Origin: an uncultured Phycisphaerales bacterium | Lineage (GTDB): Bacteria > Planctomycetota > Phycisphaerae > Tepidisphaerales > Tepidisphaeraceae | DNA length: 64,000 bases | Assembly (NCBI GenBank): GCA_963844715.1 | Contig: CAWJPJ010000006.1 | Span: 128,001 to 192,000, forward strand | Direction: 5' to 3' | Shown: in pieces, positions 1 to 64,000 of the stretch | Numbering within the stretch: the first letter of the stretch is position 1 | How the letters are laid out: every line of letters begins with the position of its first letter | Made by a program: the position numbers and the translations under genes | Notes under the pieces: generated by a model | What the model saw: the letters and a program-made list of their open reading frames with translations, nothing else | Database searches by the model: none | What the model was told of the DNA's origin: nothing

Positions 1-584
1 GGATTCGTCCAAACGCCAGATGGCTTTGAGGACGTAGCCGATCTGGTAGTAGGCCTCGGCGTGATCGGGCTGAATGACCAGCGCCTGCGCGCGGCGGCGA
101 GGGATTCGTGGGGTTCGCCTTTGTCGAAGAGGGCCTCGGCGAGGTGGACGTAATTGGGGACGTATTTGGGAGCGGCGCTGATTCCCTGGCGGTAGGTCGC
201 GGTGGCTTGATCGAGCTTGTGCATCAGGCGCAGGGTGCGGGCGAGATTGTCGTAGGCTTCGCCGATGTCGGGGCGGCGGGCGATCAGTTTTCGGCAGATG
301 TCCATGGCCTCGTCATATCGGCCCTGCGAAGTGAGGATAACGGCGAGATTGCAGATGTGATCGGGGCGATTGGGTTCGAGTGAGATGACGCGGCGGATGG
401 TTTTCTCGGCTTCGTCGTATTGGCCGTTGCCGTGGAGTATGTAGGCGAGGCGGGCGAGGGCTTCGGGTTGGTTTGGCTCCTGGGCGAGAATTTGCCGGAG
501 GAGAGCTTCGGCGTCGGCATATTTCGCGGCGCGGATGAGCTGCTCGGTCGAGTCGAGAGAGGATTTGATCTGATCTGGGGTCAT
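1..584 (-). CDS. TPR repeat protein (runs off the window edge; probable frameshift)
   Basis: ATG at 584 overlaps the stop of the upstream gene (ATGA). Translation MTPDQIKSSLDSTEQLIRAAKYADAEA... continues into TPR-like helices. Confidence 0.7.
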   Translation of the reverse strand, partial: MTPDQIKSSLDSTEQLIRAAKYADAEALLRQILAQEPNQPEALARLAYILHGNGQYDEAEKTIRRVISLEPNRPDHICNLAVILTSQGRYDEAMDICRKLIARRPDIGEAYDNLARTLRLMHKLDQATATYRQGISAAPKYVPNYVHLAEALFDKGEPHESLAAARRRWSFSPITPRPTTRSATSSKPSGVWTN

Positions 585-2872
585 GCGGGAGATTGCAGCC
601 AGGTTCGCCAGACGCTGCGATAGACGGATTCTACATCGCGCGCGAATTGCCGGGCATCGAGGAGGGGGGATTCCCGCATGGATTGGCGAAGGGAGGCGCG
701 GAGCTTGGCCAGAACATTACGGTCGGCAGCGATTTGCCGGGCGATCTCGACGTAGCGCGGGGGGGAATCGGCGATGAGATGGGGGAGATTCATGTTGGTG
801 AGGAGCGAGACGCCGACCCGGCTGACGTGGCGGGAGCCGGCGAGGGTGATGACGGGGACGCCCATCCAGAGGGCCTCGCACGTGGTAGTCGTGCCGTGAT
901 AGGGGAAGGTGTCGAGGGCGACGTCGACGGAGTTGTAAAGCTCGAGGTGATGGGAGAGGTCTGGGGTTTGGCTGTGAAGCTGAAGACGATCGGGCGATAT
1001 GCCGCCGGAGGCGAAAATTTCCAGCAAGCGCTGGCGCGGCGCGGATTCGGTCAGTCCGCTGTGGCTTTTGATGATGAGGCGGCTGTTGGGAACCGCGCGG
1101 AGAATTTGCGACCAGATTTCGATCATCGGGGGCGTAATTTTTCCGAGGGCGTTGAACGAGCCGAAAGTGAAGGGTTGGCCTTGCGCTGAAGGAAGCGGCG
1201 AGACTTCGGGGGCGTCGGGGCTGGGGGAATAAGAGAGGAAGGTTTTGGGGAGGCGGATGAGTGTTTCGGTGTGGTAGCGCTCGGTTTGTCCGACGGGATC
1301 GGCCAGGGCGTCTGTGAAGCGGTAGTCGATGGTTTGGACGCCGGTGGTATCGGGGTAGCCGAGGTAGGTGATCTGGACGGGGGCGGGCTTGTGGGCGAAG
1401 ACGGGGAGTCGGCTGCCGCCGGCGTGGCCGGAAAGATCGATGAGGATGTCGATTTTGTCGGCGCGGATTTGCTCGACGAGCTGGGGCGTGCCGAGGGGGA
1501 GCGTGTCGCGCCAGAGTTTGGCGGCGATGCGGAAACGGGCGGTCATTTCATCGCTATTGGGGGAATCGGAATAGCAGATCGTTTCCACTTGCTGGGGATC
1601 GTGATTCTCGAGCAGATTCAAGAGGAAGAAGCCGACGGAATGCTGGCGAAAATCCGCGGAGACGTAGCCGACGCGCAGGGGGCGGTCCGGGGAGCGATCG
1701 TTTCCGTGCGGTGGGATGTTGCGTGCGGCGCGGCGGGCGTGGCGCGCGTTCCAGACGAGGTGTTCCTGGAAGATCATGTCGGAGTCGATGCCGTGGGGAT
1801 AGTGAAGGGCGGAGATAAAATTGCTGTGAGGCGTGGGATGGTCGGGGCGGAGATGCATGGCCATGTGAAAATTGAACAGGGAGTCGGAAAGCTGGCGCAT
1901 TTCTTTTTGCACGATGGCGAGGTTGTTATACGCCATGAAATATTTGGGATCGGCGCGGATCGCGAGTTGGAAGGCTGTCGCGGCGTCCTGGAGACTGTTG
2001 GCCATTCGGTAGGCGTTGCCGAGGTTGTAGAAGCCGTCGGCGTAGTCGGTGCGCTCGGCGACGGATTTCAGGAAGGCGTGGATGGCGTCGATGGGGCGAT
2101 GGAGGGCGAGGTAGCAATTGCCGAGATTGTTCCAGGCGAGGTGATAATTGGGACGGATCGCCAGAGCGCGGCGGCAGGAGGCAAGGGCGGCATCGAGCTG
2201 GCCGGTTTTGGCCAGGGCGTCGGCGAGATTGGTATGGACCTCGACATAATCGGGGCGCAGGGAGAGGGATTTTTCGTACGCGGGGATGGCATCGAGTAGG
2301 CGGCCGTCCATGTGGAGGGAATTGCCCAGCGCGAACCAGGCGAGGGGATCTTCGGGGCGGCGCTGGGTGACGGTGCGGGAAACTTCGACGGCTTCGGACC
2401 AGCGGGACTTGGCCTGGAGGGCGTTACCGAAAGCGGCCAGGGCATCAGTCCAGTCGGGGCGAAGCGAAATCACTTTTTGGTAGATGGGGAGCGCTTCGTC
2501 GACGCGGTTTTGTTCGTGGAGGGCGCTGGCGAGAATTTGCAGCGCTTCGGGGGCGTCGGGATTGAGCTTTGTCGCGGTCTGCAGTGCGGCGATGGCTTCG
2601 GCGGGTTTGCGGGCGGCGGCGCAGACTACGCCGAGATGATAGTGGCAATCCCAGGATTCGGGCTGCAGTTGTGCGGCGCGGCGGAGAGCGGTTTCCGAGG
2701 CGTCGAGTTTGCCCATTTGATAATCGAGGATGCCTAGCATCTGGAGGGTGTCGGCGTCGTCGGGATTGGACTGGAGAATTTTGCGGTAGAGGGACTCGGC
2801 TTCGTCGAGGGCGCCGGCCTCATGACGGCTGATGGCGAGTTCGAAAAGTTGGTCGGGGGATTGGTCAGACAT
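581..2872 (-). CDS. TPR + SPINDLY/O-GlcNAc transferase-family (GT41) protein
   Basis: C-terminal part of the 1744-aa ORF, from MSDQSPDQLFELAIS. Many TPRs, then LRVGYVSADFRQHSV, PAPVQITYLGYPDTTG and DVALDTFPYHGTTTTCEALWMGVPV motifs. Confidence 0.88.
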   Translation of the reverse strand: MSDQSPDQLFELAISRHEAGALDEAESLYRKILQSNPDDADTLQMLGILDYQMGKLDASETALRRAAQLQPESWDCHYHLGVVCAAARKPAEAIAALQTATKLNPDAPEALQILASALHEQNRVDEALPIYQKVISLRPDWTDALAAFGNALQAKSRWSEAVEVSRTVTQRRPEDPLAWFALGNSLHMDGRLLDAIPAYEKSLSLRPDYVEVHTNLADALAKTGQLDAALASCRRALAIRPNYHLAWNNLGNCYLALHRPIDAIHAFLKSVAERTDYADGFYNLGNAYRMANSLQDAATAFQLAIRADPKYFMAYNNLAIVQKEMRQLSDSLFNFHMAMHLRPDHPTPHSNFISALHYPHGIDSDMIFQEHLVWNARHARRAARNIPPHGNDRSPDRPLRVGYVSADFRQHSVGFFLLNLLENHDPQQVETICYSDSPNSDEMTARFRIAAKLWRDTLPLGTPQLVEQIRADKIDILIDLSGHAGGSRLPVFAHKPAPVQITYLGYPDTTGVQTIDYRFTDALADPVGQTERYHTETLIRLPKTFLSYSPSPDAPEVSPLPSAQGQPFTFGSFNALGKITPPMIEIWSQILRAVPNSRLIIKSHSGLTESAPRQRLLEIFASGGISPDRLQLHSQTPDLSHHLELYNSVDVALDTFPYHGTTTTCEALWMGVPVITLAGSRHVSRVGVSLLTNMNLPHLIADSPPRYVEIARQIAADRNVLAKLRASLRQSMRESPLLDARQFARDVESVYRSVWRTWLQSPA

Positions 2873-4819
2873 TGCGGCACCAGTGGAGCCACATTTGACG
2901 GTAAGCGGATTCGACGTTCCGGGCAAATCGCGGGCCGTCCATAAGGGGGGATTCGCGCATTTTGTGGCGCAACTGAAGCGCAATCGACTTAAAGCGGACA
3001 CATCACGGGATAGATTGACGGCCAATTGCACGAAACGTTGGGGGGTTTCGGCGACCAGTTGATCGGCCAGGCCGAGGTTACTTGATTGACTCAAGCCGGC
3101 GCGGGCGATCGCGGAATTCCCGCATAAACTGACGACGGGAACGCCCATCCAGAGAGAGTCGAAGCTCGTGGTGTGACCGTTGTAGGGGTAGGTATCCAAT
3201 CCGATGTCGATGCGGTGATAGGCGGCCAGATATTCCGCGCGGCTGCATCGAAAGGAATTGCAGGCGATCGCCGATGTCCAAAGCGTCAGCGAGTAGTTTT
3301 TCGCAATCCTTCGACGGGGTGAGGACGAGCAGGCGGGAATTGGGGACCTGCGCAAGACTTGTTTCCACAATTCGCAGGTTGGTGGAGTAATCTTGGAAAA
3401 TTTGTTCAGGCATCCGAAGGTGATGAAGCCGTCTCGGGAAGCGGGCAGGGGTTGAATTTCGGGGCCTTCGTCGAGAGGATCGTAACACCAAAAGGTGTCG
3501 GGCAATCGGAGGGACTTTTCGGAATAGAACTCGTCGCGCCGGCCGGGCGGATCCAGGTATGGGTCAGTGAGGCGATAGTCCATGGCGGGTAGCCCCGTGG
3601 TGGAGGGATATGCGAGCCAGGCGACTTGGACCGGCGCGGGCTTTTGCGCGAAGAGCATGGGGCGGCCACCACTGGTGTGCATTTGCAAATCGACGAGAAT
3701 ATCGATGCCGTCCTGTTCGATTTGATTGGCGAGTTGCTGGTCGGCGACTGGGAGGGATTTTCGCCAGACATCGGCGTAACCGGCGATGCGGCGGGTGATC
3801 TCGTCTTCCTCCGCCAGGTCGGAATAGCAGTGAACTTCGAAGGCTTCTCGATTGTGGTTGGAGAGGAGTGGAATCGTGAAAAAGCAGCAGCTATGACGCC
3901 GGAAATCCGCCGAGACGTAGCCGATTTTCAAGCGGCGGGTGGGACTGCGGGTGTTGCGGAAATGCGTTTTGGGCCGAATGTGAGGCTGGACTATTTTGTC
4001 GTTCCATCGGCGGTGTTCGCGCAGGAGCTTGGCTGGGTCGTCGTCGGGTTGAAAGTGCAGAATGTAAAGATATGTGCTCCAGACGCTGGTCAGGTGCGGA
4101 TGCCGATCGAGGAGCGATCGCAGAGCTGCGGCGGCGGCCTCGTTGCGTCCGGTTAATTGAAGAGTCAGGGCCAACTCGTGGGCGGCTTCGATGTGGTTGG
4201 GAGAGATTCGGAGGGACGCTCGATAGGCATCGATGGCGGGATTGAGAAAACCGCCGAGGCGAAGGGCACGGGCGAGTTGAAAATGGCCGTGGGCGTTCGA
4301 GGGATCGCGGGCGGTAAACTTGCTCAGCCATTCTACGGCTTGGGAATAGTCGCCGGCCGTGATGAGGGCGATGCCGAGGGCGAGCATCGGTTCGGGAAAA
4401 TCGGGGCGCAGGTTGAGGGCGGTGCGGAGGGAATCGATCGCGTCAGCGGTTTGCCCGCGGAGCATGAAGGTGTTGCCGAGTTCAGCGTGGAGTTCAGGGA
4501 TATCGGGAGCGAGGGCGATGGCCCTTTTAAAGGCGTCGATCGCCTCGTCTAATTTATGCGCCTCGCGGAGGACGGCGCCGAGATGGTATTGACCATCCCA
4601 GGCATCGGGCTGCAGGAATGCGGCGCGGCGGAGAGCGGACTCGGCGGCGTCGAGTTTTCCCAGTTGATGGTTGAGGATGCCCAGCATTTGCAGGGTGTCG
4701 GCGTCGTCAGGATTGGACTGGAGAATCTGGCGGCAGAGAGACTCGGCTTCGTCGAGGGCGCCGGCCTCGTGACGGCTGATGGCGAGTTCGAAAAGTTGGT
4801 CCGGGGTTTGGTCAGGCAC
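2865..4819 (-). CDS. TPR + SPINDLY/OGT-family protein (frameshifted near 3' end)
   Basis: GTG start (VPDQTPDQLFELAIS), TPRs, LKIGYVSADFRRHS and DIGLDTYPYNGHTTSFDSLWMGVPV. Ends ...WLHWCRNV* in another frame. Confidence 0.8.
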
Positions 4820-6140
4820 TTCGGCACCAAATCTGCCACATTTTAAGATAGGCTGATTCCATGTGGCGGGCGAATCGATAGCCGTCCATGAGGGGGGAAC
4901 GTTGGAGCATTTGTGTGTGCCGGAGCGGAGTTGGGCGAGGGCGGGGAGGTCGGCGGATATTTTCGTGGCGCGTTCGACGAACTGTTCAGCCGTATTGGCA
5001 ACGAGTTGATCGGCCAGGCCAAGATTCGCGGCGAGGCTCATTCCGGTGCGGGAGACGCCGGTGTTTCCGGCGAGGGTTAGGACGGGGACGCCCATCCAGA
5101 AAGCGTCGAAGCTTTCGGCGGCGCCGTTGAAGGGGAAGGTGTCCAAGGCGATGTCGATTCTGTAATGGGTTTTGAGATCGTCCGGCGCGATTGATCGGGG
5201 ACGAATTGGAGGCGGTCGCCGAAGTTCAGCATTTCGGTCAGGCGAGCTTCGGACGCTTTGCTGGGGGCTCGGACGATGAGGCGAGGTGGGGATTTGGTTG
5301 AGGACTTGGCGCCAGAGGTCGAGCGTTTTTTCGGTGATCTTGGAAAGATCGCTCAGGCAGCCGAAGGTGATTTGGCCGCGTTGAGCAGCGGGGAGGGGCT
5401 GGACGGTGGTTTCGTTGTCGAGTGGGTCGTAGGCCCAGAATGTGTGGGGGAGGCGGACGGAGCATTCGGAGTAAATTTTGTCGCGCGTGCCCAGGGGGTC
5501 GATGTGGACGTCGGTGATGCGGTACCCGATGACGGAGAGGCCGGTGGTTGCGGGGTACGGGAGCCAGGCGAGTTGGAGGGGGGCGGGATTATGGGCGCAG
5601 ACCAGGGGGCGACCGCCGGGGGAATGCACGGCGAGGTTGACGAGAATGTCGATGCCGTCTTCGAAAATCTGGCGGACGAACTGGTCGTCGGTTTTGCCGG
5701 CCATATTGCGCCAGACGTGGGCGACGGAAGCGAAGCGGCGGGTGATTTCATCCTGTTTGTTTGAGTCGGAATAGCAGGTGATGTGAAAAACGTCGCGATT
5801 GTGATTGGAGAACAAGGGGACGAGAAAGCGCGACTGGGGATGGTCGAGGAAATAGGGGGAAACGTAGCCGATCTTGACGACGCGAATGGGGTTTCGGCCA
5901 GCCCAGAATTTTCGACAGGCTTGATACGCGGTTTGACGGCGATCTCTTCGAAGCGGCGGTGCTCACGGAGGATTTCTTCTGGGTCGTCGGAGGAGAGGTT
6001 TAGGACGTGTAGCAGAGCGCTCCAGGCGGTTGCGTCGTCGGGACGAAGATCGACCAGGCGGCGAAGATTGGCAAGGGCTTCGGTGTGGCCGGCAGGGGCG
6101 GCGCTGAGGGTCTGGAGGATTTCCTGGCGCTGGCGGTCAT
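4812..6140 (-). CDS. SPINDLY/OGT-family protein with short N-terminus (several frameshifts)
   Basis: Pieces TAWSALLHVLNLSSDDPEEILREHRRF, PAPLQLAWLPYPATTG and IDIALDTFPFNGAAESFDAFWMGVPV lie in different frames. Confidence 0.7.
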
Positions 6141-7689
6141 GATTTCGTTTCGCCAACGATGGAGGCGAGGGCGGCGGCCATCTTTTGGGCGGGGGCTTGC
6201 CAATCGTCAAAATTCTCTTGCCGGAATAGCCGCATCGTTGGGTACCAGGGTGAATCTTCGCGATCGAGCATCCATCGGCAATCGCTGTGTCTGGGAATGA
6301 GAATCCAGGTCGGACGGGCGAGGGCGGCGGCGAGATGGGGCGTGGAGGTGTCGATGCCGATGACGAGATCGAGTTGCTGCATGAGGGCGGCAGTGTCCGC
6401 GAAATCAGTGAATTCATTGGTGAGGTCGAGGGGCTTCATTCCGTCGGGAGGCGGCTGCTTGGAGGCGGGGCCTTTTTGCAGGCTGACGAAACGGACGCCC
6501 GAGACGGAGGCGAGGGGGGCGAAGATGTCGATGGAGTTGGTGCGGCGGGAGCTTTCGCTGCCGGCCCAGACGAGGCCGACGTTCATCAAACCGTCGGCGG
6601 GGATTTTGCGGACCATTTGGCGACGCGATCGGGCGGAGGCGCGAGATAGGGAACCGACGGGGCGAGATTTTCGGGCGTAATTTTCAGGCGATGAGGGAGG
6701 CTTTCCAGCGGCAGGCAGAGATCAAAACTGGGGAGCGGCGAATTTTGGGCGACGACCTGGGCGGGGGAGAGAGAGTGGCGAAGCAGCTCCACGAGCGGCT
6801 CGGGAGATTCAAGAATGACTTGCAGGCCCATATCGAGAACGCGCGGGATGAAGCGGACGAATTGGAGGACATCGCCCATTCCGCCCCAGCCTTCGTAGAT
6901 GAGGAGCGTTTTGCCGGGGGCCGGGGAGCCGTCCCAGAGGGCTTGTGGGAATCGGGGTTTGCCGGTGAGTTGGCGTTCGTACCAGTCGACCCATTCGAGT
7001 TCCTGCCAGCCTTCGGTCCATCGGCCGAGGGAGAGGAGGAGCATGCCGTATTTGGCGTGGGCCATTTCGAGTTTTCCGTCGATGGCATGGCGATAGGATT
7101 CCAAGGCCTGCTCGGGCTGGCGATTTAGTTCGAGTGCGGTGGCGAGGTTGTAGTGAACGTGGGCATTGTGCGGGGCGATAGCGATGCAGCGGCGGTAGTA
7201 GTCGATGGATTGAGGGAGATCGCCCTGGGAGCGCAGGGCGTTGGCGAACATCAGAAGGGCGTCGGGATAATCGGGCTGGATCGCCAGGGCGCGGCGATGG
7301 GAATCGGCGGCGTCTTTGAATTGGCCGGCGGCATGATACGCGCGGCCGAGTTTGCAGTGGACCTCGGCCAGATCGGGTTTCAGGCGGAGGGCGTGTTGAT
7401 ATTCTTCGATCGCCTGGTCGTGCCGAGCGAGGAGTTCGTAGACGTCAGCCAGGCTGGCGTGGGCGTCGGGGGCATCCGGGTTGAGTTGGGCGGCGCGGAG
7501 GGCGTGCCGGAGACCTTCCTGGGGCTGGCCGGATTGAGCGAGGGCGAGGCCCAGGAGTTGCAGGGCATCGGGGTCGTCGGCGTCGCGGGCGAGGATTTGG
7601 CGGAGGAGCGATTGGGCCTGGGCCAGATCGCCGGCGTATTGGCAGCGCAGGGCGGCTTCGAGGAGGTCTTCGGTGGAGAGTTCGGGCAT
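6137..7689 (-). CDS. TPR + glycosyltransferase family 9-like protein (frameshift ~6650)
   Basis: TPRs, then WDGS, GGMGDVLQFVRF, VGLVWAG, FVSLQKG, DFADTAALMQQLDLVIGIDTS and RWMLDREDSPWYPTMRLFRQ. Confidence 0.85.
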
Positions 7690-7781
7690 GGGACGGGTTG
7701 TTCCTCGCGCTTGGATGATACTTTATACGCGCGCCGGCCCCCACCCAATCGTGCCGAAACTAGCGGAAGGGGCGGGGAGTG

Positions 7782-7809
7782 CTCCCCCGGGGTACCGGAG
7801 GAGGGGGAA
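7782..7809. repeat. REP-like palindromic repeat (partial copy)
   Basis: CTCCCCCGGGGTACCGGAGGAGGGGGAA, similar to the copies at 9939 and 11877. Confidence 0.55.
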
Positions 7810-7842
7810 GAGAAAGCGCGCGGGTTCGTAGGGGAATCGCGA

Positions 7843-9927
7843 TTAGGTCTGGAGCCAAGTTCGCCACATGCGGCGGTAGGCGGCTTCGACGGTGCGGGCG
7901 AATTTTTTGCCGTCTAGCAGGGGCGAGCGGGTCATGCGGTGGCGCAGGTCGGCGCGTAGCTGCCGCAGGCGAGGCAAATCGCCGGCGAGCTGGACGGCGA
8001 GTTCAATATAGTTGTGGGGATCGCGGGCTACTAAATCGGCGAGGCCGACGTTGCTGAGGAGGCTGGCGCCGACACGGCCGGCGTGGCGATTGCCGGAAAG
8101 AGTGACGACGGGGACGCCCATCCAGAGGGATTCGCAGGTGGTGGTGGTTCCGTTATAGGGGAACGTGTCGAGGGCGATGTCGATTTCGTGATAGGTTTTG
8201 AGATGGTCCTGCGGCGAAGGGACGCCTGGGCGCAGAATGATGCGGTCGGAGAGGATCGCGTATTTTGCGAACAGGTCGGTGATGCGGCGGCGCGTGGGGG
8301 GAAATTCCAGGCCGGTGACGCTTTTGATGAGGAGGCGGCTGGCGGGAACTTTTTGCAGGATTCTGGCCCAGGTTTCGATGACGCGCGGGTTGATCTTGGG
8401 GAGATGATTGAGGGAGCCGAAGGTGATGGGATTGGCGGACGACATTGAGACGTCGGGGGAATGTTCCGGCGGGCGATAGGAGAGAAATGTCGGGTATAGG
8501 TGGATCAGCTTCTCCGTGTAGAACTGGCCGGCATCGGCGAGGGGGTCGGCGTGTGAGTCGGTGAAGCGATAGTCCATGGCTTCGAGGCCTGTGGTGTTGG
8601 GATAGCCGAGATAGGTCACTTGAATCGGCGCGGGCTTGTGCGCGAAGACGAGCAGGCGGCTGTTGGCGGTGTGGCCGGCGAGGTCGACGAGGATGTCGAT
8701 TTGATCGTGGCGGATTTGATTGGCGAGGGAGTCGTCGTCGAGGGCGATTGTGTCTTGCCAATGATGCGCGAGGGATTTGAGGTGCTGGGTGACTGCGTCG
8801 GGGTGGAGAGTGTTGGAATAGCAGAAGGTTTCGACGCGATCGGGATTGTGATGGGCGAGGAGGTTCTCGATGAAGTAGCTGACGGAATGGGCGCGGAAAT
8901 CGGGGGAGACGTAGCCGATGCGGAGGGGGCGCGTGGGGGAGAGATCGCGCGGGGGGTTTGGGTTTTCTCCCGCCCCCGGTATTCCGGGGGAGGATTGGGG
9001 AGGGGGCTGAGATATTGATTCATCGGAAGAGCCCCCTCCCGTGCCCTCCCCCGGTTTACCGGGGGAGGGGAAAGAAGGAGAGTGTCTTACGGATTGGGCG
9101 TGGGCTTTGGCCCAGCGGAGATGCTCATCGAAAATTTCGGCGGGGGAGAGATCGTCCTGGAAATGTAGGGCGTAGAGCAGGTTGCTGCCGAAGCGCGGGT
9201 TCCTCGGGTTTTGGGCGACTGATTTTCTGTAGAAGATGATGGCCTGGGGGATGTCCCAGGCGGAATAGAGGGCGTTGGCGAGATTGGCGGCGGCGTCCAC
9301 GTAATTCGGGTCGATCTCCAGGGCGCGGTGGAAATTGGAGATGGCTTCGTCGTAGCGGCCCAGGACATGTTGCACGACGGCCAGATGGGCGAGAGCCGCG
9401 GGGGAATCGGGGCGGAGGGCGAGGTGGGTTTGGCCGGCGGCGAGGGCTTCATCCAAGCGGTCGAGTTCTCGCAAAGTATCGGTCAAGTGCTCCCAGGCTT
9501 CGGGGAGGTCGTGCTCTAATTTGACGGCGGTTTGGAATGCGGCGGCGGCGTCCTGGAGTTTGCCGGAGGTTTGGAGGAGTTTTCCGCGGCCGAGATGGGC
9601 TTCGGCGAAATTGGGCTCCAGGGCGATGGCGGACTCGAAGGCTTGGAGGGCTTCGGCAGATTTTCCGGTTGCGGCGAGGATGACGCCTTGGTGGCAATAG
9701 TAATCGGGAGCGGTGGGGTTGATTTGGATGGCCTTGGTAAGCAGATCGAGGGCGGCGGTGGCGCGGCCGCGGATGAATTCGAGCATGCCTAGCATCTGCA
9801 TGGCATCGGAGTCGGTGGGGTTGGTGTAGAGGATTTGTCTGTAGAGGGATTCGGCTTCGAGGAGGTTTCCCTCCTGGTGGAGTTGGACGGCGCGGTCGAA
9901 GAGGTGCTCGGGGGTTTGGTCGGCCAT
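7843..9927 (-). CDS. TPR + SPINDLY/OGT-family protein with in-frame palindromic insertion
   Basis: Intact ORF with TPRs, LRIGYVSPDFRAHSV and DIALDTFPYNGTTTTCESLWMGVPV. Confidence 0.9.
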   Translation of the reverse strand: MADQTPEHLFDRAVQLHQEGNLLEAESLYRQILYTNPTDSDAMQMLGMLEFIRGRATAALDLLTKAIQINPTAPDYYCHQGVILAATGKSAEALQAFESAIALEPNFAEAHLGRGKLLQTSGKLQDAAAAFQTAVKLEHDLPEAWEHLTDTLRELDRLDEALAAGQTHLALRPDSPAALAHLAVVQHVLGRYDEAISNFHRALEIDPNYVDAAANLANALYSAWDIPQAIIFYRKSVAQNPRNPRFGSNLLYALHFQDDLSPAEIFDEHLRWAKAHAQSVRHSPSFPSPGKPGEGTGGGSSDESISQPPPQSSPGIPGAGENPNPPRDLSPTRPLRIGYVSPDFRAHSVSYFIENLLAHHNPDRVETFCYSNTLHPDAVTQHLKSLAHHWQDTIALDDDSLANQIRHDQIDILVDLAGHTANSRLLVFAHKPAPIQVTYLGYPNTTGLEAMDYRFTDSHADPLADAGQFYTEKLIHLYPTFLSYRPPEHSPDVSMSSANPITFGSLNHLPKINPRVIETWARILQKVPASRLLIKSVTGLEFPPTRRRITDLFAKYAILSDRIILRPGVPSPQDHLKTYHEIDIALDTFPYNGTTTTCESLWMGVPVVTLSGNRHAGRVGASLLSNVGLADLVARDPHNYIELAVQLAGDLPRLRQLRADLRHRMTRSPLLDGKKFARTVEAAYRRMWRTWLQT
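8965..9073. repeat. Inverted doublet of REP-like palindromes inside a CDS
   Basis: 8965-9008 and 9030-9073 are oppositely oriented variants of the CCCCTCACCC..CCCTCTCCCCGG..CCGGGGAGAGGGGAA repeat. Confidence 0.7.
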
Positions 9928-9938
9928 CGGCAAAATTG

Positions 9939-9982
9939 CCCCTCACCCTGGCCCTCTCCCCGGAGTACCGGGGAGAGGGGAA
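9939..9982. repeat. REP-like palindromic repeat
   Basis: CCCCTCACCCTGGCCCTCTCCCCGGAGTACCGGGGAGAGGGGAA, nearly identical to 11877-11920. Confidence 0.85.
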
Positions 9983-11846
9983 GAATACTGTCGCCACATT
10001 TGGCGGTAGGTAGATTCTATATTTTGTGCGAACTGCGCGGGGTTGGTTAATGGGGATTTTGATAATCGATCTCGGAGCGTGTAGCGGATTTGAGTTAGGC
10101 GAAGGAGATCGGCGGCTAGCTTTGCCGCGATTTGGACATATTCCTCTGGAGTATTGGCGGCGAGATCTTGTAGGCCGGCTGCGGTGAGGAGAGATAGGCC
10201 GACTCGGCTGACATGGGCGGGGCCGAGGAGTGTGATGACGGGGACGCCCATCCAGAGGGCTTCGCAGGTGATGGTTGTTCCGTGATAGGGGTAGGTGTCC
10301 AGGGCGACGTCGACCATGCGGTAGAGTTGGAGATGGCCGCTGGGGTCGGGGACTCGAGTTTGGAGATTGATGCGATCGGAGTCGATGCCGGCGGCGGAGA
10401 AAATTTGGGTGAGTCGCTTTTGGGCTCGGGGGTTATCCAGGCCGGAATTGCTTTTGATGATCATGCGGCTGTTGGGGACGGCGGCGAGGACCTGGGCCCA
10501 GAGTTCTGCGACGCGATCGTTGACCTTTGAGAGGGTGTTGAAGGATGCGAAGGTGATGTAGCCGCGATGGAAGACGCGCGGCGGAGAGACTTCGGGGGCG
10601 TCGGCATCTTTCCTGCGCAAAGGAAGCAGCCGGGGAGGCGGATTAGGCGCTCGGTGTTCCAGGCGTCGGTTTGGCCGGTGGGATCGGCTTGGGCGTCGGT
10701 GAGGCGATAGTCGATTTCGGGGAGGCCGGTGGTGTCGGGGTAGCCTAACCAGGTGACTTGGATGGGAACGGGTTTTTTGTTGAAGAGGGGGAGGCGGTTG
10801 CCGGGGGTGTGGCCGGCGAGATCGACGAGGATGTCGATCTTGTCGGCGTGGATTTGCTCGATGACACGATCGTCGGACTGGCCGGTGATTTCGCGCCAGT
10901 GGGGGGCGAGCTTTTTGAGGTGTTCGGTGATTTCGTCTTTGCGGATGCTGTCGTCGTAGCAATAGACATCGACCTGGGCGGGGTCGTGGGCTTGGAGGAG
11001 ATTCAGGAAAAAAAACGCCACCGAGTGGCGGCGGAAATCTGGGGAGAGGTAGCCGATGCGGAGGACGCGGTCGGGGTTTTTGTCTAAGTCGTGCGCGGGG
11101 TTGGAGCCGGGGATTGCATGGGGGAACTGGGCGCTCCATTTTTTGTGTTCTTCGAAGACGGATTTGGGATCAAAGTCGGGGTGCAAGTGGAGCACGTAGA
11201 GGCGGTGGCTCTGGGCGACCAGGGAGTTGGGACGCAGGGCGAGGTATTTGTCGAACTCGCTGAGGGCGGCGTCGATCTCGCCGAGGTCTTTATAGGCGCT
11301 GCCCATGTAGAGATGGGCTTCCGCGAAATTGGGATCGAGTTCGAGGGCTTTTTCGTAAGCGCCGATGGCTTCGTCGTAGCGACCGGCGGTTCGCAGGGCG
11401 CCGGCGAGACGCTGGCGGATGAAGGAACTTCTGGGGTCGAAATCGGCGGCTTGCCTGAAGGCGTCGGCGGCGTCGGAGAAGCGATCGGCTTTCCACAGGC
11501 ATTCGCCGAGATTGGTGCGGGGGGCGACGAGCGTGGGATTCAATTCGATGGCGCGGCGATAGGCGGCGATGGCGCGGTCGTAGTTGGCTTGAGCGGTTTC
11601 GACCAGGCCGAGGGAATTGAAGAAGTCCCAGCGATTGGGATGGGCGGTAGTGAGCGATCGAAGTTGGTTGACGGCTTCGGTGGGGTTGCCTTGATCCCAA
11701 TTGAGGATGGCAAGGAGATGGCGGGCGTCCGGGTGGTTGGGGTGTTGGGAAAGGATTTCTTTGCAGATGGCGGCGGCTTGGGCGTGGTCGCCGGATTGGC
11801 GAAGCTGCATTGCGGTTTGAAGGCGCGGTTCAAGCATGGGGCTCAC
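9943..11846 (-). CDS. TPR + SPINDLY/OGT-family protein (frameshift ~10615)
   Basis: Two overlapping ORFs (10461-11846, 9943-11139) together give TPRs, LRIGYLSPDFRRHSV and DVALDTYPYHGTTITCEALWMGVPV. Confidence 0.85.
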
Positions 11847-11876
11847 TGAGCGGAGTCATAGTCACTTTAATTCTCG

Positions 11877-11920
11877 CCCCTCACCCTTGCCCTCTCCCCG
11901 GAGTACCGGGGAGAGGGGAA
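11877..11920. repeat. REP-like palindromic repeat
   Basis: CCCCTCACCCTTGCCCTCTCCCCGGAGTACCGGGGAGAGGGGAA. Confidence 0.85.
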
Positions 11921-11922
11921 AA

Positions 11923-13373
11923 TCATTGCGCGGCGGGTGACTGGTCTTGCTGGGGCGGTTCGATGTTGATGGTCTCTTGCCGGCCGTCGATTTTGGAGAT
12001 GACGAAGACGATGGACTTATCGGGGCTATTTTTTCGGAAGTCTTCGTAATCCTTTTTGAATTCGTCGATGTCGGTGACGGCCTGGTCGTTCATGCTGGTG
12101 ATCATGTCGCCGAATTCGAGTTTGGCGGCGGCTGCGGCGGCCTGTGGGCGGATCATGGCGATCACTACGCCGGTGGTCGAGGCGGGGAGTTTGCGGCGAT
12201 AGGTATCGATGAAAACGACCTCGCGGGCGACGAAGCCGAGGTCCTTGGCGTAATAACGTCGCGCGGAATAGGCTTGCTCTGGGCGCTCTTCGAGCGTGAC
12301 GGTGACGTCGCGCGGGACGTCGCCGCGATGGCGGACGACGGTCAGGGTGACGAGATCGCCGACTTTCATTCGCTGGATTTTTCGGGAGAGGATTTCGCCG
12401 ATCTCGATGGGCATGTCGCCGCGCTCGAGGGGCTGGCCATTCAGTTTAATGATGATGTCGGTGGCTTGGAGGCCGGCGCGTTCGGCGGGGGAATTGGGGA
12501 CGACGTCGCCGATCTGGACTGCGGGGACGTTGGTCAGGCCGACGAACTCGGCCAGTTCCTTATCGAGCCCCTTGAGTTGCATGCAGCCGATCCAGGGGAT
12601 GATGACCGGGTGATTGGCGTCGGGGGGCGGATTCAGGGTCCAGAGAAAATCGCCGGCGGGGACGAATAACTTTGCTGGGGAATAGACCATGGGGAGATCG
12701 TTGGGGGCTTCGGGATTGTCGAGGAGGGGCCCGAGGTTTCCCTGGAGGGGGACATAGCCGATGGCTTGGCCTTTGGCGTTAAAGACGGGGGAGCCGACGC
12801 CGGCGAGGTCGCCGTCAACGAGATATTGCGGGATGGGGCCGCGCATGGGTGTGGAGGCGGTTGCGGAAGTGATTTGGGCGCGATAGCCGGAGGATTCGGG
12901 GAGGATGCCGACGGAATAGAGCTGGTCGCCGATTTGCGGGGGAAGGTCCACGAAAGTCAGGGGTTTCCAGGTCGGCTGAGTGGTCGCGGAGTTGGGATCG
13001 GGGCGGACGAAGGCGAGTTCGGTTCGCTCGTCGCGAAGAACGAGCGTGGCGTCGATTTCCGTGGTGTCCTGGGTCTCGCTGGGGATGACGATTTTGAAAC
13101 TCTTCAATTGATTGTCGGGGATCAACTGGGGGGTGACGACGGTGATGGGGAACATGACCAGGCCGTCGCTGCCGATGACGATGCCGGCGGCGACGAGTTC
13201 GTGGGATTGCAGCTCATTTGCCCAGGTATATTTCACGGCGACGAGGGAGGGCTTGATGTCTTCGCCCAATTGCTTGAAGGGATTGGCTTCCTGGCGCGGG
13301 AGAGGGGAGCGCTGAAGAGAAAAGCCGCGGCGGCGCTGAGGGCAACGAAGTACGAGCGGAAATGCTGATTCAT
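11923..13373 (-). CDS. Secreted trypsin-like/PDZ-domain protein (HtrA-like, catalytic residues apparently missing; frameshift near 5' end)
   Basis: Signal-like MNQHFRSYFVALSAAAAFLF, GIVIGSDGLV, and two PDZ-like segments (VVPNSPAERAGLQATDII; AAKLEFGDMI). Confidence 0.75.
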
Positions 13374-13387
13374 GGATTGGGCTCCCT

Positions 13388-14808
13388 TTAGTCCCCCGGC
13401 TCGGTGGCTGGGGCGTATTTTTTCACTTCCAGGACGGCGTCGAATTTGTCGCGGTCGCGCTTGACCTCAAGGAGAACGCGGTCGTCCTTTTCCTTGATGG
13501 TCTGATTATACAAATCTTCGAAAGACTGCATGCCGGAGATGGGGAGGGAATTAATCGAAAGTATGACGTCGCCCTGCAGGAGTTGGGCGCTGTTCGACGG
13601 GATCACCTTCCGCGTCGCTGGTGATCCAGACGCCGGCGACTTTATCGAGCTGATTTTCGACGGCGTAACGGCGCGTGACTTGCCGGAGGGACACTCCCCA
13701 GTGGGAGAAGCCCTTTTCATCGCCGAGATAACCTTCCAGAAGGACGGGGGTGGCGGCGAGAGTCAGCGTTTGCTTTTCGCGCTTGATGGTAAGAGTGACA
13801 GGGGCGCCGACGAGGAGATCGGCCAGGCGTTTGCGGACGGGGGCGAGTTCCTCGGGGAAGCGGACGTTGGTGGCGATGCCGTTGACGGCCAGGAGAATGT
13901 CCTGAGAACGGATGCCGGCGTCGTGGGCGGGGCCGATGCGGTCGACGCTGTCGATGAGCACGCCCTGGTCGAGATTCACGTCGTAGAAGGATTCCAGTTC
14001 GTGGAGGGGCATGAGTTCCATGCCCAGGTCGCTGCGGGTGACGGAGCCTTTTTTATCCGCCGTGGCAGATTGGAGGATGGCGGCGATGACGGGTTTTGCG
14101 GTGTCGATGGGGATGGCGAAGTTGAGGTTCTTGCGCCCCGCCGCGGGTATTGATGCCGACGACTTTGCCGTTCAGGTCGACAAGGGGACCGCCGCTGTTG
14201 CCGGGGTTGATGGGGACGTCCATCTGGATCCAATTGGAGAAGTCGCCGGTTTCGTAGCCGTCGATGTCCATGTCCTTGATGTTGTCGTAGAAGGTTCGGT
14301 CGGTGTTGGAGACGCTGCCGCGCGTGACGGTCCGGGCCAGGCCGTAGGGAGTGCCGAAGGCCATGACGTCCTGCCCGACGAGGACGGCGGAGCTGTCGCC
14401 AAGCTGGGCGATGCTGAAGGTGATGTTTCGTTGCTTAATGACATCCGGGTCCATTTGGATGATGGCCAGGTCGGTCCAGTGATCGTCGCCGATGAGACGG
14501 GCGGGGACGCGCTCCTTGCTGGCGAGGGTGACATAAAGCTCGGCGGCGCGCCCGGCGACGTGATAGTTGGTCAGGATTCTGCCCTGGGAGTCGATGATGA
14601 CGCCCGAGCCGTTGCCGCGGATGAGGGATTGTTTTCCTTCGCGATATTCCGCCTGAGCGACGTCAACGCGGACGACGGCGGGGGAGATCATGGAAGTCAC
14701 TTTGGTGACGCGATCGGGGGTGGCCTGGGGATAAGGCTGGGCATCCTGGCAGGAAGCCAGAGGGGGAAAGACTAGGAAAAGAAAAAGGGACTTTAGGGGG
14801 AGCCTCAT
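13388..14808 (-). CDS. HtrA/DegP-family serine protease with PDZ domains (frameshifted)
   Basis: GSGVIID, ILTNYHV, TDLAII and INPGNSGGPLV triad motifs. PDZ pieces lie in downstream frames. Confidence 0.85.
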
Positions 14809-14919
14809 CCGTTGGGGTAAAGATCGTCGAAGCGGCGTTGTGTAGCAACCCCCGGGGCGAAGATAAAGAATTTGAATCGCGAAGAGCGAAGACGGCGAAG
14901 CTAAGACAGATCATTCGCC

Positions 14920-15460
14920 TCAGCTGAACGTCGCCAGGGTGGAATAGGTCGCGCCTTTGTCGGTCAGTCGGCTCTCTTTGAGAACAAACTCATCGACAGC
15001 GAATTTGAGATTTGAGATCGCCACCGAAGCGAGTTTCGCGCGGGCGTCCGGGTCCACGCGTCTCTTCACGCGCCCCAGCGTCACATGCGGGGTCCACCGC
15101 CGACCCTCTAGCGGAAAACCGGCCTCATGACATGCCCGATCAATTTCTTCGGCCAAATGCGGCGCATCGATTTCCCTCGTCCTCCATCGCCGCGCCCACG
15201 ATATGAATTGGTCCATGCGGCGGAAAGCATAGTACCCCGCATATACGCAAGGAAATCGCCGGCTCAATGTGAACGCCTTTCAAAGCCGCGATAACGCTCG
15301 GCAATTCTCGGTCCTCGGTATCCCCGAGAAATTTTAGGGTCAGATGAAGCTGCTCGGCGAGCGTCCACCTGGCTGGAATCAACGGACGCAATATTTCCTG
15401 CATCTTCTGAAGATGCCTGACAACCGATTCCTGCGGCTCGATGGCGACAAACAGACGCAT
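14920..15460 (-). CDS. thpR: RNA 2',3'-cyclic phosphodiesterase (frameshifted)
   Basis: MRLFVAIE start and two 2H motifs (HLTLKFLG, PHVTLGR) in adjacent frames. Confidence 0.85.
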
Positions 15461-15524
15461 TCCCGGCCCCATTCTAATCCGAGCGCTTTCAAAATCGCGC
15501 CTCTCGGATAGAGTGATTTATCAG

Positions 15525-16418
15525 ATGCATCCAATTCGCATCGAGAACAACGCGATTCGCATGGAAGTCTGGCCGCAATTCGGGGGCAAGGTCTCGAGCA
15601 TCGTCGATAAGGCCGATCATTTCGACTTGATGTTTTCCTACCCGATGGAGCTGCCGGACAATCCCTGTTACGACGCCTCTTACGCCGACCACTGGTACTG
15701 CGGCTGGGACGAATGTTTCCCGGCCGTCGGGACCTGCGTTTATCCCTTGCATCCTTATAAGGGCGTCCCGGTCCCGGATCATGGCGAATTATGGGGCATC
15801 CCGACCACGACGGCGGTGCCTACTCAGGACGGCATCACCACCGTCTGGCACGGCCTGCGATTCGGTTACCGCCTCACGCGCAAGCTCTATCTGACCGATT
15901 CCTCGGTCGTCGCCGAGTACACGCTCATCAATCTCGCGCCCTTCGAGTTCCGATTCGTGTGGGCACAGCACGCGCTGATGTCCATGGCTTCGCCGGTCGA
16001 ACTCGGCGCTGGAAAAATCCGGTCCTTCAGATTGAGTCACGACGCCCAGGGAAAGCTCATCGATAAAGACTTCGACTGGCCGAAGACGCCTACTGGCGAG
16101 GATCTATCCAGGCTGGCCGAACTTCCCCCAAAACTTGGTTGGAAATCGTTTAGCACCGAACCAATCTCCGCAGAGTTTCAAATTAACTATCCGAGCCGAA
16201 AACGCTCGGTTCGTATCTCATATAGCTCGGTTGATGGGTTGCAAGCCTATTGGGGCATCTGGATCGGGACCGGCGGGTGGGGCGGTCACAACCATTTCGC
16301 AATCGAGCCTACGACAGGCCGTTACGATCAGTTAGATCGATCCATCCAGGACGATTCCGCAGGCCGCCTTGCTCCCTTTGGCCGCCGCGAATGGGCCCTC
16401 CGCTGGGACCTTTATTAA
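15525..16418 (+). CDS. Galactose mutarotase/aldose 1-epimerase-like protein
   Basis: GGKVSSI, GWDECFP, PDHGELW, FVWAQHAL and AIEPTTG motifs. Confidence 0.75.
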   Translation: MHPIRIENNAIRMEVWPQFGGKVSSIVDKADHFDLMFSYPMELPDNPCYDASYADHWYCGWDECFPAVGTCVYPLHPYKGVPVPDHGELWGIPTTTAVPTQDGITTVWHGLRFGYRLTRKLYLTDSSVVAEYTLINLAPFEFRFVWAQHALMSMASPVELGAGKIRSFRLSHDAQGKLIDKDFDWPKTPTGEDLSRLAELPPKLGWKSFSTEPISAEFQINYPSRKRSVRISYSSVDGLQAYWGIWIGTGGWGGHNHFAIEPTTGRYDQLDRSIQDDSAGRLAPFGRREWALRWDLY

Positions 16419-16539
16419 GATTTATTCTAGGCCTTACCCAAACTGTAACTTCCTCCCAGAGGCGCATATAGTTAATTGAACACACAACAAAGCTCTCTTC
16501 TCTCCCCTGAAGCCCCGGACGATTTCCCCGCGTCCGGGG

Positions 16540-17094
16540 TTATTTTTTTACCCGCCCCAAAACCTGCGCGATCGACCATTGTGAAAGAGCCATGTACCCG
16601 CTGATCGCCACCGCCACGGCACAGAAGAGCTGAAACCCGATGACGTTGTAGGTTCGAATCACCACATACAAATTCAGCAATCCTGCCGCCGCGGTCAGGA
16701 AAAACACCGCCAGAATCACGGGCCTGCGAAGGGCCACGAGCAGGGCGATTCCTTCGATGAGAAGCACGACTCCGAACACCGCCATTCCCATATCGGACCA
16801 GAAAAATTCGCTGTGCGATGTAGGGGAGGGGATTCCCCTGGGCATCGTTCACTGGATTGTTTTGCTGGAACGCCGCGGGATTGTGGAGGTATTGAAACGT
16901 GTGCGGAAATACAAAAAGGACGATCAGCCCGATCGCGATGCTGAACCACGCTTCCGCCAGGCGCGGCGCATCAATGGCGCTCGAATATCGGCGGCAACGA
17001 CCGGTTGCGCGGGCGGCGGTGGCACCGGCGGCACAGCAGGTTCCGACGGGGGCTGCGGGGTCTGCGATAATTTCGGCAATTTCGACAGATCCAT
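16540..17094 (-). CDS. Hypothetical membrane protein (frameshifted)
   Basis: Pro-rich N-terminus MDLSKLPKLSQTPQPP and several hydrophobic helices across frames. Confidence 0.55.
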
Positions 17095-17177
17095 GACTTT
17101 CGCCCTCCCCCGTAGATGGGCAACCCACCATCACTGTATAAATGACGGACTGGCGTTGCAAACTATTCAGGAGATGC

Positions 17178-18208
<1,031 letters not shown>

Positions 18209-18234
18209 TCGTACCGGGATCTTGCTTATCGGCG

Positions 18235-18513
18235 ATGGAAAAAACGATGAAAGCCGCCAAACTGCCAATCACGGATTCCATACAGGAACTCGCACGGTTT
18301 TGGGATGCCCACGATTTGACGGACTTCGAGGGCGAACTCGAAGAAGCCACGGAACCGGTCTTCGTTAGCGACGATTCCATATCGCTTCGGCTAAGTTCCC
18401 GTGACGCGAAGGCGGTTCGCCGCCTAGCCGAATCCAAGGGGATTTCTCAGGCCAAACTAATTCAAGAATGGGTCTTACAGGAATTGGGGCGTCGTAAAAG
18501 GCGATCGGGATAG
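18235..18513 (+). CDS. CopG/BrnA-like antitoxin
   Basis: DSIQELARFWDAHDLTDF followed by RHH-like ISLRL...AESKGISQAKLIQEWV. Confidence 0.7.
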   Translation: MEKTMKAAKLPITDSIQELARFWDAHDLTDFEGELEEATEPVFVSDDSISLRLSSRDAKAVRRLAESKGISQAKLIQEWVLQELGRRKRRSG

Positions 18514-18573
18514 GGACATTCGGTCCGGAGCGGCGCGGAAGCGCCCGGGTCAACCGGTGGGGGTCGGCCGGCC

Positions 18574-18801
18574 TCAGTTCGTCGACCTCACCAAAGTCAA
18601 CACGATCGCCGCCAGGGCCGCGACGTTCACCCTTGGAAAGGCTCGGACCGTTTGGATTGATTTGTCCAGCGACTGCCCGCAATTTTGGCAATAGGGGCGA
18701 TTCGTCACGTGTGGCTGGATCTCCGGCGATCCCTCGGGGCCGTTCTTCGTGGCGATTCTGCTCCCGCCGCATCGCGGGCAACTGATCTTTTGCTGACGCA
18801 T
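18574..18801 (-). CDS. Small zinc-ribbon-like hypothetical protein
   Basis: CPRC...CQNC pairs and a hydrophobic C-terminus. Confidence 0.35.
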   Translation of the reverse strand: MRQQKISCPRCGGSRIATKNGPEGSPEIQPHVTNRPYCQNCGQSLDKSIQTVRAFPRVNVAALAAIVLTLVRSTN

Positions 18802-19273
18802 GATTGCTCTCTCTCTGACGGAGCGGCGTTGGTTGAACCGCATCGGCAATCCATTTCAGGCAACGGCGCGCCGTACCCAGCCGCGATCTTCACAGCATCG
18901 GCTAGCCGTTTGCGACGCACCTTTCGAGCCAATCGAAGCTGCACCCAAAGTAGCGGCGGTTAGCCGATTGTGCGACGCTATTTGATGTCAGGCTGGAAAA
19001 TGATCCAGGAGGAACTGCCTCAACCCCGTCAAAGCCGACGCTTACCAAACCCTAGGAAGCGGCACAGCCAATCGGAGGACTCCCGACCCTACGTTTGTGA
19101 TTATGAACGCGCTTTTATTGAAGTCAAAAAAATTCACGTCTTGGAGCGCCGTGTTTCCGGCCAGCCAACGCGATATTCGCACCGCGACAAAAGGACGGGC
19201 CCGCGATCTGGCAGCCCAAAGGGGCGATTCTGGCTTGCCAATGGGGGGGGCTGGCTTTATGCTCGCCGCTTAA

Positions 19274-19356
19274 TCGCTAGGGGTGATGCCGAGTTTTCGG
19301 CATCTGAGAACACACCCTTGCACCTGATCCGGGTGATGCCGGCGTAGGGAAGCGAA
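19274..19356 (+). ncRNA. TPP riboswitch
   Basis: GGGGTG...CTGAGA..ACACCC.TG.ACCTGATCCGGGTGATGCCGGCGTAGGGAA consensus, directly upstream of thiC. Confidence 0.93.
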
Positions 19357-19409
19357 CATGCCTCAAAGAAACTTCGCTGCGCGGGTCCCGGAATTTAAAT
19401 GGAGTTGCC

Positions 19410-21148
<1,739 letters not shown>

Positions 21149-21156
21149 CTCTTCAT

Positions 21157-21268
21157 CCCCTCTCCCTGTACTCGGGGAGAGGGTTAGGGTGAGGGGTGAA
21201 TTTCGAATGTCGATTGCCGCCCCTTACCCCAACCCGCCGTGCCGGAGCTGAAGGAGTGGGCGAGAGGG
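21157..21268. repeat. REP-like palindrome plus degenerate inverted partner
   Basis: CCCCTCTCCCTGTACTCGGGGAGAGGGTTAGGGTGAGGGG, followed by TTTCGAATGTCGATTGCCG, which is also seen at ~58130. Confidence 0.7.
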
Positions 21269-21291
21269 AAAACTGTTATAATCCTTTTCTC

Positions 21292-21450
21292 GTGAAATCG
21301 AAAAACGTCAAAGCACGTGCGAAGCCCACTGACGAGTATGAACGCGCTTGGAGCGTCGAAATCGCCAGGCGCATTGCGGAACTTGATGCCGGCCGCGCAA
21401 GACTAGTTCGTGGGCGCCCGTTCGCCGCAGACTTCGAAACGCAAGCTTAA
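21292..21450 (+). CDS. Addiction-module antitoxin-like small protein
   Basis: EYERAWSVEIARRIAELDAGRARLV resembles putative addiction module components. Confidence 0.55.
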   Translation: MKSKNVKARAKPTDEYERAWSVEIARRIAELDAGRARLVRGRPFAADFETQA

Positions 21451-21477
21451 GAAAAAAGAGTCCGAAACGGAGCCCCC

Positions 21478-21931
21478 ATGCCCGAAGATAAACCCTCACT
21501 GCACATCGACACAGATTGGAAACGCCAGGCCCAGGAAGAGAAGCAGCAAGCTCGCTGAAGAGGAAGCGAAGAAGAAGGCCGCCGAAACAGTTGCCTCTCC
21601 ACCTACGGCCGCCAGCGTCGGCGTTGGCCCTGCCGCGCCCGGCGTATCCCCCAAAAACCAGGGCCGCAAACCCGAGGCAATTCCCGCCGCCAGTTTCGTC
21701 GGCCTCGTCCAGTCCCTCGTGACGCAGATTCTTTATTACCTCGGCGACCTTTCGGCCCGCGGCTCCGAGCCCGCCGTCAATCTCGACATGGCCAAGCACC
21801 AGATCGACCTGCTAGGCGTCCTCGAGGAAAAAACCCGCAACAATCTGAGCGAAGAAGAAAAGACCATGCTCGACAGCGCCTTGTATGAAACCCGCATGCG
21901 GTACGTTTCGGTCGCCTCCCAATACACGTGA
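21478..21931 (+). CDS. DUF1844-family protein (frameshifted near 5' end)
   Basis: MPEDKPSLHIDTDWK...; NLDMAKHQIDLLGVLEEKTRNNLSEEE...LYETRMRYV. Confidence 0.8.
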
Positions 21932-21943
21932 TATTAAAAAAGC

Positions 21944-23916
21944 ATGCCGGATCAAAACATCGAATCCTCGATGCAAGAGACCCGTGTCTTCGAGCCCGAC
22001 CCCGCGCTCGCCGCCAAGGCCTGGATCAAATCCCGCGAGCAATATGATCAGATGTACCGCCGCTCGATCGATCACCCAGACCAGTTCTGGGGCGAAATCG
22101 CCCAGGAACTGCAATGGTTCCCAAAATGGAAAAATGTCCTCGATTGGAATCTCCCCAACGCCAAATGGTTCGTCGGCGGAAAGACCAACGTTGCCTATAA
22201 CTGTCTCGATCATCAGATCGCGCTAGGCCGCGGAAATAAAACCGCCATTCTTTGGGAAGCAGAGCCCGACCAATCTGCCGGCGCCGGTCCCGAAATCCGC
22301 CGCGTCTCCTATTCCCAACTTCGCGACGACGTCTGCCGATTCGCCAACGGTTTGAAAAAACTCGGCGTAAAAAAGGGCACGCGCGTCACCATTTACGTGC
22401 CCATGGTCCCGGAGGCCGCCGTGGCCATGCTCGCCTGCGCGCGGCTTGCGCACCGCACAGCGTCATCTTCGGCGGTTTCAGCAGCCAGGCCATTGCCGAT
22501 CGCGTCCAGGACGCAGCGAGCGAAATCCTCATCACCGCCGACGGCGGCCGCCGCCGCGGCCAGGTCGTCCCCCTCAAATCCAATGTCGACGATGCCGCCG
22601 AAAAAACCCCGCTCATCAAAAAAGTAATCGTCCTCAAACACGTCGGCCAGCCCATCAATTGGGTCCCCGATCGCGACATCTGGTGGAGCGACGTCACCGC
22701 CGGCCAATCAGCCGATTGTCCCCCCGAGCCGATGGACGCCGAGGACATGCTCTTCGTCCTCTACACCAGCGGGTCGACCGGCAAACCCAAGGGAATCGTC
22801 CACACCACCGGCGGCTACATGGTCGGCGCCTACCTCACCACCAAATATGTCTTCGATCTGCACGACCAGGACGTCTACTGGTGCACCGCCGACGTCGGCT
22901 GGATCACCGGCCACAGCTACGTCGTCTACGGACCCCTCCTCAACGGCGCCACCACGCTCATGTACGAAGGCGCCCCCAACTTCCCTGACTTTTCCAGATT
23001 CTGGTCCATCATCGCCCGCCACAAAGTCACCATCTTTTACACCGCGCCAACAGCCATCCGCGCCTTCATGCGCGCCGGCCGTCAGTTCGTCGAGGGGCAC
23101 GACCTCTCATCATTGCGAGTCCTGGGAACCGTGGGCGAGCCCATCAACCCCGAAGCCTGGATGTGGTATCGCGATGTCATCGGAGGCGGGAAATGCCCCA
23201 TCATGGACACCTGGTGGCAAACCGAAACCGGCGCCATCATGATCACGCCTCTCCCGGGCGTCACCCCCATCAAACCCGGCACCGCCACCCTCCCATTCTT
23301 CGGCATCGACCCCGCCGTCGTCGATCGCGAGGGGAACGTCCTCCCCCCCAATCAAGGCGGCCTCTTGGTCATCCGCAAACCCTGGCCCTCGATGCTCCGC
23401 GGAATATTGAACGACCCCGACCGCTTCGTCCGCCAATATTTCAGCGACGTCAAAGGCGTTTATTTCACCGGCGACGGCGCCCGCACCGACGATCGCGGCT
23501 ACTTCTGGCTCATGGGCCGCGTCGACGACGTCATCAACGTCTCCGGCCACCGCCTGGGCACCGCTGAAATCGAAAGCGCCATCGTCAGCCACCCAGCCGT
23601 CGCCGAAGCCGCCGTGGTAGGCATGCCCCACGAAATGAAAGGCCAGGGCATCGCCGCCTTCGTCACACTCCGAACCGGCTTTCACCCCAGCGAAGAACTT
23701 AAAAAGGAACTCAGCACGGTGGTAACAAAACAAATCGGCTCCCTGGCCCGCCCTGATCAAATAAGATTCACCGAAGCCCTCCCCAAGACCCGCAGCGGCA
23801 AGATTATGCGCCGAGTCCTGAAAGAATTGGCCACTAGCGGCGAGGTGAAGGGAGATACGACCACCCTGGAAGATTTTTCCGTTATCGCTCGTCTCAAGGA
23901 AAAAGACGAAGCCTGA
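21944..23916 (+). CDS. acs: Acetate-CoA ligase (frameshift ~22445)
   Basis: [36 protein letters not shown] and [12 protein letters not shown]. Confidence 0.95.
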
Positions 23917-24223
23917 AGAATCTCTTCGCTTGGGATAGTCCGGCTCCGAATCAAACCGGGAAACGCTCTGAGGCTGTCACGGGAGAAGAAAAAGCTTGCC
24001 CAAATGGCGAAGCTGAGTATGCTATGAAAATTTGCAACTACGTTCGTCGGCAGGGAGATTCCACGGGAACCGGAAATCCCCGCCAAAATAAGGGCAATAT
24101 AGATATCATTTGTTCGATCTTCGATGTCGGTAGCAGCGCCGGATCGCTGGAACGCGGTCATATATTGCGGATAACGGCAGCAAAAGGCCGGCGATAACCG
24201 AGCGATTATGCGGGGGCAGAGTT

Positions 24224-24424
24224 ATGCCAGAAAAAAATAACCAGAAGGAGTACGAGTCGCGAGCAGAACCCCTTCGCGTGCATTTGCCCCGTTTCCTTAT
24301 TGAAGACGATATCGGGTTGGGTGATGTCATTAAGCGCGCCACCTATGCGGTCGGCATAAAATCTTGCAAGGGCTGCGAACGCCGCGCGGCTTCGCTCAAT
24401 CGATTCATATCATTTCATCGATAG
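24224..24424 (+). CDS. Small CxxC hypothetical protein
   Basis: IGLGDVIKRAT...CKGCERRAASLNR; directly upstream of the PatG-like gene. Confidence 0.7.
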   Translation: MPEKNNQKEYESRAEPLRVHLPRFLIEDDIGLGDVIKRATYAVGIKSCKGCERRAASLNRFISFHR

Positions 24425-24479
24425 GTCGCACAGCGGAAGCGGCGTTATCGGAGGGTCGGAACGGGCAAAGGGAGCTTTT

Positions 24480-25385
24480 ATGGAAGAGCAAGCAACAACT
24501 CAGCCGATTGTGTCGGTAGCCGCACCACCGAGTGGCGGGTCGGGTAAAGCAACCTGTTCGGCATGCGGTGGCAGCTCTCCGCCTCCTGCCATCGGTCGCT
24601 TAGAGCCGGGACCCAGGCAGGCCACGTTGGTTGGGACGGTGACAGCGGCCTTCCCCAGCCTCTCGGTCGAGAAACACTTTGCCCAATTGCTTGGTCAGAA
24701 GGATTTTAAGGGATTCACAGATCGCCAAACCTTGCACGCCGTCCTTCAGAAGCCTGAAAACCGACATCTCGCTCGCAGGATGTGCTTCCTTCATACCCCA
24801 TATGGCAGCGGCGGATCTCCCGCGTACATTTTGGTACCCGAGGAGCGAGAGGACCTGACGCTTCTGGTGGATATCCTCAATCGTCCGCTGAACACCTCAG
24901 AATTTGACGTCGCCTACGGAAGAATCGTGGGAATGGCCCCGCGAGCCATGTGCAACGCACAGGAGTTGCCGATCTTATCCTTTTCCCAACTTTATTCATT
25001 CCGTCTCGAAACGTTTATAAAGTCTATTCCACGCCCAGAGAAGATCCCGGCCAAAGACTTCGAGGCGGCATGCGATGAGCTATTCCATCGGGCCATGCGC
25101 ATCGCAAGCAATGCAACCGGGAGCATGCTGGGACTCTCGTATGCCGTTTTGAGTTACGCCGGCCTATATAAGCTCGTGACCGAGAAATATAGCGAGAACT
25201 CCTCGCTGGCGTACATTGGCGTTAACCAATCCCGCGCCTGCGCGGGCTGCGCTGATATTCGCCTCAAGTTTGTTAAACGAGACACCGGGTTTGCCGAGTC
25301 CTTTGCCTTCTTAGTCAACGTTGATGGACCATTTCAATTTTTAGAGGAGCCCTTGCAACCCTCTTATGATACGTCAACGCCATAG
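24480..25385 (+). CDS. Stand-alone PatA/PatG C-terminal domain-like protein
   Basis: FPSLSVEK, ENRHLARRMC, MCNAQELPI, QLYSF and FLVNVDGPFQFL recall the C-terminal domain of cyanobactin proteases. No subtilisin domain is present. Confidence 0.7.
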   Translation: MEEQATTQPIVSVAAPPSGGSGKATCSACGGSSPPPAIGRLEPGPRQATLVGTVTAAFPSLSVEKHFAQLLGQKDFKGFTDRQTLHAVLQKPENRHLARRMCFLHTPYGSGGSPAYILVPEEREDLTLLVDILNRPLNTSEFDVAYGRIVGMAPRAMCNAQELPILSFSQLYSFRLETFIKSIPRPEKIPAKDFEAACDELFHRAMRIASNATGSMLGLSYAVLSYAGLYKLVTEKYSENSSLAYIGVNQSRACAGCADIRLKFVKRDTGFAESFAFLVNVDGPFQFLEEPLQPSYDTSTP

Positions 25386-25525
25386 CGGCCATTACGCTCC
25401 AAATGCTTGCCCGTTAGGATAAGAGCATGTCAAGTGGATTTACCCCTGGACGCAGAACCGATAGCTCAAGCTCCGTAATATCTCCGTTCCGGCCTAAATA
25501 ATGGCGGGTTGCTGGGAGCAGGAAT

Positions 25526-26689
25526 ATGAAAACGGCTTTGCCTGGATTCACTGCAGAGTACGGTCTCTACCAGTCAGCCGCGACTTACCGCAAGTCGAAT
25601 GCGTCGCCTGGTGCGACGATCACTGGCGCCTTCGACGACGCGGTTGAGCCATCCGGCCTGAGCAATCGAATGGGCTATGCAGGTCCACCGCACCCGGGTC
25701 GAGGCGGGCCATCTGCCTCGACTTTCCCCTTCATATGCGGTGGCGAGATTTGTACAGCGCGAGATGCATGCTGTCACGGCAAATGCACCTATTTGGGCTT
25801 CGACAATAATAATTGCGGAGCGTGTGGAAACGTCTGCAAGAACGGCATGACCTGTTCCCAAGGTTGCTGCGTGTACGCCCCACCCGACGCCGCCGTCCAG
25901 TTCGAGGGGTTTTTCCTTAGCAACTTCAATTACACCCTCTACAACGGCTGCTCGCCGATCAACGATCTAAAAGTCGTTTTCCAAGTCACGAAAGAAATGA
26001 GTGCGCCCGGAGGATTCTCGATACAACTCAACGGTTTCCAAAACAACCCCAGCAGTGCTACTACCGTCGCCGATTATTTGCAGTACGTCGTTTTTGTTAA
26101 TGGCACGGAGCTTCAGGGTGGAATTCAATATTGGAATCTTGAGGGGTATCAGAATTGTTATAACCAGACGCAAAACGCCGACGCTTGCCTTCAGTACCTC
26201 CTATACAATTCGCTGTATCAGACAATCCCCGGCGCGACCACCCCTCTGAACACCCTCCCTGCGGGATCCACAATCGAGATCGACCTCAGCCAAAGCGGCG
26301 GAAACATCACCGGGGCAACGTTTACAGTCAACACCGGCTCTGGGGGCCCTTACTCACTGGTCTTGCCCGTGCCGCAGGCGAATCAGCAATCGTTTTTGGC
26401 GTTTGAAGTGAATGTGGTGGGCTACGACGATGGCGCTTTTGGTGATTTTTCTCCCTTCGGAGCGGGGACGCTCACATATAGCATTCCCAGCGGGCAACTT
26501 ACGGTAGCGGGCACCACCGTTCCCAACCCAACAAATCTATGCACGGCGGCGCCCCAGAGTGGAGGCACGGGCGAGACATCGAATGTTTTCTATGGACCAA
26601 TGAGCCAATGCTCCGGTTCATCCATATCGCAAACGTTAATGGTGCCATACACCCAAATCCTGCCGTTCCAAAGAGACCGCTTCGGCTGA
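25526..26689 (+). CDS. Hypothetical protein with PGFTAE leader, Cys-rich (STIG1-like) module and beta-rich domain
   Basis: LPGFTAEYGLY N-terminus and CCHGKCTYLGFDNNNCGACGNVCKNGMTCSQGCC. Confidence 0.75.
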   Translation: MKTALPGFTAEYGLYQSAATYRKSNASPGATITGAFDDAVEPSGLSNRMGYAGPPHPGRGGPSASTFPFICGGEICTARDACCHGKCTYLGFDNNNCGACGNVCKNGMTCSQGCCVYAPPDAAVQFEGFFLSNFNYTLYNGCSPINDLKVVFQVTKEMSAPGGFSIQLNGFQNNPSSATTVADYLQYVVFVNGTELQGGIQYWNLEGYQNCYNQTQNADACLQYLLYNSLYQTIPGATTPLNTLPAGSTIEIDLSQSGGNITGATFTVNTGSGGPYSLVLPVPQANQQSFLAFEVNVVGYDDGAFGDFSPFGAGTLTYSIPSGQLTVAGTTVPNPTNLCTAAPQSGGTGETSNVFYGPMSQCSGSSISQTLMVPYTQILPFQRDRFG

Positions 26690-26732
26690 TGATTCCCTTG
26701 CTGCCGAACAGGGTGACTTTCGAGCGCGGTTC

Positions 26733-27214
26733 TTATGTTTGTCCGCGCAGACGGCAGATGAGTCCGTCGATGGAAAACACTCCCGCCCCAAACAGCAGCA
26801 CAATCACCGCCGTCGCAAAAAAAGGAAACGCTGTATCGTTCAGCACGATGTTCTGGTTATTCCAGATATTCTGGAATAATTCCTTCATCGAAAAGTCGTA
26901 GTTCGACAATTCCACGCTGAGAATCGCGACCAGAAAATTCCCCGTCAACACCAGAGCGACGATCCGCGACGCGAACCCCACCAAAAGCAGGGCCCCGCCG
27001 ACCAGTTCCGTACCGGCCGACATGATCACGTTCAGTTTCGGCGCTGGAATATGCAAAGTCGCGAAGAACTGCATGTCTGGTCGATGTGATGCAGATGGGC
27101 CCACCCGGAAATGATCGATTGATAGCCGATATAAATTCGAATCAGTAAAAGAAAGAGTGATTGAAAGTGATTCAAAAAGCACGCGTATTTTTGATATAGC
27201 ACCAGTGGCTTCAT
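26733..27214 (-). CDS. DoxX-family membrane protein (frameshift ~27075)
   Basis: LLLIRIYIG, TELVGGALLLVGFASR and FGAGVFSID. Confidence 0.8.
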
Positions 27215-27227
27215 GGGGCGGTCTCCT

Positions 27228-28450
27228 TCACACTTCGGTTTTGGTTAGCTCTCGCAGGAACACAGTGGCAAACGATCCCGCCGGCAGCGTAAACGCCGCT
27301 GTGATATGCGGCCCATGCTCGTCCACTCCGCTGGAAAGTTCCACATCTCCGGGCCGAACCCGCAAACTCCGCCGCGCCCCCTTGACCTTGTGCCTTCCCT
27401 CCAACCGAAAATGCCCGGGTTCCAGCCCATGTGCCGCGAAAATCTCGTGCTCCATCTCCAGCGGCTTCCCTTCGGGCATCGTCATCCGATATCCCACCAG
27501 CGGCCCCGTCGGGCTGATCTCAAACGCATCGGCGCGTGGCTGCTCCGTCGCCGCGCTCTCGACTCGGAAAACCGCCCCGTTCTCATGCTTCTCCGCCAAA
27601 TCTCCGTCAAACAATTTCCCCAGGGTTTCAATGCGCTTCGACACGACTTGATTGAATAGTTCCGATTGCACCGCCGAGATCCACAGCCGCCGAATCCGCT
27701 CTTCCACCGCGCCACAGCCGCCGCCGGCCGTTCCGTCTTGATGAATCGCGCCAAAATTCGCCGCTCCATTCCGCTGCTGCGAGGCCAATGTTTCATGGCG
27801 ATTTCATACTCGCCCTTATCGAACGACTCGCGCGCTAATCGCTGCTTCGGATCGTCCAATTCCGGCTTCGGCGTTCCCAGCAACAATTTGAGTACGCCCA
27901 AATCGTCCCCTCGGATGAGCGCCGCCCCAAGAAGATGATTATCCCCGCGCCTCCCAAACCGCTGCTGCCCGAAATAATTCGGCATTCCCACTTCGGTCAA
28001 TCGCCGAACCAGGGGCGCCAGCCTCACCACATCCGTCGGATTCACGTCGCGGATTTTGATCGCAAAGCGGTTCGCCTTCAGATGCCCCAGCCGGAGCTTA
28101 TTTCCATGCCGGCTCGCCCACAGCACGCGCATCCCAGCAATATTCGCCCCCATCACTGCCGCTTCCGTCGTACCCAAGATCGAGAAGATTTGCCGCGTGA
28201 TCGCCGCCGCGTCCTTCATTCCGGCATACCCGATCCCGCGCGGATCGACGTTCAGCCCCCGCGCCAATCGATCGACCGCCTCGAAGGTGCTGATCCCTAC
28301 TTTCTCCACTTCACAATAAACGTGCTCCCCCTCTCCCGAGGCCTCGTACAGGGGAATTTCCTGCACGAAAAAATCCTCAGGCCGCTGCTTGATTACCCCG
28401 CCGATACCGGGAACGTCGGCGATGAGAAATGGAAGGGGCATGCCGGACAC
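27228..28450 (-). CDS. truD: tRNA pseudouridine(13) synthase (frameshift ~27715)
   Basis: PEDFFVQE, GYAGMKD, KLRLGHLKANRF, PNYFGQQRFG and FTLPAGSFATVFLRE. Confidence 0.93.
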
Positions 28451-28456
28451 GAATTG

Positions 28457-29137
28457 TCAGTTGTTCGAAGGCGGCCGCACCGTATTATTCGGCGGCGGCT
28501 CCAATGACGTCGGCTGCTGCGGCGTCGGGCTCGCTGGCGGCGGCGGGGCGGGATTCGACGGCGTTGCAACCGCTTCATTATTATCCTGATTCATGGGCCG
28601 ATATCCAAAACTCTGTCCGCCCACCGAAGCTTCAAACATCAATCCGCTCAAACCCCGCACGAAGACTACAACCCCGTTGTCATATTTCGCCGCCGCCGCC
28701 GCGCCGGATGATGCGGCCACCGCCGAGGCCTGTGCCGAAAGCGAAAAATCCCCGCTCTCAAAATTGTTCAGCGCCGTCTTATCCTTGAATACGATCAGTT
28801 CCGCGTAGGATTGCCCGCCAAGCTGCACTCCGAGCGTCCCCTGCGTCATGTCCGTCCAACCGGTCGGAGATCCCTGTTCATACACCACCCCGCGCCCATC
28901 AGCGCCCCCGATCCCGATCGCTCCTTTGCCGATATTTGGAAAGATCGCATAGGCGTGCCCGCTCTTCACGAATTTATCCAAAGTCGGGTCTTCCTTCGTG
29001 AAATCACCGTAGGAGGTCGCCGCATCGCTCAAAAGCTGCGGCTGATCCGAACCCGAAGGCGTCGTCGAACACGCCGTCACGCCCAAACCCAACATGACCA
29101 TTGCAACAGTCGAAACCCACCACATCATCTTCCGCAT
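28457..29137 (-). CDS. SYLF/YSC84-domain lipoprotein
   Basis: Lipobox VTAC, YAIFPNIGKGAIGIGG and GLMFEASVGGQSF. Confidence 0.85.
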   Translation of the reverse strand: MRKMMWWVSTVAMVMLGLGVTACSTTPSGSDQPQLLSDAATSYGDFTKEDPTLDKFVKSGHAYAIFPNIGKGAIGIGGADGRGVVYEQGSPTGWTDMTQGTLGVQLGGQSYAELIVFKDKTALNNFESGDFSLSAQASAVAASSGAAAAAKYDNGVVVFVRGLSGLMFEASVGGQSFGYRPMNQDNNEAVATPSNPAPPPPASPTPQQPTSLEPPPNNTVRPPSNN

Positions 29138-29238
29138 AGTTGATCTCCAAAGGCCTGGAAATCGCGCGTCCATGCGGCTTCCCACGCCGACACCTTATCA
29201 TCCCGTCTGTTTTAAAGACAGATACACCCGATCAATGG

Positions 29239-29625
29239 TTATTGATCGGTAAACTGACTCCATTTCGTCCCGTTGATATACCATGCCCGCCCCGTCGAAA
29301 CATCTATCCGCAGTGCGGTAAAGGTTTTAGCATCGGGGAGGGGAAGCATGGTCAAATCATACACCCCCGGCCCCGGCGGCGCGTCGTCCCCCAGTTTGAT
29401 CCACTTCCCATTGGCGGCGTACCAGCTGTCCCCGCTCGATGTGTCCACCTTGTATGTCTGAAACGCCCCTCCCTGGGCCAGCGCCTTGATCACAAATTTC
29501 GCCACCGGGGACGGCAGCGCATATTCCGTGTCGGCGTGAGCCGCCGTGCCCAAAATCGCGTCGTCACGACGCTGCTGGCCGCCCCGATCAAAAACGTTGC
29601 CGCGATAACCAAAAGTTTGCGACAT
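29239..29625 (-). CDS. Small secreted hypothetical protein (paralog of 29731-30117)
   Basis: Two R/K.D..TG..W...W repeats; similar to the neighbouring gene. Confidence 0.7.
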   Translation of the reverse strand: MSQTFGYRGNVFDRGGQQRRDDAILGTAAHADTEYALPSPVAKFVIKALAQGGAFQTYKVDTSSGDSWYAANGKWIKLGDDAPPGPGVYDLTMLPLPDAKTFTALRIDVSTGRAWYINGTKWSQFTDQ

Positions 29626-29730
29626 GATGTGCCTCCCGTAAGCGTGGTGGGCCGGACCCTCGGTCCGAAGCCGCCCGACAGCCTATCATGGCAGCGCATC
29701 ACGCAACAAGTGCCGAAAAGCACCCTGCGG

Positions 29731-30117
29731 CTATTGCTCCCCGACGGCGCTCCAGTTGGTTCCCATGATGTACCACGTCCGCCCCGTATTCACGTCCCAG
29801 CGGCAGAGGTTGTAAGTCTTCCCATCCGGCATGGGAAGGATCTGCACATCGTACGATCCCGGCCCTAAAGGCACCGCATCGTTGTACTTGACCCATTTGC
29901 CGTTCGACGTGAACCACGCATCCCCGTTCGTCGTATCAATCCGCACCGTAAAGAAAACGTTTCCGACCACGATCGATCGAACGATATAACGCGCCGACGC
30001 CGACGCCATCGAATAAGTAGTCTCCCCGCGCACAGGCGTGTCCACCCAATGCGCCACTCCGGCATAACCAACCGCCCCAATCAATACCGCCCCTGCCAAT
30101 CGAGCAAAACGATTCAT
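29731..30117 (-). CDS. Small secreted hypothetical protein
   Basis: Signal-like N-terminus and two internal repeats (RIDTTNGDAWF / RWDVNTGRTWY). Confidence 0.75.
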   Translation of the reverse strand: MNRFARLAGAVLIGAVGYAGVAHWVDTPVRGETTYSMASASARYIVRSIVVGNVFFTVRIDTTNGDAWFTSNGKWVKYNDAVPLGPGSYDVQILPMPDGKTYNLCRWDVNTGRTWYIMGTNWSAVGEQ

Positions 30118-30372
30118 AAACAATCTCCCATAAAAGTGTTGCCCTGATTATGCCCACTCTAAAAAGCGGTTGCCAGTTTGCCGCCGGGGGGGCCCAGCGG
30201 CCTTTGGCATGCCGCAATCACTTGCAACTCGCGACTGGAACTATTTTTGGCCTTTGCGGACCACGCCCATCTTTCGTAATCTGAGGTCGCAGACCCGTCA
30301 AAAGGTTTATAATCCCATGTCGTCGCAATCCATTCACCAATGTTCCCCCAGGACACTAAAGCCAGGTGCTAT

Positions 30373-31416
30373 ATGACAGCACAAACGAAACTCGCGGAAG
30401 CGTTGGCCCATTTAAGCCTCGCTACGCGATGCCTGCACGCCGCCGATGAAAGCGGCGGGAACATTGCCAAAAAGTTCGAGCAATTGGGAGTCCCGGACAC
30501 GCCCGAAAATCGCATCGCTTATCGCGGCGCAATGCTTACGACGCCCGGTTACGGCGAAGTGATCGGCGGCACAATCCTCTTCGACGAGACTTTCCGCCAA
30601 TCTTATGAAGGCAGCACGGTCACCCATATCCTGAAACGCCAGGGCGTCGTGATCGGCGTCAAAGTGGACTCCGGCTTGCAATCTTTCGGTGCTTCAAAGA
30701 TCGAGCAGGTCGGAAAGAATGAGTTGCCCGCTCTTCCAAAGCGTATGGAAGAGTATGCCGCGAAGGATGTTCAATTCACCAAATTCAGAGTTGTAGGGAA
30801 TATCGGCCTCGAGAACGGGAGAGCCCTTCCCAGCGATGAATGCCTGGCGGCTAACGCCGCGATGTTGGCCCAGTACGCCGAAATCTGCCACCGCTTCGGC
30901 GTCGTGCCGATCGTCGAGCCGGAAGTGCCGATGGAAGGATCGCATTCCCTGGAGGACTGCCGTCAGGCCACCGAGCGTTTCCTGCTGGCGACTTTCGCAG
31001 CCTTGAGAAAGCGGCAGATTGCCCTGCCGGGAGTTATTTTAAAGACCAATATGGTCCTTTCCGGCCTCGAAGGACCGAAGGCCAACGAGGCTGACTGCGT
31101 TAAGCAAACGATCTTGACTCTCGCGACGACAGTGCCGCCGGATATCGGCGCGGTCGTATTTCTATCGGGGGGTCAAGAGACCGAAGATGCAATGAGGCGG
31201 TTGGAAGCGATACGCATCGCCGCGGCGCAAAGCGGCCTGCCTTTCACCGTCAGCTCGTCCTTCAGCCGTGCCTTGCAGGGCCCCGCGTTGGAAGAATTCG
31301 CCGCCGCGGTGCGAGAGGGCGCGAACGCGGCCGATATCAAAACGCGGACCCAATCCAAATTCGCCGAAGCTCTCAAATTGAACGGGATGGCACTGAGCAA
31401 TTCGGTCAGACATTGA
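30373..31416 (+). CDS. Class I fructose-bisphosphate aldolase
   Basis: AADES, ILFDET, GVKVDSG, VPIVEPEV, ILKTNMV, VFLSGGQ and SFSRALQ. Confidence 0.88.
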   Translation: MTAQTKLAEALAHLSLATRCLHAADESGGNIAKKFEQLGVPDTPENRIAYRGAMLTTPGYGEVIGGTILFDETFRQSYEGSTVTHILKRQGVVIGVKVDSGLQSFGASKIEQVGKNELPALPKRMEEYAAKDVQFTKFRVVGNIGLENGRALPSDECLAANAAMLAQYAEICHRFGVVPIVEPEVPMEGSHSLEDCRQATERFLLATFAALRKRQIALPGVILKTNMVLSGLEGPKANEADCVKQTILTLATTVPPDIGAVVFLSGGQETEDAMRRLEAIRIAAAQSGLPFTVSSSFSRALQGPALEEFAAAVREGANAADIKTRTQSKFAEALKLNGMALSNSVRH

Positions 31417-31556
31417 GGGGATTCGAATCCAAAGCGCTCAATCCCGTCGTCCACGATGCGCAATCTGGCGGACTGAAAACCAATCCGGTAGGATCGCTCG
31501 AATCCTTCGGTGCAACCGGCGAAACCCGCGGTTTTACCGCAGGAAAATTACATAAC

Positions 31557-31640
31557 GGCCTCTTGGCGGAATTGGCAGACGCGATGGACTCAAAATCCAT
31601 TGCCCGAAAGGGCGTATCGGTTCAACTCCGATAGAGGCCA
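31557..31640 (+). tRNA. tRNA-Leu (CAA)
   Basis: Acceptor stem GGCCTCT/AGAGGCC, D arm GGCGGAATTGGCAGACGC, anticodon arm ATGGA-CTCAAAA-TCCAT, long variable arm and T arm. CCA is not encoded. Confidence 0.95.
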
Positions 31641-32897
31641 TCCCCCATCTTGCACGATTTCGCAAGGTGCAGAATCACTCGGAAAAACCGAGTGATTTTT
31701 GTTTGGTGACTGAACGGGTTGCGAAGCATTTCCACCCTTTTCGTGCGGTTGCTGTGCCGGATTCTGTGCCGCGCTGTCCGAAGTCGCTACAGGCGTAGCC
31801 GCTGCCCGGTCGAAATGGGCTTGAGTGACTTGCAGATAGTGGGCCTGGGCGACAGCTTGGGTATTTCCGAGCCACGCGCAAACGACATGGGCCGGAAATG
31901 TCTCGGCAAGCTCGGTCTGACGGCTCGACCGCAGATTGTGGAAAAGCTTCGGCCACGGCTCGATGCCAGCCCGACTGATTATCCGTTTGAAATGTGTCCG
32001 CAAATTCTGTTTGCCGTCCCTGTATCGCGTAATGACATGCTCATCCCCTGGCGCCGCCGCCTCGAACGCCTCCATTAGCGGCCCCCGCAGCTCAGGAAAT
32101 AGCGGAATATACCGGCTCGCCCGGCCTTCGATATGCTCGGTCTTAGGCGATGGCACGCGGATGCGATTTCGATCCCACTCTACATCAGCCCAAGTCAACG
32201 CCAATGTTTCAGACGGGCAGCGAACGCCTCCATAGCGGCTCAGCGCTACGATCACCCGCCACTGGCAGTCTGGGCATGCCTCAATTACCGCGTCCGCCAT
32301 TTTGCGAGTCACAAAAAACTGCCTGGCTGGATTGCTGCGAACGTTGGATTCAAGGCCTGTAAACGGATTCTCGCGGATCATCCGCTTACGGACCGCGAAT
32401 CGAAAGAATTGTTTCGCCCGACCGCAGAGCCGGCGCGCCGTATTCACGGATAATTTGCCCAAGAGATATCGGCGATATTCCTCCGCATCGCCTTCTGTAA
32501 TGTCGCCCAACGGCTTGTTCTCGCCGAAGAATGCGACAAGATTCCGGCGCACCTGTCCCAAACCGATCCGCGTGTTCGGCTTAATGTCGGATCGCCCTGC
32601 GATATATGCGTCAATAAACGCGCCGAGTGCCAAGGCGCCCGAAGATTTCCGCGGCTTCGTTAATCCGACAGCCGCAAGCCGCGCGTGCATCAGGTCATCC
32701 AGTCCGGCCAGCCACCGCGAAACCTCATCGTCAATTGAGCCGGTGATTCCCTGTGCAATCAGCGATTCCACCTTGACTTTGAACGACTCGGCCTGGCGCT
32801 GGGACACCTTGCCCAGCCGAATCGTCTTGCGCGTGCCGTCGCCGGCAATGAAAAGGATTCGCCGCCTGCCATTTCCATCTGAACCGATGCTTGCCAT
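31590..32897 (-). CDS. Tyrosine recombinase (phage-type integrase)
   Basis: Catalytic motifs GGVRCPSE, KTEH, FHNLRSS and WLGNTQAVAQAHY; abuts the tRNA. Confidence 0.92.
   Translation of the reverse strand: MASIGSDGNGRRRILFIAGDGTRKTIRLGKVSQRQAESFKVKVESLIAQGITGSIDDEVSRWLAGLDDLMHARLAAVGLTKPRKSSGALALGAFIDAYIAGRSDIKPNTRIGLGQVRRNLVAFFGENKPLGDITEGDAEEYRRYLLGKLSVNTARRLCGRAKQFFRFAVRKRMIRENPFTGLESNVRSNPARQFFVTRKMADAVIEACPDCQWRVIVALSRYGGVRCPSETLALTWADVEWDRNRIRVPSPKTEHIEGRASRYIPLFPELRGPLMEAFEAAAPGDEHVITRYRDGKQNLRTHFKRIISRAGIEPWPKLFHNLRSSRQTELAETFPAHVVCAWLGNTQAVAQAHYLQVTQAHFDRAAATPVATSDSAAQNPAQQPHEKGGNASQPVQSPNKNHSVFPSDSAPCEIVQDGGWPLSELNRYALSGNGF
31628..31641 (+). repeat. att core (left), within the tRNA 3' end
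   Basis: CCGATAGAGGCCAT. Confidence 0.9.
31752..31775. repeat. Putative integrase arm-type site (left)
   Basis: CTGTGCCGGATTCTGTGCCGCGCT, exactly repeated at 47250-47273; contains tandem CTGTGCCG. Confidence 0.7.
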
Positions 32898-32913
32898 AAC
32901 TCACCTGTCTCTT

Positions 32914-33177
32914 TCAATTGCTCGAAGTATCGCGCACTGTTGATACCGTTCCGTTCTTCCCGCGTCCATCCAAATCATCGCTCTGACGATTTTCATGTTG
33001 CGCGATGACGGTGCGAAGCGTTTCCATTGAATATCGAACCGATTTGCCAAGCCGGACGCACGGAACAACTCCTTCACGTGTGAGTGTCCATAAAGTTCGT
33101 GAAGAGATCGACAGCAGCTTGGCCGCTTCATCCGGCTTGATCAGCAGTGACGGCGGAGATGACGTGTGAGACACCAT
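32914..33177 (-). CDS. Excisionase-like helix-turn-helix protein
   Basis: LLIKPDEAAKLLSISSRTLWTL...VPCVRLGKSVRY, directly upstream of the integrase. Confidence 0.85.
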   Translation of the reverse strand: MVSHTSSPPSLLIKPDEAAKLLSISSRTLWTLTREGVVPCVRLGKSVRYSMETLRTVIAQHENRQSDDLDGRGKNGTVSTVRDTSSN

Positions 33178-33307
33178 GGGCATAACCATCGCCTGTTCGG
33201 CGAATGTTATAGTCGATATAAAAAAAGTCAACTGGTAAGTTATGCTGGACAGCGAATCGAGAATCCGCTGCCTTTGTCGTTATGGCCCTCTGCGGTAAAA
33301 TGGTCGT

Positions 33308-33559
33308 ATGCCAAGCCCAAAATCATCAGTCAGGTCAGCCAAGAGTCCCGAGAAGCCCAAGACGATCCAGCGGACCTACCGCTTTGACACAAAGTTGTTT
33401 GAAGCTTTCGAGGACGACTGCGCCACTCATCTCGCCAACCCCAAGCGCGTCATTGAAGCGCTAATCCTGTATTGGCTGGACGCCGACGCCGACGAACGCG
33501 CGGCGATGGCCCACAAACATCGGGAACGGATTGGCTCTGGATCGCGGGAAGAAGATTAA
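33308..33559 (+). CDS. Small ribbon-helix-helix-like regulator
   Basis: KTIQRTYRFDTKLFEAFEDDC...NPKRVIEALI; divergent from xis-int. Confidence 0.6.
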   Translation: MPSPKSSVRSAKSPEKPKTIQRTYRFDTKLFEAFEDDCATHLANPKRVIEALILYWLDADADERAAMAHKHRERIGSGSREED

Positions 33560-33757
33560 TTTTTCGGCGGCACAGACTTTTCCGCACCCACCTCATGGCG
33601 GACGGCTTCACGCGGACGGGGCGGCGGTCAATCTGGATCGCCCGGAGGGATTTTCCCGCGCAGCGGGAGGGAGATTGACGGCCGCCCGGGCCGCGTACAA
33701 TCGAGCCACGAGGTGGGGGCGGGATTTCGGACTTCGGTTCAGGAATTTACTACAGGT

Positions 33758-34753
33758 TCACGCTGCTCCGCCCATCAAGCGATCCAACGGACTGGTCACC
33801 GCAATCGCCGGTTTATTCATCACGTGCGTATAGATCATCGTCGTCTCCAGGCGCTGATGGCCCAGAAGTGTTTGTACTTGTCTGATGTCATAGCCGGATT
33901 CCAGCAAATGGGTGGCAAAACTGTGCCGAAACGTGTGCGGCGTCACTCGCTTGCCAATTTGCGCTCGGATCGTCGCTTGTTTGACCGTTCGGGACAGGAC
34001 GCCGGGGTGCGCGTGCCAGCGATACCCTTTGCCCGATTCGTCCCTTCGCAACGTGATGCTCGGAAACAAGAATTGCCATCGCCAGTCGTCCTCAGCATAG
34101 GGGCATTTGTTCTGTAAGACAGCCGGCAACGGCACGTATCCACCGCCGTGGGCCAGGTCGCGCTCGTGTCGCCGGCGCGCCCGCCGTGCCTGTTCCACCA
34201 GCCGGCTTCGCAGCGACAGTGGCAACATGACGATCCGGTCTTTATCCCCTTTGCCCGAGTGAATCAAAATCTGCTGCCGATCAAAATCCACGTCGCGCAA
34301 GCGCAACGTGCAGCATTCCATCACGCGCAGCCCCGTGCCATACATCAATTCCACCATCAGCCGATGCATCGACTGGGGCCGCATGATTTCAATGAGTTGC
34401 TGCACTTCATGCTGGCTTAACACCGCCGGAAGCCGCACCGGCCGGCGCGAACGCTCGGCGGCGAACCGCCCCAGGTGATCCGGCTCCACTTCATCCGCCA
34501 ACACTTGCTTATACAGAAACACAATCGCGTTAACCGCCTGGTTCTGACTGGACGCGCTCAATTGCCGGTCGCGTGCCAGCGCGGTCAAAAATGCTTCCAC
34601 CTCCACCGTCCCCAGCTCCGCCGGATGTCGCCAATGACCTTCCCGGCAATGATACGCCAAAAACTCACGTACCCACCGGCGATAACATTCGATGGTAGAG
34701 GCGGCCAAATGCTTGCGAGTTCCCACGTCGCTTACCCGATCCAAAAGCTTCAT
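33758..34753 (-). CDS. intI: Integron integrase
   Basis: SASSQNQAVNAIVFLY, YGTGLRVME, GKGDKDR, the integron-specific insertion (GYVPLP...WRWQFLFPS), HTFRHSFATHLL and LLGHQRLETTMIYTHV. Confidence 0.95.
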   Translation of the reverse strand: MKLLDRVSDVGTRKHLAASTIECYRRWVREFLAYHCREGHWRHPAELGTVEVEAFLTALARDRQLSASSQNQAVNAIVFLYKQVLADEVEPDHLGRFAAERSRRPVRLPAVLSQHEVQQLIEIMRPQSMHRLMVELMYGTGLRVMECCTLRLRDVDFDRQQILIHSGKGDKDRIVMLPLSLRSRLVEQARRARRRHERDLAHGGGYVPLPAVLQNKCPYAEDDWRWQFLFPSITLRRDESGKGYRWHAHPGVLSRTVKQATIRAQIGKRVTPHTFRHSFATHLLESGYDIRQVQTLLGHQRLETTMIYTHVMNKPAIAVTSPLDRLMGGAA

Positions 34754-34763
34754 ATATTGTCCT

Positions 34764-34834
34764 AACCTAGCGCAAGAAACCGTGGTGTCAATATTTCCGA
34801 GGTTTGTTGACAGGCGTGAAACAATTGGCAAAAT
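34764..34834. promoter_or_regulatory. Candidate back-to-back Pint and Pc promoters
   Basis: Minus strand TTGACA(34791-34786)-16-TAGGTT towards intI. Plus strand TTGACA(34807-34812)-16-CAAAAT, with a TG extension, towards the cassettes. Confidence 0.5.
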
Positions 34835-34893
34835 CAGACAAGCGTGGATGGCTGCAAAGAGTGTTCTTTGTACCATTGCGCGAGAGAATCATA

Positions 34894-34900
34894 GTTATAC
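34894..34900 (+). other. attI crossover core (GTTATAC)
   Basis: GTTATACGGCAG is the exact reverse complement of CTGCCGTATAAC at the end of cassette 1. Confidence 0.8.
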
Positions 34901-34910
34901 GGCAGAAAAC

Positions 34911-35162
34911 ATGACGCCCGCCGACGAAGGAGAAATGCACCGTCTCTGCAAGTTGCTCGGCACCGTCGACAAGACGCTGCCGACCTCTTCACCGCTCCGA
35001 GAGGCGCTCGAGAAGGCTGCCTTCGCCATCCAGGCCTCATTCATTCATGGCCATAGGAATTGGGTGGAAAGCATGTACACTGCGCTGCACGACCCGAATA
35101 CGGAACTGTCAGCTGAGCATCGGGCACATCTCGTTAGCCTCGGTATCGACCCCGACGCGTGA
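34911..35162 (+). CDS. Integron cassette 1, hypothetical protein
   Basis: ORF MTPADEGEMHRLCKLL... fills the space between attI and attC1. Confidence 0.8.
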   Translation: MTPADEGEMHRLCKLLGTVDKTLPTSSPLREALEKAAFAIQASFIHGHRNWVESMYTALHDPNTELSAEHRAHLVSLGIDPDA

Positions 35163-35172
35163 CGCGGCTGCC

Positions 35173-35282
35173 GTATAACCAGCCGCTGCTGTGGACCGGC
35201 CCGCGTCGCGGCGGTATGCTCTTCTAGTCCTTGTGCCTGCACGCGCGTCGCGTTGCCGGCCACAGAGCGTCGTCCGTTATCC
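35173..35282 (+). repeat. attC site 1
   Basis: GTATAAC...GTTATCC, 110-bp imperfect palindrome. Confidence 0.9.
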
Positions 35283-35294
35283 GCCGCAGCAACC

Positions 35295-35630
35295 GTGGCA
35301 ACAATCGTCATCCAACTCGATCCAGCGCTCCTCGCGAATCCGGATGCCGACATTCGCTACAAGCTTCCCGACCTCCTCGCGCAACGGTCGGCGAACCGGG
35401 TTTCTAGCGACGGATACGATTACGTCGGCGAGCGAAATCTGCTCCATTTGTTTCTCGGAACCGACAACGCTGAACGCGATCTGCCTGGCATTATCGAGGT
35501 GCTCAAGTCTGAACGGCTTCTAGGCAATGATCTTTCGCAGGTTCCGATCGCTTTCGAAGATGGCGATGCCCTTCGTGTAGTCTATCCGCCCGGTTTCACA
35601 GGCGTCTTCGAGCAGTCGGGCGGCGGATAA
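35295..35630 (+). CDS. Integron cassette 2, hypothetical protein
   Basis: GTG start (ATIVIQLDPALLANPDADIRY); its TAA stop lies inside the attC2 TAAC. Confidence 0.8.
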   Translation: MATIVIQLDPALLANPDADIRYKLPDLLAQRSANRVSSDGYDYVGERNLLHLFLGTDNAERDLPGIIEVLKSERLLGNDLSQVPIAFEDGDALRVVYPPGFTGVFEQSGGG

Positions 35631-35733
35631 CCAGCCGTTGCTGTGGACGGGCCCGCGTCGCGAATATATTCTCTTTTAATCTGGCGGTTGTCAGCGCGTC
35701 GCGTTGCCCGCCACAGAACGTCATCCGTTATCC
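35625..35733 (+). repeat. attC site 2
   Basis: GGATAAC...GTTATCC, 109 bp. Confidence 0.9.
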
Positions 35734-35737
35734 GCCC

Positions 35738-36034
35738 ATGACGCAGTCTGACTACTTAAGCATGCCGCAGAACCAGCCCCACCTACGGGTAATGGCCGTT
35801 CTCCGTCGCTGGGATCCGATCGGTGTTATCTCCGACGCGAACCAGGACGAATACGACAGCTATTCAGTAGAAATAGTTCACATGCTTGATCGCGGTGCGT
35901 CGGTGGATGACATTGTTGCATACATGAAGCGGGCGGTAACCGATCACATGGGCATGAGTTTTTTCGACGAGCCGCACAGCCGCGATTGCGCGGAAGAGTT
36001 GGTCAACTACTGGCGGTCCCTAAAGGGCGGATAA
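35738..36034 (+). CDS. Integron cassette 3, DUF1871-like protein
   Basis: WDPIGV...DEYDSY motif. Confidence 0.75.
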   Translation: MTQSDYLSMPQNQPHLRVMAVLRRWDPIGVISDANQDEYDSYSVEIVHMLDRGASVDDIVAYMKRAVTDHMGMSFFDEPHSRDCAEELVNYWRSLKGG

Positions 36035-36138
36035 CCAGCCGTTGCTGTGGACGGGCCCGCGTCGCGTCGATAGTCTTTCTTTCATCTGGCGGTTGTCAGC
36101 GCGTCGCGTTGCCCGCCACAGAACGTCATCCGTTATGC
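36029..36138 (+). repeat. attC site 3
   Basis: GGATAAC...GTTATGC, 110 bp, close to attC2 in sequence. Confidence 0.9.
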
Positions 36139-36141
36139 AAC

Positions 36142-36405
36142 ATGACACGCACCTCGGACGAACTTGAGTTCTACTACAACGGAGAGCCGGTGGGCTACTT
36201 CCAGGAAAACGCTTTTCCGTCGGGTCCATGCCGAGCGAGGTATATGCCCTATCGCGGTTCGGGCCATTATCACATGTCCACAGATCTGCGGTCCGGGATC
36301 AAACCACGGTGTACCAGCCCCACGTTCTCATTTTCCGTGTTGGCTTGTCCAGAGTATGGCGTGTTAGAACTCGCTGACTTCACAGCGGTCGGGAATGTTG
36401 CATAA
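36142..36405 (+). CDS. Integron cassette 4, hypothetical protein
   Basis: MTRTSDELEFYYNGEPVGYF...RYMPYRGSGHY; stop in attC4. Confidence 0.8.
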   Translation: MTRTSDELEFYYNGEPVGYFQENAFPSGPCRARYMPYRGSGHYHMSTDLRSGIKPRCTSPTFSFSVLACPEYGVLELADFTAVGNVA

Positions 36406-36509
36406 CCAGCCAATGCTGTGGACGGCCCCGCGTCGCGTCGAAAGTTTGTCTTTGGTATAGTGTTCCTCGGCGCGTCGCGTTGGCCGCCACAGATTGTCAT
36501 CCGTTATTC
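36400..36509 (+). repeat. attC site 4
   Basis: GCATAAC...GTTATTC, 110 bp. Confidence 0.9.
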
Positions 36510-36531
36510 GGCCTTAAGAATCGGAGCACCG

Positions 36532-36702
36532 GTGAGCGCTTCTCGAAAAAAACTTTGCGTTCTGGCGGCATGTTCATTCGCTGTCGTCGGCGCCATCGAG
36601 TTAGTTCGAAGCCAGTTGGTTGGCGGCTTGTGTACCCTCTTGCTTGCGTTAGTTTTTCTTTTGCTCGTATATACGCCGGGGCAACACGATCAGGCCGAAT
36701 AA
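36532..36702 (+). CDS. Integron cassette 5, small two-helix membrane protein
   Basis: GTG start after GGAG; two hydrophobic segments; stop in attC5. Confidence 0.65.
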   Translation: MSASRKKLCVLAACSFAVVGAIELVRSQLVGGLCTLLLALVFLLLVYTPGQHDQAE

Positions 36703-36806
36703 CCAGCCGCTGCTGTGGACCGGCCCGCGTCGCGTCTGTATGCTGTTCTACTCCTGGGCCCGCCGCGCGCGTCGCGTTGCCGGCCACAGAGCGTCGTCCG
36801 TTATGC
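36697..36806 (+). repeat. attC site 5
   Basis: GAATAAC...GTTATGC, 110 bp, close to attC1 in sequence. Confidence 0.9.
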
Positions 36807-37246
36807 CTCGCATCACCGACACCCTCGCACGGGCGGGCAGCGATTGGAAGGCGTTCGAGGCCCCGCTTGACGCCGACGTGATCGCGGAGGCGCTCGTCCT
36901 TATCGCCCGACCGCTCCCCACCGGCCTGATCGAGCTCTATCACAGCTGCAACGGAGGCGAGGGATCGCTGCCGGTTCAGCCGCTGAACTTCGTCCTCTGG
37001 AACCTCGAATTGGTCGTCCAGACCCGCGAGGATCAGCACTACCGCAAGTATTACGACCAATTTGTCTTCTTCGGCACCAACGGTGGCGGCGAGTATTTTG
37101 GAGTTGACCCGCCAGGGCGCGTCTTCTTCATGGATCCGGTAGCGGGCGAGGAAAGTATTGCCATTGTGGCGGCGACGTTCGATGAGTTCGCGGCGCTCGT
37201 CGGCACTCCCCCGCCGGAAGAGTTTCCGCCGCCCGGCGAGGCATAA
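36803..37246 (+). CDS. Integron cassette 6, SMI1/KNR4 (SUKH) family protein
   Basis: LPTGLIELYHSCNGGEG, FGTNGGGEYFGVD and VAATFDEF. Confidence 0.85.
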   Translation: MPRITDTLARAGSDWKAFEAPLDADVIAEALVLIARPLPTGLIELYHSCNGGEGSLPVQPLNFVLWNLELVVQTREDQHYRKYYDQFVFFGTNGGGEYFGVDPPGRVFFMDPVAGEESIAIVAATFDEFAALVGTPPPEEFPPPGEA

Positions 37247-37350
37247 CCAGCCAATGCTGTGGACGGCCCCGCGTCGCGTTGAAAACTTGTCTTTGGTATA
37301 GTGTTCCTCGGCGCGTCGCGTTGGCCGCCACAGATTGTCATCCGTTATGC
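37241..37350 (+). repeat. attC site 6
   Basis: GCATAAC...GTTATGC, 110 bp, nearly identical to attC4. Confidence 0.9.
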
Positions 37351-37427
37351 GGCGCGAGGCCACCAACATGCGAATCGTTCAGAAAGCGGCGTTTCTCGCG
37401 GCGATCTGCTGGATGACGGCCACCTTT

Positions 37428-38240
37428 TCAAACCACAACGGTCACACGTAAGAAAGTGGCGGGAATGATCGTGGCGTTCTTATTCGGGCTCTTGTTGTGC
37501 TGCTCGAACAGAGTCTCCAATTCCTTTTGGAGATCGGCCGCTCGACCTTTCTGGCCGGCCGCATCGAATGCATTCATGGTCGGTCCGTAGTATTTTCGGA
37601 AATCATCAACATACGCGGCCGGACTGCTGGCAGAATTGAATGTAAAGGTGTCCCGGACGCACGAAACCTTTTCTTTGGGAACTCCCGCAGCTGCGAATCG
37701 CTCCACGACATGGCTCTCAACGCCCCAGGTCATGGGGCTGACGAAGCCTTCCGGCGGCGGCGGGATGTAGGCGGAACTGATCCTCAAAATCTGCGACACC
37801 AGCGTTGGATCGTTCGGAATCCAATTTCCCATGACAATTCGCCCCCCGGGACGCGTCACTCGCACCATTTCCCTTGTCACATCAAACGGTTTGGGCGCAA
37901 ACATCGCTCCAAAAATGCTGACGACGAGGTCAAAGGAATGATCCTTCAACTCGTGTAAATGGGTTGCATCCCCTTCTTGAAACCGGCAGTTGGCCAGACC
38001 GTGCTTCTTGGCGCGCTGGTTTCCAGCCGCGACGAGATTGCTGGCAATGTCAACGCCCAACACGTCTGCACCGAGCTTTGCCTCCGGCAAAGCGGTCGTT
38101 CCGTCGCCGCATCCGAGATCCAGAACCTTGAGCCCTTTTACGATTCCCAGCTGCTGGACAAAGGCTTCGCCGCTTTCCCTCATGCTCTGGGCAATGCGCG
38201 TAAAGTCGCCTTTTTCCCAAAGTGCTTTATTTGGATTCAT
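37428..38240 (-). CDS. Class I SAM-dependent methyltransferase
   Basis: VLDLGCGDG, FDLVVSIFGAMFAP and RVTRPGGRI. Confidence 0.9.
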   Translation of the reverse strand: MNPNKALWEKGDFTRIAQSMRESGEAFVQQLGIVKGLKVLDLGCGDGTTALPEAKLGADVLGVDIASNLVAAGNQRAKKHGLANCRFQEGDATHLHELKDHSFDLVVSIFGAMFAPKPFDVTREMVRVTRPGGRIVMGNWIPNDPTLVSQILRISSAYIPPPPEGFVSPMTWGVESHVVERFAAAGVPKEKVSCVRDTFTFNSASSPAAYVDDFRKYYGPTMNAFDAAGQKGRAADLQKELETLFEQHNKSPNKNATIIPATFLRVTVVV

Positions 38241-38312
38241 AGAAGCCGTTACCTTTGCTTTTGGCTCGGAACGAATGGAACGTTATTGAAGATCATAATC
38301 ATTGCCTTGCAA

Positions 38313-38828
38313 TTATCTATCAGACAGGCTGGTAGGATCAATTGCCGGGGCCTCTACCGTCGAATGCCTTCGCACTGAAGCACCATCGTACTGCGATTTT
38401 CCGGGTGGTTTAGGCGATTCCTGCGTCGGCGCCGGGTCCATTACGGATCGCCGGTTACGGCGATTGGTCGCCAGCGCATCCAGGAAAATTTCAAATCGGT
38501 TGGCGGCGCTGGCCCACGCTGCATCCTTGTGTTCCGGCCTGACCGCCGGCGTGTGGCGAAGGAACGTGCGCACAAACATCGCCAACATCTCCCGGACCAG
38601 CTCATGCTGTGTCTGTTGATCCTCGTGCATCTTCACCAGCCGATTGAAGCAGCGATCCATGGCTTTGAGCAATGTTTGCTCCTGCTTCTCCCGGTATTCA
38701 GACATCAGCGCTTGGCGGGCCGCATCCACAACGACTGAGCCAAGGGACGATCTGGTTAGCGAAGCCTGCACCTTGATGACCTTGAGCAACTCGTCGTCTA
38801 GCCGGATTGTGAGGGGATACTTGTCCAT
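38313..38828 (-). CDS. CopG/RHH-family protein of conjugative elements
   Basis: LTIRLDDELL...SLGSVVVDAARQAL and EMLAMFVRTFLRHTP; translationally coupled to the relaxase. Confidence 0.7.
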   Translation of the reverse strand: MDKYPLTIRLDDELLKVIKVQASLTRSSLGSVVVDAARQALMSEYREKQEQTLLKAMDRCFNRLVKMHEDQQTQHELVREMLAMFVRTFLRHTPAVRPEHKDAAWASAANRFEIFLDALATNRRNRRSVMDPAPTQESPKPPGKSQYDGASVRRHSTVEAPAIDPTSLSDR

Positions 38829-40369
38829 CAAAGTTCCTGGCCCATGTCCAAATCGCGACCCTGTTCCAACGTGACATTGTTCACGTCCGTCATTCCGGCT
38901 AGCCGCCTCCCGGTCTGCTTGCTTGCCCATGAACTTCTCGAAGTCGGCAACATCAACTTCATAGTCGCCGCCCTCGGCATGGGTGATTCCGGTGCCGGGC
39001 TTGCTGGGCCCATGACTCAACCAAACGCTCGGCCTTGTCCGCCATGTCGCGCGCCCGATCCGATGTCACGTCATCGCCGGCGCGGTCGAGCAGGTTGTCG
39101 AGATGCCTGGTCGGGGAGTAAATCCCGTCGTTGGCTTTGGCCTGCTCGACGATCTCCTGCGCAATCTCCCGGCGCTCCTGCGCCGCTCGGCCAAGCTCCG
39201 CCACGTTCCCGATGCTCAAGGATTGATACGCCTCGCCGTCCTGGACGCGCGCATAGCGCATCGCTCCGGCCTCCTCCCGGATGACAACAAAGCGCCGGTC
39301 GGTGATCTCATCGATCCGCCCCAAGGCGACCACTTCACCAGATACGGCCTGGGTAATCGGCTCCCTCGACACATACATGGACTGGTTCCCCAGGTGTCCG
39401 TATAGCTGCTTAATGATGTCATGGTGCGCGCCAAGGTCCATCAACTGCTGCTTGAAGTCGGGTTCAAGCTGCCACTTGGTTCCCTGAATCTTCTCGGCCA
39501 GTTCCATGCTTTCCAGCCATTGCAGGCGCGCAATCACCAGCGGCCTGTCGGACCTTCTCCAGCCGATCTGGACATCAGGCGACACGTCGATGACGTGCTT
39601 CTCGTCCATGTTGCGCTCGATGGTCCGGTCCAATGATGTGAACCGCTCCGCCTGCACTTCCTTCTCTCGGGCCTGCTCCATCTCCCTTTCTGTGCGCTCC
39701 CCAAGCAGGTCGGTTGCCGCCTCGGACGCCCTTTGCCGGATGCCGTAACCGATGTATTCCCGGCGCAGGATCAGGTCTTGACCCTGTTCGTCCTTGCCCC
39801 GGAACAGGATGTGCGCGTGCGGATTGTCGGTGTTGTGGTGCTCAATCGCGATCCAGTCTAGCTTAGTGCCGACATCGCGCTCGATGCGCTGCATCACGTC
39901 ACGCACATAGGCGCGCATGTCGGCGATCTCATACCCCTTCTCCGGCGACAGGATGAGTCGGAAGTGGTGCCGATCCTCCTCCCATTCCCGTGTCACGGAT
40001 CGACCATCCAACTTGTCTTGCTGTGCATCGAAGAACGTGCCGCGCTCCCCATCCTTGCTGGCGCTGTCGCGGGCAAGGTAGCCCGTATGGCGCGCAAGCC
40101 CGCTGCCAGACCTGCGCGAATGGAAGCGGGATAGCATCTTGACCGTCGCCCGTTGTGCGCGGATTGCTGCCGAAAGGCATGGTCCCGCGCCCCTGAACCC
40201 GCCTCGGCGCGCGCCATCTGCGCATCTTGGTGCGCCAGAACCCTCGCCCGAGCCGCATAGCGATCTCCCCGTTGACGCTCCGCTCGCGCCCTCTGCGCCC
40301 GCCTGTGCGCCCGATACGATCCGAATCAACGCCGTCTCTTGAATTCGACCGACTTACACGTTTTGCCAT
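38828..40369 (-). CDS. VirD2-like (MOBP) relaxase, DUF3363-type (frameshifted)
   Basis: HTGYLARD, DRHHFRLILSPE, LDWIAIEHHNTDNPHAHIL and AERFTSLDR. Confidence 0.88.
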
Positions 40370-40442
40370 GACACCGCTCCCGAAGTTGAAAGCCAGCAAT
40401 CACTTACGCCTCCAACGCTGACAAACCCACTTGCCAAAATGC

Positions 40443-40511
40443 GGGTGATTCGCCAGAAGTGGTTGTAATTGCTACAGATACGAAACACCTGAATCACCCC
40501 TTTATCTTGCA
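40443..40511 (+). promoter_or_regulatory. Candidate oriT
   Basis: Inverted repeat GGGTGATTC/GAATCACCC next to TTTATCTTGC (resembles the MOBP nic motif YATCCTG), upstream of the relaxase. Confidence 0.5.
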
Positions 40512-40724
40512 TTCCACTTTCAATATATAAATCTTACCGTTCAAACCCATTGCTATGCTCAAAGGCGATTATACCTAACGGGAGCCTAACGTCAAGTGGG
40601 GGGGAATTCATGGTGACATTGACGTCACAAATCGGCATGAACAGACAAGTTTTGGTCGTTGATGAAGAGCTAAGCGTTGGCTGAACTGCTTTGACGATAT
40701 GCCTGCATTGAGGTCGTGGCGGAC

Positions 40725-41686
40725 TTAAAGAAGCTCTTGAAGTTCCACCAAACGGGCCAGCACTTCCGCCCATGACGGGTATGGTCCATAGCACAACATC
40801 CGGCATTGTGCCTCATACTCGGCACCGATGATCGCGGCCAATTCGACGGGCGGGAACAGGGCATCACTGCGCGAGAAACGCATGTCGTTGGGGTAAAAAT
40901 AGCTCTTGGGGAAGTGCGTGCGGCTGATTTTGTCGTAGTCGGTCTTAATGATTTCGTACTCGTCAGACCGCAACATGGCCATCACATCGGGTTGAGCCGA
41001 CAGTTGGAATAGGTCGTAATAATGGCGCGCATAGCTGCCGATTGGTTGCCGGTCGCGCTTGAGCAACTCCACCTTACTGTGAATGGCGAACATTTTCTCA
41101 ACAAACGTCCGCCGGAAGTGGAGCAATCGGAGCGGAAATTGACCCTCGTCTTCCGCCCCAGCGACAAGCCTTTTTCTTCCAGAAACCGACCGACATAGGA
41201 CTGCAACTCAACAATCGTTGTTGGTTCTCGCCCGCTGGCTGTACCAGACTCGACAAGCACTCGATTGGCAACTTCACCAGGACCGCCAAAGCGTTGTGTG
41301 TAAGAGAACCGGTCGCTGCGCCCGAATCCCCCGATCTTTTTGCTCTCGTTATCGACGAACGTCAGCGCCGGATGCGCGCCGATTGCGTCCCGCAGTTGCT
41401 TTAGTTCCCGGTCAATCCCCCGCTTGCCAAGCGCTGGCTCGAATGCTGTGGGATCTAAGAAGATATCGATGTCCTCGGAAAATCGTTGGATCAGGTTCCA
41501 CCCTTTGGCCAGGCTGGTGCCGCCCTTGAAGGTGACTTTGTCGCCAGCGGTGATGGCAATGATCCGCAGGGCTTCGGTGACGTAGTAATCTTTTTCGACG
41601 ATGGCTGGGCGCAGTCCTCGGTCGCGGAAATACTCCGTCGCTTGGATGATCGCCTGCTCGAAATCGGCATGTTCAAACAGCCTCAT
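40725..41686 (-). CDS. AbiEii/AbiGii nucleotidyltransferase toxin (frameshift ~41150)
   Basis: VEKDYYV, FKGGTSLAKG, IQRFSEDID and ARHYYDL. Confidence 0.88.
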
Positions 41687-41687
41687 G

Positions 41688-42435
41688 TCAACGGCGCTCC
41701 TTGGCCTGCCATTGGCGAGCGTATTTCAATCCAGCCAACATGCCAAAGTCGAACCGGGAAAATGGATTCAGCGATTCCCGCAACCGCAGTAGTGCTGCTG
41801 GGTTCTTTCCAAGCTGCTGTCCGATGGCGCCCAACATCGCGCGAACTCGTGGGGGTTCTGAATCCGCCACGTTCAGTAAGCGCTCGAACCGGACTTGTTC
41901 GGATGCCAGCGTCAAAGTTCGACGGACTGTATCTGCCGGCGATAGCTCGCTTGCCTTTCCGCGTTGGCGCAGGAAATCAAGCAACGCCGCGTCGGTTTTG
42001 GAAAGATTGGCCCAAGCTTCCGGTCGCCGGCTATGGATTACGGTATTGGCGCCAATCAGCTTTCTGGGCAGACTGATGCGCACTGGTGGCAACCTCGCTG
42101 TGTGCCGCAATCTGTGTCGTGAATCCCAGGAGATTGGCGGCGGCAAGCCCTGATGGATAAACCTTTGTGCGCGTCGCTGCGAGGGTTTGCATTGCGGCCG
42201 GATTTGGCCGGCTCTTTCCCAAGGCGGTTTGTCGGTGGCGGTAATAGACACCTTTGCTCAATCGCTCAAGCATTCCCTTACGCGTCAATCGGGACAGGGC
42301 CTGTGCCGCAGCGGCAAACGGAAGATCCCGGAAATCGTCCAATCGCCATACTCGTTCGCCTCCACGCTCAATCCGTTGCCGAATGGCGGTGGCTGCGCCC
42401 TTTGAACCGATTGCGGCGGTGGGGAATGACTCCAT
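41688..42435 (-). CDS. AbiEi-like (DUF6088-type) antitoxin (frameshift ~42075)
   Basis: QALSRLTRKGMLERLSKGVYY and SGLAAANLLGFTTQ; directly upstream of the AbiEii gene. Confidence 0.8.
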
Positions 42436-42526
42436 GCACAAAATATCGGCATTCCGCATCTGAATGTCAAGTTTTATTGCGATAAAACTCGACATATTTG
42501 CATTCACCACCACATTCAATTAGAGC

Positions 42527-42555
42527 TTGACAATGGTTTAGTTTATATGTACAAT
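42527..42555 (+). promoter_or_regulatory. Near-consensus sigma70 promoter
   Basis: TTGACA-17-TACAAT with TG extension. Confidence 0.7.
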
Positions 42556-42561
42556 ATGAAA

Positions 42562-43206
42562 ATGAAATGGAATGAGGCAACACGTTTGTTGGAAGATTGT
42601 GAGCGGAGCCTACGTAAGCTGGTGGCTGAAGCGGCAGGAGAGGGAGACTATCTCGGCGTACAAAAGATCAATGATCTCGCAAAGGCAATTGCCGCCTTAG
42701 CAGCCGAGGGCCGCTCGACGCCTGATCCCACCCTAATGCCATTAATGCCATCCGCGAACATGGATTCCAAGAACGGAACCGTTAACCACTCCGCATCTGT
42801 CGCTGCAACGAAAGTTGGTATGCGCAAGGCGCGGCCATCGGTTGATGTGTATCCGAAATTCTTCCGACGAGGCGATGAATTGGTGAAGGTCGGCTGGTCC
42901 AAGAAGGACCGCAAAGAATACAACCATCGCGCCCCTCGTGGGGCCGTCGATGCGGCGGCTGCTGCCGTCAGACTAATTGGCGCGAAGGGGAAAATGTTTA
43001 ATGGCGATGCGCTGCTACCGCTCAAAGATCCGACCGCCAGCTCCGCCATCCCTGATTACCAGGCATATGTGGCCTTAGCATGGTTGAAGCATCTGGGCGT
43101 GGTCGAGCAGCATGGACGCCGCTCCGGATACACCTTGGTCCCTGAGAAACAGATCGACAGCACAATCACTGCGGCTTGGCCAGAACTGGCAGAATGGCGC
43201 GGGTAA
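42562..43206 (+). CDS. Hypothetical protein, first gene of four-gene module
   Basis: Intact ORF (YPKFFRRGDELVKVGWSKK; YQAYVALAWL). Start chosen from the promoter position. Confidence 0.8.
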   Translation: MKWNEATRLLEDCERSLRKLVAEAAGEGDYLGVQKINDLAKAIAALAAEGRSTPDPTLMPLMPSANMDSKNGTVNHSASVAATKVGMRKARPSVDVYPKFFRRGDELVKVGWSKKDRKEYNHRAPRGAVDAAAAAVRLIGAKGKMFNGDALLPLKDPTASSAIPDYQAYVALAWLKHLGVVEQHGRRSGYTLVPEKQIDSTITAAWPELAEWRG

Positions 43207-43270
43207 TAGCTAATACGCAACGAGAGAGAACCCGGCTTATATTTCTCCCGGGGGAAAGCGAAAGTGGGCA

Positions 43271-45207
43271 ATGAGCACAGAATGGCAGTTTTATCTTCAA
43301 CAGCCAACCGATCCGATCCATAACCCAATCTCGGGCGAGTTTTTCTCGACCGAGGCGGTGGGAAACGTGACCGAGGCGCTAATCCGCGAAGGTATCCAGA
43401 ACACGCTTGACGCGCGGAAGAAGAAGGCAGACGGATCACGGCACCCGGCCAGCGCGAGGATTTTCCTGTCTGGCACTGAAGGCGCCCTGTCCGCAAACCG
43501 CGCCCGTCGCTGGTTCGGGACCCTCTGGCCTCATGTAATGGCATCCGGCAATGGCCTGCGGAATCAACCGGCCGCTGACGAATCATGTCCGTTCCTCGTG
43601 TTCGAGGATTTCGGCACCATCGGTCTGACCGGCAATCCACAAGAACACCAAGTCGTTGATGGCGTCGCCAACCACTTCCTCAATTTTTATCGTGCTGAGG
43701 GACACTCAGATAAGGGCGAGCAGGATCGTGGAAGCTGGGGTGTCGGCAAGACGGTCTTTCCACGCGCCAGCCGTATCAGCAGTTACATCGGCTTGACCGT
43801 GCGCAGCGACGATGACAAGCATCTCCTACTGGGGCGATCGATCCTCAAGTATCACCGTATCAACGGAAAGTCATGCAAATCGGATGGCTACTTTGGCGTG
43901 CAACGGCAGAACGACAACTTCATGCTGCCTACAGATGATCCTGGCACACTCGCGGAATTCTGCTGCGACTTCAAGCTCAAGCGGCAAAACGAGAGTGGGT
44001 TGTCCATTGCGGTACCTTGGTATGAGATCAACGGCGACGATGGCATGACCGTCGACAAGGTGATCGCGGCGGTGCTTCGTGGTTTTTTCCATCCGATCCT
44101 GATGGGCCACCTTGCGGTCACCATTGCCACGCCGGAAGAGGAAATCGCGCTACACGCCGATAATATTTTGCACAAGTCGAATCTATTGGCGGTAGTCTCG
44201 CGCTGGAACTGTTGCCGGTAATCAAACTGGCTGAATGGGCACAAACCCGTATGCCAGCCGAGTTCCGTTCGCTGGTCGCGCCGCTCAACGACCGCGCCCA
44301 AAGCTGGTCGGCAGATTTGGTGCCGCCCGATTTGGTCAAACATATCCGCCAGTCCCTAGCCGCGCGGCAACCCGTGGCTCTCAGAGTACCCATGTCCGTT
44401 GAGTTGCGCACAAGTGGTCCACAACCAACGTTTTTTAATGTCTTCGTCGAATATAGCCAAGAAGATAGTGAGAAGCCGGTATTCATTCGCGACGAACTCA
44501 TCATTTCCGACGTGAAATCGCCTCGTATCTCACAAGTCCGTTCCCTCGTGATCGTGGACGATGGTCCCCTAGCCACCTTATTGCGAGATGCTGAGACGCC
44601 CGCGCACACCCAATGGAACCAGGGTACGAGTAAATTCAAGGACAAGTACAAGTTCGGCCCTGGTGTGATCAACTTTGTGCGCTTGAGCGTGTTAGAGTTA
44701 CTGCGCATCATCAATCAGGCGGAACAACAGCCTGATCCGACAATCACCATCGACTTTTTTTCTGTCCCTGCTCCGCCGGACGAAGAGGACGCGGTACTCG
44801 GCCGGCGGCGTAGGCCCCGTCAAACTCCCGGAACCGGGCCGACACCACCACCACCGCTTCCGCCAGCCCGGCCACACCGCTTCCGTATTGACAAACTGCG
44901 TGGCGGGTTCTCCATCCGCTCTGGCGATCCCGATGCGGCGCTTCCGCCCATCATCGACATCCGTGTCGCCTACGACGTGCGCCGCGGCAACCCGCTACGG
45001 AAGTACCATCAATCCGACTTCGACTTAGGCCACTCTCCAATCCGGTATGACACACAAATGAGCGGAGTAGCTGTCAAAAGCGCGAGCGGCAACCGAATGC
45101 TGGTCGCGGTGAAGCAAGCCGGATTCAACCTGGATGTGACAGGGTTCGACCCTGACCGTGACCTCTATGTTAAGGCCGAAGTGAAGGAGGCCGCTGATGT
45201 CGATTAG
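43271..45207 (+). CDS. GHKL-type ATPase domain protein (frameshift ~44180)
   Basis: LIREGIQNTLDA (N box), EDFGTIGL (G1) and RGSWGVGK (G2); continues in ORF 44212-45207. Confidence 0.75.
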
Positions 45208-45979
45208 ACGTATCAACTCTACCGGGCGCAAGAAAATCATGCGCGAGGATGCACGGATCTTCGTGCGACCAAATTCCGACGGCGCACTAATTTTCGATGC
45301 CATACTCGACCTAACCGATTACGGCCTACCCGATGATGCACAGGTATTTGTAGAGGCATATCGTCAAACAACCTTCATGCGATTCTCGCACGGAACCATC
45401 GCGGCACCTCAGCCGCCGTGCGATTTGGCACGCCGGCTCACTGAGTTCGCCAGTCGCGATGGGCTGCTGTTCCGCGTCAGGGTGACCTCAATGGACAACC
45501 CTGCTGGCGTGCTGCTCGCTGAGGGAGACCAAATCCCCATCAGTGACGACGAGGAGCAGCCGGACAAACGCATCGCTTTGTTGCCGCCCGCCCCTGGCGA
45601 ACTGGGTCAGGAAATGTGGCGCGTCGACCTGACTGGCGCAAACGGTCCGCTGTTGTTGGTAAACAATCGTGTCAGTGACTGGAAAGCCGTCGCCGCCTCG
45701 CCACTATTCCGTTCGCTGGTATACCCGGCCGCTATGCGACACGTGCTGTGGCACATTTACAAGGTGGAAGAGACGCGCGCCATGGACGATGCCGACGACT
45801 GGCGATGCCGCTGGTTGGCGTTCGCCGCAGCACTGCCAGGCGCAGGCAATCCTCCCCTGACGAGTGATGATGACGACGATTGGGGCGAGTGGATCACCAC
45901 TGCTGTTGAATCCTTCGCCCGCCAGCACAAGATGCTCGATCACTACACAGCATTCCTCGCAACGGAGGTTTCGGCATGA
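45197..45979 (+). CDS. Hypothetical protein
   Basis: Intact 260-aa ORF with GGAGG RBS; overlaps both neighbours. Confidence 0.85.
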   Translation: MSIRRINSTGRKKIMREDARIFVRPNSDGALIFDAILDLTDYGLPDDAQVFVEAYRQTTFMRFSHGTIAAPQPPCDLARRLTEFASRDGLLFRVRVTSMDNPAGVLLAEGDQIPISDDEEQPDKRIALLPPAPGELGQEMWRVDLTGANGPLLLVNNRVSDWKAVAASPLFRSLVYPAAMRHVLWHIYKVEETRAMDDADDWRCRWLAFAAALPGAGNPPLTSDDDDDWGEWITTAVESFARQHKMLDHYTAFLATEVSA

Positions 45980-46707
45980 GGCTCCAACGTTTTAACGATG
46001 AAGGTATCAACCGTTTCGGCCAGTTTCTGGACGCGCTGTCGGTGGATCCCACGATAGCTGTGCCCACTGATCTACTTACCGACGGGGCCTGCGCAGTCCC
46101 CGTTCCACCAAGTCCTGAAGTTCATATGCGGCAATTTGCTAGCCGGTTGGAAGCAGCCCGTTACCTGGATGGCGTCTTGTCGGAAGTTACCGGAAGTGAT
46201 ATTGAGCGCGATGCCGGCCTGTGGGCATGGCTCAGCCTCTTCTACTTTGATCAACTGTGCCCCCCTGATGGTCGGGGCCATCGGAAGCCCGGTGAGCGTG
46301 CGCGATGGATACCAGCCGTCGACGAGGCCCGTCGCTATTATCGGCATTTGCTCGCGGGCGCATATCGCGTTTACCGTGCCCATCACGACAACCCAGAGAG
46401 GGCGATGATACTGCTCCATTCCCCGCTCGCGCGAACTGGACACTTCTGGTATCAATTGGCTTCGCGCCAGGAGTTGGTTACGAATGGCGCGATTATGGAC
46501 GCTGCGACAGAACTCTATTTGGGGCAGCGCGGCACGAAGCCGAAGCGCGGAGCCACAAGTGAGATTCCAGGCAGCGTCTTTCGGTTCGCGGCGGTCCTAA
46601 ATCAGTTGGATACGGTGTGGGATCTGTACGCTATGAAGAAACAAGATATCCTGAATCTGCTCCCTGACGAATTTGATCGTTTTCGGGAGGAACCGTCGCT
46701 CATTTGA
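45976..46707 (+). CDS. Hypothetical protein
   Basis: Intact 243-aa ORF with ATGA coupling (GLWAWLSLFYFDQLCP, RRYYRHLL). Confidence 0.85.
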   Translation: MRLQRFNDEGINRFGQFLDALSVDPTIAVPTDLLTDGACAVPVPPSPEVHMRQFASRLEAARYLDGVLSEVTGSDIERDAGLWAWLSLFYFDQLCPPDGRGHRKPGERARWIPAVDEARRYYRHLLAGAYRVYRAHHDNPERAMILLHSPLARTGHFWYQLASRQELVTNGAIMDAATELYLGQRGTKPKRGATSEIPGSVFRFAAVLNQLDTVWDLYAMKKQDILNLLPDEFDRFREEPSLI

Positions 46708-47249
46708 CCTATTCGATGCAAACGTGAAATTATGCTCTCGATGATATGACCTCGCCATTGCATCGGGCGAAAATCGTACAGCAATCCATGTCATCCGGCC
46801 GGTTTACTTTTGAGAATACATTCGTATCGCGCCATAAGGGCGGAGACGCAGCAATCGAACGTAGTGTAACCAAGGCACAAAAGGCGGCAGACGGCGTCTG
46901 CCGATTTAGACCTTTGGATTTGCTTAATGCCGTTTGGCGGATTTCGCTTGAGGATTTACACGATGTCGTCCCGGAAATCGTCAACGCGTTCAAACGAACA
47001 GAAATGTTGTGCTTTGCCATGAAGATTGTGCAATCGCCGATTGCACAATTGGGCGGGGCTGTCTTCTGGACAGATCGTGCAGTCGATGTCCTTCATGGGT
47101 CTATCACACCGGCGAGTGATCTTGCTTAACCGCGCGCACCATCGCCAAGATACCCGCCTTCACGGCGGTCGGCAGAATCGGCCAAGCATCACCCAACGAC
47201 TGAAAATCTGGATCGGCTATTTTATGCGCCACGGGTTTGCGCGCACCAA

Positions 47250-47273
47250 CTGTGCCGGATTCTGTGCCGCGCT
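47250..47273. repeat. Putative integrase arm-type site (right)
   Basis: Exact 24-bp copy of 31752-31775. Confidence 0.7.
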
Positions 47274-47321
47274 TACATGAGATTTGTGGTTTTCCCGAAG
47301 GAATTCGAGTAGTGTTCGACC

Positions 47322-47335
47322 CCGATAGAGGCCAT
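47322..47335 (+). repeat. att core (right), duplicated tRNA 3' end
   Basis: CCGATAGAGGCCAT, preceded by T-loop-like GTTCGACC. Confidence 0.9.
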
Positions 47336-47396
47336 TCGATAACCCGGGCGGGCGATGGTGAATCGATCATCGGTTTAATCTACACTTCCCTCCGCT

Positions 47397-49219
47397 ATGC
47401 AATGGGAGGGCCGCAAACTTGCCGGGTTGGGCGCCTGCGGAATTCTGCTGGCAACTTTCGCGTTGAATTCGTGGCTCTCCTGGCGCCATACGTCGGCGAC
47501 GTTTGACGAACCGCTGCATCTGGTGGCCGCGAGGATTCAGACCCAGCAATCCGATTTCCGGGCCGATCCGGAGAACCCGCCATTCTGGAAATATTATGTC
47601 GCGTTCGGCTCGCCCGGCGGCGCGATGCCGCTGAATCATGATTATCCCGAATGGTCCGGGATGCTCAGAAATGACCAATCGGAACAGGATTACGCCACCC
47701 GGACTCTCTATACAACGGCGGGCGTCGATGCGGACACACTGATCCGCGCCGCACGGGCGAGAATGCTATGGTTGGGCGTCGTGCTTGGGGCGCTGATCGC
47801 CTGGTGGGCCTGGCGATTGGCGGGCCCTGTCGCCGCGATCGTCGCAACGGCTTTTTTTTGCTTTGATCCCAATTTCCTGGCGCACAGCTCGCTGATCAAA
47901 AATGATGTGGCGATCGCCTTGGCGTTCACCGCGCTGATGTATGCCGTGTGGTGCGTCGGGCGGCGAGCGGGGGTTCTGAACTGCGTGGCCGTTGGCGCGC
48001 TGGCCGGCGCGGCGATTACCACGAAATTTTCCGGCCTGCTGGCGCTGCCGTTTGTTGCCGCGGCGCTATTGCTTCGGGCGATGATTCCAACCGAATGGCG
48101 CGTGCTGAATTGGACGGCCCGCGGCGCAGGCGCGCGTCTGCTCGCCGCCGCGGCCATCGGCGCGTCGAGCCTGATTCTGGCCTATATCTTTATTTGGTAC
48201 AGCTATGGATGCCGGTACGCTTCCAGTCCGAATGCGGATCAGAACGTGGGTTTGCTCGACGCCGAGCAGGTTTACCTCCTCAGCCAGGGCATGCACGATC
48301 ATGGCGGCACCAACGACACGCCGATCGCCCAACTCCGGCAATGGTTCCACCAGGAGCAGCCCGATCGGGTCCTGCGTTCCGTCGAATGGGCCGATGAAAA
48401 ACATCTTCTCCCTCGCGCATTTTCGGCGGGTTTGTGATTATCGAAACGTACGCCATCAGTCGCCCGGGCTTTTTGCTGGGACGAGTCACTGGCGACGGAT
48501 GGTGGTACTATCTGCCAGTCGCCATCGCGGTCAAAACGCCCCTCGCGACGCTGATCGCCTCGGCGCTGGCGGCGGGGTTATTCTGGAAAATTTCGCGGCC
48601 GCGGAATGTTTGGTCGACCATTGCCATTCTGGTCGCGCCGGCGATCTACGCCATCACGGCGATGCGCTCGAACATGGACGTCGGCGTGCGCCATTTCCTG
48701 CCCATTTATCCGTTTCTCTATATTGGTCTTGGTGTCGTCGCCGCCGGCGCGGTGATGCGATTCGACTATCGTGCCGCCGTCGTCGTGGGAATTCTGCTGC
48801 TGGGCGCGGCGGTGGAGACGTGTTGCGCGTTTCCGAATTATCTTCCATTTTTCAATATCGCGGCCGGCGGTTATCGCGGGGGGGCGCGAATTCTCAGCGA
48901 TTCCAACATCGACTGGGGCCAGAACCTGCCGGCCCTGGCCGATTGGCAGCGGCGGCATCCCCAGTATCAGCTCATGCTCTGTTATTTCGGCTCGGCCGAT
49001 CCGCGCTACTACGGGATTCATTACTACAATCTCCCCGGCAGTTTTGCGCCGGACGACGAACCGATTTCCCACGACCGGCTTCCCTACGGGGCCATCAGCG
49101 TGATCTACCTGCAAGGCGAGTATCTGGACGAAACCGGGCGGCAGTTTTTTCAACAATTCCGCGATCACCCGCCGACGGAAATCCTCGGCGGAGGGATTTA
49201 TCTCTACGCTCCCAACTGA
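47397..49219 (+). CDS. Glycosyltransferase family 39/ArnT-like membrane protein (frameshift ~48430)
   Basis: SATFDEPLH, ENPPFWK, DPNFLAHS, GWWYY, GVRHFLP and DSNIDWGQ. Confidence 0.85.
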
Positions 49220-49235
49220 TTCGCCTGCGCCTCCC

Positions 49236-49823
49236 TTATCCAGGATTCGTCGTCCCCACGCCCGATTGCTGACCCATCGGCCTATACCCAAAACTCTGCC
49301 CACCGATTGACGCCTCGAACATCAATCCATTCACCCCGCGCACAAACACGGCGACGCCATTATCAAACTTCACGGCGGCCGCCGCTCCGGATGCCGCGGC
49401 CACCGCCGAGGCCGTCGCCGACAGCGCAAAATCCCCGCTCTCATAATTATCCAGCGTCGCTTTATCCTTGAAGATGATCAATTCACTATACGTCTGCCCG
49501 CCAAGCTGCGCACCGAGAGTGCCCTGGGTCAAATCCGTCCAGCCGATATTCTGACCACCCTGTACCACCACTCCGCGCCCGTAAGCCCCGCCGATCCCGA
49601 TTGCTCCTTTCCCGATGCTCGGGAAAATGGCGTACGCATAGCACTTGTCAATCAGCGGCGGAAGCGTCGAATCCTGCGAAACAAAGTCGTTGTAAGAACT
49701 CTTGGCGTTATCAAGCAACGCCTGCTGATCCCCTCCCGGCGGCACAGTCGAGCAAGCCGCCGCCGCCGCCACAAGAGCCGCCAACATCGTCACGGGCCAC
49801 GCCCACTTTAAATTCGTACGCAT
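49236..49823 (-). CDS. SYLF/YSC84-domain lipoprotein (paralog of 28457-29137)
   Basis: Lipobox AAAC, YAIFPSIGKGAIGIGG and GLMFEASIGGQSF. Confidence 0.85.
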   Translation of the reverse strand: MRTNLKWAWPVTMLAALVAAAAACSTVPPGGDQQALLDNAKSSYNDFVSQDSTLPPLIDKCYAYAIFPSIGKGAIGIGGAYGRGVVVQGGQNIGWTDLTQGTLGAQLGGQTYSELIIFKDKATLDNYESGDFALSATASAVAAASGAAAAVKFDNGVAVFVRGVNGLMFEASIGGQSFGYRPMGQQSGVGTTNPG

Positions 49824-49999
49824 CTCAATTCTCCTAAAAACGAGTAATCCCGGGCCTACATGGCCAGGGCCGCCCGTAACATAGCATCCAACGCCGATTC
49901 GCAACAGATTCAAAACTGCCGATAGGATCGTCAATCGGAGATAGCACTCGAAACGGTGAGATTCACGCCAAAGATTTGGTGGTATAATTGAACAGCGAC

Positions 50000-50278
50000 A
50001 TGACGGCACTCCCCCTCTCCCCGGCGTACCGAGAAGCAGTCAAAGTCTCCCTCATTCTTCAAGCCGCCGTATTCGCCCTCGTCGCGACAATCGAGGACTG
50101 GGACCTGCCCAGGGTTGTCGCCTGCTCCATGATCGGCTTCTGGCTCGGGGTCGCCGTCATCATGACGCGCCGCCCGCGCACGCCCGGCCGCCTCGACCTC
50201 TTCTTCATCCGTTGGGGCTTCGTCCCGATGCTGGCTCTCGGTTTGACGTTGATGCCTTGGATGGGATGGCTGCGCTAA
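50000..50278 (+). CDS. Small membrane protein
   Basis: Three hydrophobic segments. Confidence 0.6.
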   Translation: MTALPLSPAYREAVKVSLILQAAVFALVATIEDWDLPRVVACSMIGFWLGVAVIMTRRPRTPGRLDLFFIRWGFVPMLALGLTLMPWMGWLR

Positions 50279-50316
50279 TAATCCCCGCCCCAGCCGACCC
50301 TCAATCAATCTCAAGC

Positions 50317-52072
50317 CTATGCCGGAAATCCCCCCGACACAATGCTGTCGATCGCTTCGCTCAGCGCATCGATCGTAATAGGCTTGATCATATGCACCGC
50401 AAATCCGGCATCCTTGCTGCGAACCCGATCATGCTCCATCCCGAATCCGCTCACGGCGATGCCGGGCAACTGATGCTCCCTCCGAAGTTGCTTCATGAGG
50501 TCATACCCATCCCGATCCGGCAAGCCCAGATCGCTGATGACCAGATCAAAATGCTTATGCGCCGCGACATCCGTGGCCGCCGCGGCGTTGGCGACGGAAT
50601 CGAGCCGATGGCCGAGCAATTCGAGCAATTTCGTCAGCGCCATGCGCGTATCGTCGTGGTCTTCGATCAGGAGGATCTCCAAGCTTCGCCGCGCCTGGGG
50701 CAAAGCCGTCGGAGCGCTGGCCGCCGGCGCAACCGGCGACGCGCCCCGCGGATCAAGCGGAAGCGCCACTATGAACGTTGATCCCTGGTCCCGGCCCGCG
50801 CTGCGGGCCTCGATCGTGCCATAGTGAGCTTCCAGGATGGCTTTTGAGATAGCCAGCCCCAGCCCCAGCCCGCCGAAGCGCCGCGTCGTGCTCGAGTTTC
50901 CCTGCTCGAATATGCCAAATATCCGAGGCAGCGCCTCCGCCTCGATTCCAATCCCGTTGTCCTTGATTCGGACCCGGATCGAATCCTTGTTCACCACCGC
51001 GCTGATCTGAATCTCCCCGCCGTCCGGCGTGAATTTCAGGGCGTTGCGCAACACGTTCCAGATAACCTGTTGAAGCCGTGTTCGATCCCCGTACACCGGG
51101 AGCGGCGCGGCGGCAAATTGTCGGCGACATGACGACGTCCCGATGCTGAAATTCCGGCCGGCAAATCTCAACCGCGTTGCGAATGACGTCGCGGAGGTCG
51201 ATATGCTCGAACTTCGGCGCGAATTTTCCCCCAAACATGCGGCTGAGATCGAGCAGGTCGTCGATCAACCGAACTTCCAGCTCCAGATTGCTCAACACGC
51301 TGGCAAGGTCTTCGCGCATCTCCGGGCTGATATTCGGGCTTTCCGCCATCGCCGATAGAATCAACACCGCCGGAGACAGCGGCGTGCGCAGTTCGTGGCT
51401 CAGCATCGCCAAAAAGCGATCCTTCGCCTCGCTCGCCGCTTGCGCGGCGGCGCGCTGGCGCAGCGCGTCGGCGATCTGGTCCGCGTTTTTTCTTCGTTCC
51501 TCCTCCGCGAAAACCCGGCCGCTCACGTCCGTCAGCGCCACCAGAATAACCGTTCCCCGCACGCTCTCCCCGGCTACTTCAACGCTCGAGAGTTGCACGT
51601 GCGCATACCCTCCGATTGCCTTTCGCAGCCGAACTTCCACCCACGTTTTCTGATCGCCCGGGTTACCGCGCGACACCAGCAGAAAATTCAAAAATGCCGA
51701 GCGGTCTTCGTGATGCAAGAATACCAGCAGCGGCCTATGAACGATCAGATCGCGTTCCGCCTGGAGCAGTTTCAGCGCCGTGAGATTGGCCTTCAGAACA
51801 ACCCCGCTCCGGTCCAGCGTCATATATCCGACCGGGGCCTCGTCGTAGAGCCGGGCGTACCGATCCCGTGACTTTTCCAACTCGATCTGCGTCTCCCGCA
51901 ACTGCTCGTTCTGATTCAGCACTTCTTCGTGATAGGCTGAGATCGCCGAGCCCAGTTTGCGCATTTTCTCCGGCATCGTCGTCGACGTGGCGACGCGGTT
52001 CGCTTTGGCCTTCCGAACCGAGCGAATCACCGGCTTCCTGCGAGGAGACTGTCCGCTCAACGTCATATTCAT
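50317..52072 (-). CDS. PAS-domain hybrid histidine kinase/response regulator (frameshift ~51115)
   Basis: LSHELRTPL, RLQQVIWNVLRNALKFT, GGLGLGLAI and receiver motif DLVISDLGLPD. Confidence 0.9.
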
Positions 52073-52178
52073 CTCGCCCCATTTGCAGAATTGTCCACTT
52101 TAGACTCGACTGCAAAAACACAGTCTATCGGGCAATCGACCCAATACGAAACGGATAAAATAAACTTTCGCCTCGCCG

Positions 52179-54959
52179 CTACTGTCCGGGAGAGCTGTCC
52201 GGCAGGGGGGCGGATCGACCTTGAACCTCGGTCAGGGCGATCACGGCCCCGTCGATCCGGTTCTCCAGGTTCTTATATGGTCTTATTCGCAGCGTGTAGG
52301 TCCGCCCCGAGCGGTCGGAACATTCGCTCTCTTTTGTCGACATCGAATCGATCGCTTCTGTAATCTGGGCCTCCAAATCAGCGCAATCGATATTCGGCTT
52401 GATGTCGCCGATCGGGCGTCCCACGTCCGTCGGGATCAGGTTCAGCACCTTTTCCGCCATCGGCGTAAACCGCCGCACCCGAAGGTCATTCGACACCATC
52501 ACGATCGCGATCTGAACGTTGGCCAGCAAATTAACCAAATCCGAATTGATCTGGCTCAGCTCTTCGTTGCGGGATTGCAGCTCTTCGTTCACCGTGTTCA
52601 GTTCCTCGTTGGTCGATTGCAGTTCCTCCTTGGCGGTGTCCAGTTCCTCATTCGTCGATTGCAGTTCCTCATTGGCCGAGAGAATCTCCTCATTGGCGGA
52701 TTGAAGCTCCTCGTTGGCGGCCTCCAGGTCCTGAATGATCGACTGCAAGTATTCCCGGCTTGCCGCCAGTTCGTTTTTCAACTCCGTAACGCGCCCGCCG
52801 GCCTTGTCGCCCTTTTTCTTATTTTTCCCGACCCGTTTCCCCGCCTTCCCCGATGCCGCCAGGGGCCCGTCCATATTCCCGAAATATTTACCCTTCTCTT
52901 CCTCGAAGAGGATCAGGAAGTGCCTCTCTCCCGGCGCCCTGCGCAGCGGCACGACTTCCACCGACACCGGAACCATTCCCACATTCGACCGCACGCGAAG
53001 ACCTTCGCGGCGAACCGGTTCCTCCGTCTTTCGAGCTTCGTGAATCGCCGTCCGAATCCCGTACAGCAGCCCCTCACGCGCCATTTTCAAAAGATTCAGG
53101 CTCGGATCGCCCGGCGGCGGCTCCAGAAACTTCCCCGTCTGGCCTCGGAACTGAATGATTTGCAAATCGTCATCCACCACCACGCCCGCCGGGCTATAGC
53201 GCGCGCAGGATAATGTGATTGGCTTCGGTTTGAATCGAGGTCGGCCGCGCTTCGGCGGGGCGCGCTGGTTCGTTTGATGCGTCAGTCTGCCGGAGTTGCC
53301 GGCCGAGAATTCCATTTCCGAGCGCGCCGTCGCCGCGTTTTTAGAGTAGAGTTTGTGCCGTTTATCAACAACGCTGAAATAATCGGTGCCCGACCCGACC
53401 GTTTCCGCGCTGCCCAGCATGAGAAACCCCGTGCTCTTCAGCGCATAATTGAACACCGTCATCAGCCGCTTCTGAAGGCCGACCCCCAGATAAATGAGCA
53501 CGTTCCGGCAGAGGATCAGATCCAGTTTCGAAAACGGCGGATCGCGCGTGATGTCCTGCCGCGCGAAGATACATGAATCGCGGATCGTTTTGGTGATCCG
53601 AAATCCGCCGTCCGTGCGCAGGAAAAAACGGCGCAGCCGCTCGGGAGAGACGTCGGCACTGATGCTCTCCGGGTAAATCCCGGCCCGCGCGTGTTCGACC
53701 GCCGTTTCCGAAACATCCGTGCCGAACACTTGCATGGTCGTCGCCGACGCGTCGTCGCCCAGAAATTCCTGAAACGCAATCGCGATTGAATACGCCTCCT
53801 CGCCCGACGCGCAACCGGGAACCCAGATGCGGATCGGCGTCTCCCCCTGGCGGCTGTGGACGATCGACGGAAATGCTTTTTGCTCCAAAACCTTGAACGA
53901 ATCCGGGTCCCGGAAAAACCGCGTCACATGGATCAGGATATCCTGATAGAGACCATGAATTTCCTCCGGGTTGTTTTGCAGGAGTTGAACATACTCCTCC
54001 ATTGTGGCGATTTTGTGCAGCACCATGCGGCGCTGGAGCCGGCGCCGGATGGTCGGCAGCTTGTAATGGCTGAAATCAACCCCCGTCGCCGAACGGAGCA
54101 GCTGGAATATGCGCGGAAGCTGCGCGTCGAAGCCCCCTAGTTCCTCGGCCTTGCGCGGCTCCCCGCGAAGCAGCGGGTGACTGGCGATCCGCACCAATTC
54201 CCTGGCGATTTCCCCCGGACCGAGAATCAGGTCCACCACGCCCGTCCCGATCGCCGCTCGCGGCATCCCATCCGACTTGGCCGTCCGCGGCTCCTGCGCG
54301 ATCGCGATGCCCCCCGCGCTCTTTATTTCCTGAACCCCAATTGCTCCGTCTGAAGCCGACCCCGACATGACGATCCCAACCTCGCGAATCTGCGCATACT
54401 CCGCCAAAGATCGAAAGAACGAATCAATCGGCATGTGCTGCGTCCGATCCTCCGGACGCGCCATGAGATGCAGTTTTCCATCCACGATGTGCATGTGGAC
54501 GTTGGGAGGGATCACGTACGCTTTGTTCGCCTCGACCCGAACTCCTTCCGTCACTTGCACCACCGGCATTTTCGAATGAGAGGCCAGCAATTCCGGAAGA
54601 AAGCTGTCGTGCTTCGGCGCCAGGTGCTGAATAATGATCAGCGCCATCCCCAATTCAGCAGGCAGCGCTTCCAGCAGATTCGAGCACGCTTCCAACCCGC
54701 CGGCCGAAGCTCCAATCCCCGCAATCATGAAATCCGGCAAAGGCTTCACAACCGCATCGTCGGTTGTCTCGCCAACGGAATCGGTAGCTCTCTCCTCACC
54801 GTTCTCGCCATCGGTGTCGGCGCCGCTTTCATCAATGCCCGGCATGCCTGGAATAGTTTCCGGACCGGCCCTGAGCCATTCCCGGCCAGATGTCTGTTTT
54901 CGTTTTTTGGGATTTCGCTTCGGCTTCGATCTCGTCCGTTGCGCACGCTTCTTTTTCAT
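52179..54959 (-). CDS. CheB/CheR fusion protein with coiled coil and PAS domains
   Basis: GIGASAGG, VTRFFRD, RIWVPGCASGEEAYS, DLILCRNVLIY and EELQSTNEE repeats. Confidence 0.92.
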   Translation of the reverse strand: MKKKRAQRTRSKPKRNPKKRKQTSGREWLRAGPETIPGMPGIDESGADTDGENGEERATDSVGETTDDAVVKPLPDFMIAGIGASAGGLEACSNLLEALPAELGMALIIIQHLAPKHDSFLPELLASHSKMPVVQVTEGVRVEANKAYVIPPNVHMHIVDGKLHLMARPEDRTQHMPIDSFFRSLAEYAQIREVGIVMSGSASDGAIGVQEIKSAGGIAIAQEPRTAKSDGMPRAAIGTGVVDLILGPGEIARELVRIASHPLLRGEPRKAEELGGFDAQLPRIFQLLRSATGVDFSHYKLPTIRRRLQRRMVLHKIATMEEYVQLLQNNPEEIHGLYQDILIHVTRFFRDPDSFKVLEQKAFPSIVHSRQGETPIRIWVPGCASGEEAYSIAIAFQEFLGDDASATTMQVFGTDVSETAVEHARAGIYPESISADVSPERLRRFFLRTDGGFRITKTIRDSCIFARQDITRDPPFSKLDLILCRNVLIYLGVGLQKRLMTVFNYALKSTGFLMLGSAETVGSGTDYFSVVDKRHKLYSKNAATARSEMEFSAGNSGRLTHQTNQRAPPKRGRPRFKPKPITLSCARYSPAGVVVDDDLQIIQFRGQTGKFLEPPPGDPSLNLLKMAREGLLYGIRTAIHEARKTEEPVRREGLRVRSNVGMVPVSVEVVPLRRAPGERHFLILFEEEKGKYFGNMDGPLAASGKAGKRVGKNKKKGDKAGGRVTELKNELAASREYLQSIIQDLEAANEELQSANEEILSANEELQSTNEELDTAKEELQSTNEELNTVNEELQSRNEELSQINSDLVNLLANVQIAIVMVSNDLRVRRFTPMAEKVLNLIPTDVGRPIGDIKPNIDCADLEAQITEAIDSMSTKESECSDRSGRTYTLRIRPYKNLENRIDGAVIALTEVQGRSAPLPDSSPGQ

Positions 54960-55481
54960 CGCGCCGACGCCGCAAGCGGCGTCCCAGGTAAACTCGCAAA
55001 ATGTCCAAATTCGCTTCCCGCCCGCTCCGTCCCGGAACGCACCCACTCAGAATAAACCATGCTAAAAAGCCTTTACCCAGCGGTCAAGGTGAGCCTTGAG
55101 ATTTTAACCGATCACCGCGACGATTCGTCAGAAGTTGCCATTCGGCTACCCGCAATTGCGAGCCAATCAACTCGCCGGCCGGCAGAAAACCAACGAAACC
55201 GGCATCCAGTATCTGATTGACGCCAGACCCGGCGATGCCCCGCCCGGCTCGGACTCAAACATGCGATTTCGGCGCAACGCCCGACCGACGAAACGTCCCA
55301 CGTACGGAGGAGATCGTCTCCCCTCTAAACTTGAAATCTAAAAAGTTTGTTGAACATAAACCATACCCCACCCGAACCCCCAATCACTTCAAAACTGTTA
55401 CCTTTTGCCCAAAAACTATTCCCGCGCACCCGAAAATAAACCCGCGCTCCGCCACGCGCCTACCATACCAGCGAGGCAAAC

Positions 55482-56162
55482 ATGAACGAACAAAAAAACC
55501 GAGGCGCCATCGGCCCCCACGCGAACCAACCCGTCCTCCGCTTGGGCCCGGAACTTTCCCAAGCCGCCGGCGCGATCATTTTCCTGCATGGCCGCGGCGC
55601 GCCGGCTGAAAGCATCCTCGGCCTCTACGATGAAATCGGCCAAAGAACGCTGGCCGCCCTCGCCCCTCAAGCCGCCGGCTATACTTGGTATCCCCAATCC
55701 TTTCTCGCTCCCATCGAAGACAATCAGCCTTATCTCGATTCCGCGCTGAGCAAGATCGAATCCATCGTTAGCGAAATCCTCGAAGCCAAAATCCCAAGCC
55801 AGCGCATCGCGATCCTGGGTTTTTCTCAAGGCGCCTGCCTCACTACGGAATTCGTCGCGCACCGGCCCCGAAAATACGGCGCGGTGATCGCCCTCACCGG
55901 CGGCCTCATCGGGCCGCCCGGAACCCCCCGAAAATACCCCGGCTCGCTCGATGGAACCCCCGTTTTCCTCGGCTCCAGCGACCCCGACCCGCACGTTCCC
56001 TTCCCGCGCGTGCAGGAAACCCGCGATGTCCTGGCGCAAATGGGAGCTAAGGTCGACCTGCGGCGATATCCCAACATGGGCCACACCATCAACGAAGACG
56101 AAATCGAAGCCTGTCGCAACCTGGTAAAACATCTCCTGGCCGCGAGTGACCCAACAAAATAA
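55482..56162 (+). CDS. Phospholipase/carboxylesterase (alpha/beta hydrolase)
   Basis: LHGRGA, GFSQG, DPHVP and MGHTIN. Confidence 0.9.
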   Translation: MNEQKNRGAIGPHANQPVLRLGPELSQAAGAIIFLHGRGAPAESILGLYDEIGQRTLAALAPQAAGYTWYPQSFLAPIEDNQPYLDSALSKIESIVSEILEAKIPSQRIAILGFSQGACLTTEFVAHRPRKYGAVIALTGGLIGPPGTPRKYPGSLDGTPVFLGSSDPDPHVPFPRVQETRDVLAQMGAKVDLRRYPNMGHTINEDEIEACRNLVKHLLAASDPTK

Positions 56163-56175
56163 TGAAAGGAATCCC

Positions 56176-57114
56176 ATGGCAACCATCGCCGGCATTCATC
56201 ACGTCACCGCCATCGCATCCGATCCGCAAAAAAACATCGACTTCTATACCGGAGTCCTCGGCCTGCGACTGGTGAAGCTCACTGTCAACTTCGACGACCC
56301 CGGAAGCTACCACCTTTACTACGGCGACGAACTCGGCCGCCCCGGATCGATTCTGACTTTCTTCGCCTGGCCCGGCGCCCACCGAGGCCGCGTCGGCCCG
56401 CCTCAGGTCACCACCACCGCGTTCTCAATCCCCATCGCCGCAATCGACTTCTGGAGGCAGCGCCTCAAAGATCGCGACGTAAAAGTTCACGCCTTTGAAG
56501 ACCGTTTCGGCGAGCCAACCATCGCCTTCACGGACCCCGACGGCTTGCGCGTCGAACTCATCGGCTCCGCAGACCCGAAAGGCAAACCCTGGGCAACAGG
56601 ACCCGTGCCCGATGCCTCCGCGATTCGCGGTTTCCACGGCGTCACCCTTTCCGAAGAAGGTTACGAGAACACCGCCAAACTGCTCACCAATCCGATGGGT
56701 TTTGAACCGATCGGCAACAAGGCCGACCGATACCGCTACCGCGCCACCGGCGGCGACGGCTTCGCCTCGATCGTCGATGTCGTCTGCCAACCCTCCGCCC
56801 CCGGCGGGAGCATGGGCGCCGGCGTCGTCCACCACATCGCTTACCGCACGCCGGACGACGCGTCGCAATTGCAGTGGCGTTCAAAAATTGTCGAAAACGG
56901 CTATAACGTCTCCCCAATCATGGATCGCTGCTATTTCCATTCCATTTATTACCGCGAGCCAGGCGGCGTGCTATTTGAGATCGCGACGGATTCTCCGGGT
57001 TTCACCGCCGATCAGTCCGCCGATCAGCTTGGCAAAAAACTCATGCTCCCCTCCTGGCTGGAAAAATATCGCGCGGAAATCGAAAAGGCCGTACCCCCCG
57101 TAAAGCTCCCATGA
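56176..57114 (+). CDS. Ring-cleaving dioxygenase (VOC/glyoxalase family)
   Basis: GIHHVTAI, VKLTVNFDDP, VHHIAYR and YFHSIYYREPGGVLFEIATD. Confidence 0.92.
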   Translation: MATIAGIHHVTAIASDPQKNIDFYTGVLGLRLVKLTVNFDDPGSYHLYYGDELGRPGSILTFFAWPGAHRGRVGPPQVTTTAFSIPIAAIDFWRQRLKDRDVKVHAFEDRFGEPTIAFTDPDGLRVELIGSADPKGKPWATGPVPDASAIRGFHGVTLSEEGYENTAKLLTNPMGFEPIGNKADRYRYRATGGDGFASIVDVVCQPSAPGGSMGAGVVHHIAYRTPDDASQLQWRSKIVENGYNVSPIMDRCYFHSIYYREPGGVLFEIATDSPGFTADQSADQLGKKLMLPSWLEKYRAEIEKAVPPVKLP

Positions 57115-58067
57115 AGGCCGTGGTCCTCCGTCAATTCGGCGTCCCCAAACTCCTCAAGGTCGAGGAAGTCCCCACGCCGTCACCAAAGGACGGCGAGGTT
57201 CTCGTCCAAGTAAAAGCCGCATCGATTAATCCGAGCGACGTAAAGAACATCCTCGGGACCATGCACGGAACGACATTGCCGCGAATTCCCGGCCGCGATT
57301 TCGCCGGAGTTATCGTCCAGGGTCCCAAGGATCTCGTCGGCAAAGAGGTTTGGGGCACAGGCGGCGACATTGGCTTCACGCGCGACGGCTCCCATGCCCA
57401 ATTTATCCTCATTCCCGCCGCCGCGGCGACACCCAAGCCGGCAAATCTCTCCATGGAAGAAGCCGCGATCTCCGCTCTGACGTTCCTCACCGCCTGGTTG
57501 GCGATGGTTACAGCAAGCAAGATCGCAGCGGGGGAAATCGCCGTCATCCTCGGCGCCGCCGGCGGCGTTGGTTCCGCGGCCGTGCAAATCGCCAAATCGC
57601 GCGGCGCGCGGGTCGTCGGCGTCGTCAGATCCGACCGGGAAACCGACGCCGCCAGGCAAAATGGCGCCAATGACGTATTGATTTCATCGGAAGCTCTTCC
57701 CGCCGCCATACGAAAGCTGACAATGGACCACGGCGCGGATGTCGCGTTCGACACCAGCGGCTCGATGTTCCCCCAATGCGTCGAGATGGCCGCCCAACAC
57801 GGACGCATCCCCGTCATCACCGCCCCGCGCGACGGCAAAGCCGATTTCAATCTCCGCAATCTCTATCGCCACGAACTCACCGTCTTCGGCTTGGACACGC
57901 GCCCGATGGATGTCACCGCCTGCGCCAATATCCTCGCGGAAATCCGCCCCGGTTTCGAATCAGGCCAATTCAAATCCCGCCGCCCCAAGCCCATGCCGCT
58001 CGCCCAAGCTCCCGAAGCCTACGAACAAGCCGCCGGCGGCGGGGGAGCGGTCGTGCTTATTCCATAA
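57111..58067 (+). CDS. NADPH:quinone oxidoreductase/MDR-family dehydrogenase
   Basis: INPSD, PGRDFAG and GAAGGVGSAAVQIAK. Confidence 0.88.
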   Translation: MKAVVLRQFGVPKLLKVEEVPTPSPKDGEVLVQVKAASINPSDVKNILGTMHGTTLPRIPGRDFAGVIVQGPKDLVGKEVWGTGGDIGFTRDGSHAQFILIPAAAATPKPANLSMEEAAISALTFLTAWLAMVTASKIAAGEIAVILGAAGGVGSAAVQIAKSRGARVVGVVRSDRETDAARQNGANDVLISSEALPAAIRKLTMDHGADVAFDTSGSMFPQCVEMAAQHGRIPVITAPRDGKADFNLRNLYRHELTVFGLDTRPMDVTACANILAEIRPGFESGQFKSRRPKPMPLAQAPEAYEQAAGGGGAVVLIP

Positions 58068-58077
58068 GGGGATCTTT

Positions 58078-58168
58078 TCCCTCTCCCTGTGCCTCCGCTA
58101 GTTTCCGCAGGATGGGCAAGGGTGAGGGGCGATTTTCGAACGTCGAGTGCCGTCCCTCAACTCTTCCC
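58078..58168. repeat. Degenerate REP-like composite repeat
   Basis: CCCTCTCCCTGT...AGGGTGAGGGGCGATTTTCGAACGTCGAGTGCCG aligns with 21157-21225. Confidence 0.55.
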
Positions 58169-58217
58169 CGCAAATCTAGCCAGACCATCGTTCTTCGGTT
58201 ACGCTCCCCCTCGGAAC

Positions 58218-58706
58218 ATGGACCGCAAATTAATCGATGCTTACGAGGCAGGGGGCGCCGAGCTGCGCGCGGCAACCGCCGGTCTGTCGCTGCAAGATCT
58301 CCTCTGGGTCCCCGATAAAAACGCCGGCGTCGGCGACTGGTCCATCCAGCAGATCGTCATCCACCTCATGGATGCCGATTTGATCTGGTCATCCCGCATG
58401 AAATGCATCATCGCCGAGGATCATCCCAAGATCCTCGGCTACGACGAAAGCAAATTCGCCGCCAATTTGTTTTATGACAAGCAGGACGCCCAGCTCGCGG
58501 TGCAAATTTTCGACTTGAACCGCAAGCAATTTTCCAAGGCTCTCCGCAAGCTTTCCGACGCCGCCTTCGAGCGCACCGGCGAGCACAACGAACTCGGCAG
58601 CATCACCCTCGAGCAAAGCGTTGGCTGGATGGTGAATCACGTAAACCATCACATTAAATTCATCGACCTTAAACTCGCCAAACTCGGCAAGCCCCCACGG
58701 CCGTAG
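58218..58706 (+). CDS. DinB-family protein
   Basis: WSIQQIVIHLMDAD, RTGEH and HVNHH. Confidence 0.85.
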   Translation: MDRKLIDAYEAGGAELRAATAGLSLQDLLWVPDKNAGVGDWSIQQIVIHLMDADLIWSSRMKCIIAEDHPKILGYDESKFAANLFYDKQDAQLAVQIFDLNRKQFSKALRKLSDAAFERTGEHNELGSITLEQSVGWMVNHVNHHIKFIDLKLAKLGKPPRP

Positions 58707-58723
58707 CTCTCGCAGGCTCCATC

Positions 58724-59218
58724 ATGGACCCCAAAACAATCCAAGATTTCGAGACCAACGGCCAAAAGCTCGCCAAGGCCATCGAGGGCCTGAGCCGCAA
58801 GGAACTGCTTTGGGTTCCGCCGCCCACGATCACTGTTGGAAAATGGTCCATCCAGCAGGTGGTCTTCCATCTCATGGACGATGAATTGATTTGGACGGCC
58901 AGAATGAAAACCGTGATCGCTGAGGACAATCCGAAAATCGAAATCTACGACGAAGCCAAATTGGCCACCAAAACTTTCGTGGAGGAGCAGGACGCCGCGG
59001 TTGCCGCCCAAATCCTCGATCTGAATCGCCGCCAATTCTCAAAAGTCCTGAACAATCTCCCCCCAGCCGCGTTCCAACGCACCGGCGAGCACAGCAGCAT
59101 CGGCATCTTCACACTCGAGCAGGCCGTGGTCTGGACGAACGAGCACCTGGATCACCACATCCGGTATATCGGGATGAAGAGGGAAATCATTGGCAAGCCA
59201 ATTGCCGTTGGACCGTGA
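58724..59218 (+). CDS. DinB-family protein (tandem paralog)
   Basis: WSIQQVVFHLMDDE, RTGEH and HLDHH. Confidence 0.85.
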   Translation: MDPKTIQDFETNGQKLAKAIEGLSRKELLWVPPPTITVGKWSIQQVVFHLMDDELIWTARMKTVIAEDNPKIEIYDEAKLATKTFVEEQDAAVAAQILDLNRRQFSKVLNNLPPAAFQRTGEHSSIGIFTLEQAVVWTNEHLDHHIRYIGMKREIIGKPIAVGP

Positions 59219-59228
59219 GTTGTGCCTT

Positions 59229-59657
59229 ATGGTCATCGTCGCCACTCATATCGAACTCCGAACGAATCTTATTAACACCGCTTTAAGCCTGTCGAACGTG
59301 GAGAGATTTGACGACGGAAGCGGCTATCGATGCGATGTGGCCGTCCGCTCCAGCGGCTTCGCGTGCAATCGTCCGTTCTATTTCCACCAGGAATCACTTG
59401 ACGGTTTCGTGACTTCTGTTCAGGTAATGACGAGCGGCACGCCGGCGGAGGCAACGCTAAAGCCTCGCTATGAGCCCGATTTCCTGCGCCTCAAGATGAA
59501 CCAGCTCGGTCATCTTCTGGTTTCCGGCGAATTGTATGAACACTCCCGTCTACATCAGTGCTTGAAGTTCGCCTTCGAGACCGACCAGACCGTCCTCGGC
59601 CCGTTCCTATGCGAGTTGCTAAAATTGAAAGAAGCGTGGATTAGCCGGCCTCCGTAA
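59229..59657 (+). CDS. Hypothetical protein
   Basis: Intact ORF (VRSSGF, GHLLVSGEL, FETDQTVL). Confidence 0.65.
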   Translation: MVIVATHIELRTNLINTALSLSNVERFDDGSGYRCDVAVRSSGFACNRPFYFHQESLDGFVTSVQVMTSGTPAEATLKPRYEPDFLRLKMNQLGHLLVSGELYEHSRLHQCLKFAFETDQTVLGPFLCELLKLKEAWISRPP

Positions 59658-59700
59658 GCCCGCCGTCCATGCTATAATACGGCGGAGTTGCAGTGCGCCG

Positions 59701-60321
59701 ATGATCAGCTACGAACAAAAACTCAAAGGCGATCTGGAATGGGCTCTACATGAGGCCGGCATGTATTTCGACGAAACGAGCCAAGTCCACAAGACGCTTA
59801 AGCAACTTACCCAGCGGCTGAATGAATTGGCGATACCGTACGCGGTGGTGGGGGGAATGGCCATGTTCGCCCATGGTTTTCGTAGATTCACGGAGGATGT
59901 AGGTTTGCTCGTCACGCGCGACGGCATGCGCCAAATCGCCGAACAACTCGAAGGCCTTGGCTACGTCCAGCCGCGCGGCAGAAACACCAAGTTGAGGGAC
60001 ACGCAAACGGGCGTTCGAATCGAATTTCTCATCACTGGCGGCTACCCAGGCGACGGAAGGCCCAAACCGGTCGCATTTCCCGATCCCAGTTCCGTTGCTG
60101 TGGATATCGCCGGAATAAAATTTCTTGCGCTACCTGCGCTGGTGGAACTGAAGCTGGCCTCTGGAATCTCCGCCGCGCATCGCCTCAAAGATCTGGCCGA
60201 CGCTCAGGAACTCATCCGCGTCCTGAAACTCCCGCGCAACTTCGCGGATCAGCTCAATCCCTACATCCGCCCGAAATTCGACGAACTCTGGACCGCCGTC
60301 GAGCAGCACCCTGAAGAATAG
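59701..60321 (+). CDS. Nucleotidyltransferase-fold protein
   Basis: YAVVGGMAM, RRFTEDV and LVELKLASG...KDLAD. Confidence 0.75.
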   Translation: MISYEQKLKGDLEWALHEAGMYFDETSQVHKTLKQLTQRLNELAIPYAVVGGMAMFAHGFRRFTEDVGLLVTRDGMRQIAEQLEGLGYVQPRGRNTKLRDTQTGVRIEFLITGGYPGDGRPKPVAFPDPSSVAVDIAGIKFLALPALVELKLASGISAAHRLKDLADAQELIRVLKLPRNFADQLNPYIRPKFDELWTAVEQHPEE

Positions 60322-60382
60322 CCTGAAACTCAGGTCCGCCGCGATGATGCGACGAGCGGGAAAGAGAAAAAGGGGAGGGAAG

Positions 60383-60459
60383 TTAACCGCGGATGACACG
60401 GATGAAATGCGGGACATTTTGGCTTTTTATCCGCGCCCATCAGTGAAATCCGCGGTTAA
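60383..60459. repeat. Inverted repeat between convergent genes (possible terminator/miniature element)
   Basis: TTAACCGCGGAT ... ATCCGCGGTTAA. Confidence 0.6.
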
Positions 60460-62043
60460 TTGTATTTCTTTGCACCGTCGATCGTGTCGGGGCGAATATC
60501 TCTAACGGTTTCGATTTTCATTTGCGCGATCGATCCGCCGACGGCGGGGACGCCTTTGGCTTCGATGTTGATGAAAGTGCGGCCGGGCGTCCAGCCAGCT
60601 AATAGTGCCGGGCCATCCACCGGGGCGTTTTGCCCGATGAGGAACAGGTGGCCGTTGTATTGGTTCAATTTCGCTAACAGCGATGCGCCCGCGCGATGGT
60701 CGAGTATCAGAATCGGCCGGGAATATCGGTGGTAGTGAGCCAAATCCAGTATCCAAAGGCACGGCGGGATTTGGCCGGGCGAATAGAAGACCAGGAGATC
60801 AGACGGCCCGGCCATGGAGTCAATTTTGCCTGCGAAATATCGAAAGTCCTCCTTCGATCGCGGTCCCATCTGATATTGGGCCGCCGCTGAAACGGCCAAA
60901 CTGAAGAGCACGCAGACCGGCACGCACCATTTCCAAAATCTCGAAATGGAATCCGCCAATGCCAACGGCGCAACGGCTAGCGCAGATGGCCGGGGCTGCC
61001 ATCGACGTATAGCGCTGCCAATTCACCATCGAAGTGTGCCTCGCGATGTCCATCGCCACAACCCCCGCGATCGCCGCGACGACTTGGAACCAAAAGAGCA
61101 TGAGCACGTGCTTCCGCCGAATCGCCAGCAAGGGAACCACTAAAACGAGTACCGCGACGAACCCGACGGTCAAAACCGTCATGGGATCGAGCTTGCCGTA
61201 CAAATGCACGGCCACGATCTGTATCGCGTGCCAAAGATGATGCAGGGCATCTTCGCCATCGACAGCCCATGGAACGCCACCCGGCGCAGTCAGTGCATCG
61301 CGCTGCCCAAACTCAATCAAAAACCATTTGCCCCAAACAAGGGCGAAAAAGAGCACCGCTGCAAAAATCGCCCCCACGCTTGCGGCTCGTCGACGGCCCC
61401 GCATGAAAACCAATGCATACGCGCCAATACCAGCCAGCGTAAAAAAGCAGAAATAATGGGAGAGCAGCTCGAGACTCGCCGCCGCCCAGAGCTGAAATAC
61501 TCGTCCCGGTGAAACGCCACGCTGTTCGATGCGCACCAAAGCATGGGTCGCCAACAAAATCGCGACAAAGTTAATGGTATAATTCCGAGCATCCTGACTC
61601 AGATCAATTTGCGACCAGGCCAGCGCGCAAGCCGCCGCCGCAAACAGCCCCGCGGCGCCCCCCGAAATTCGGCGAACGATATCAAACATCACCACAATGG
61701 CGGTCAGCGAAAAGACAACGGACAGCGATCGAATCGCAAAATCGCTCTGGCCGAACAGATCAATCCACCATCTCAGTAAAAGAAAATAAAGCGGCGGGTG
61801 AGTCGTGCCATCCATGCTCGTCCAGACGTGCCATGCGGCCGGCGCATTCTCGAATAACACCTCCGGCGGGGGATCAAGAATGCGGTCGACAGGCAACACC
61901 GCATCGCGCCCCGTCGCCAATGAGAGCGACCAGAGTTCGTCCAGTGTGTCCCCTTCGTGCGCGATCTTGTGGAAGCGCAGACCTGCCGCCACAAAAAGGA
62001 TGAACGCCAGAACACCAAAGTGACGAATCCAGGATCGCGGCAT
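60456..62043 (-). CDS. Glycosyltransferase family 39/ArnT-like membrane protein (frameshift ~60975)
   Basis: LDELWS, HPPLYFLLL, RSLSV and SQDARNY; multiple transmembrane helices. Confidence 0.82.
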
Positions 62044-62143
62044 GAAAGGGATTTCCGCCTGTCGCCTGTGGAATCTATATGAAAAGCCGGAGGGAAGAAA
62101 ATGCCATGCTAACGATATTTGCATTAGAATCGCGCTGTCGAGT

Positions 62144-63634
62144 ATGAATCAAGCGCCAGTTATCTCACCCTATGACTTGGTTCCCTATAGCGGAGCCGCG
62201 TATTCGGCGACCCATCCAAACCGCCTCGCCGCCGTCGCGACACTCCTGGGGATGACTCCGGCCTCGCCCGAGACCTCCCGGGTATTGGAACTGGGGTGCG
62301 CATCCGGGGAAAACCTGATTCCGATGGCGGAGCAATTTCCGGGCGGCGAATTCGTCGGGATCGACAATTCAGCGGTCCAGATTGAAGCCGGTAAAGCCGT
62401 CGCCTCGCGCCTGGGGATCGGGAATGTCCGCCTGGAGCGGCGCGACATCATGGAGGTGGGCCCGGAATTCGGAAAATTCGATTACATCATCGCGCACGGG
62501 ATCTATTCGTGGGTTCCTCCCCAGGTCAGAGCGAAGGTCCTCGAGATTCTCGCCCAGAATCTGGCCCCGCAAGGGGTCGGATTTGTCAGCTACAACGCGC
62601 TTCCGGGGAGCTACCTTCGCCGGATTCTGCGCGATGCGATGAATTATCACGCGGGAGACGAAGATACGCCCGACCGGCAATTGCGCGAGAGCCTGGCGTT
62701 TGTGGATTTTCTCGTGCAATCACTGCCCAAGGATCATCCGTTCGGCGACTGGCTGCGCAAGTCGCAACAATCGCTGCATACCAGTGAGGGATCGAATGTT
62801 CTGCATGATGACCTCGAGGCGCACAACGAGCCGATCTATCTGTACGAATTCGTCGACCGGGCGGCGGCCCAGGGATTGAAATATGTTGCCGACGCGCATT
62901 TCGGCTCCATCTCGCTATCCCGATTTCCGGCGGAAATGGTGCGGTCGCTAAAGGCGATGACCTCCGACCGGGTTCGAACCGATCAATACCTCGACTTCGT
63001 CACAAACCGCTCCTTTCGCCAGACCCTGTTGTGTCATGCGAATGTGACGCTCGAGCCGGAGCCATCGTGGCGGCGGATTCTCTCTCTCCGCGTCGCATGC
63101 AGGGCAACATTGCCCCAGCCAGTCGACATCCGCACCACCGAGCAGGCGGCCTTCAACCTTCCGGGAGGCATGGTTATGAAGACGCAGGTTCCTCTCGCAA
63201 AGGCCGCGCTGATGCACCTGGGCGAAATCTGGCCCGACTCAATCGGAATGAGCGAGTTGCTCGAATTGGCGCATCTCCGCGCCGGCTTTTCCGTCCCGGT
63301 CGCTAATGCCGATCCGGAATTCGATCTGCGCAGTTTGCTTCAAGCTCTTCTTTTTGGCTTTGAGGCCGGAAAAGTGGAATTCTCCGCCAGCCCGGTCCCC
63401 TGGGTTGCCCAAGTCTCGCAACGCCCGATGGCGACGCCCCTGGCCCGTTATCAGGCGGAAATCGGCAGCATGGTCACAAACCGCAAGCACGAAAGCGGGC
63501 ACATTACTCCAATCATGCGAAAATTGCTGCCCCTCCTTGACGGCAACCACGACCGCGCGGCATTGCCAGGCCAAACCGCGGAATTGGACGCAACCCTCCA
63601 GCAATTGGCGGAACATGCCCTGCTCATCGCGTGA
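62144..63634 (+). CDS. Class I SAM methyltransferase with regulatory domain
   Basis: RVLELGCASGENL, FDYIIAHGIYSWV, VSYNALPG and QYLDFVTNRSFRQTLL. Confidence 0.88.
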   Translation: MNQAPVISPYDLVPYSGAAYSATHPNRLAAVATLLGMTPASPETSRVLELGCASGENLIPMAEQFPGGEFVGIDNSAVQIEAGKAVASRLGIGNVRLERRDIMEVGPEFGKFDYIIAHGIYSWVPPQVRAKVLEILAQNLAPQGVGFVSYNALPGSYLRRILRDAMNYHAGDEDTPDRQLRESLAFVDFLVQSLPKDHPFGDWLRKSQQSLHTSEGSNVLHDDLEAHNEPIYLYEFVDRAAAQGLKYVADAHFGSISLSRFPAEMVRSLKAMTSDRVRTDQYLDFVTNRSFRQTLLCHANVTLEPEPSWRRILSLRVACRATLPQPVDIRTTEQAAFNLPGGMVMKTQVPLAKAALMHLGEIWPDSIGMSELLELAHLRAGFSVPVANADPEFDLRSLLQALLFGFEAGKVEFSASPVPWVAQVSQRPMATPLARYQAEIGSMVTNRKHESGHITPIMRKLLPLLDGNHDRAALPGQTAELDATLQQLAEHALLIA

Positions 63635-63720
63635 AATGAAGCCGACCCCGGTCGGTAAGTAGTCCCACTTAACCCTTTAGCCTATACTTTCCGATCTTCA
63701 AGTAGCGAGTGTTTCCGGAT

Positions 63721-64000
63721 ATGAGCACGACTTGTGAAAATCCGCCGGGGGGAATGACCGCGCCCTATTGGGTCGCGGCCAGGGCGATCTCGACCGCCGC
63801 GCCGTCACCGGGGCTCTCATGCTGGTCATGGTGCTGGCCTCCATGGAGCAGACCGTCACCAGTACGGCTATGCCGACCATCATCGGGTCTCTCCACGGCC
63901 TGGAACATTATTCCTGGGTCGCCTCGATCTACCTTCTGGCCTGTACCGTCAGCATGCCTCTTTACGGGCGATTAGCCGACGCCCTCGGCCGCAAGCGCGT
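63721..64000 (+). CDS. MFS multidrug transporter, partial (frameshift near 5' end)
   Basis: LASMEQTVTSTAMPTIIGSLHGLEHYSWVASIYLLA...PLYGRLADALGRKR. Confidence 0.8.

Follow-up and report, generated by a model that had tools for sequence, protein, structure and literature searches.

A complete integron carried as cargo by a tRNA-Leu island of a planctomycete, with the same integrase gene in mobile elements of two other genera

How does a complete integron come to lie inside an integrative element of a planctomycete, and does it travel with that element? Mobile integrons comprise five classes, mostly linked to transposons, laden with resistance genes and found in Proteobacteria. For the locus described here, in a 64,000-nucleotide stretch of an uncultured Phycisphaerales bacterium (the window), an earlier sequence-only reading had proposed that an environmental integron was mobilised by an integrative element. 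Our own reading, to which we give a probability of about 0.78, is that the integron fills the cargo slot of a tRNA-Leu element that is also found without it, that the same intI-attI block sits with different cassettes in elements of two other genera, and that excision and helper-dependent conjugation likely let it spread as a class of mobile integron. Table 1 lists the features.

Table 1. Features of the integron, its carrier island and the integration site, in window positions
Feature	Position	Strand	Remarks
tRNA-Leu(CAA), integration target	31557..31640	+	
Element tyrosine integrase	31590..32897	-	R226, K252, H320, R323, Y354
attL core	31620..31641	+	tRNA 3' end; exact 14 bp 31628-31641
xis-like HTH_17 gene	32914..33231	-	
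83-aa gene	33308..33559	+	common to this island family and Trb-type ICEs; mosaic
141-bp stem-loop of island backbone	33582..33722	.	occurs in integron-free islands too
Block missing from integron-free allele	33729..38404	.	4.7 kb; about 105 bp there
Integron integrase intI	33758..34753	-	331 aa
Candidate cassette promoter Pc	34807..34834	+	10/12 consensus bases, consensus match only
attI	34860..34900	+	crossover between G and TT at 34894/34895
Cassette 1	34895..35282	+	83-aa ORF 34911-35162, attC 35173-35282
Cassette 2	35283..35733	+	111-aa ORF 35295-35630, attC 35625-35733
Cassette 3	35734..36138	+	98-aa ORF 35738-36034, attC 36029-36138
Cassette 4	36139..36509	+	87-aa ORF 36142-36405, attC 36400-36509
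Cassette 5	36510..36806	+	56-aa hydrophobic ORF 36532-36702, attC 36697-36806
Cassette 6	36807..37350	+	SMI1/KNR4 (SUKH) immunity-type ORF 36803-37246, attC 37241-37350
Start of short ORF	37368..37451	+	no attC behind; enters methyltransferase 3' end
Class I SAM methyltransferase	37428..38240	-	non-cassette; 80% aa paralogue on contig C8
171-aa gene after relaxase	38313..38828	-	30-35% to gene after traG in ICEs of this genome
RlxS-like (DUF3363) relaxase	38828..40369	-	frameshift-split in this assembly
Candidate oriT nick motif TATCTTGC	40503..40510	+	upstream of relaxase, 8/8 islands compared
AbiEi/AbiEii type IV toxin-antitoxin pair	40725..42519	-	both genes split in this assembly
Cargo operon, genes without assigned function	42547..46707	+	
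attR core	47314..47335	+	exact 14 bp 47322-47335

The intI gene had been called intact, and its product indeed scores 370 bits in a profile search against TIGR02249 (cut-off 265), with the catalytic residues R143, K168, H273, R276, H299 and Y308 each present in the expected motif. The divergent attI that had been described was confirmed by placing its core where the identity of two relatives, G034 and G150, to the window ends (34897, 34898), and the identity of a contig from short-read run X11 likewise ends at the attI GTT core. Pc-like consensus matches in the region number four, against 1.9 expected. Six cassettes with attC had also been counted, and the array adjoining intI does contain six attC sites of 109-110 bp with AAC...GTT boxes, the bottom strands of which all form attC-type hairpins (z -1.9 to -5.5); for five of the six sites none of 200 shuffles folded as well as the attC, and for the fifth site 9 of 200 did. 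The short ORF behind the sixth attC is likely a truncated seventh cassette. Among the six cassettes only cassette 6 has a Pfam match, a PADLOC search matched none, and neither search recognised a resistance gene. IntI is probably active in recombination, of which the disjoint arrays of its relatives, one duplicated cassette and an intI dN/dS of about 0.1 are indirect signs only.

The carrier spans 15.7 kb at tRNA-Leu, with an integrase, xis, relaxase and candidate oriT. Its short att repeat measures 14 bp when exact, or 22 bp with two mismatches; the chance expectation within 30 kb is about 0.002, and the right end was found again with the same repeat in G150 and in a third genome, G154, where homology ceases at that point. 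The element integrase is 96-97% identical at the amino acid level to the copies in these two genomes, and xis scores 28.1 bits against TIGR01764, marginally below the cut-off of 28.8. The cargo segment 43271-44221 matches PADLOC PDC-M33A (E 1.8e-17), and an Rfam search over 30000-48000 returned nothing besides the tRNA. Excision of the island appears plausible; no attP, attB or excised-circle joint was present in the contigs of 7 of 20 listed short-read runs, and the empty tRNA-Leu site that the sequence-only reading had suggested seeking in reads thus did not appear there. Run X1, possibly the source sample, was left out as independent evidence.

All parts of the att-flanked element claimed earlier (integrase, xis and relaxase) are present, but frameshifts divide the relaxase gene in the assembly. 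It matches PF03432, PF11843 and NF041267 (RlxS), the last over model positions 27-429 of 654 only and below the curated cut-off of 850 (295 bits in the window, 298 bits in an intact copy). This intact copy, of 546 aa and 87.5% identical in nucleotides to that of the window, lies on contig C5 of the same genome. Because the indels are absent from short-read contigs and rpoB and recA of the same genome are also split, the frameshifts are likely sequencing errors, which would not in itself prove an intact gene; pseudogenisation was rejected on the ground that core genes of this genome are split too. The candidate oriT motif TATCTTGC resembles the MOBP nick consensus. Genes for mating-pair formation or a coupling protein were not found among the ORFs of the element, and contig C8 carries matches to a relaxase, TraG, TrbE, TrbF and VirB3; the island relaxase is shorter than that of the C8 ICE and just 47-49% identical to it. 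From this we infer that the island may be transferred with the aid of a helper. Conjugation cannot explain everything, because a deletion takes out most of the relaxase in G150 and the G034 element, which has a Prim-Pol primase, has no relaxase match.

Two further genera of the family (G150 and G034) have the same intI, in two integrase/tRNA backbones. In G150, the integron lies within the same tRNA-Leu element, bounded by a 17-bp repeat, with a different array, which is the case of one element with other cassettes that had been proposed as a check. In G034, it lies within a tRNA-Ser element that has a different integrase, the primase and HTH/AlpA-like genes, and whose ends are a perfect 46-bp tRNA-Ser repeat. 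Full genomic context of this intI is known from three genomes, and in all three it is inside a mobile element with a short array (6, 6 and, in G034, 10 attC; thus at most 10). Cassette turnover is total, in that no cassette ORF is common to different arrays, and G150 holds one cassette twice. Nucleotide identity to the window intI is 97.1% in G150 and 95.3% in G034 (dS 0.095 and 0.172; dN/dS about 0.1), whereas core genes across these genera are 78-80% (recA), 69-74% (gyrB) and 81-86% (rpoB) identical, with dS above 1.1 (recA 1.41-1.62; gyrB 1.5 to saturated), so that the cross-genus identity is recent. An IntI of at least 97% identity occurs in 3 of 141 family genomes, the remaining 24 matches being 50-72% identical, and intI was not found in either of two congeners (genomes 90% and 95% complete).

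An integron-free allele exists in G154: its copy of the element lacks the 4.7-kb block and aligns to 31465-33728 (90.9%) and 38405-40602 (88.0%). Both the integron-bearing and integron-free forms were also seen in short-read contigs of other soil and peat studies: a contig of run X8 links 33724 to 38408 via 1179 other letters, contigs of runs X9 and X18 depart from the window at 33728-9, a contig of X11 spans 33627-34898 before continuing into different sequence, and one of X18 spans 33658-34691. A sister island in the window's own genome, on contig C5, has an attC array without intI. The proposed mobilisation by an integrative element is upheld by the integron-free allele and by the same intI in elements of other genera; relatives with the integron but without such an element, named beforehand as evidence to the contrary, did not turn up, as the relatives carry it only inside integrative elements.

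Clustered at 90% identity, this IntI falls into a group of 29 members, compared with 1-6 in each of the other 119 listed clusters, and its nearest relative outside the group is 74% identical among the clusters listed. Fourteen other members, among those listed, are 95-98% identical. The longest contigs with a member of the group measure 44 kb and 19 kb. The IntI phylogeny that had been recommended was built as a quick tree, in which the group forms a tight, star-like clade (SH-aLRT 100) nested among IntIs of the family. None of at least 80 metagenome loci exceeded 74% IntI identity among the matches listed. Compared with plasmid records, identity was below 60% in the best 5000 and at most 46% to plasmid-borne IntIs (IntI3 45%), and the protein is not near-identical to any class 1-5 reference. 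Such a tight cluster with a distant next relative reads as the signature of a mobile-integron class, and low IntI diversity across distant hosts, the operational criterion for mobile integrons, is what we found. Going by the IntI tree, the integron probably descends from resident planctomycete integrons.

The attC sites had been described as homogeneous and of sedentary type. The first part holds in that the window array is the most homogeneous of 11 compared (mean 83%), a comparison that omits sites with unset ends (2/7 in C5, 1/10 in G034, and 1/3, 1/11, 2/19 and 1/7 in other arrays), but the sites form three subtypes (pairwise 77-96%). Since arrays behind the same intI average 70% in G034 and 74% in G150, and the window's subtypes reappear at 94% in an unrelated integron of the family, homogeneity is not diagnostic of sedentary origin here. 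With six attC, the array is below the more than 19 (or more than 10) used as the criterion for sedentary chromosomal integrons.

In the course of events that we propose, one capture would have set an intI-attI block of a resident planctomycete integron beside the island stem-loop; a single event is suggested because the left junction is base-identical in the window, G150 and G034. The mechanism of this capture has left no readable trace: no inverted or direct repeats of more than 10 bp link the two junction zones, and neither transposase families among the element ORFs nor terminal repeats were found. A Tn402-like or In104-type transposon carrier was rejected, there being no transposase, terminal inverted repeats or target repeat. 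The block would then probably have been shifted between backbones by homologous recombination in the 83-aa gene, the likely left crossover zone, whose mosaic structure points to homologous exchange between island backbones. The G034 copy is 97-98% Ser-type in quarters 2-3 and nearer the Leu-type in quarter 4 (89% versus 76-81%), and quarter 3 of the window copy is 100% identical to its C5 sister. The encoded protein, for which one might guess a ribbon-helix-helix from its pattern, had no Pfam or NCBIfam match, Foldseek returned nothing, and a wide structure search gave a best Z of 4.7; its model is modest (pLDDT 73, pTM 0.40). In the neighbouring stem-loop, 13 of 47 pairs show compensatory change, mainly dividing two lineages (4 versus 7 rows) and hence reflecting few independent events. 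For the relaxase-bearing form, we moderately favour a subsequent excision by the island's own integrase and xis, nicking by the relaxase at the candidate oriT, and passage through TraG and the Trb proteins of a co-resident ICE. Finally, IntI would load cassettes in each host from a family-wide attC pool, and the array without intI in the sister island could also be a substrate for it in trans.

Entry of the block into islands repeatedly, through an unrecognised insertion of its own (by IntI or a host recombinase at the stem-loop), is quite unlikely in our estimation. The junction does lie only a few bases from the conserved stem-loop, and the three intI modules of another genome, G074, which are 99.4-99.8% identical, end at the intI 3' end and occupy three places, indicate that intI blocks can be copied in the family; however, the identical junction in three genomes is what a single event would produce, the stem-loop is ordinary in integron-free islands, the junction zones lack a shared repeat of the size sought, and the identity steps within the 83-aa gene fit crossovers. 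Travel between genera in phage particles, as a satellite-like island or by transduction, we hold to be unlikely as well. It would suit the G034 element, with its integrase, HTH/AlpA-like genes, primase and missing relaxase match, and could apply to that element alone with the main reading left standing, but the window and G150 elements have a relaxase module and the conserved oriT-like motif, conjugation genes are co-resident in the genome, and IMG/VR contigs contained no relative of IntI or the 83-aa protein.

A single uptake of a sedentary chromosomal integron into a now-dead island, followed by vertical inheritance alone, is very improbable: the alikeness of the window attC and the several split island genes would agree with it, but it is already contradicted by the cross-genus identity, with intI dS about ten times below that of core genes, and by the missing intI in the congeners and the different tRNA and integrase in G034. 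That the contig is mis-binned or the arrangement an assembly chimera is hardly credible, even though the assembly is indel-rich and no single short-read contig spans the element. In G150 and G034 the order is the same at 3-7% divergence while the cassettes are others, and contigs of X11 and X18 show this order too, so the suspected chimeric junctions were not borne out (the junctions of small gene, intI and attI recur in two genomes and in contigs of other studies), and the element lies within a 1.26-Mb contig whose tRNA-Leu region is syntenic with a congener in a tblastx screen, which is noisy and of which long matches alone were used.

Several known systems resemble this one in part. In SXT/R391 ICEs, too, an integron, of class 4, has been placed in a variable region of the backbone, hotspot 3, but there the carrier is a self-transmissible Vibrio ICE with dfrA1 (PMC6743048), whereas the carriers here are helper-dependent and primase-bearing Planctomycetota islands with 6-10 cassettes, no recognised resistance gene and an unrelated IntI. 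Likewise, Salmonella genomic island 1, which holds In104, is an integrative mobilizable element with variable cassettes and a definable integron-free backbone, but In104, a class 1 structure, has inverted repeats of 25 bp and a target repeat of 5 bp (PMC6414798), and neither such ends nor a transposase were found for the window integron. Mobile classes 1-5 are also marked by little IntI variation between distant hosts, by short arrays and by location on mobile DNA (10.1101/030866, PMC8618304, PMC9024848); the present integron differs in being non-proteobacterial and transposon-free, with cassettes mainly lacking an assigned function. The Shewanella SonIntIA/SveIntIA, environmental intI more than 93% identical in other genera and interpreted as passing from a chromosomal to a mobile state, are In0 without cassettes that lie on plasmids next to IS elements (PMC9229058), unlike the complete integrons here, which have arrays that turn over, site-specific islands and a known empty allele. 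Environmental class 1 integrons of Betaproteobacteria that lack Tn402 features are also resistance-free, transposon-free and common to environmental hosts (PMC3575428), but their carrier is unnamed in the cited sections, and here it is identified.

In total, near-identical intI in distant hosts together with fast cassette turnover, the signature of mobile integrons, appears in a phylum unrelated to theirs; no resistance genes were recognised, and the carrier is available both with and without the integron. This is likely an undescribed, resistance-free mobile-integron class that spreads without a transposon. With odds only slightly better than even, it would be a further class and, as far as our literature search shows, the first outside Proteobacteria, having evolved in natural soils and peat where no antibiotics selected for it. 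Such a class would be an intI-attI module that needs no transposon, is exchanged through homologous recombination among islands of the conjugative-hitchhiker and satellite-like kinds, and carries cassettes from one resident integron to another throughout a planctomycete family. A 2024 survey describes conjugation-type transfer in Planctomycetota as not reported before (10.1101/2024.01.22.576637), and the present locus would provide genomic evidence of recent transfer of that type within the phylum. It may serve as a natural model both for an integron gaining mobility with neither a transposon nor selection by drugs and for the exchange of chromosomal cassette pools between genera.

The window contains every part that the sequence-only reading had claimed for a complete integron inside a tRNA-integrated mobilizable element: intI, six attC sites, a tyrosine integrase, an HTH_17 xis-like gene, an RlxS-like relaxase, and a tRNA-Leu gene with its att repeat. 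The assembly of the source genome (G000) totals 4.55 Mb in 8 contigs and is 85% complete, with the window at C6:128001-192000; the element is 15.7 kb long, with a G+C content of 57%, near that of its flanks. Each attC site spans 109-110 bp, with bottom strands predicted to fold into attC hairpins. An attC profile search of G000 returned 13 sites, six in the window array and seven on contig C5, and no transposase family was found among the element genes. Outside the element, the 34-residue period of the repeats at the start of the window suggests TPR proteins, and 24 tRNA genes are arrayed in 3.4 kb at G000:C6:952626-956065.

Window positions of the element, its integron and neighbouring features
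Feature	Position	Detail
Paralogous blocks	1-14000	five blocks ~2 kb apart; 102-nt-spaced repeats; strong GC skew
Ysc84-family paralogues flanking the element	28457-29185; 49236-50009	77% over 277 nt
Aldolase gene	30340-31416	82% nt copy on contig C8 beside ICE genes
tRNA-Leu(CAA)	31557-31640	
83-aa gene	33308-33559	
Stem-loop	33582-33722	141 bp; z -8.5; 13 compensated pairs
intI	33758-34753	TIGR02249, 370 bits vs cut-off 265
Methyltransferase gene	37428-38240	80% aa copy on contig C8
Cargo operon	42547-46707	genes of unknown function
Repeat of tRNA 3' end (right att)	47314-47335	14 bp exact; 22 bp with two mismatches
Region past attR	47336-63700	~16 kb; absent in congener between tRNA-Leu and syntenic genes

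The same element also occurs without the integron. In G154, a genome of genus g18, it stands at tRNA-Leu(CAA), aligns with the window at 31465-33728 (90.9%) and 38405-40602 (88.0%), and matches it again at the right end as far as the att repeat. Because only about 105 bp lie between the two aligned parts, 33729-38404 reads as an insert in a cargo slot that has the 83-aa gene and stem-loop on one side and the relaxase module on the other. A contig from short-read metagenome run X8 links 33724 to 38408 across 1179 other letters. Fourteen fetched loci carried the 83-aa gene and a close relaxase; two of them (the window and G150, from another genus of the family) hold this integron, one (on C5) holds an array lacking intI, and 11 gave no attC match. 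Among 141 family genomes, the relaxase module was found in 8 and the 83-aa gene in 26; the latter tally includes the unpublished G004, which enters no other result. In the congener G002 (95% complete), genes placed 32 kb downstream in G000 follow 3.8 kb after tRNA-Leu, and no element protein was matched within the 55 kb compared. The roughly 16 kb beyond attR is perhaps an older island. In the same congener, the 5' half of tRNA-Leu(CAA) is repeated 33 kb upstream (G002:C17:10558-10613 and 43375-43558), which suggests another element that targets this tRNA by its opposite half.

IntI was detected in 27 of the 141 family genomes, at 98% identity in G150, 97% in G034 (a further genus) and 50-72% in the other 24. 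G034 alone is this close in a class sample of 401 genomes, and an all-species genome search gave at least two records of such closeness among the matches listed. The nucleotide identity of intI to the window is 97.1% (G150) and 95.3% (G034), against 78-80% for recA, 69-74% for gyrB and 81-86% for rpoB in the same comparisons; dS values for intI are 0.095 and 0.172 (dN/dS about 0.1), whereas recA gives 1.4-1.6 and gyrB ranges from 1.5 to saturation. When a protein collection is clustered at 90%, this IntI falls in a single cluster of 29 members; the 119 other clusters listed have 1-6 members each, and the next best IntI is at 74%. A quick tree of 68 rows gives a star-like clade (SH-aLRT 100, stem 0.21, tips at most 0.017) nested among family IntIs, a position suggesting that it came from a resident planctomycete integron. 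The 83-aa gene lies beside IntI in 2 of 160 loci listed by two collection searches, many of these loci being short, and the two are the near-identical pair; behind 20 other IntI loci of relatives, those that gave Pfam matches, lie varied housekeeping or signalling genes. By these comparisons, the integron has moved between genera.

Further integrase loci were noted. In a record titled Methylococcaceae (L174), an IntI at 64% is nested among planctomycete IntIs, reflecting either mis-binning or transfer. Besides the mobile integron, G034 has another intI (G034:C1:4333815, L041), which is broken, at 65%, and accompanied by three attC. In G074, three 1.44-kb modules, each made up of intI and an attC-like site (C3:107839, C9:37796 and C9:161879; L276-L278) are 99.4-99.8% identical, end within the last codons of intI, and differ in cassettes and flanks, as either intragenomic copying of the integron platform or gene conversion would produce.

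The carriers support the reading that an integrative element mobilised the integron. In G150 the carrier is again the tRNA-Leu element (integrase 96% aa, repeat 17 bp, relaxase mostly deleted). In G034 it is a 27-kb element flanked by a perfect 46-bp repeat of tRNA-Ser(TGA); this one encodes another integrase, a Prim-Pol primase and an MmeI-type restriction-modification protein, and gave no relaxase match. Identity between the window and either genome ends at the attI core; the arrays contain 6, 6 and 10 attC with zero ORFs in common, and in G150, where the same element has another array, one cassette is present in duplicate. Among metagenome runs from soil, bog and peat, taken from different studies, an X11 contig spans 33627-34898 at about 96% and continues into other sequence after attI, an X18 contig connects stem-loop and intI, and X9 and X18 contigs diverge from the window at 33728-9. 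On G150:C5 (L253), a glyoxalase cassette is interrupted by a transposase gene and another insertion separates two copies of the 83-aa gene; we take these to be IS630-like and IS66-like. The window's cargo operon is a candidate defence system: its first long gene, split in assembly, matches PADLOC PDC-M33A, and a 440-kb contig elsewhere carries close relatives of two genes of the operon.

The left junction lies 30 bp past the intI stop and is identical across the window, G150 and G034, and no repeats over 10 bp link the two junction zones. The 83-aa gene is mosaic: that of G034 is 97-98% identical to a Ser-type island in quarters 2-3 and closer to the Leu-type in quarter 4, and G034 has its stem-loop solely on the Leu-type side; in quarter 3 the window gene matches the C5 sister of the same genome at 100% and G154 at 81%. 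Given the common left junction, the mosaic gene, and the lack of any transposase match or long linking repeat, the block would have been captured once and then passed by homologous exchange among co-resident islands. The stem-loop itself is long and has no Rfam match. It is a conserved neighbour of the 83-aa gene, lying upstream of it in Ser-type islands and downstream in Leu-type ones, and may act as an RNA or as a single-strand origin.

All 8 of the 8 islands compared share a motif upstream of the relaxase, and contig C8 encodes a related relaxase plus TraG, TrbE, TrbF and VirB3 matches; the island may be mobilized in trans by these co-resident conjugation genes. Small indels at repeats break up the relaxase gene of the window, likely through sequencing error, since short-read contigs are without these indels, rpoB and recA of G000 are likewise split, and the C5 copy is intact. 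That C5 sister island (G000:C5:364543-384240; L001, L057), at tRNA-Ser(CGA) with a 60-bp repeat, uses this slot for its seven degenerate attC sites and has no intI; it may either have lost an intI or have been loaded in trans. Further sister islands on C1 and C3 are without arrays.

The description of the attC sites as homogeneous and sedentary-type held only in part. The window sites are the most alike of 11 arrays compared (mean identity 83%, three subtypes), but arrays behind the same intI average only 70% (G034) and 74% (G150), and attC sharing up to 94% identity with those of the window occur in a family integron whose IntI is at 68%. By these mixed sister arrays and shared sites, homogeneity reflects a cassette pool common to the whole family, in agreement with the taxon-specific attC homology known from PMC8352920, and the pattern fits the description in 10.1101/030866 of mobile and sedentary integrons as forming a continuum.

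Precedents for an integron in an integrative element include the class 4 integron in SXT hotspot 3 (PMC6743048) and In104 in SGI1 (PMC6414798); candidate new mobile integrons are described in Shewanella (PMC9229058), and reviews count five mobile integron classes (PMC8618304, PMC9024848). The window IntI is below 60% to each of the best 5000 plasmid records. Full-text searches, which covered few subscription papers, listed none with a planctomycete mobile integron or such an integron-bearing island described in its title or abstract. A planctomycete plasmid survey (10.1101/2024.01.22.576637) gives conjugation within the phylum as previously unreported and found no complete mating-pair system in chromosomes. 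The observation is real, and the case for it is stronger than originally put. Judged from sequence, Planctomycetota harbour an integron, apparently free of transposon and resistance genes, that is carried on tRNA-targeting islands and appears to behave like a mobile-integron class.
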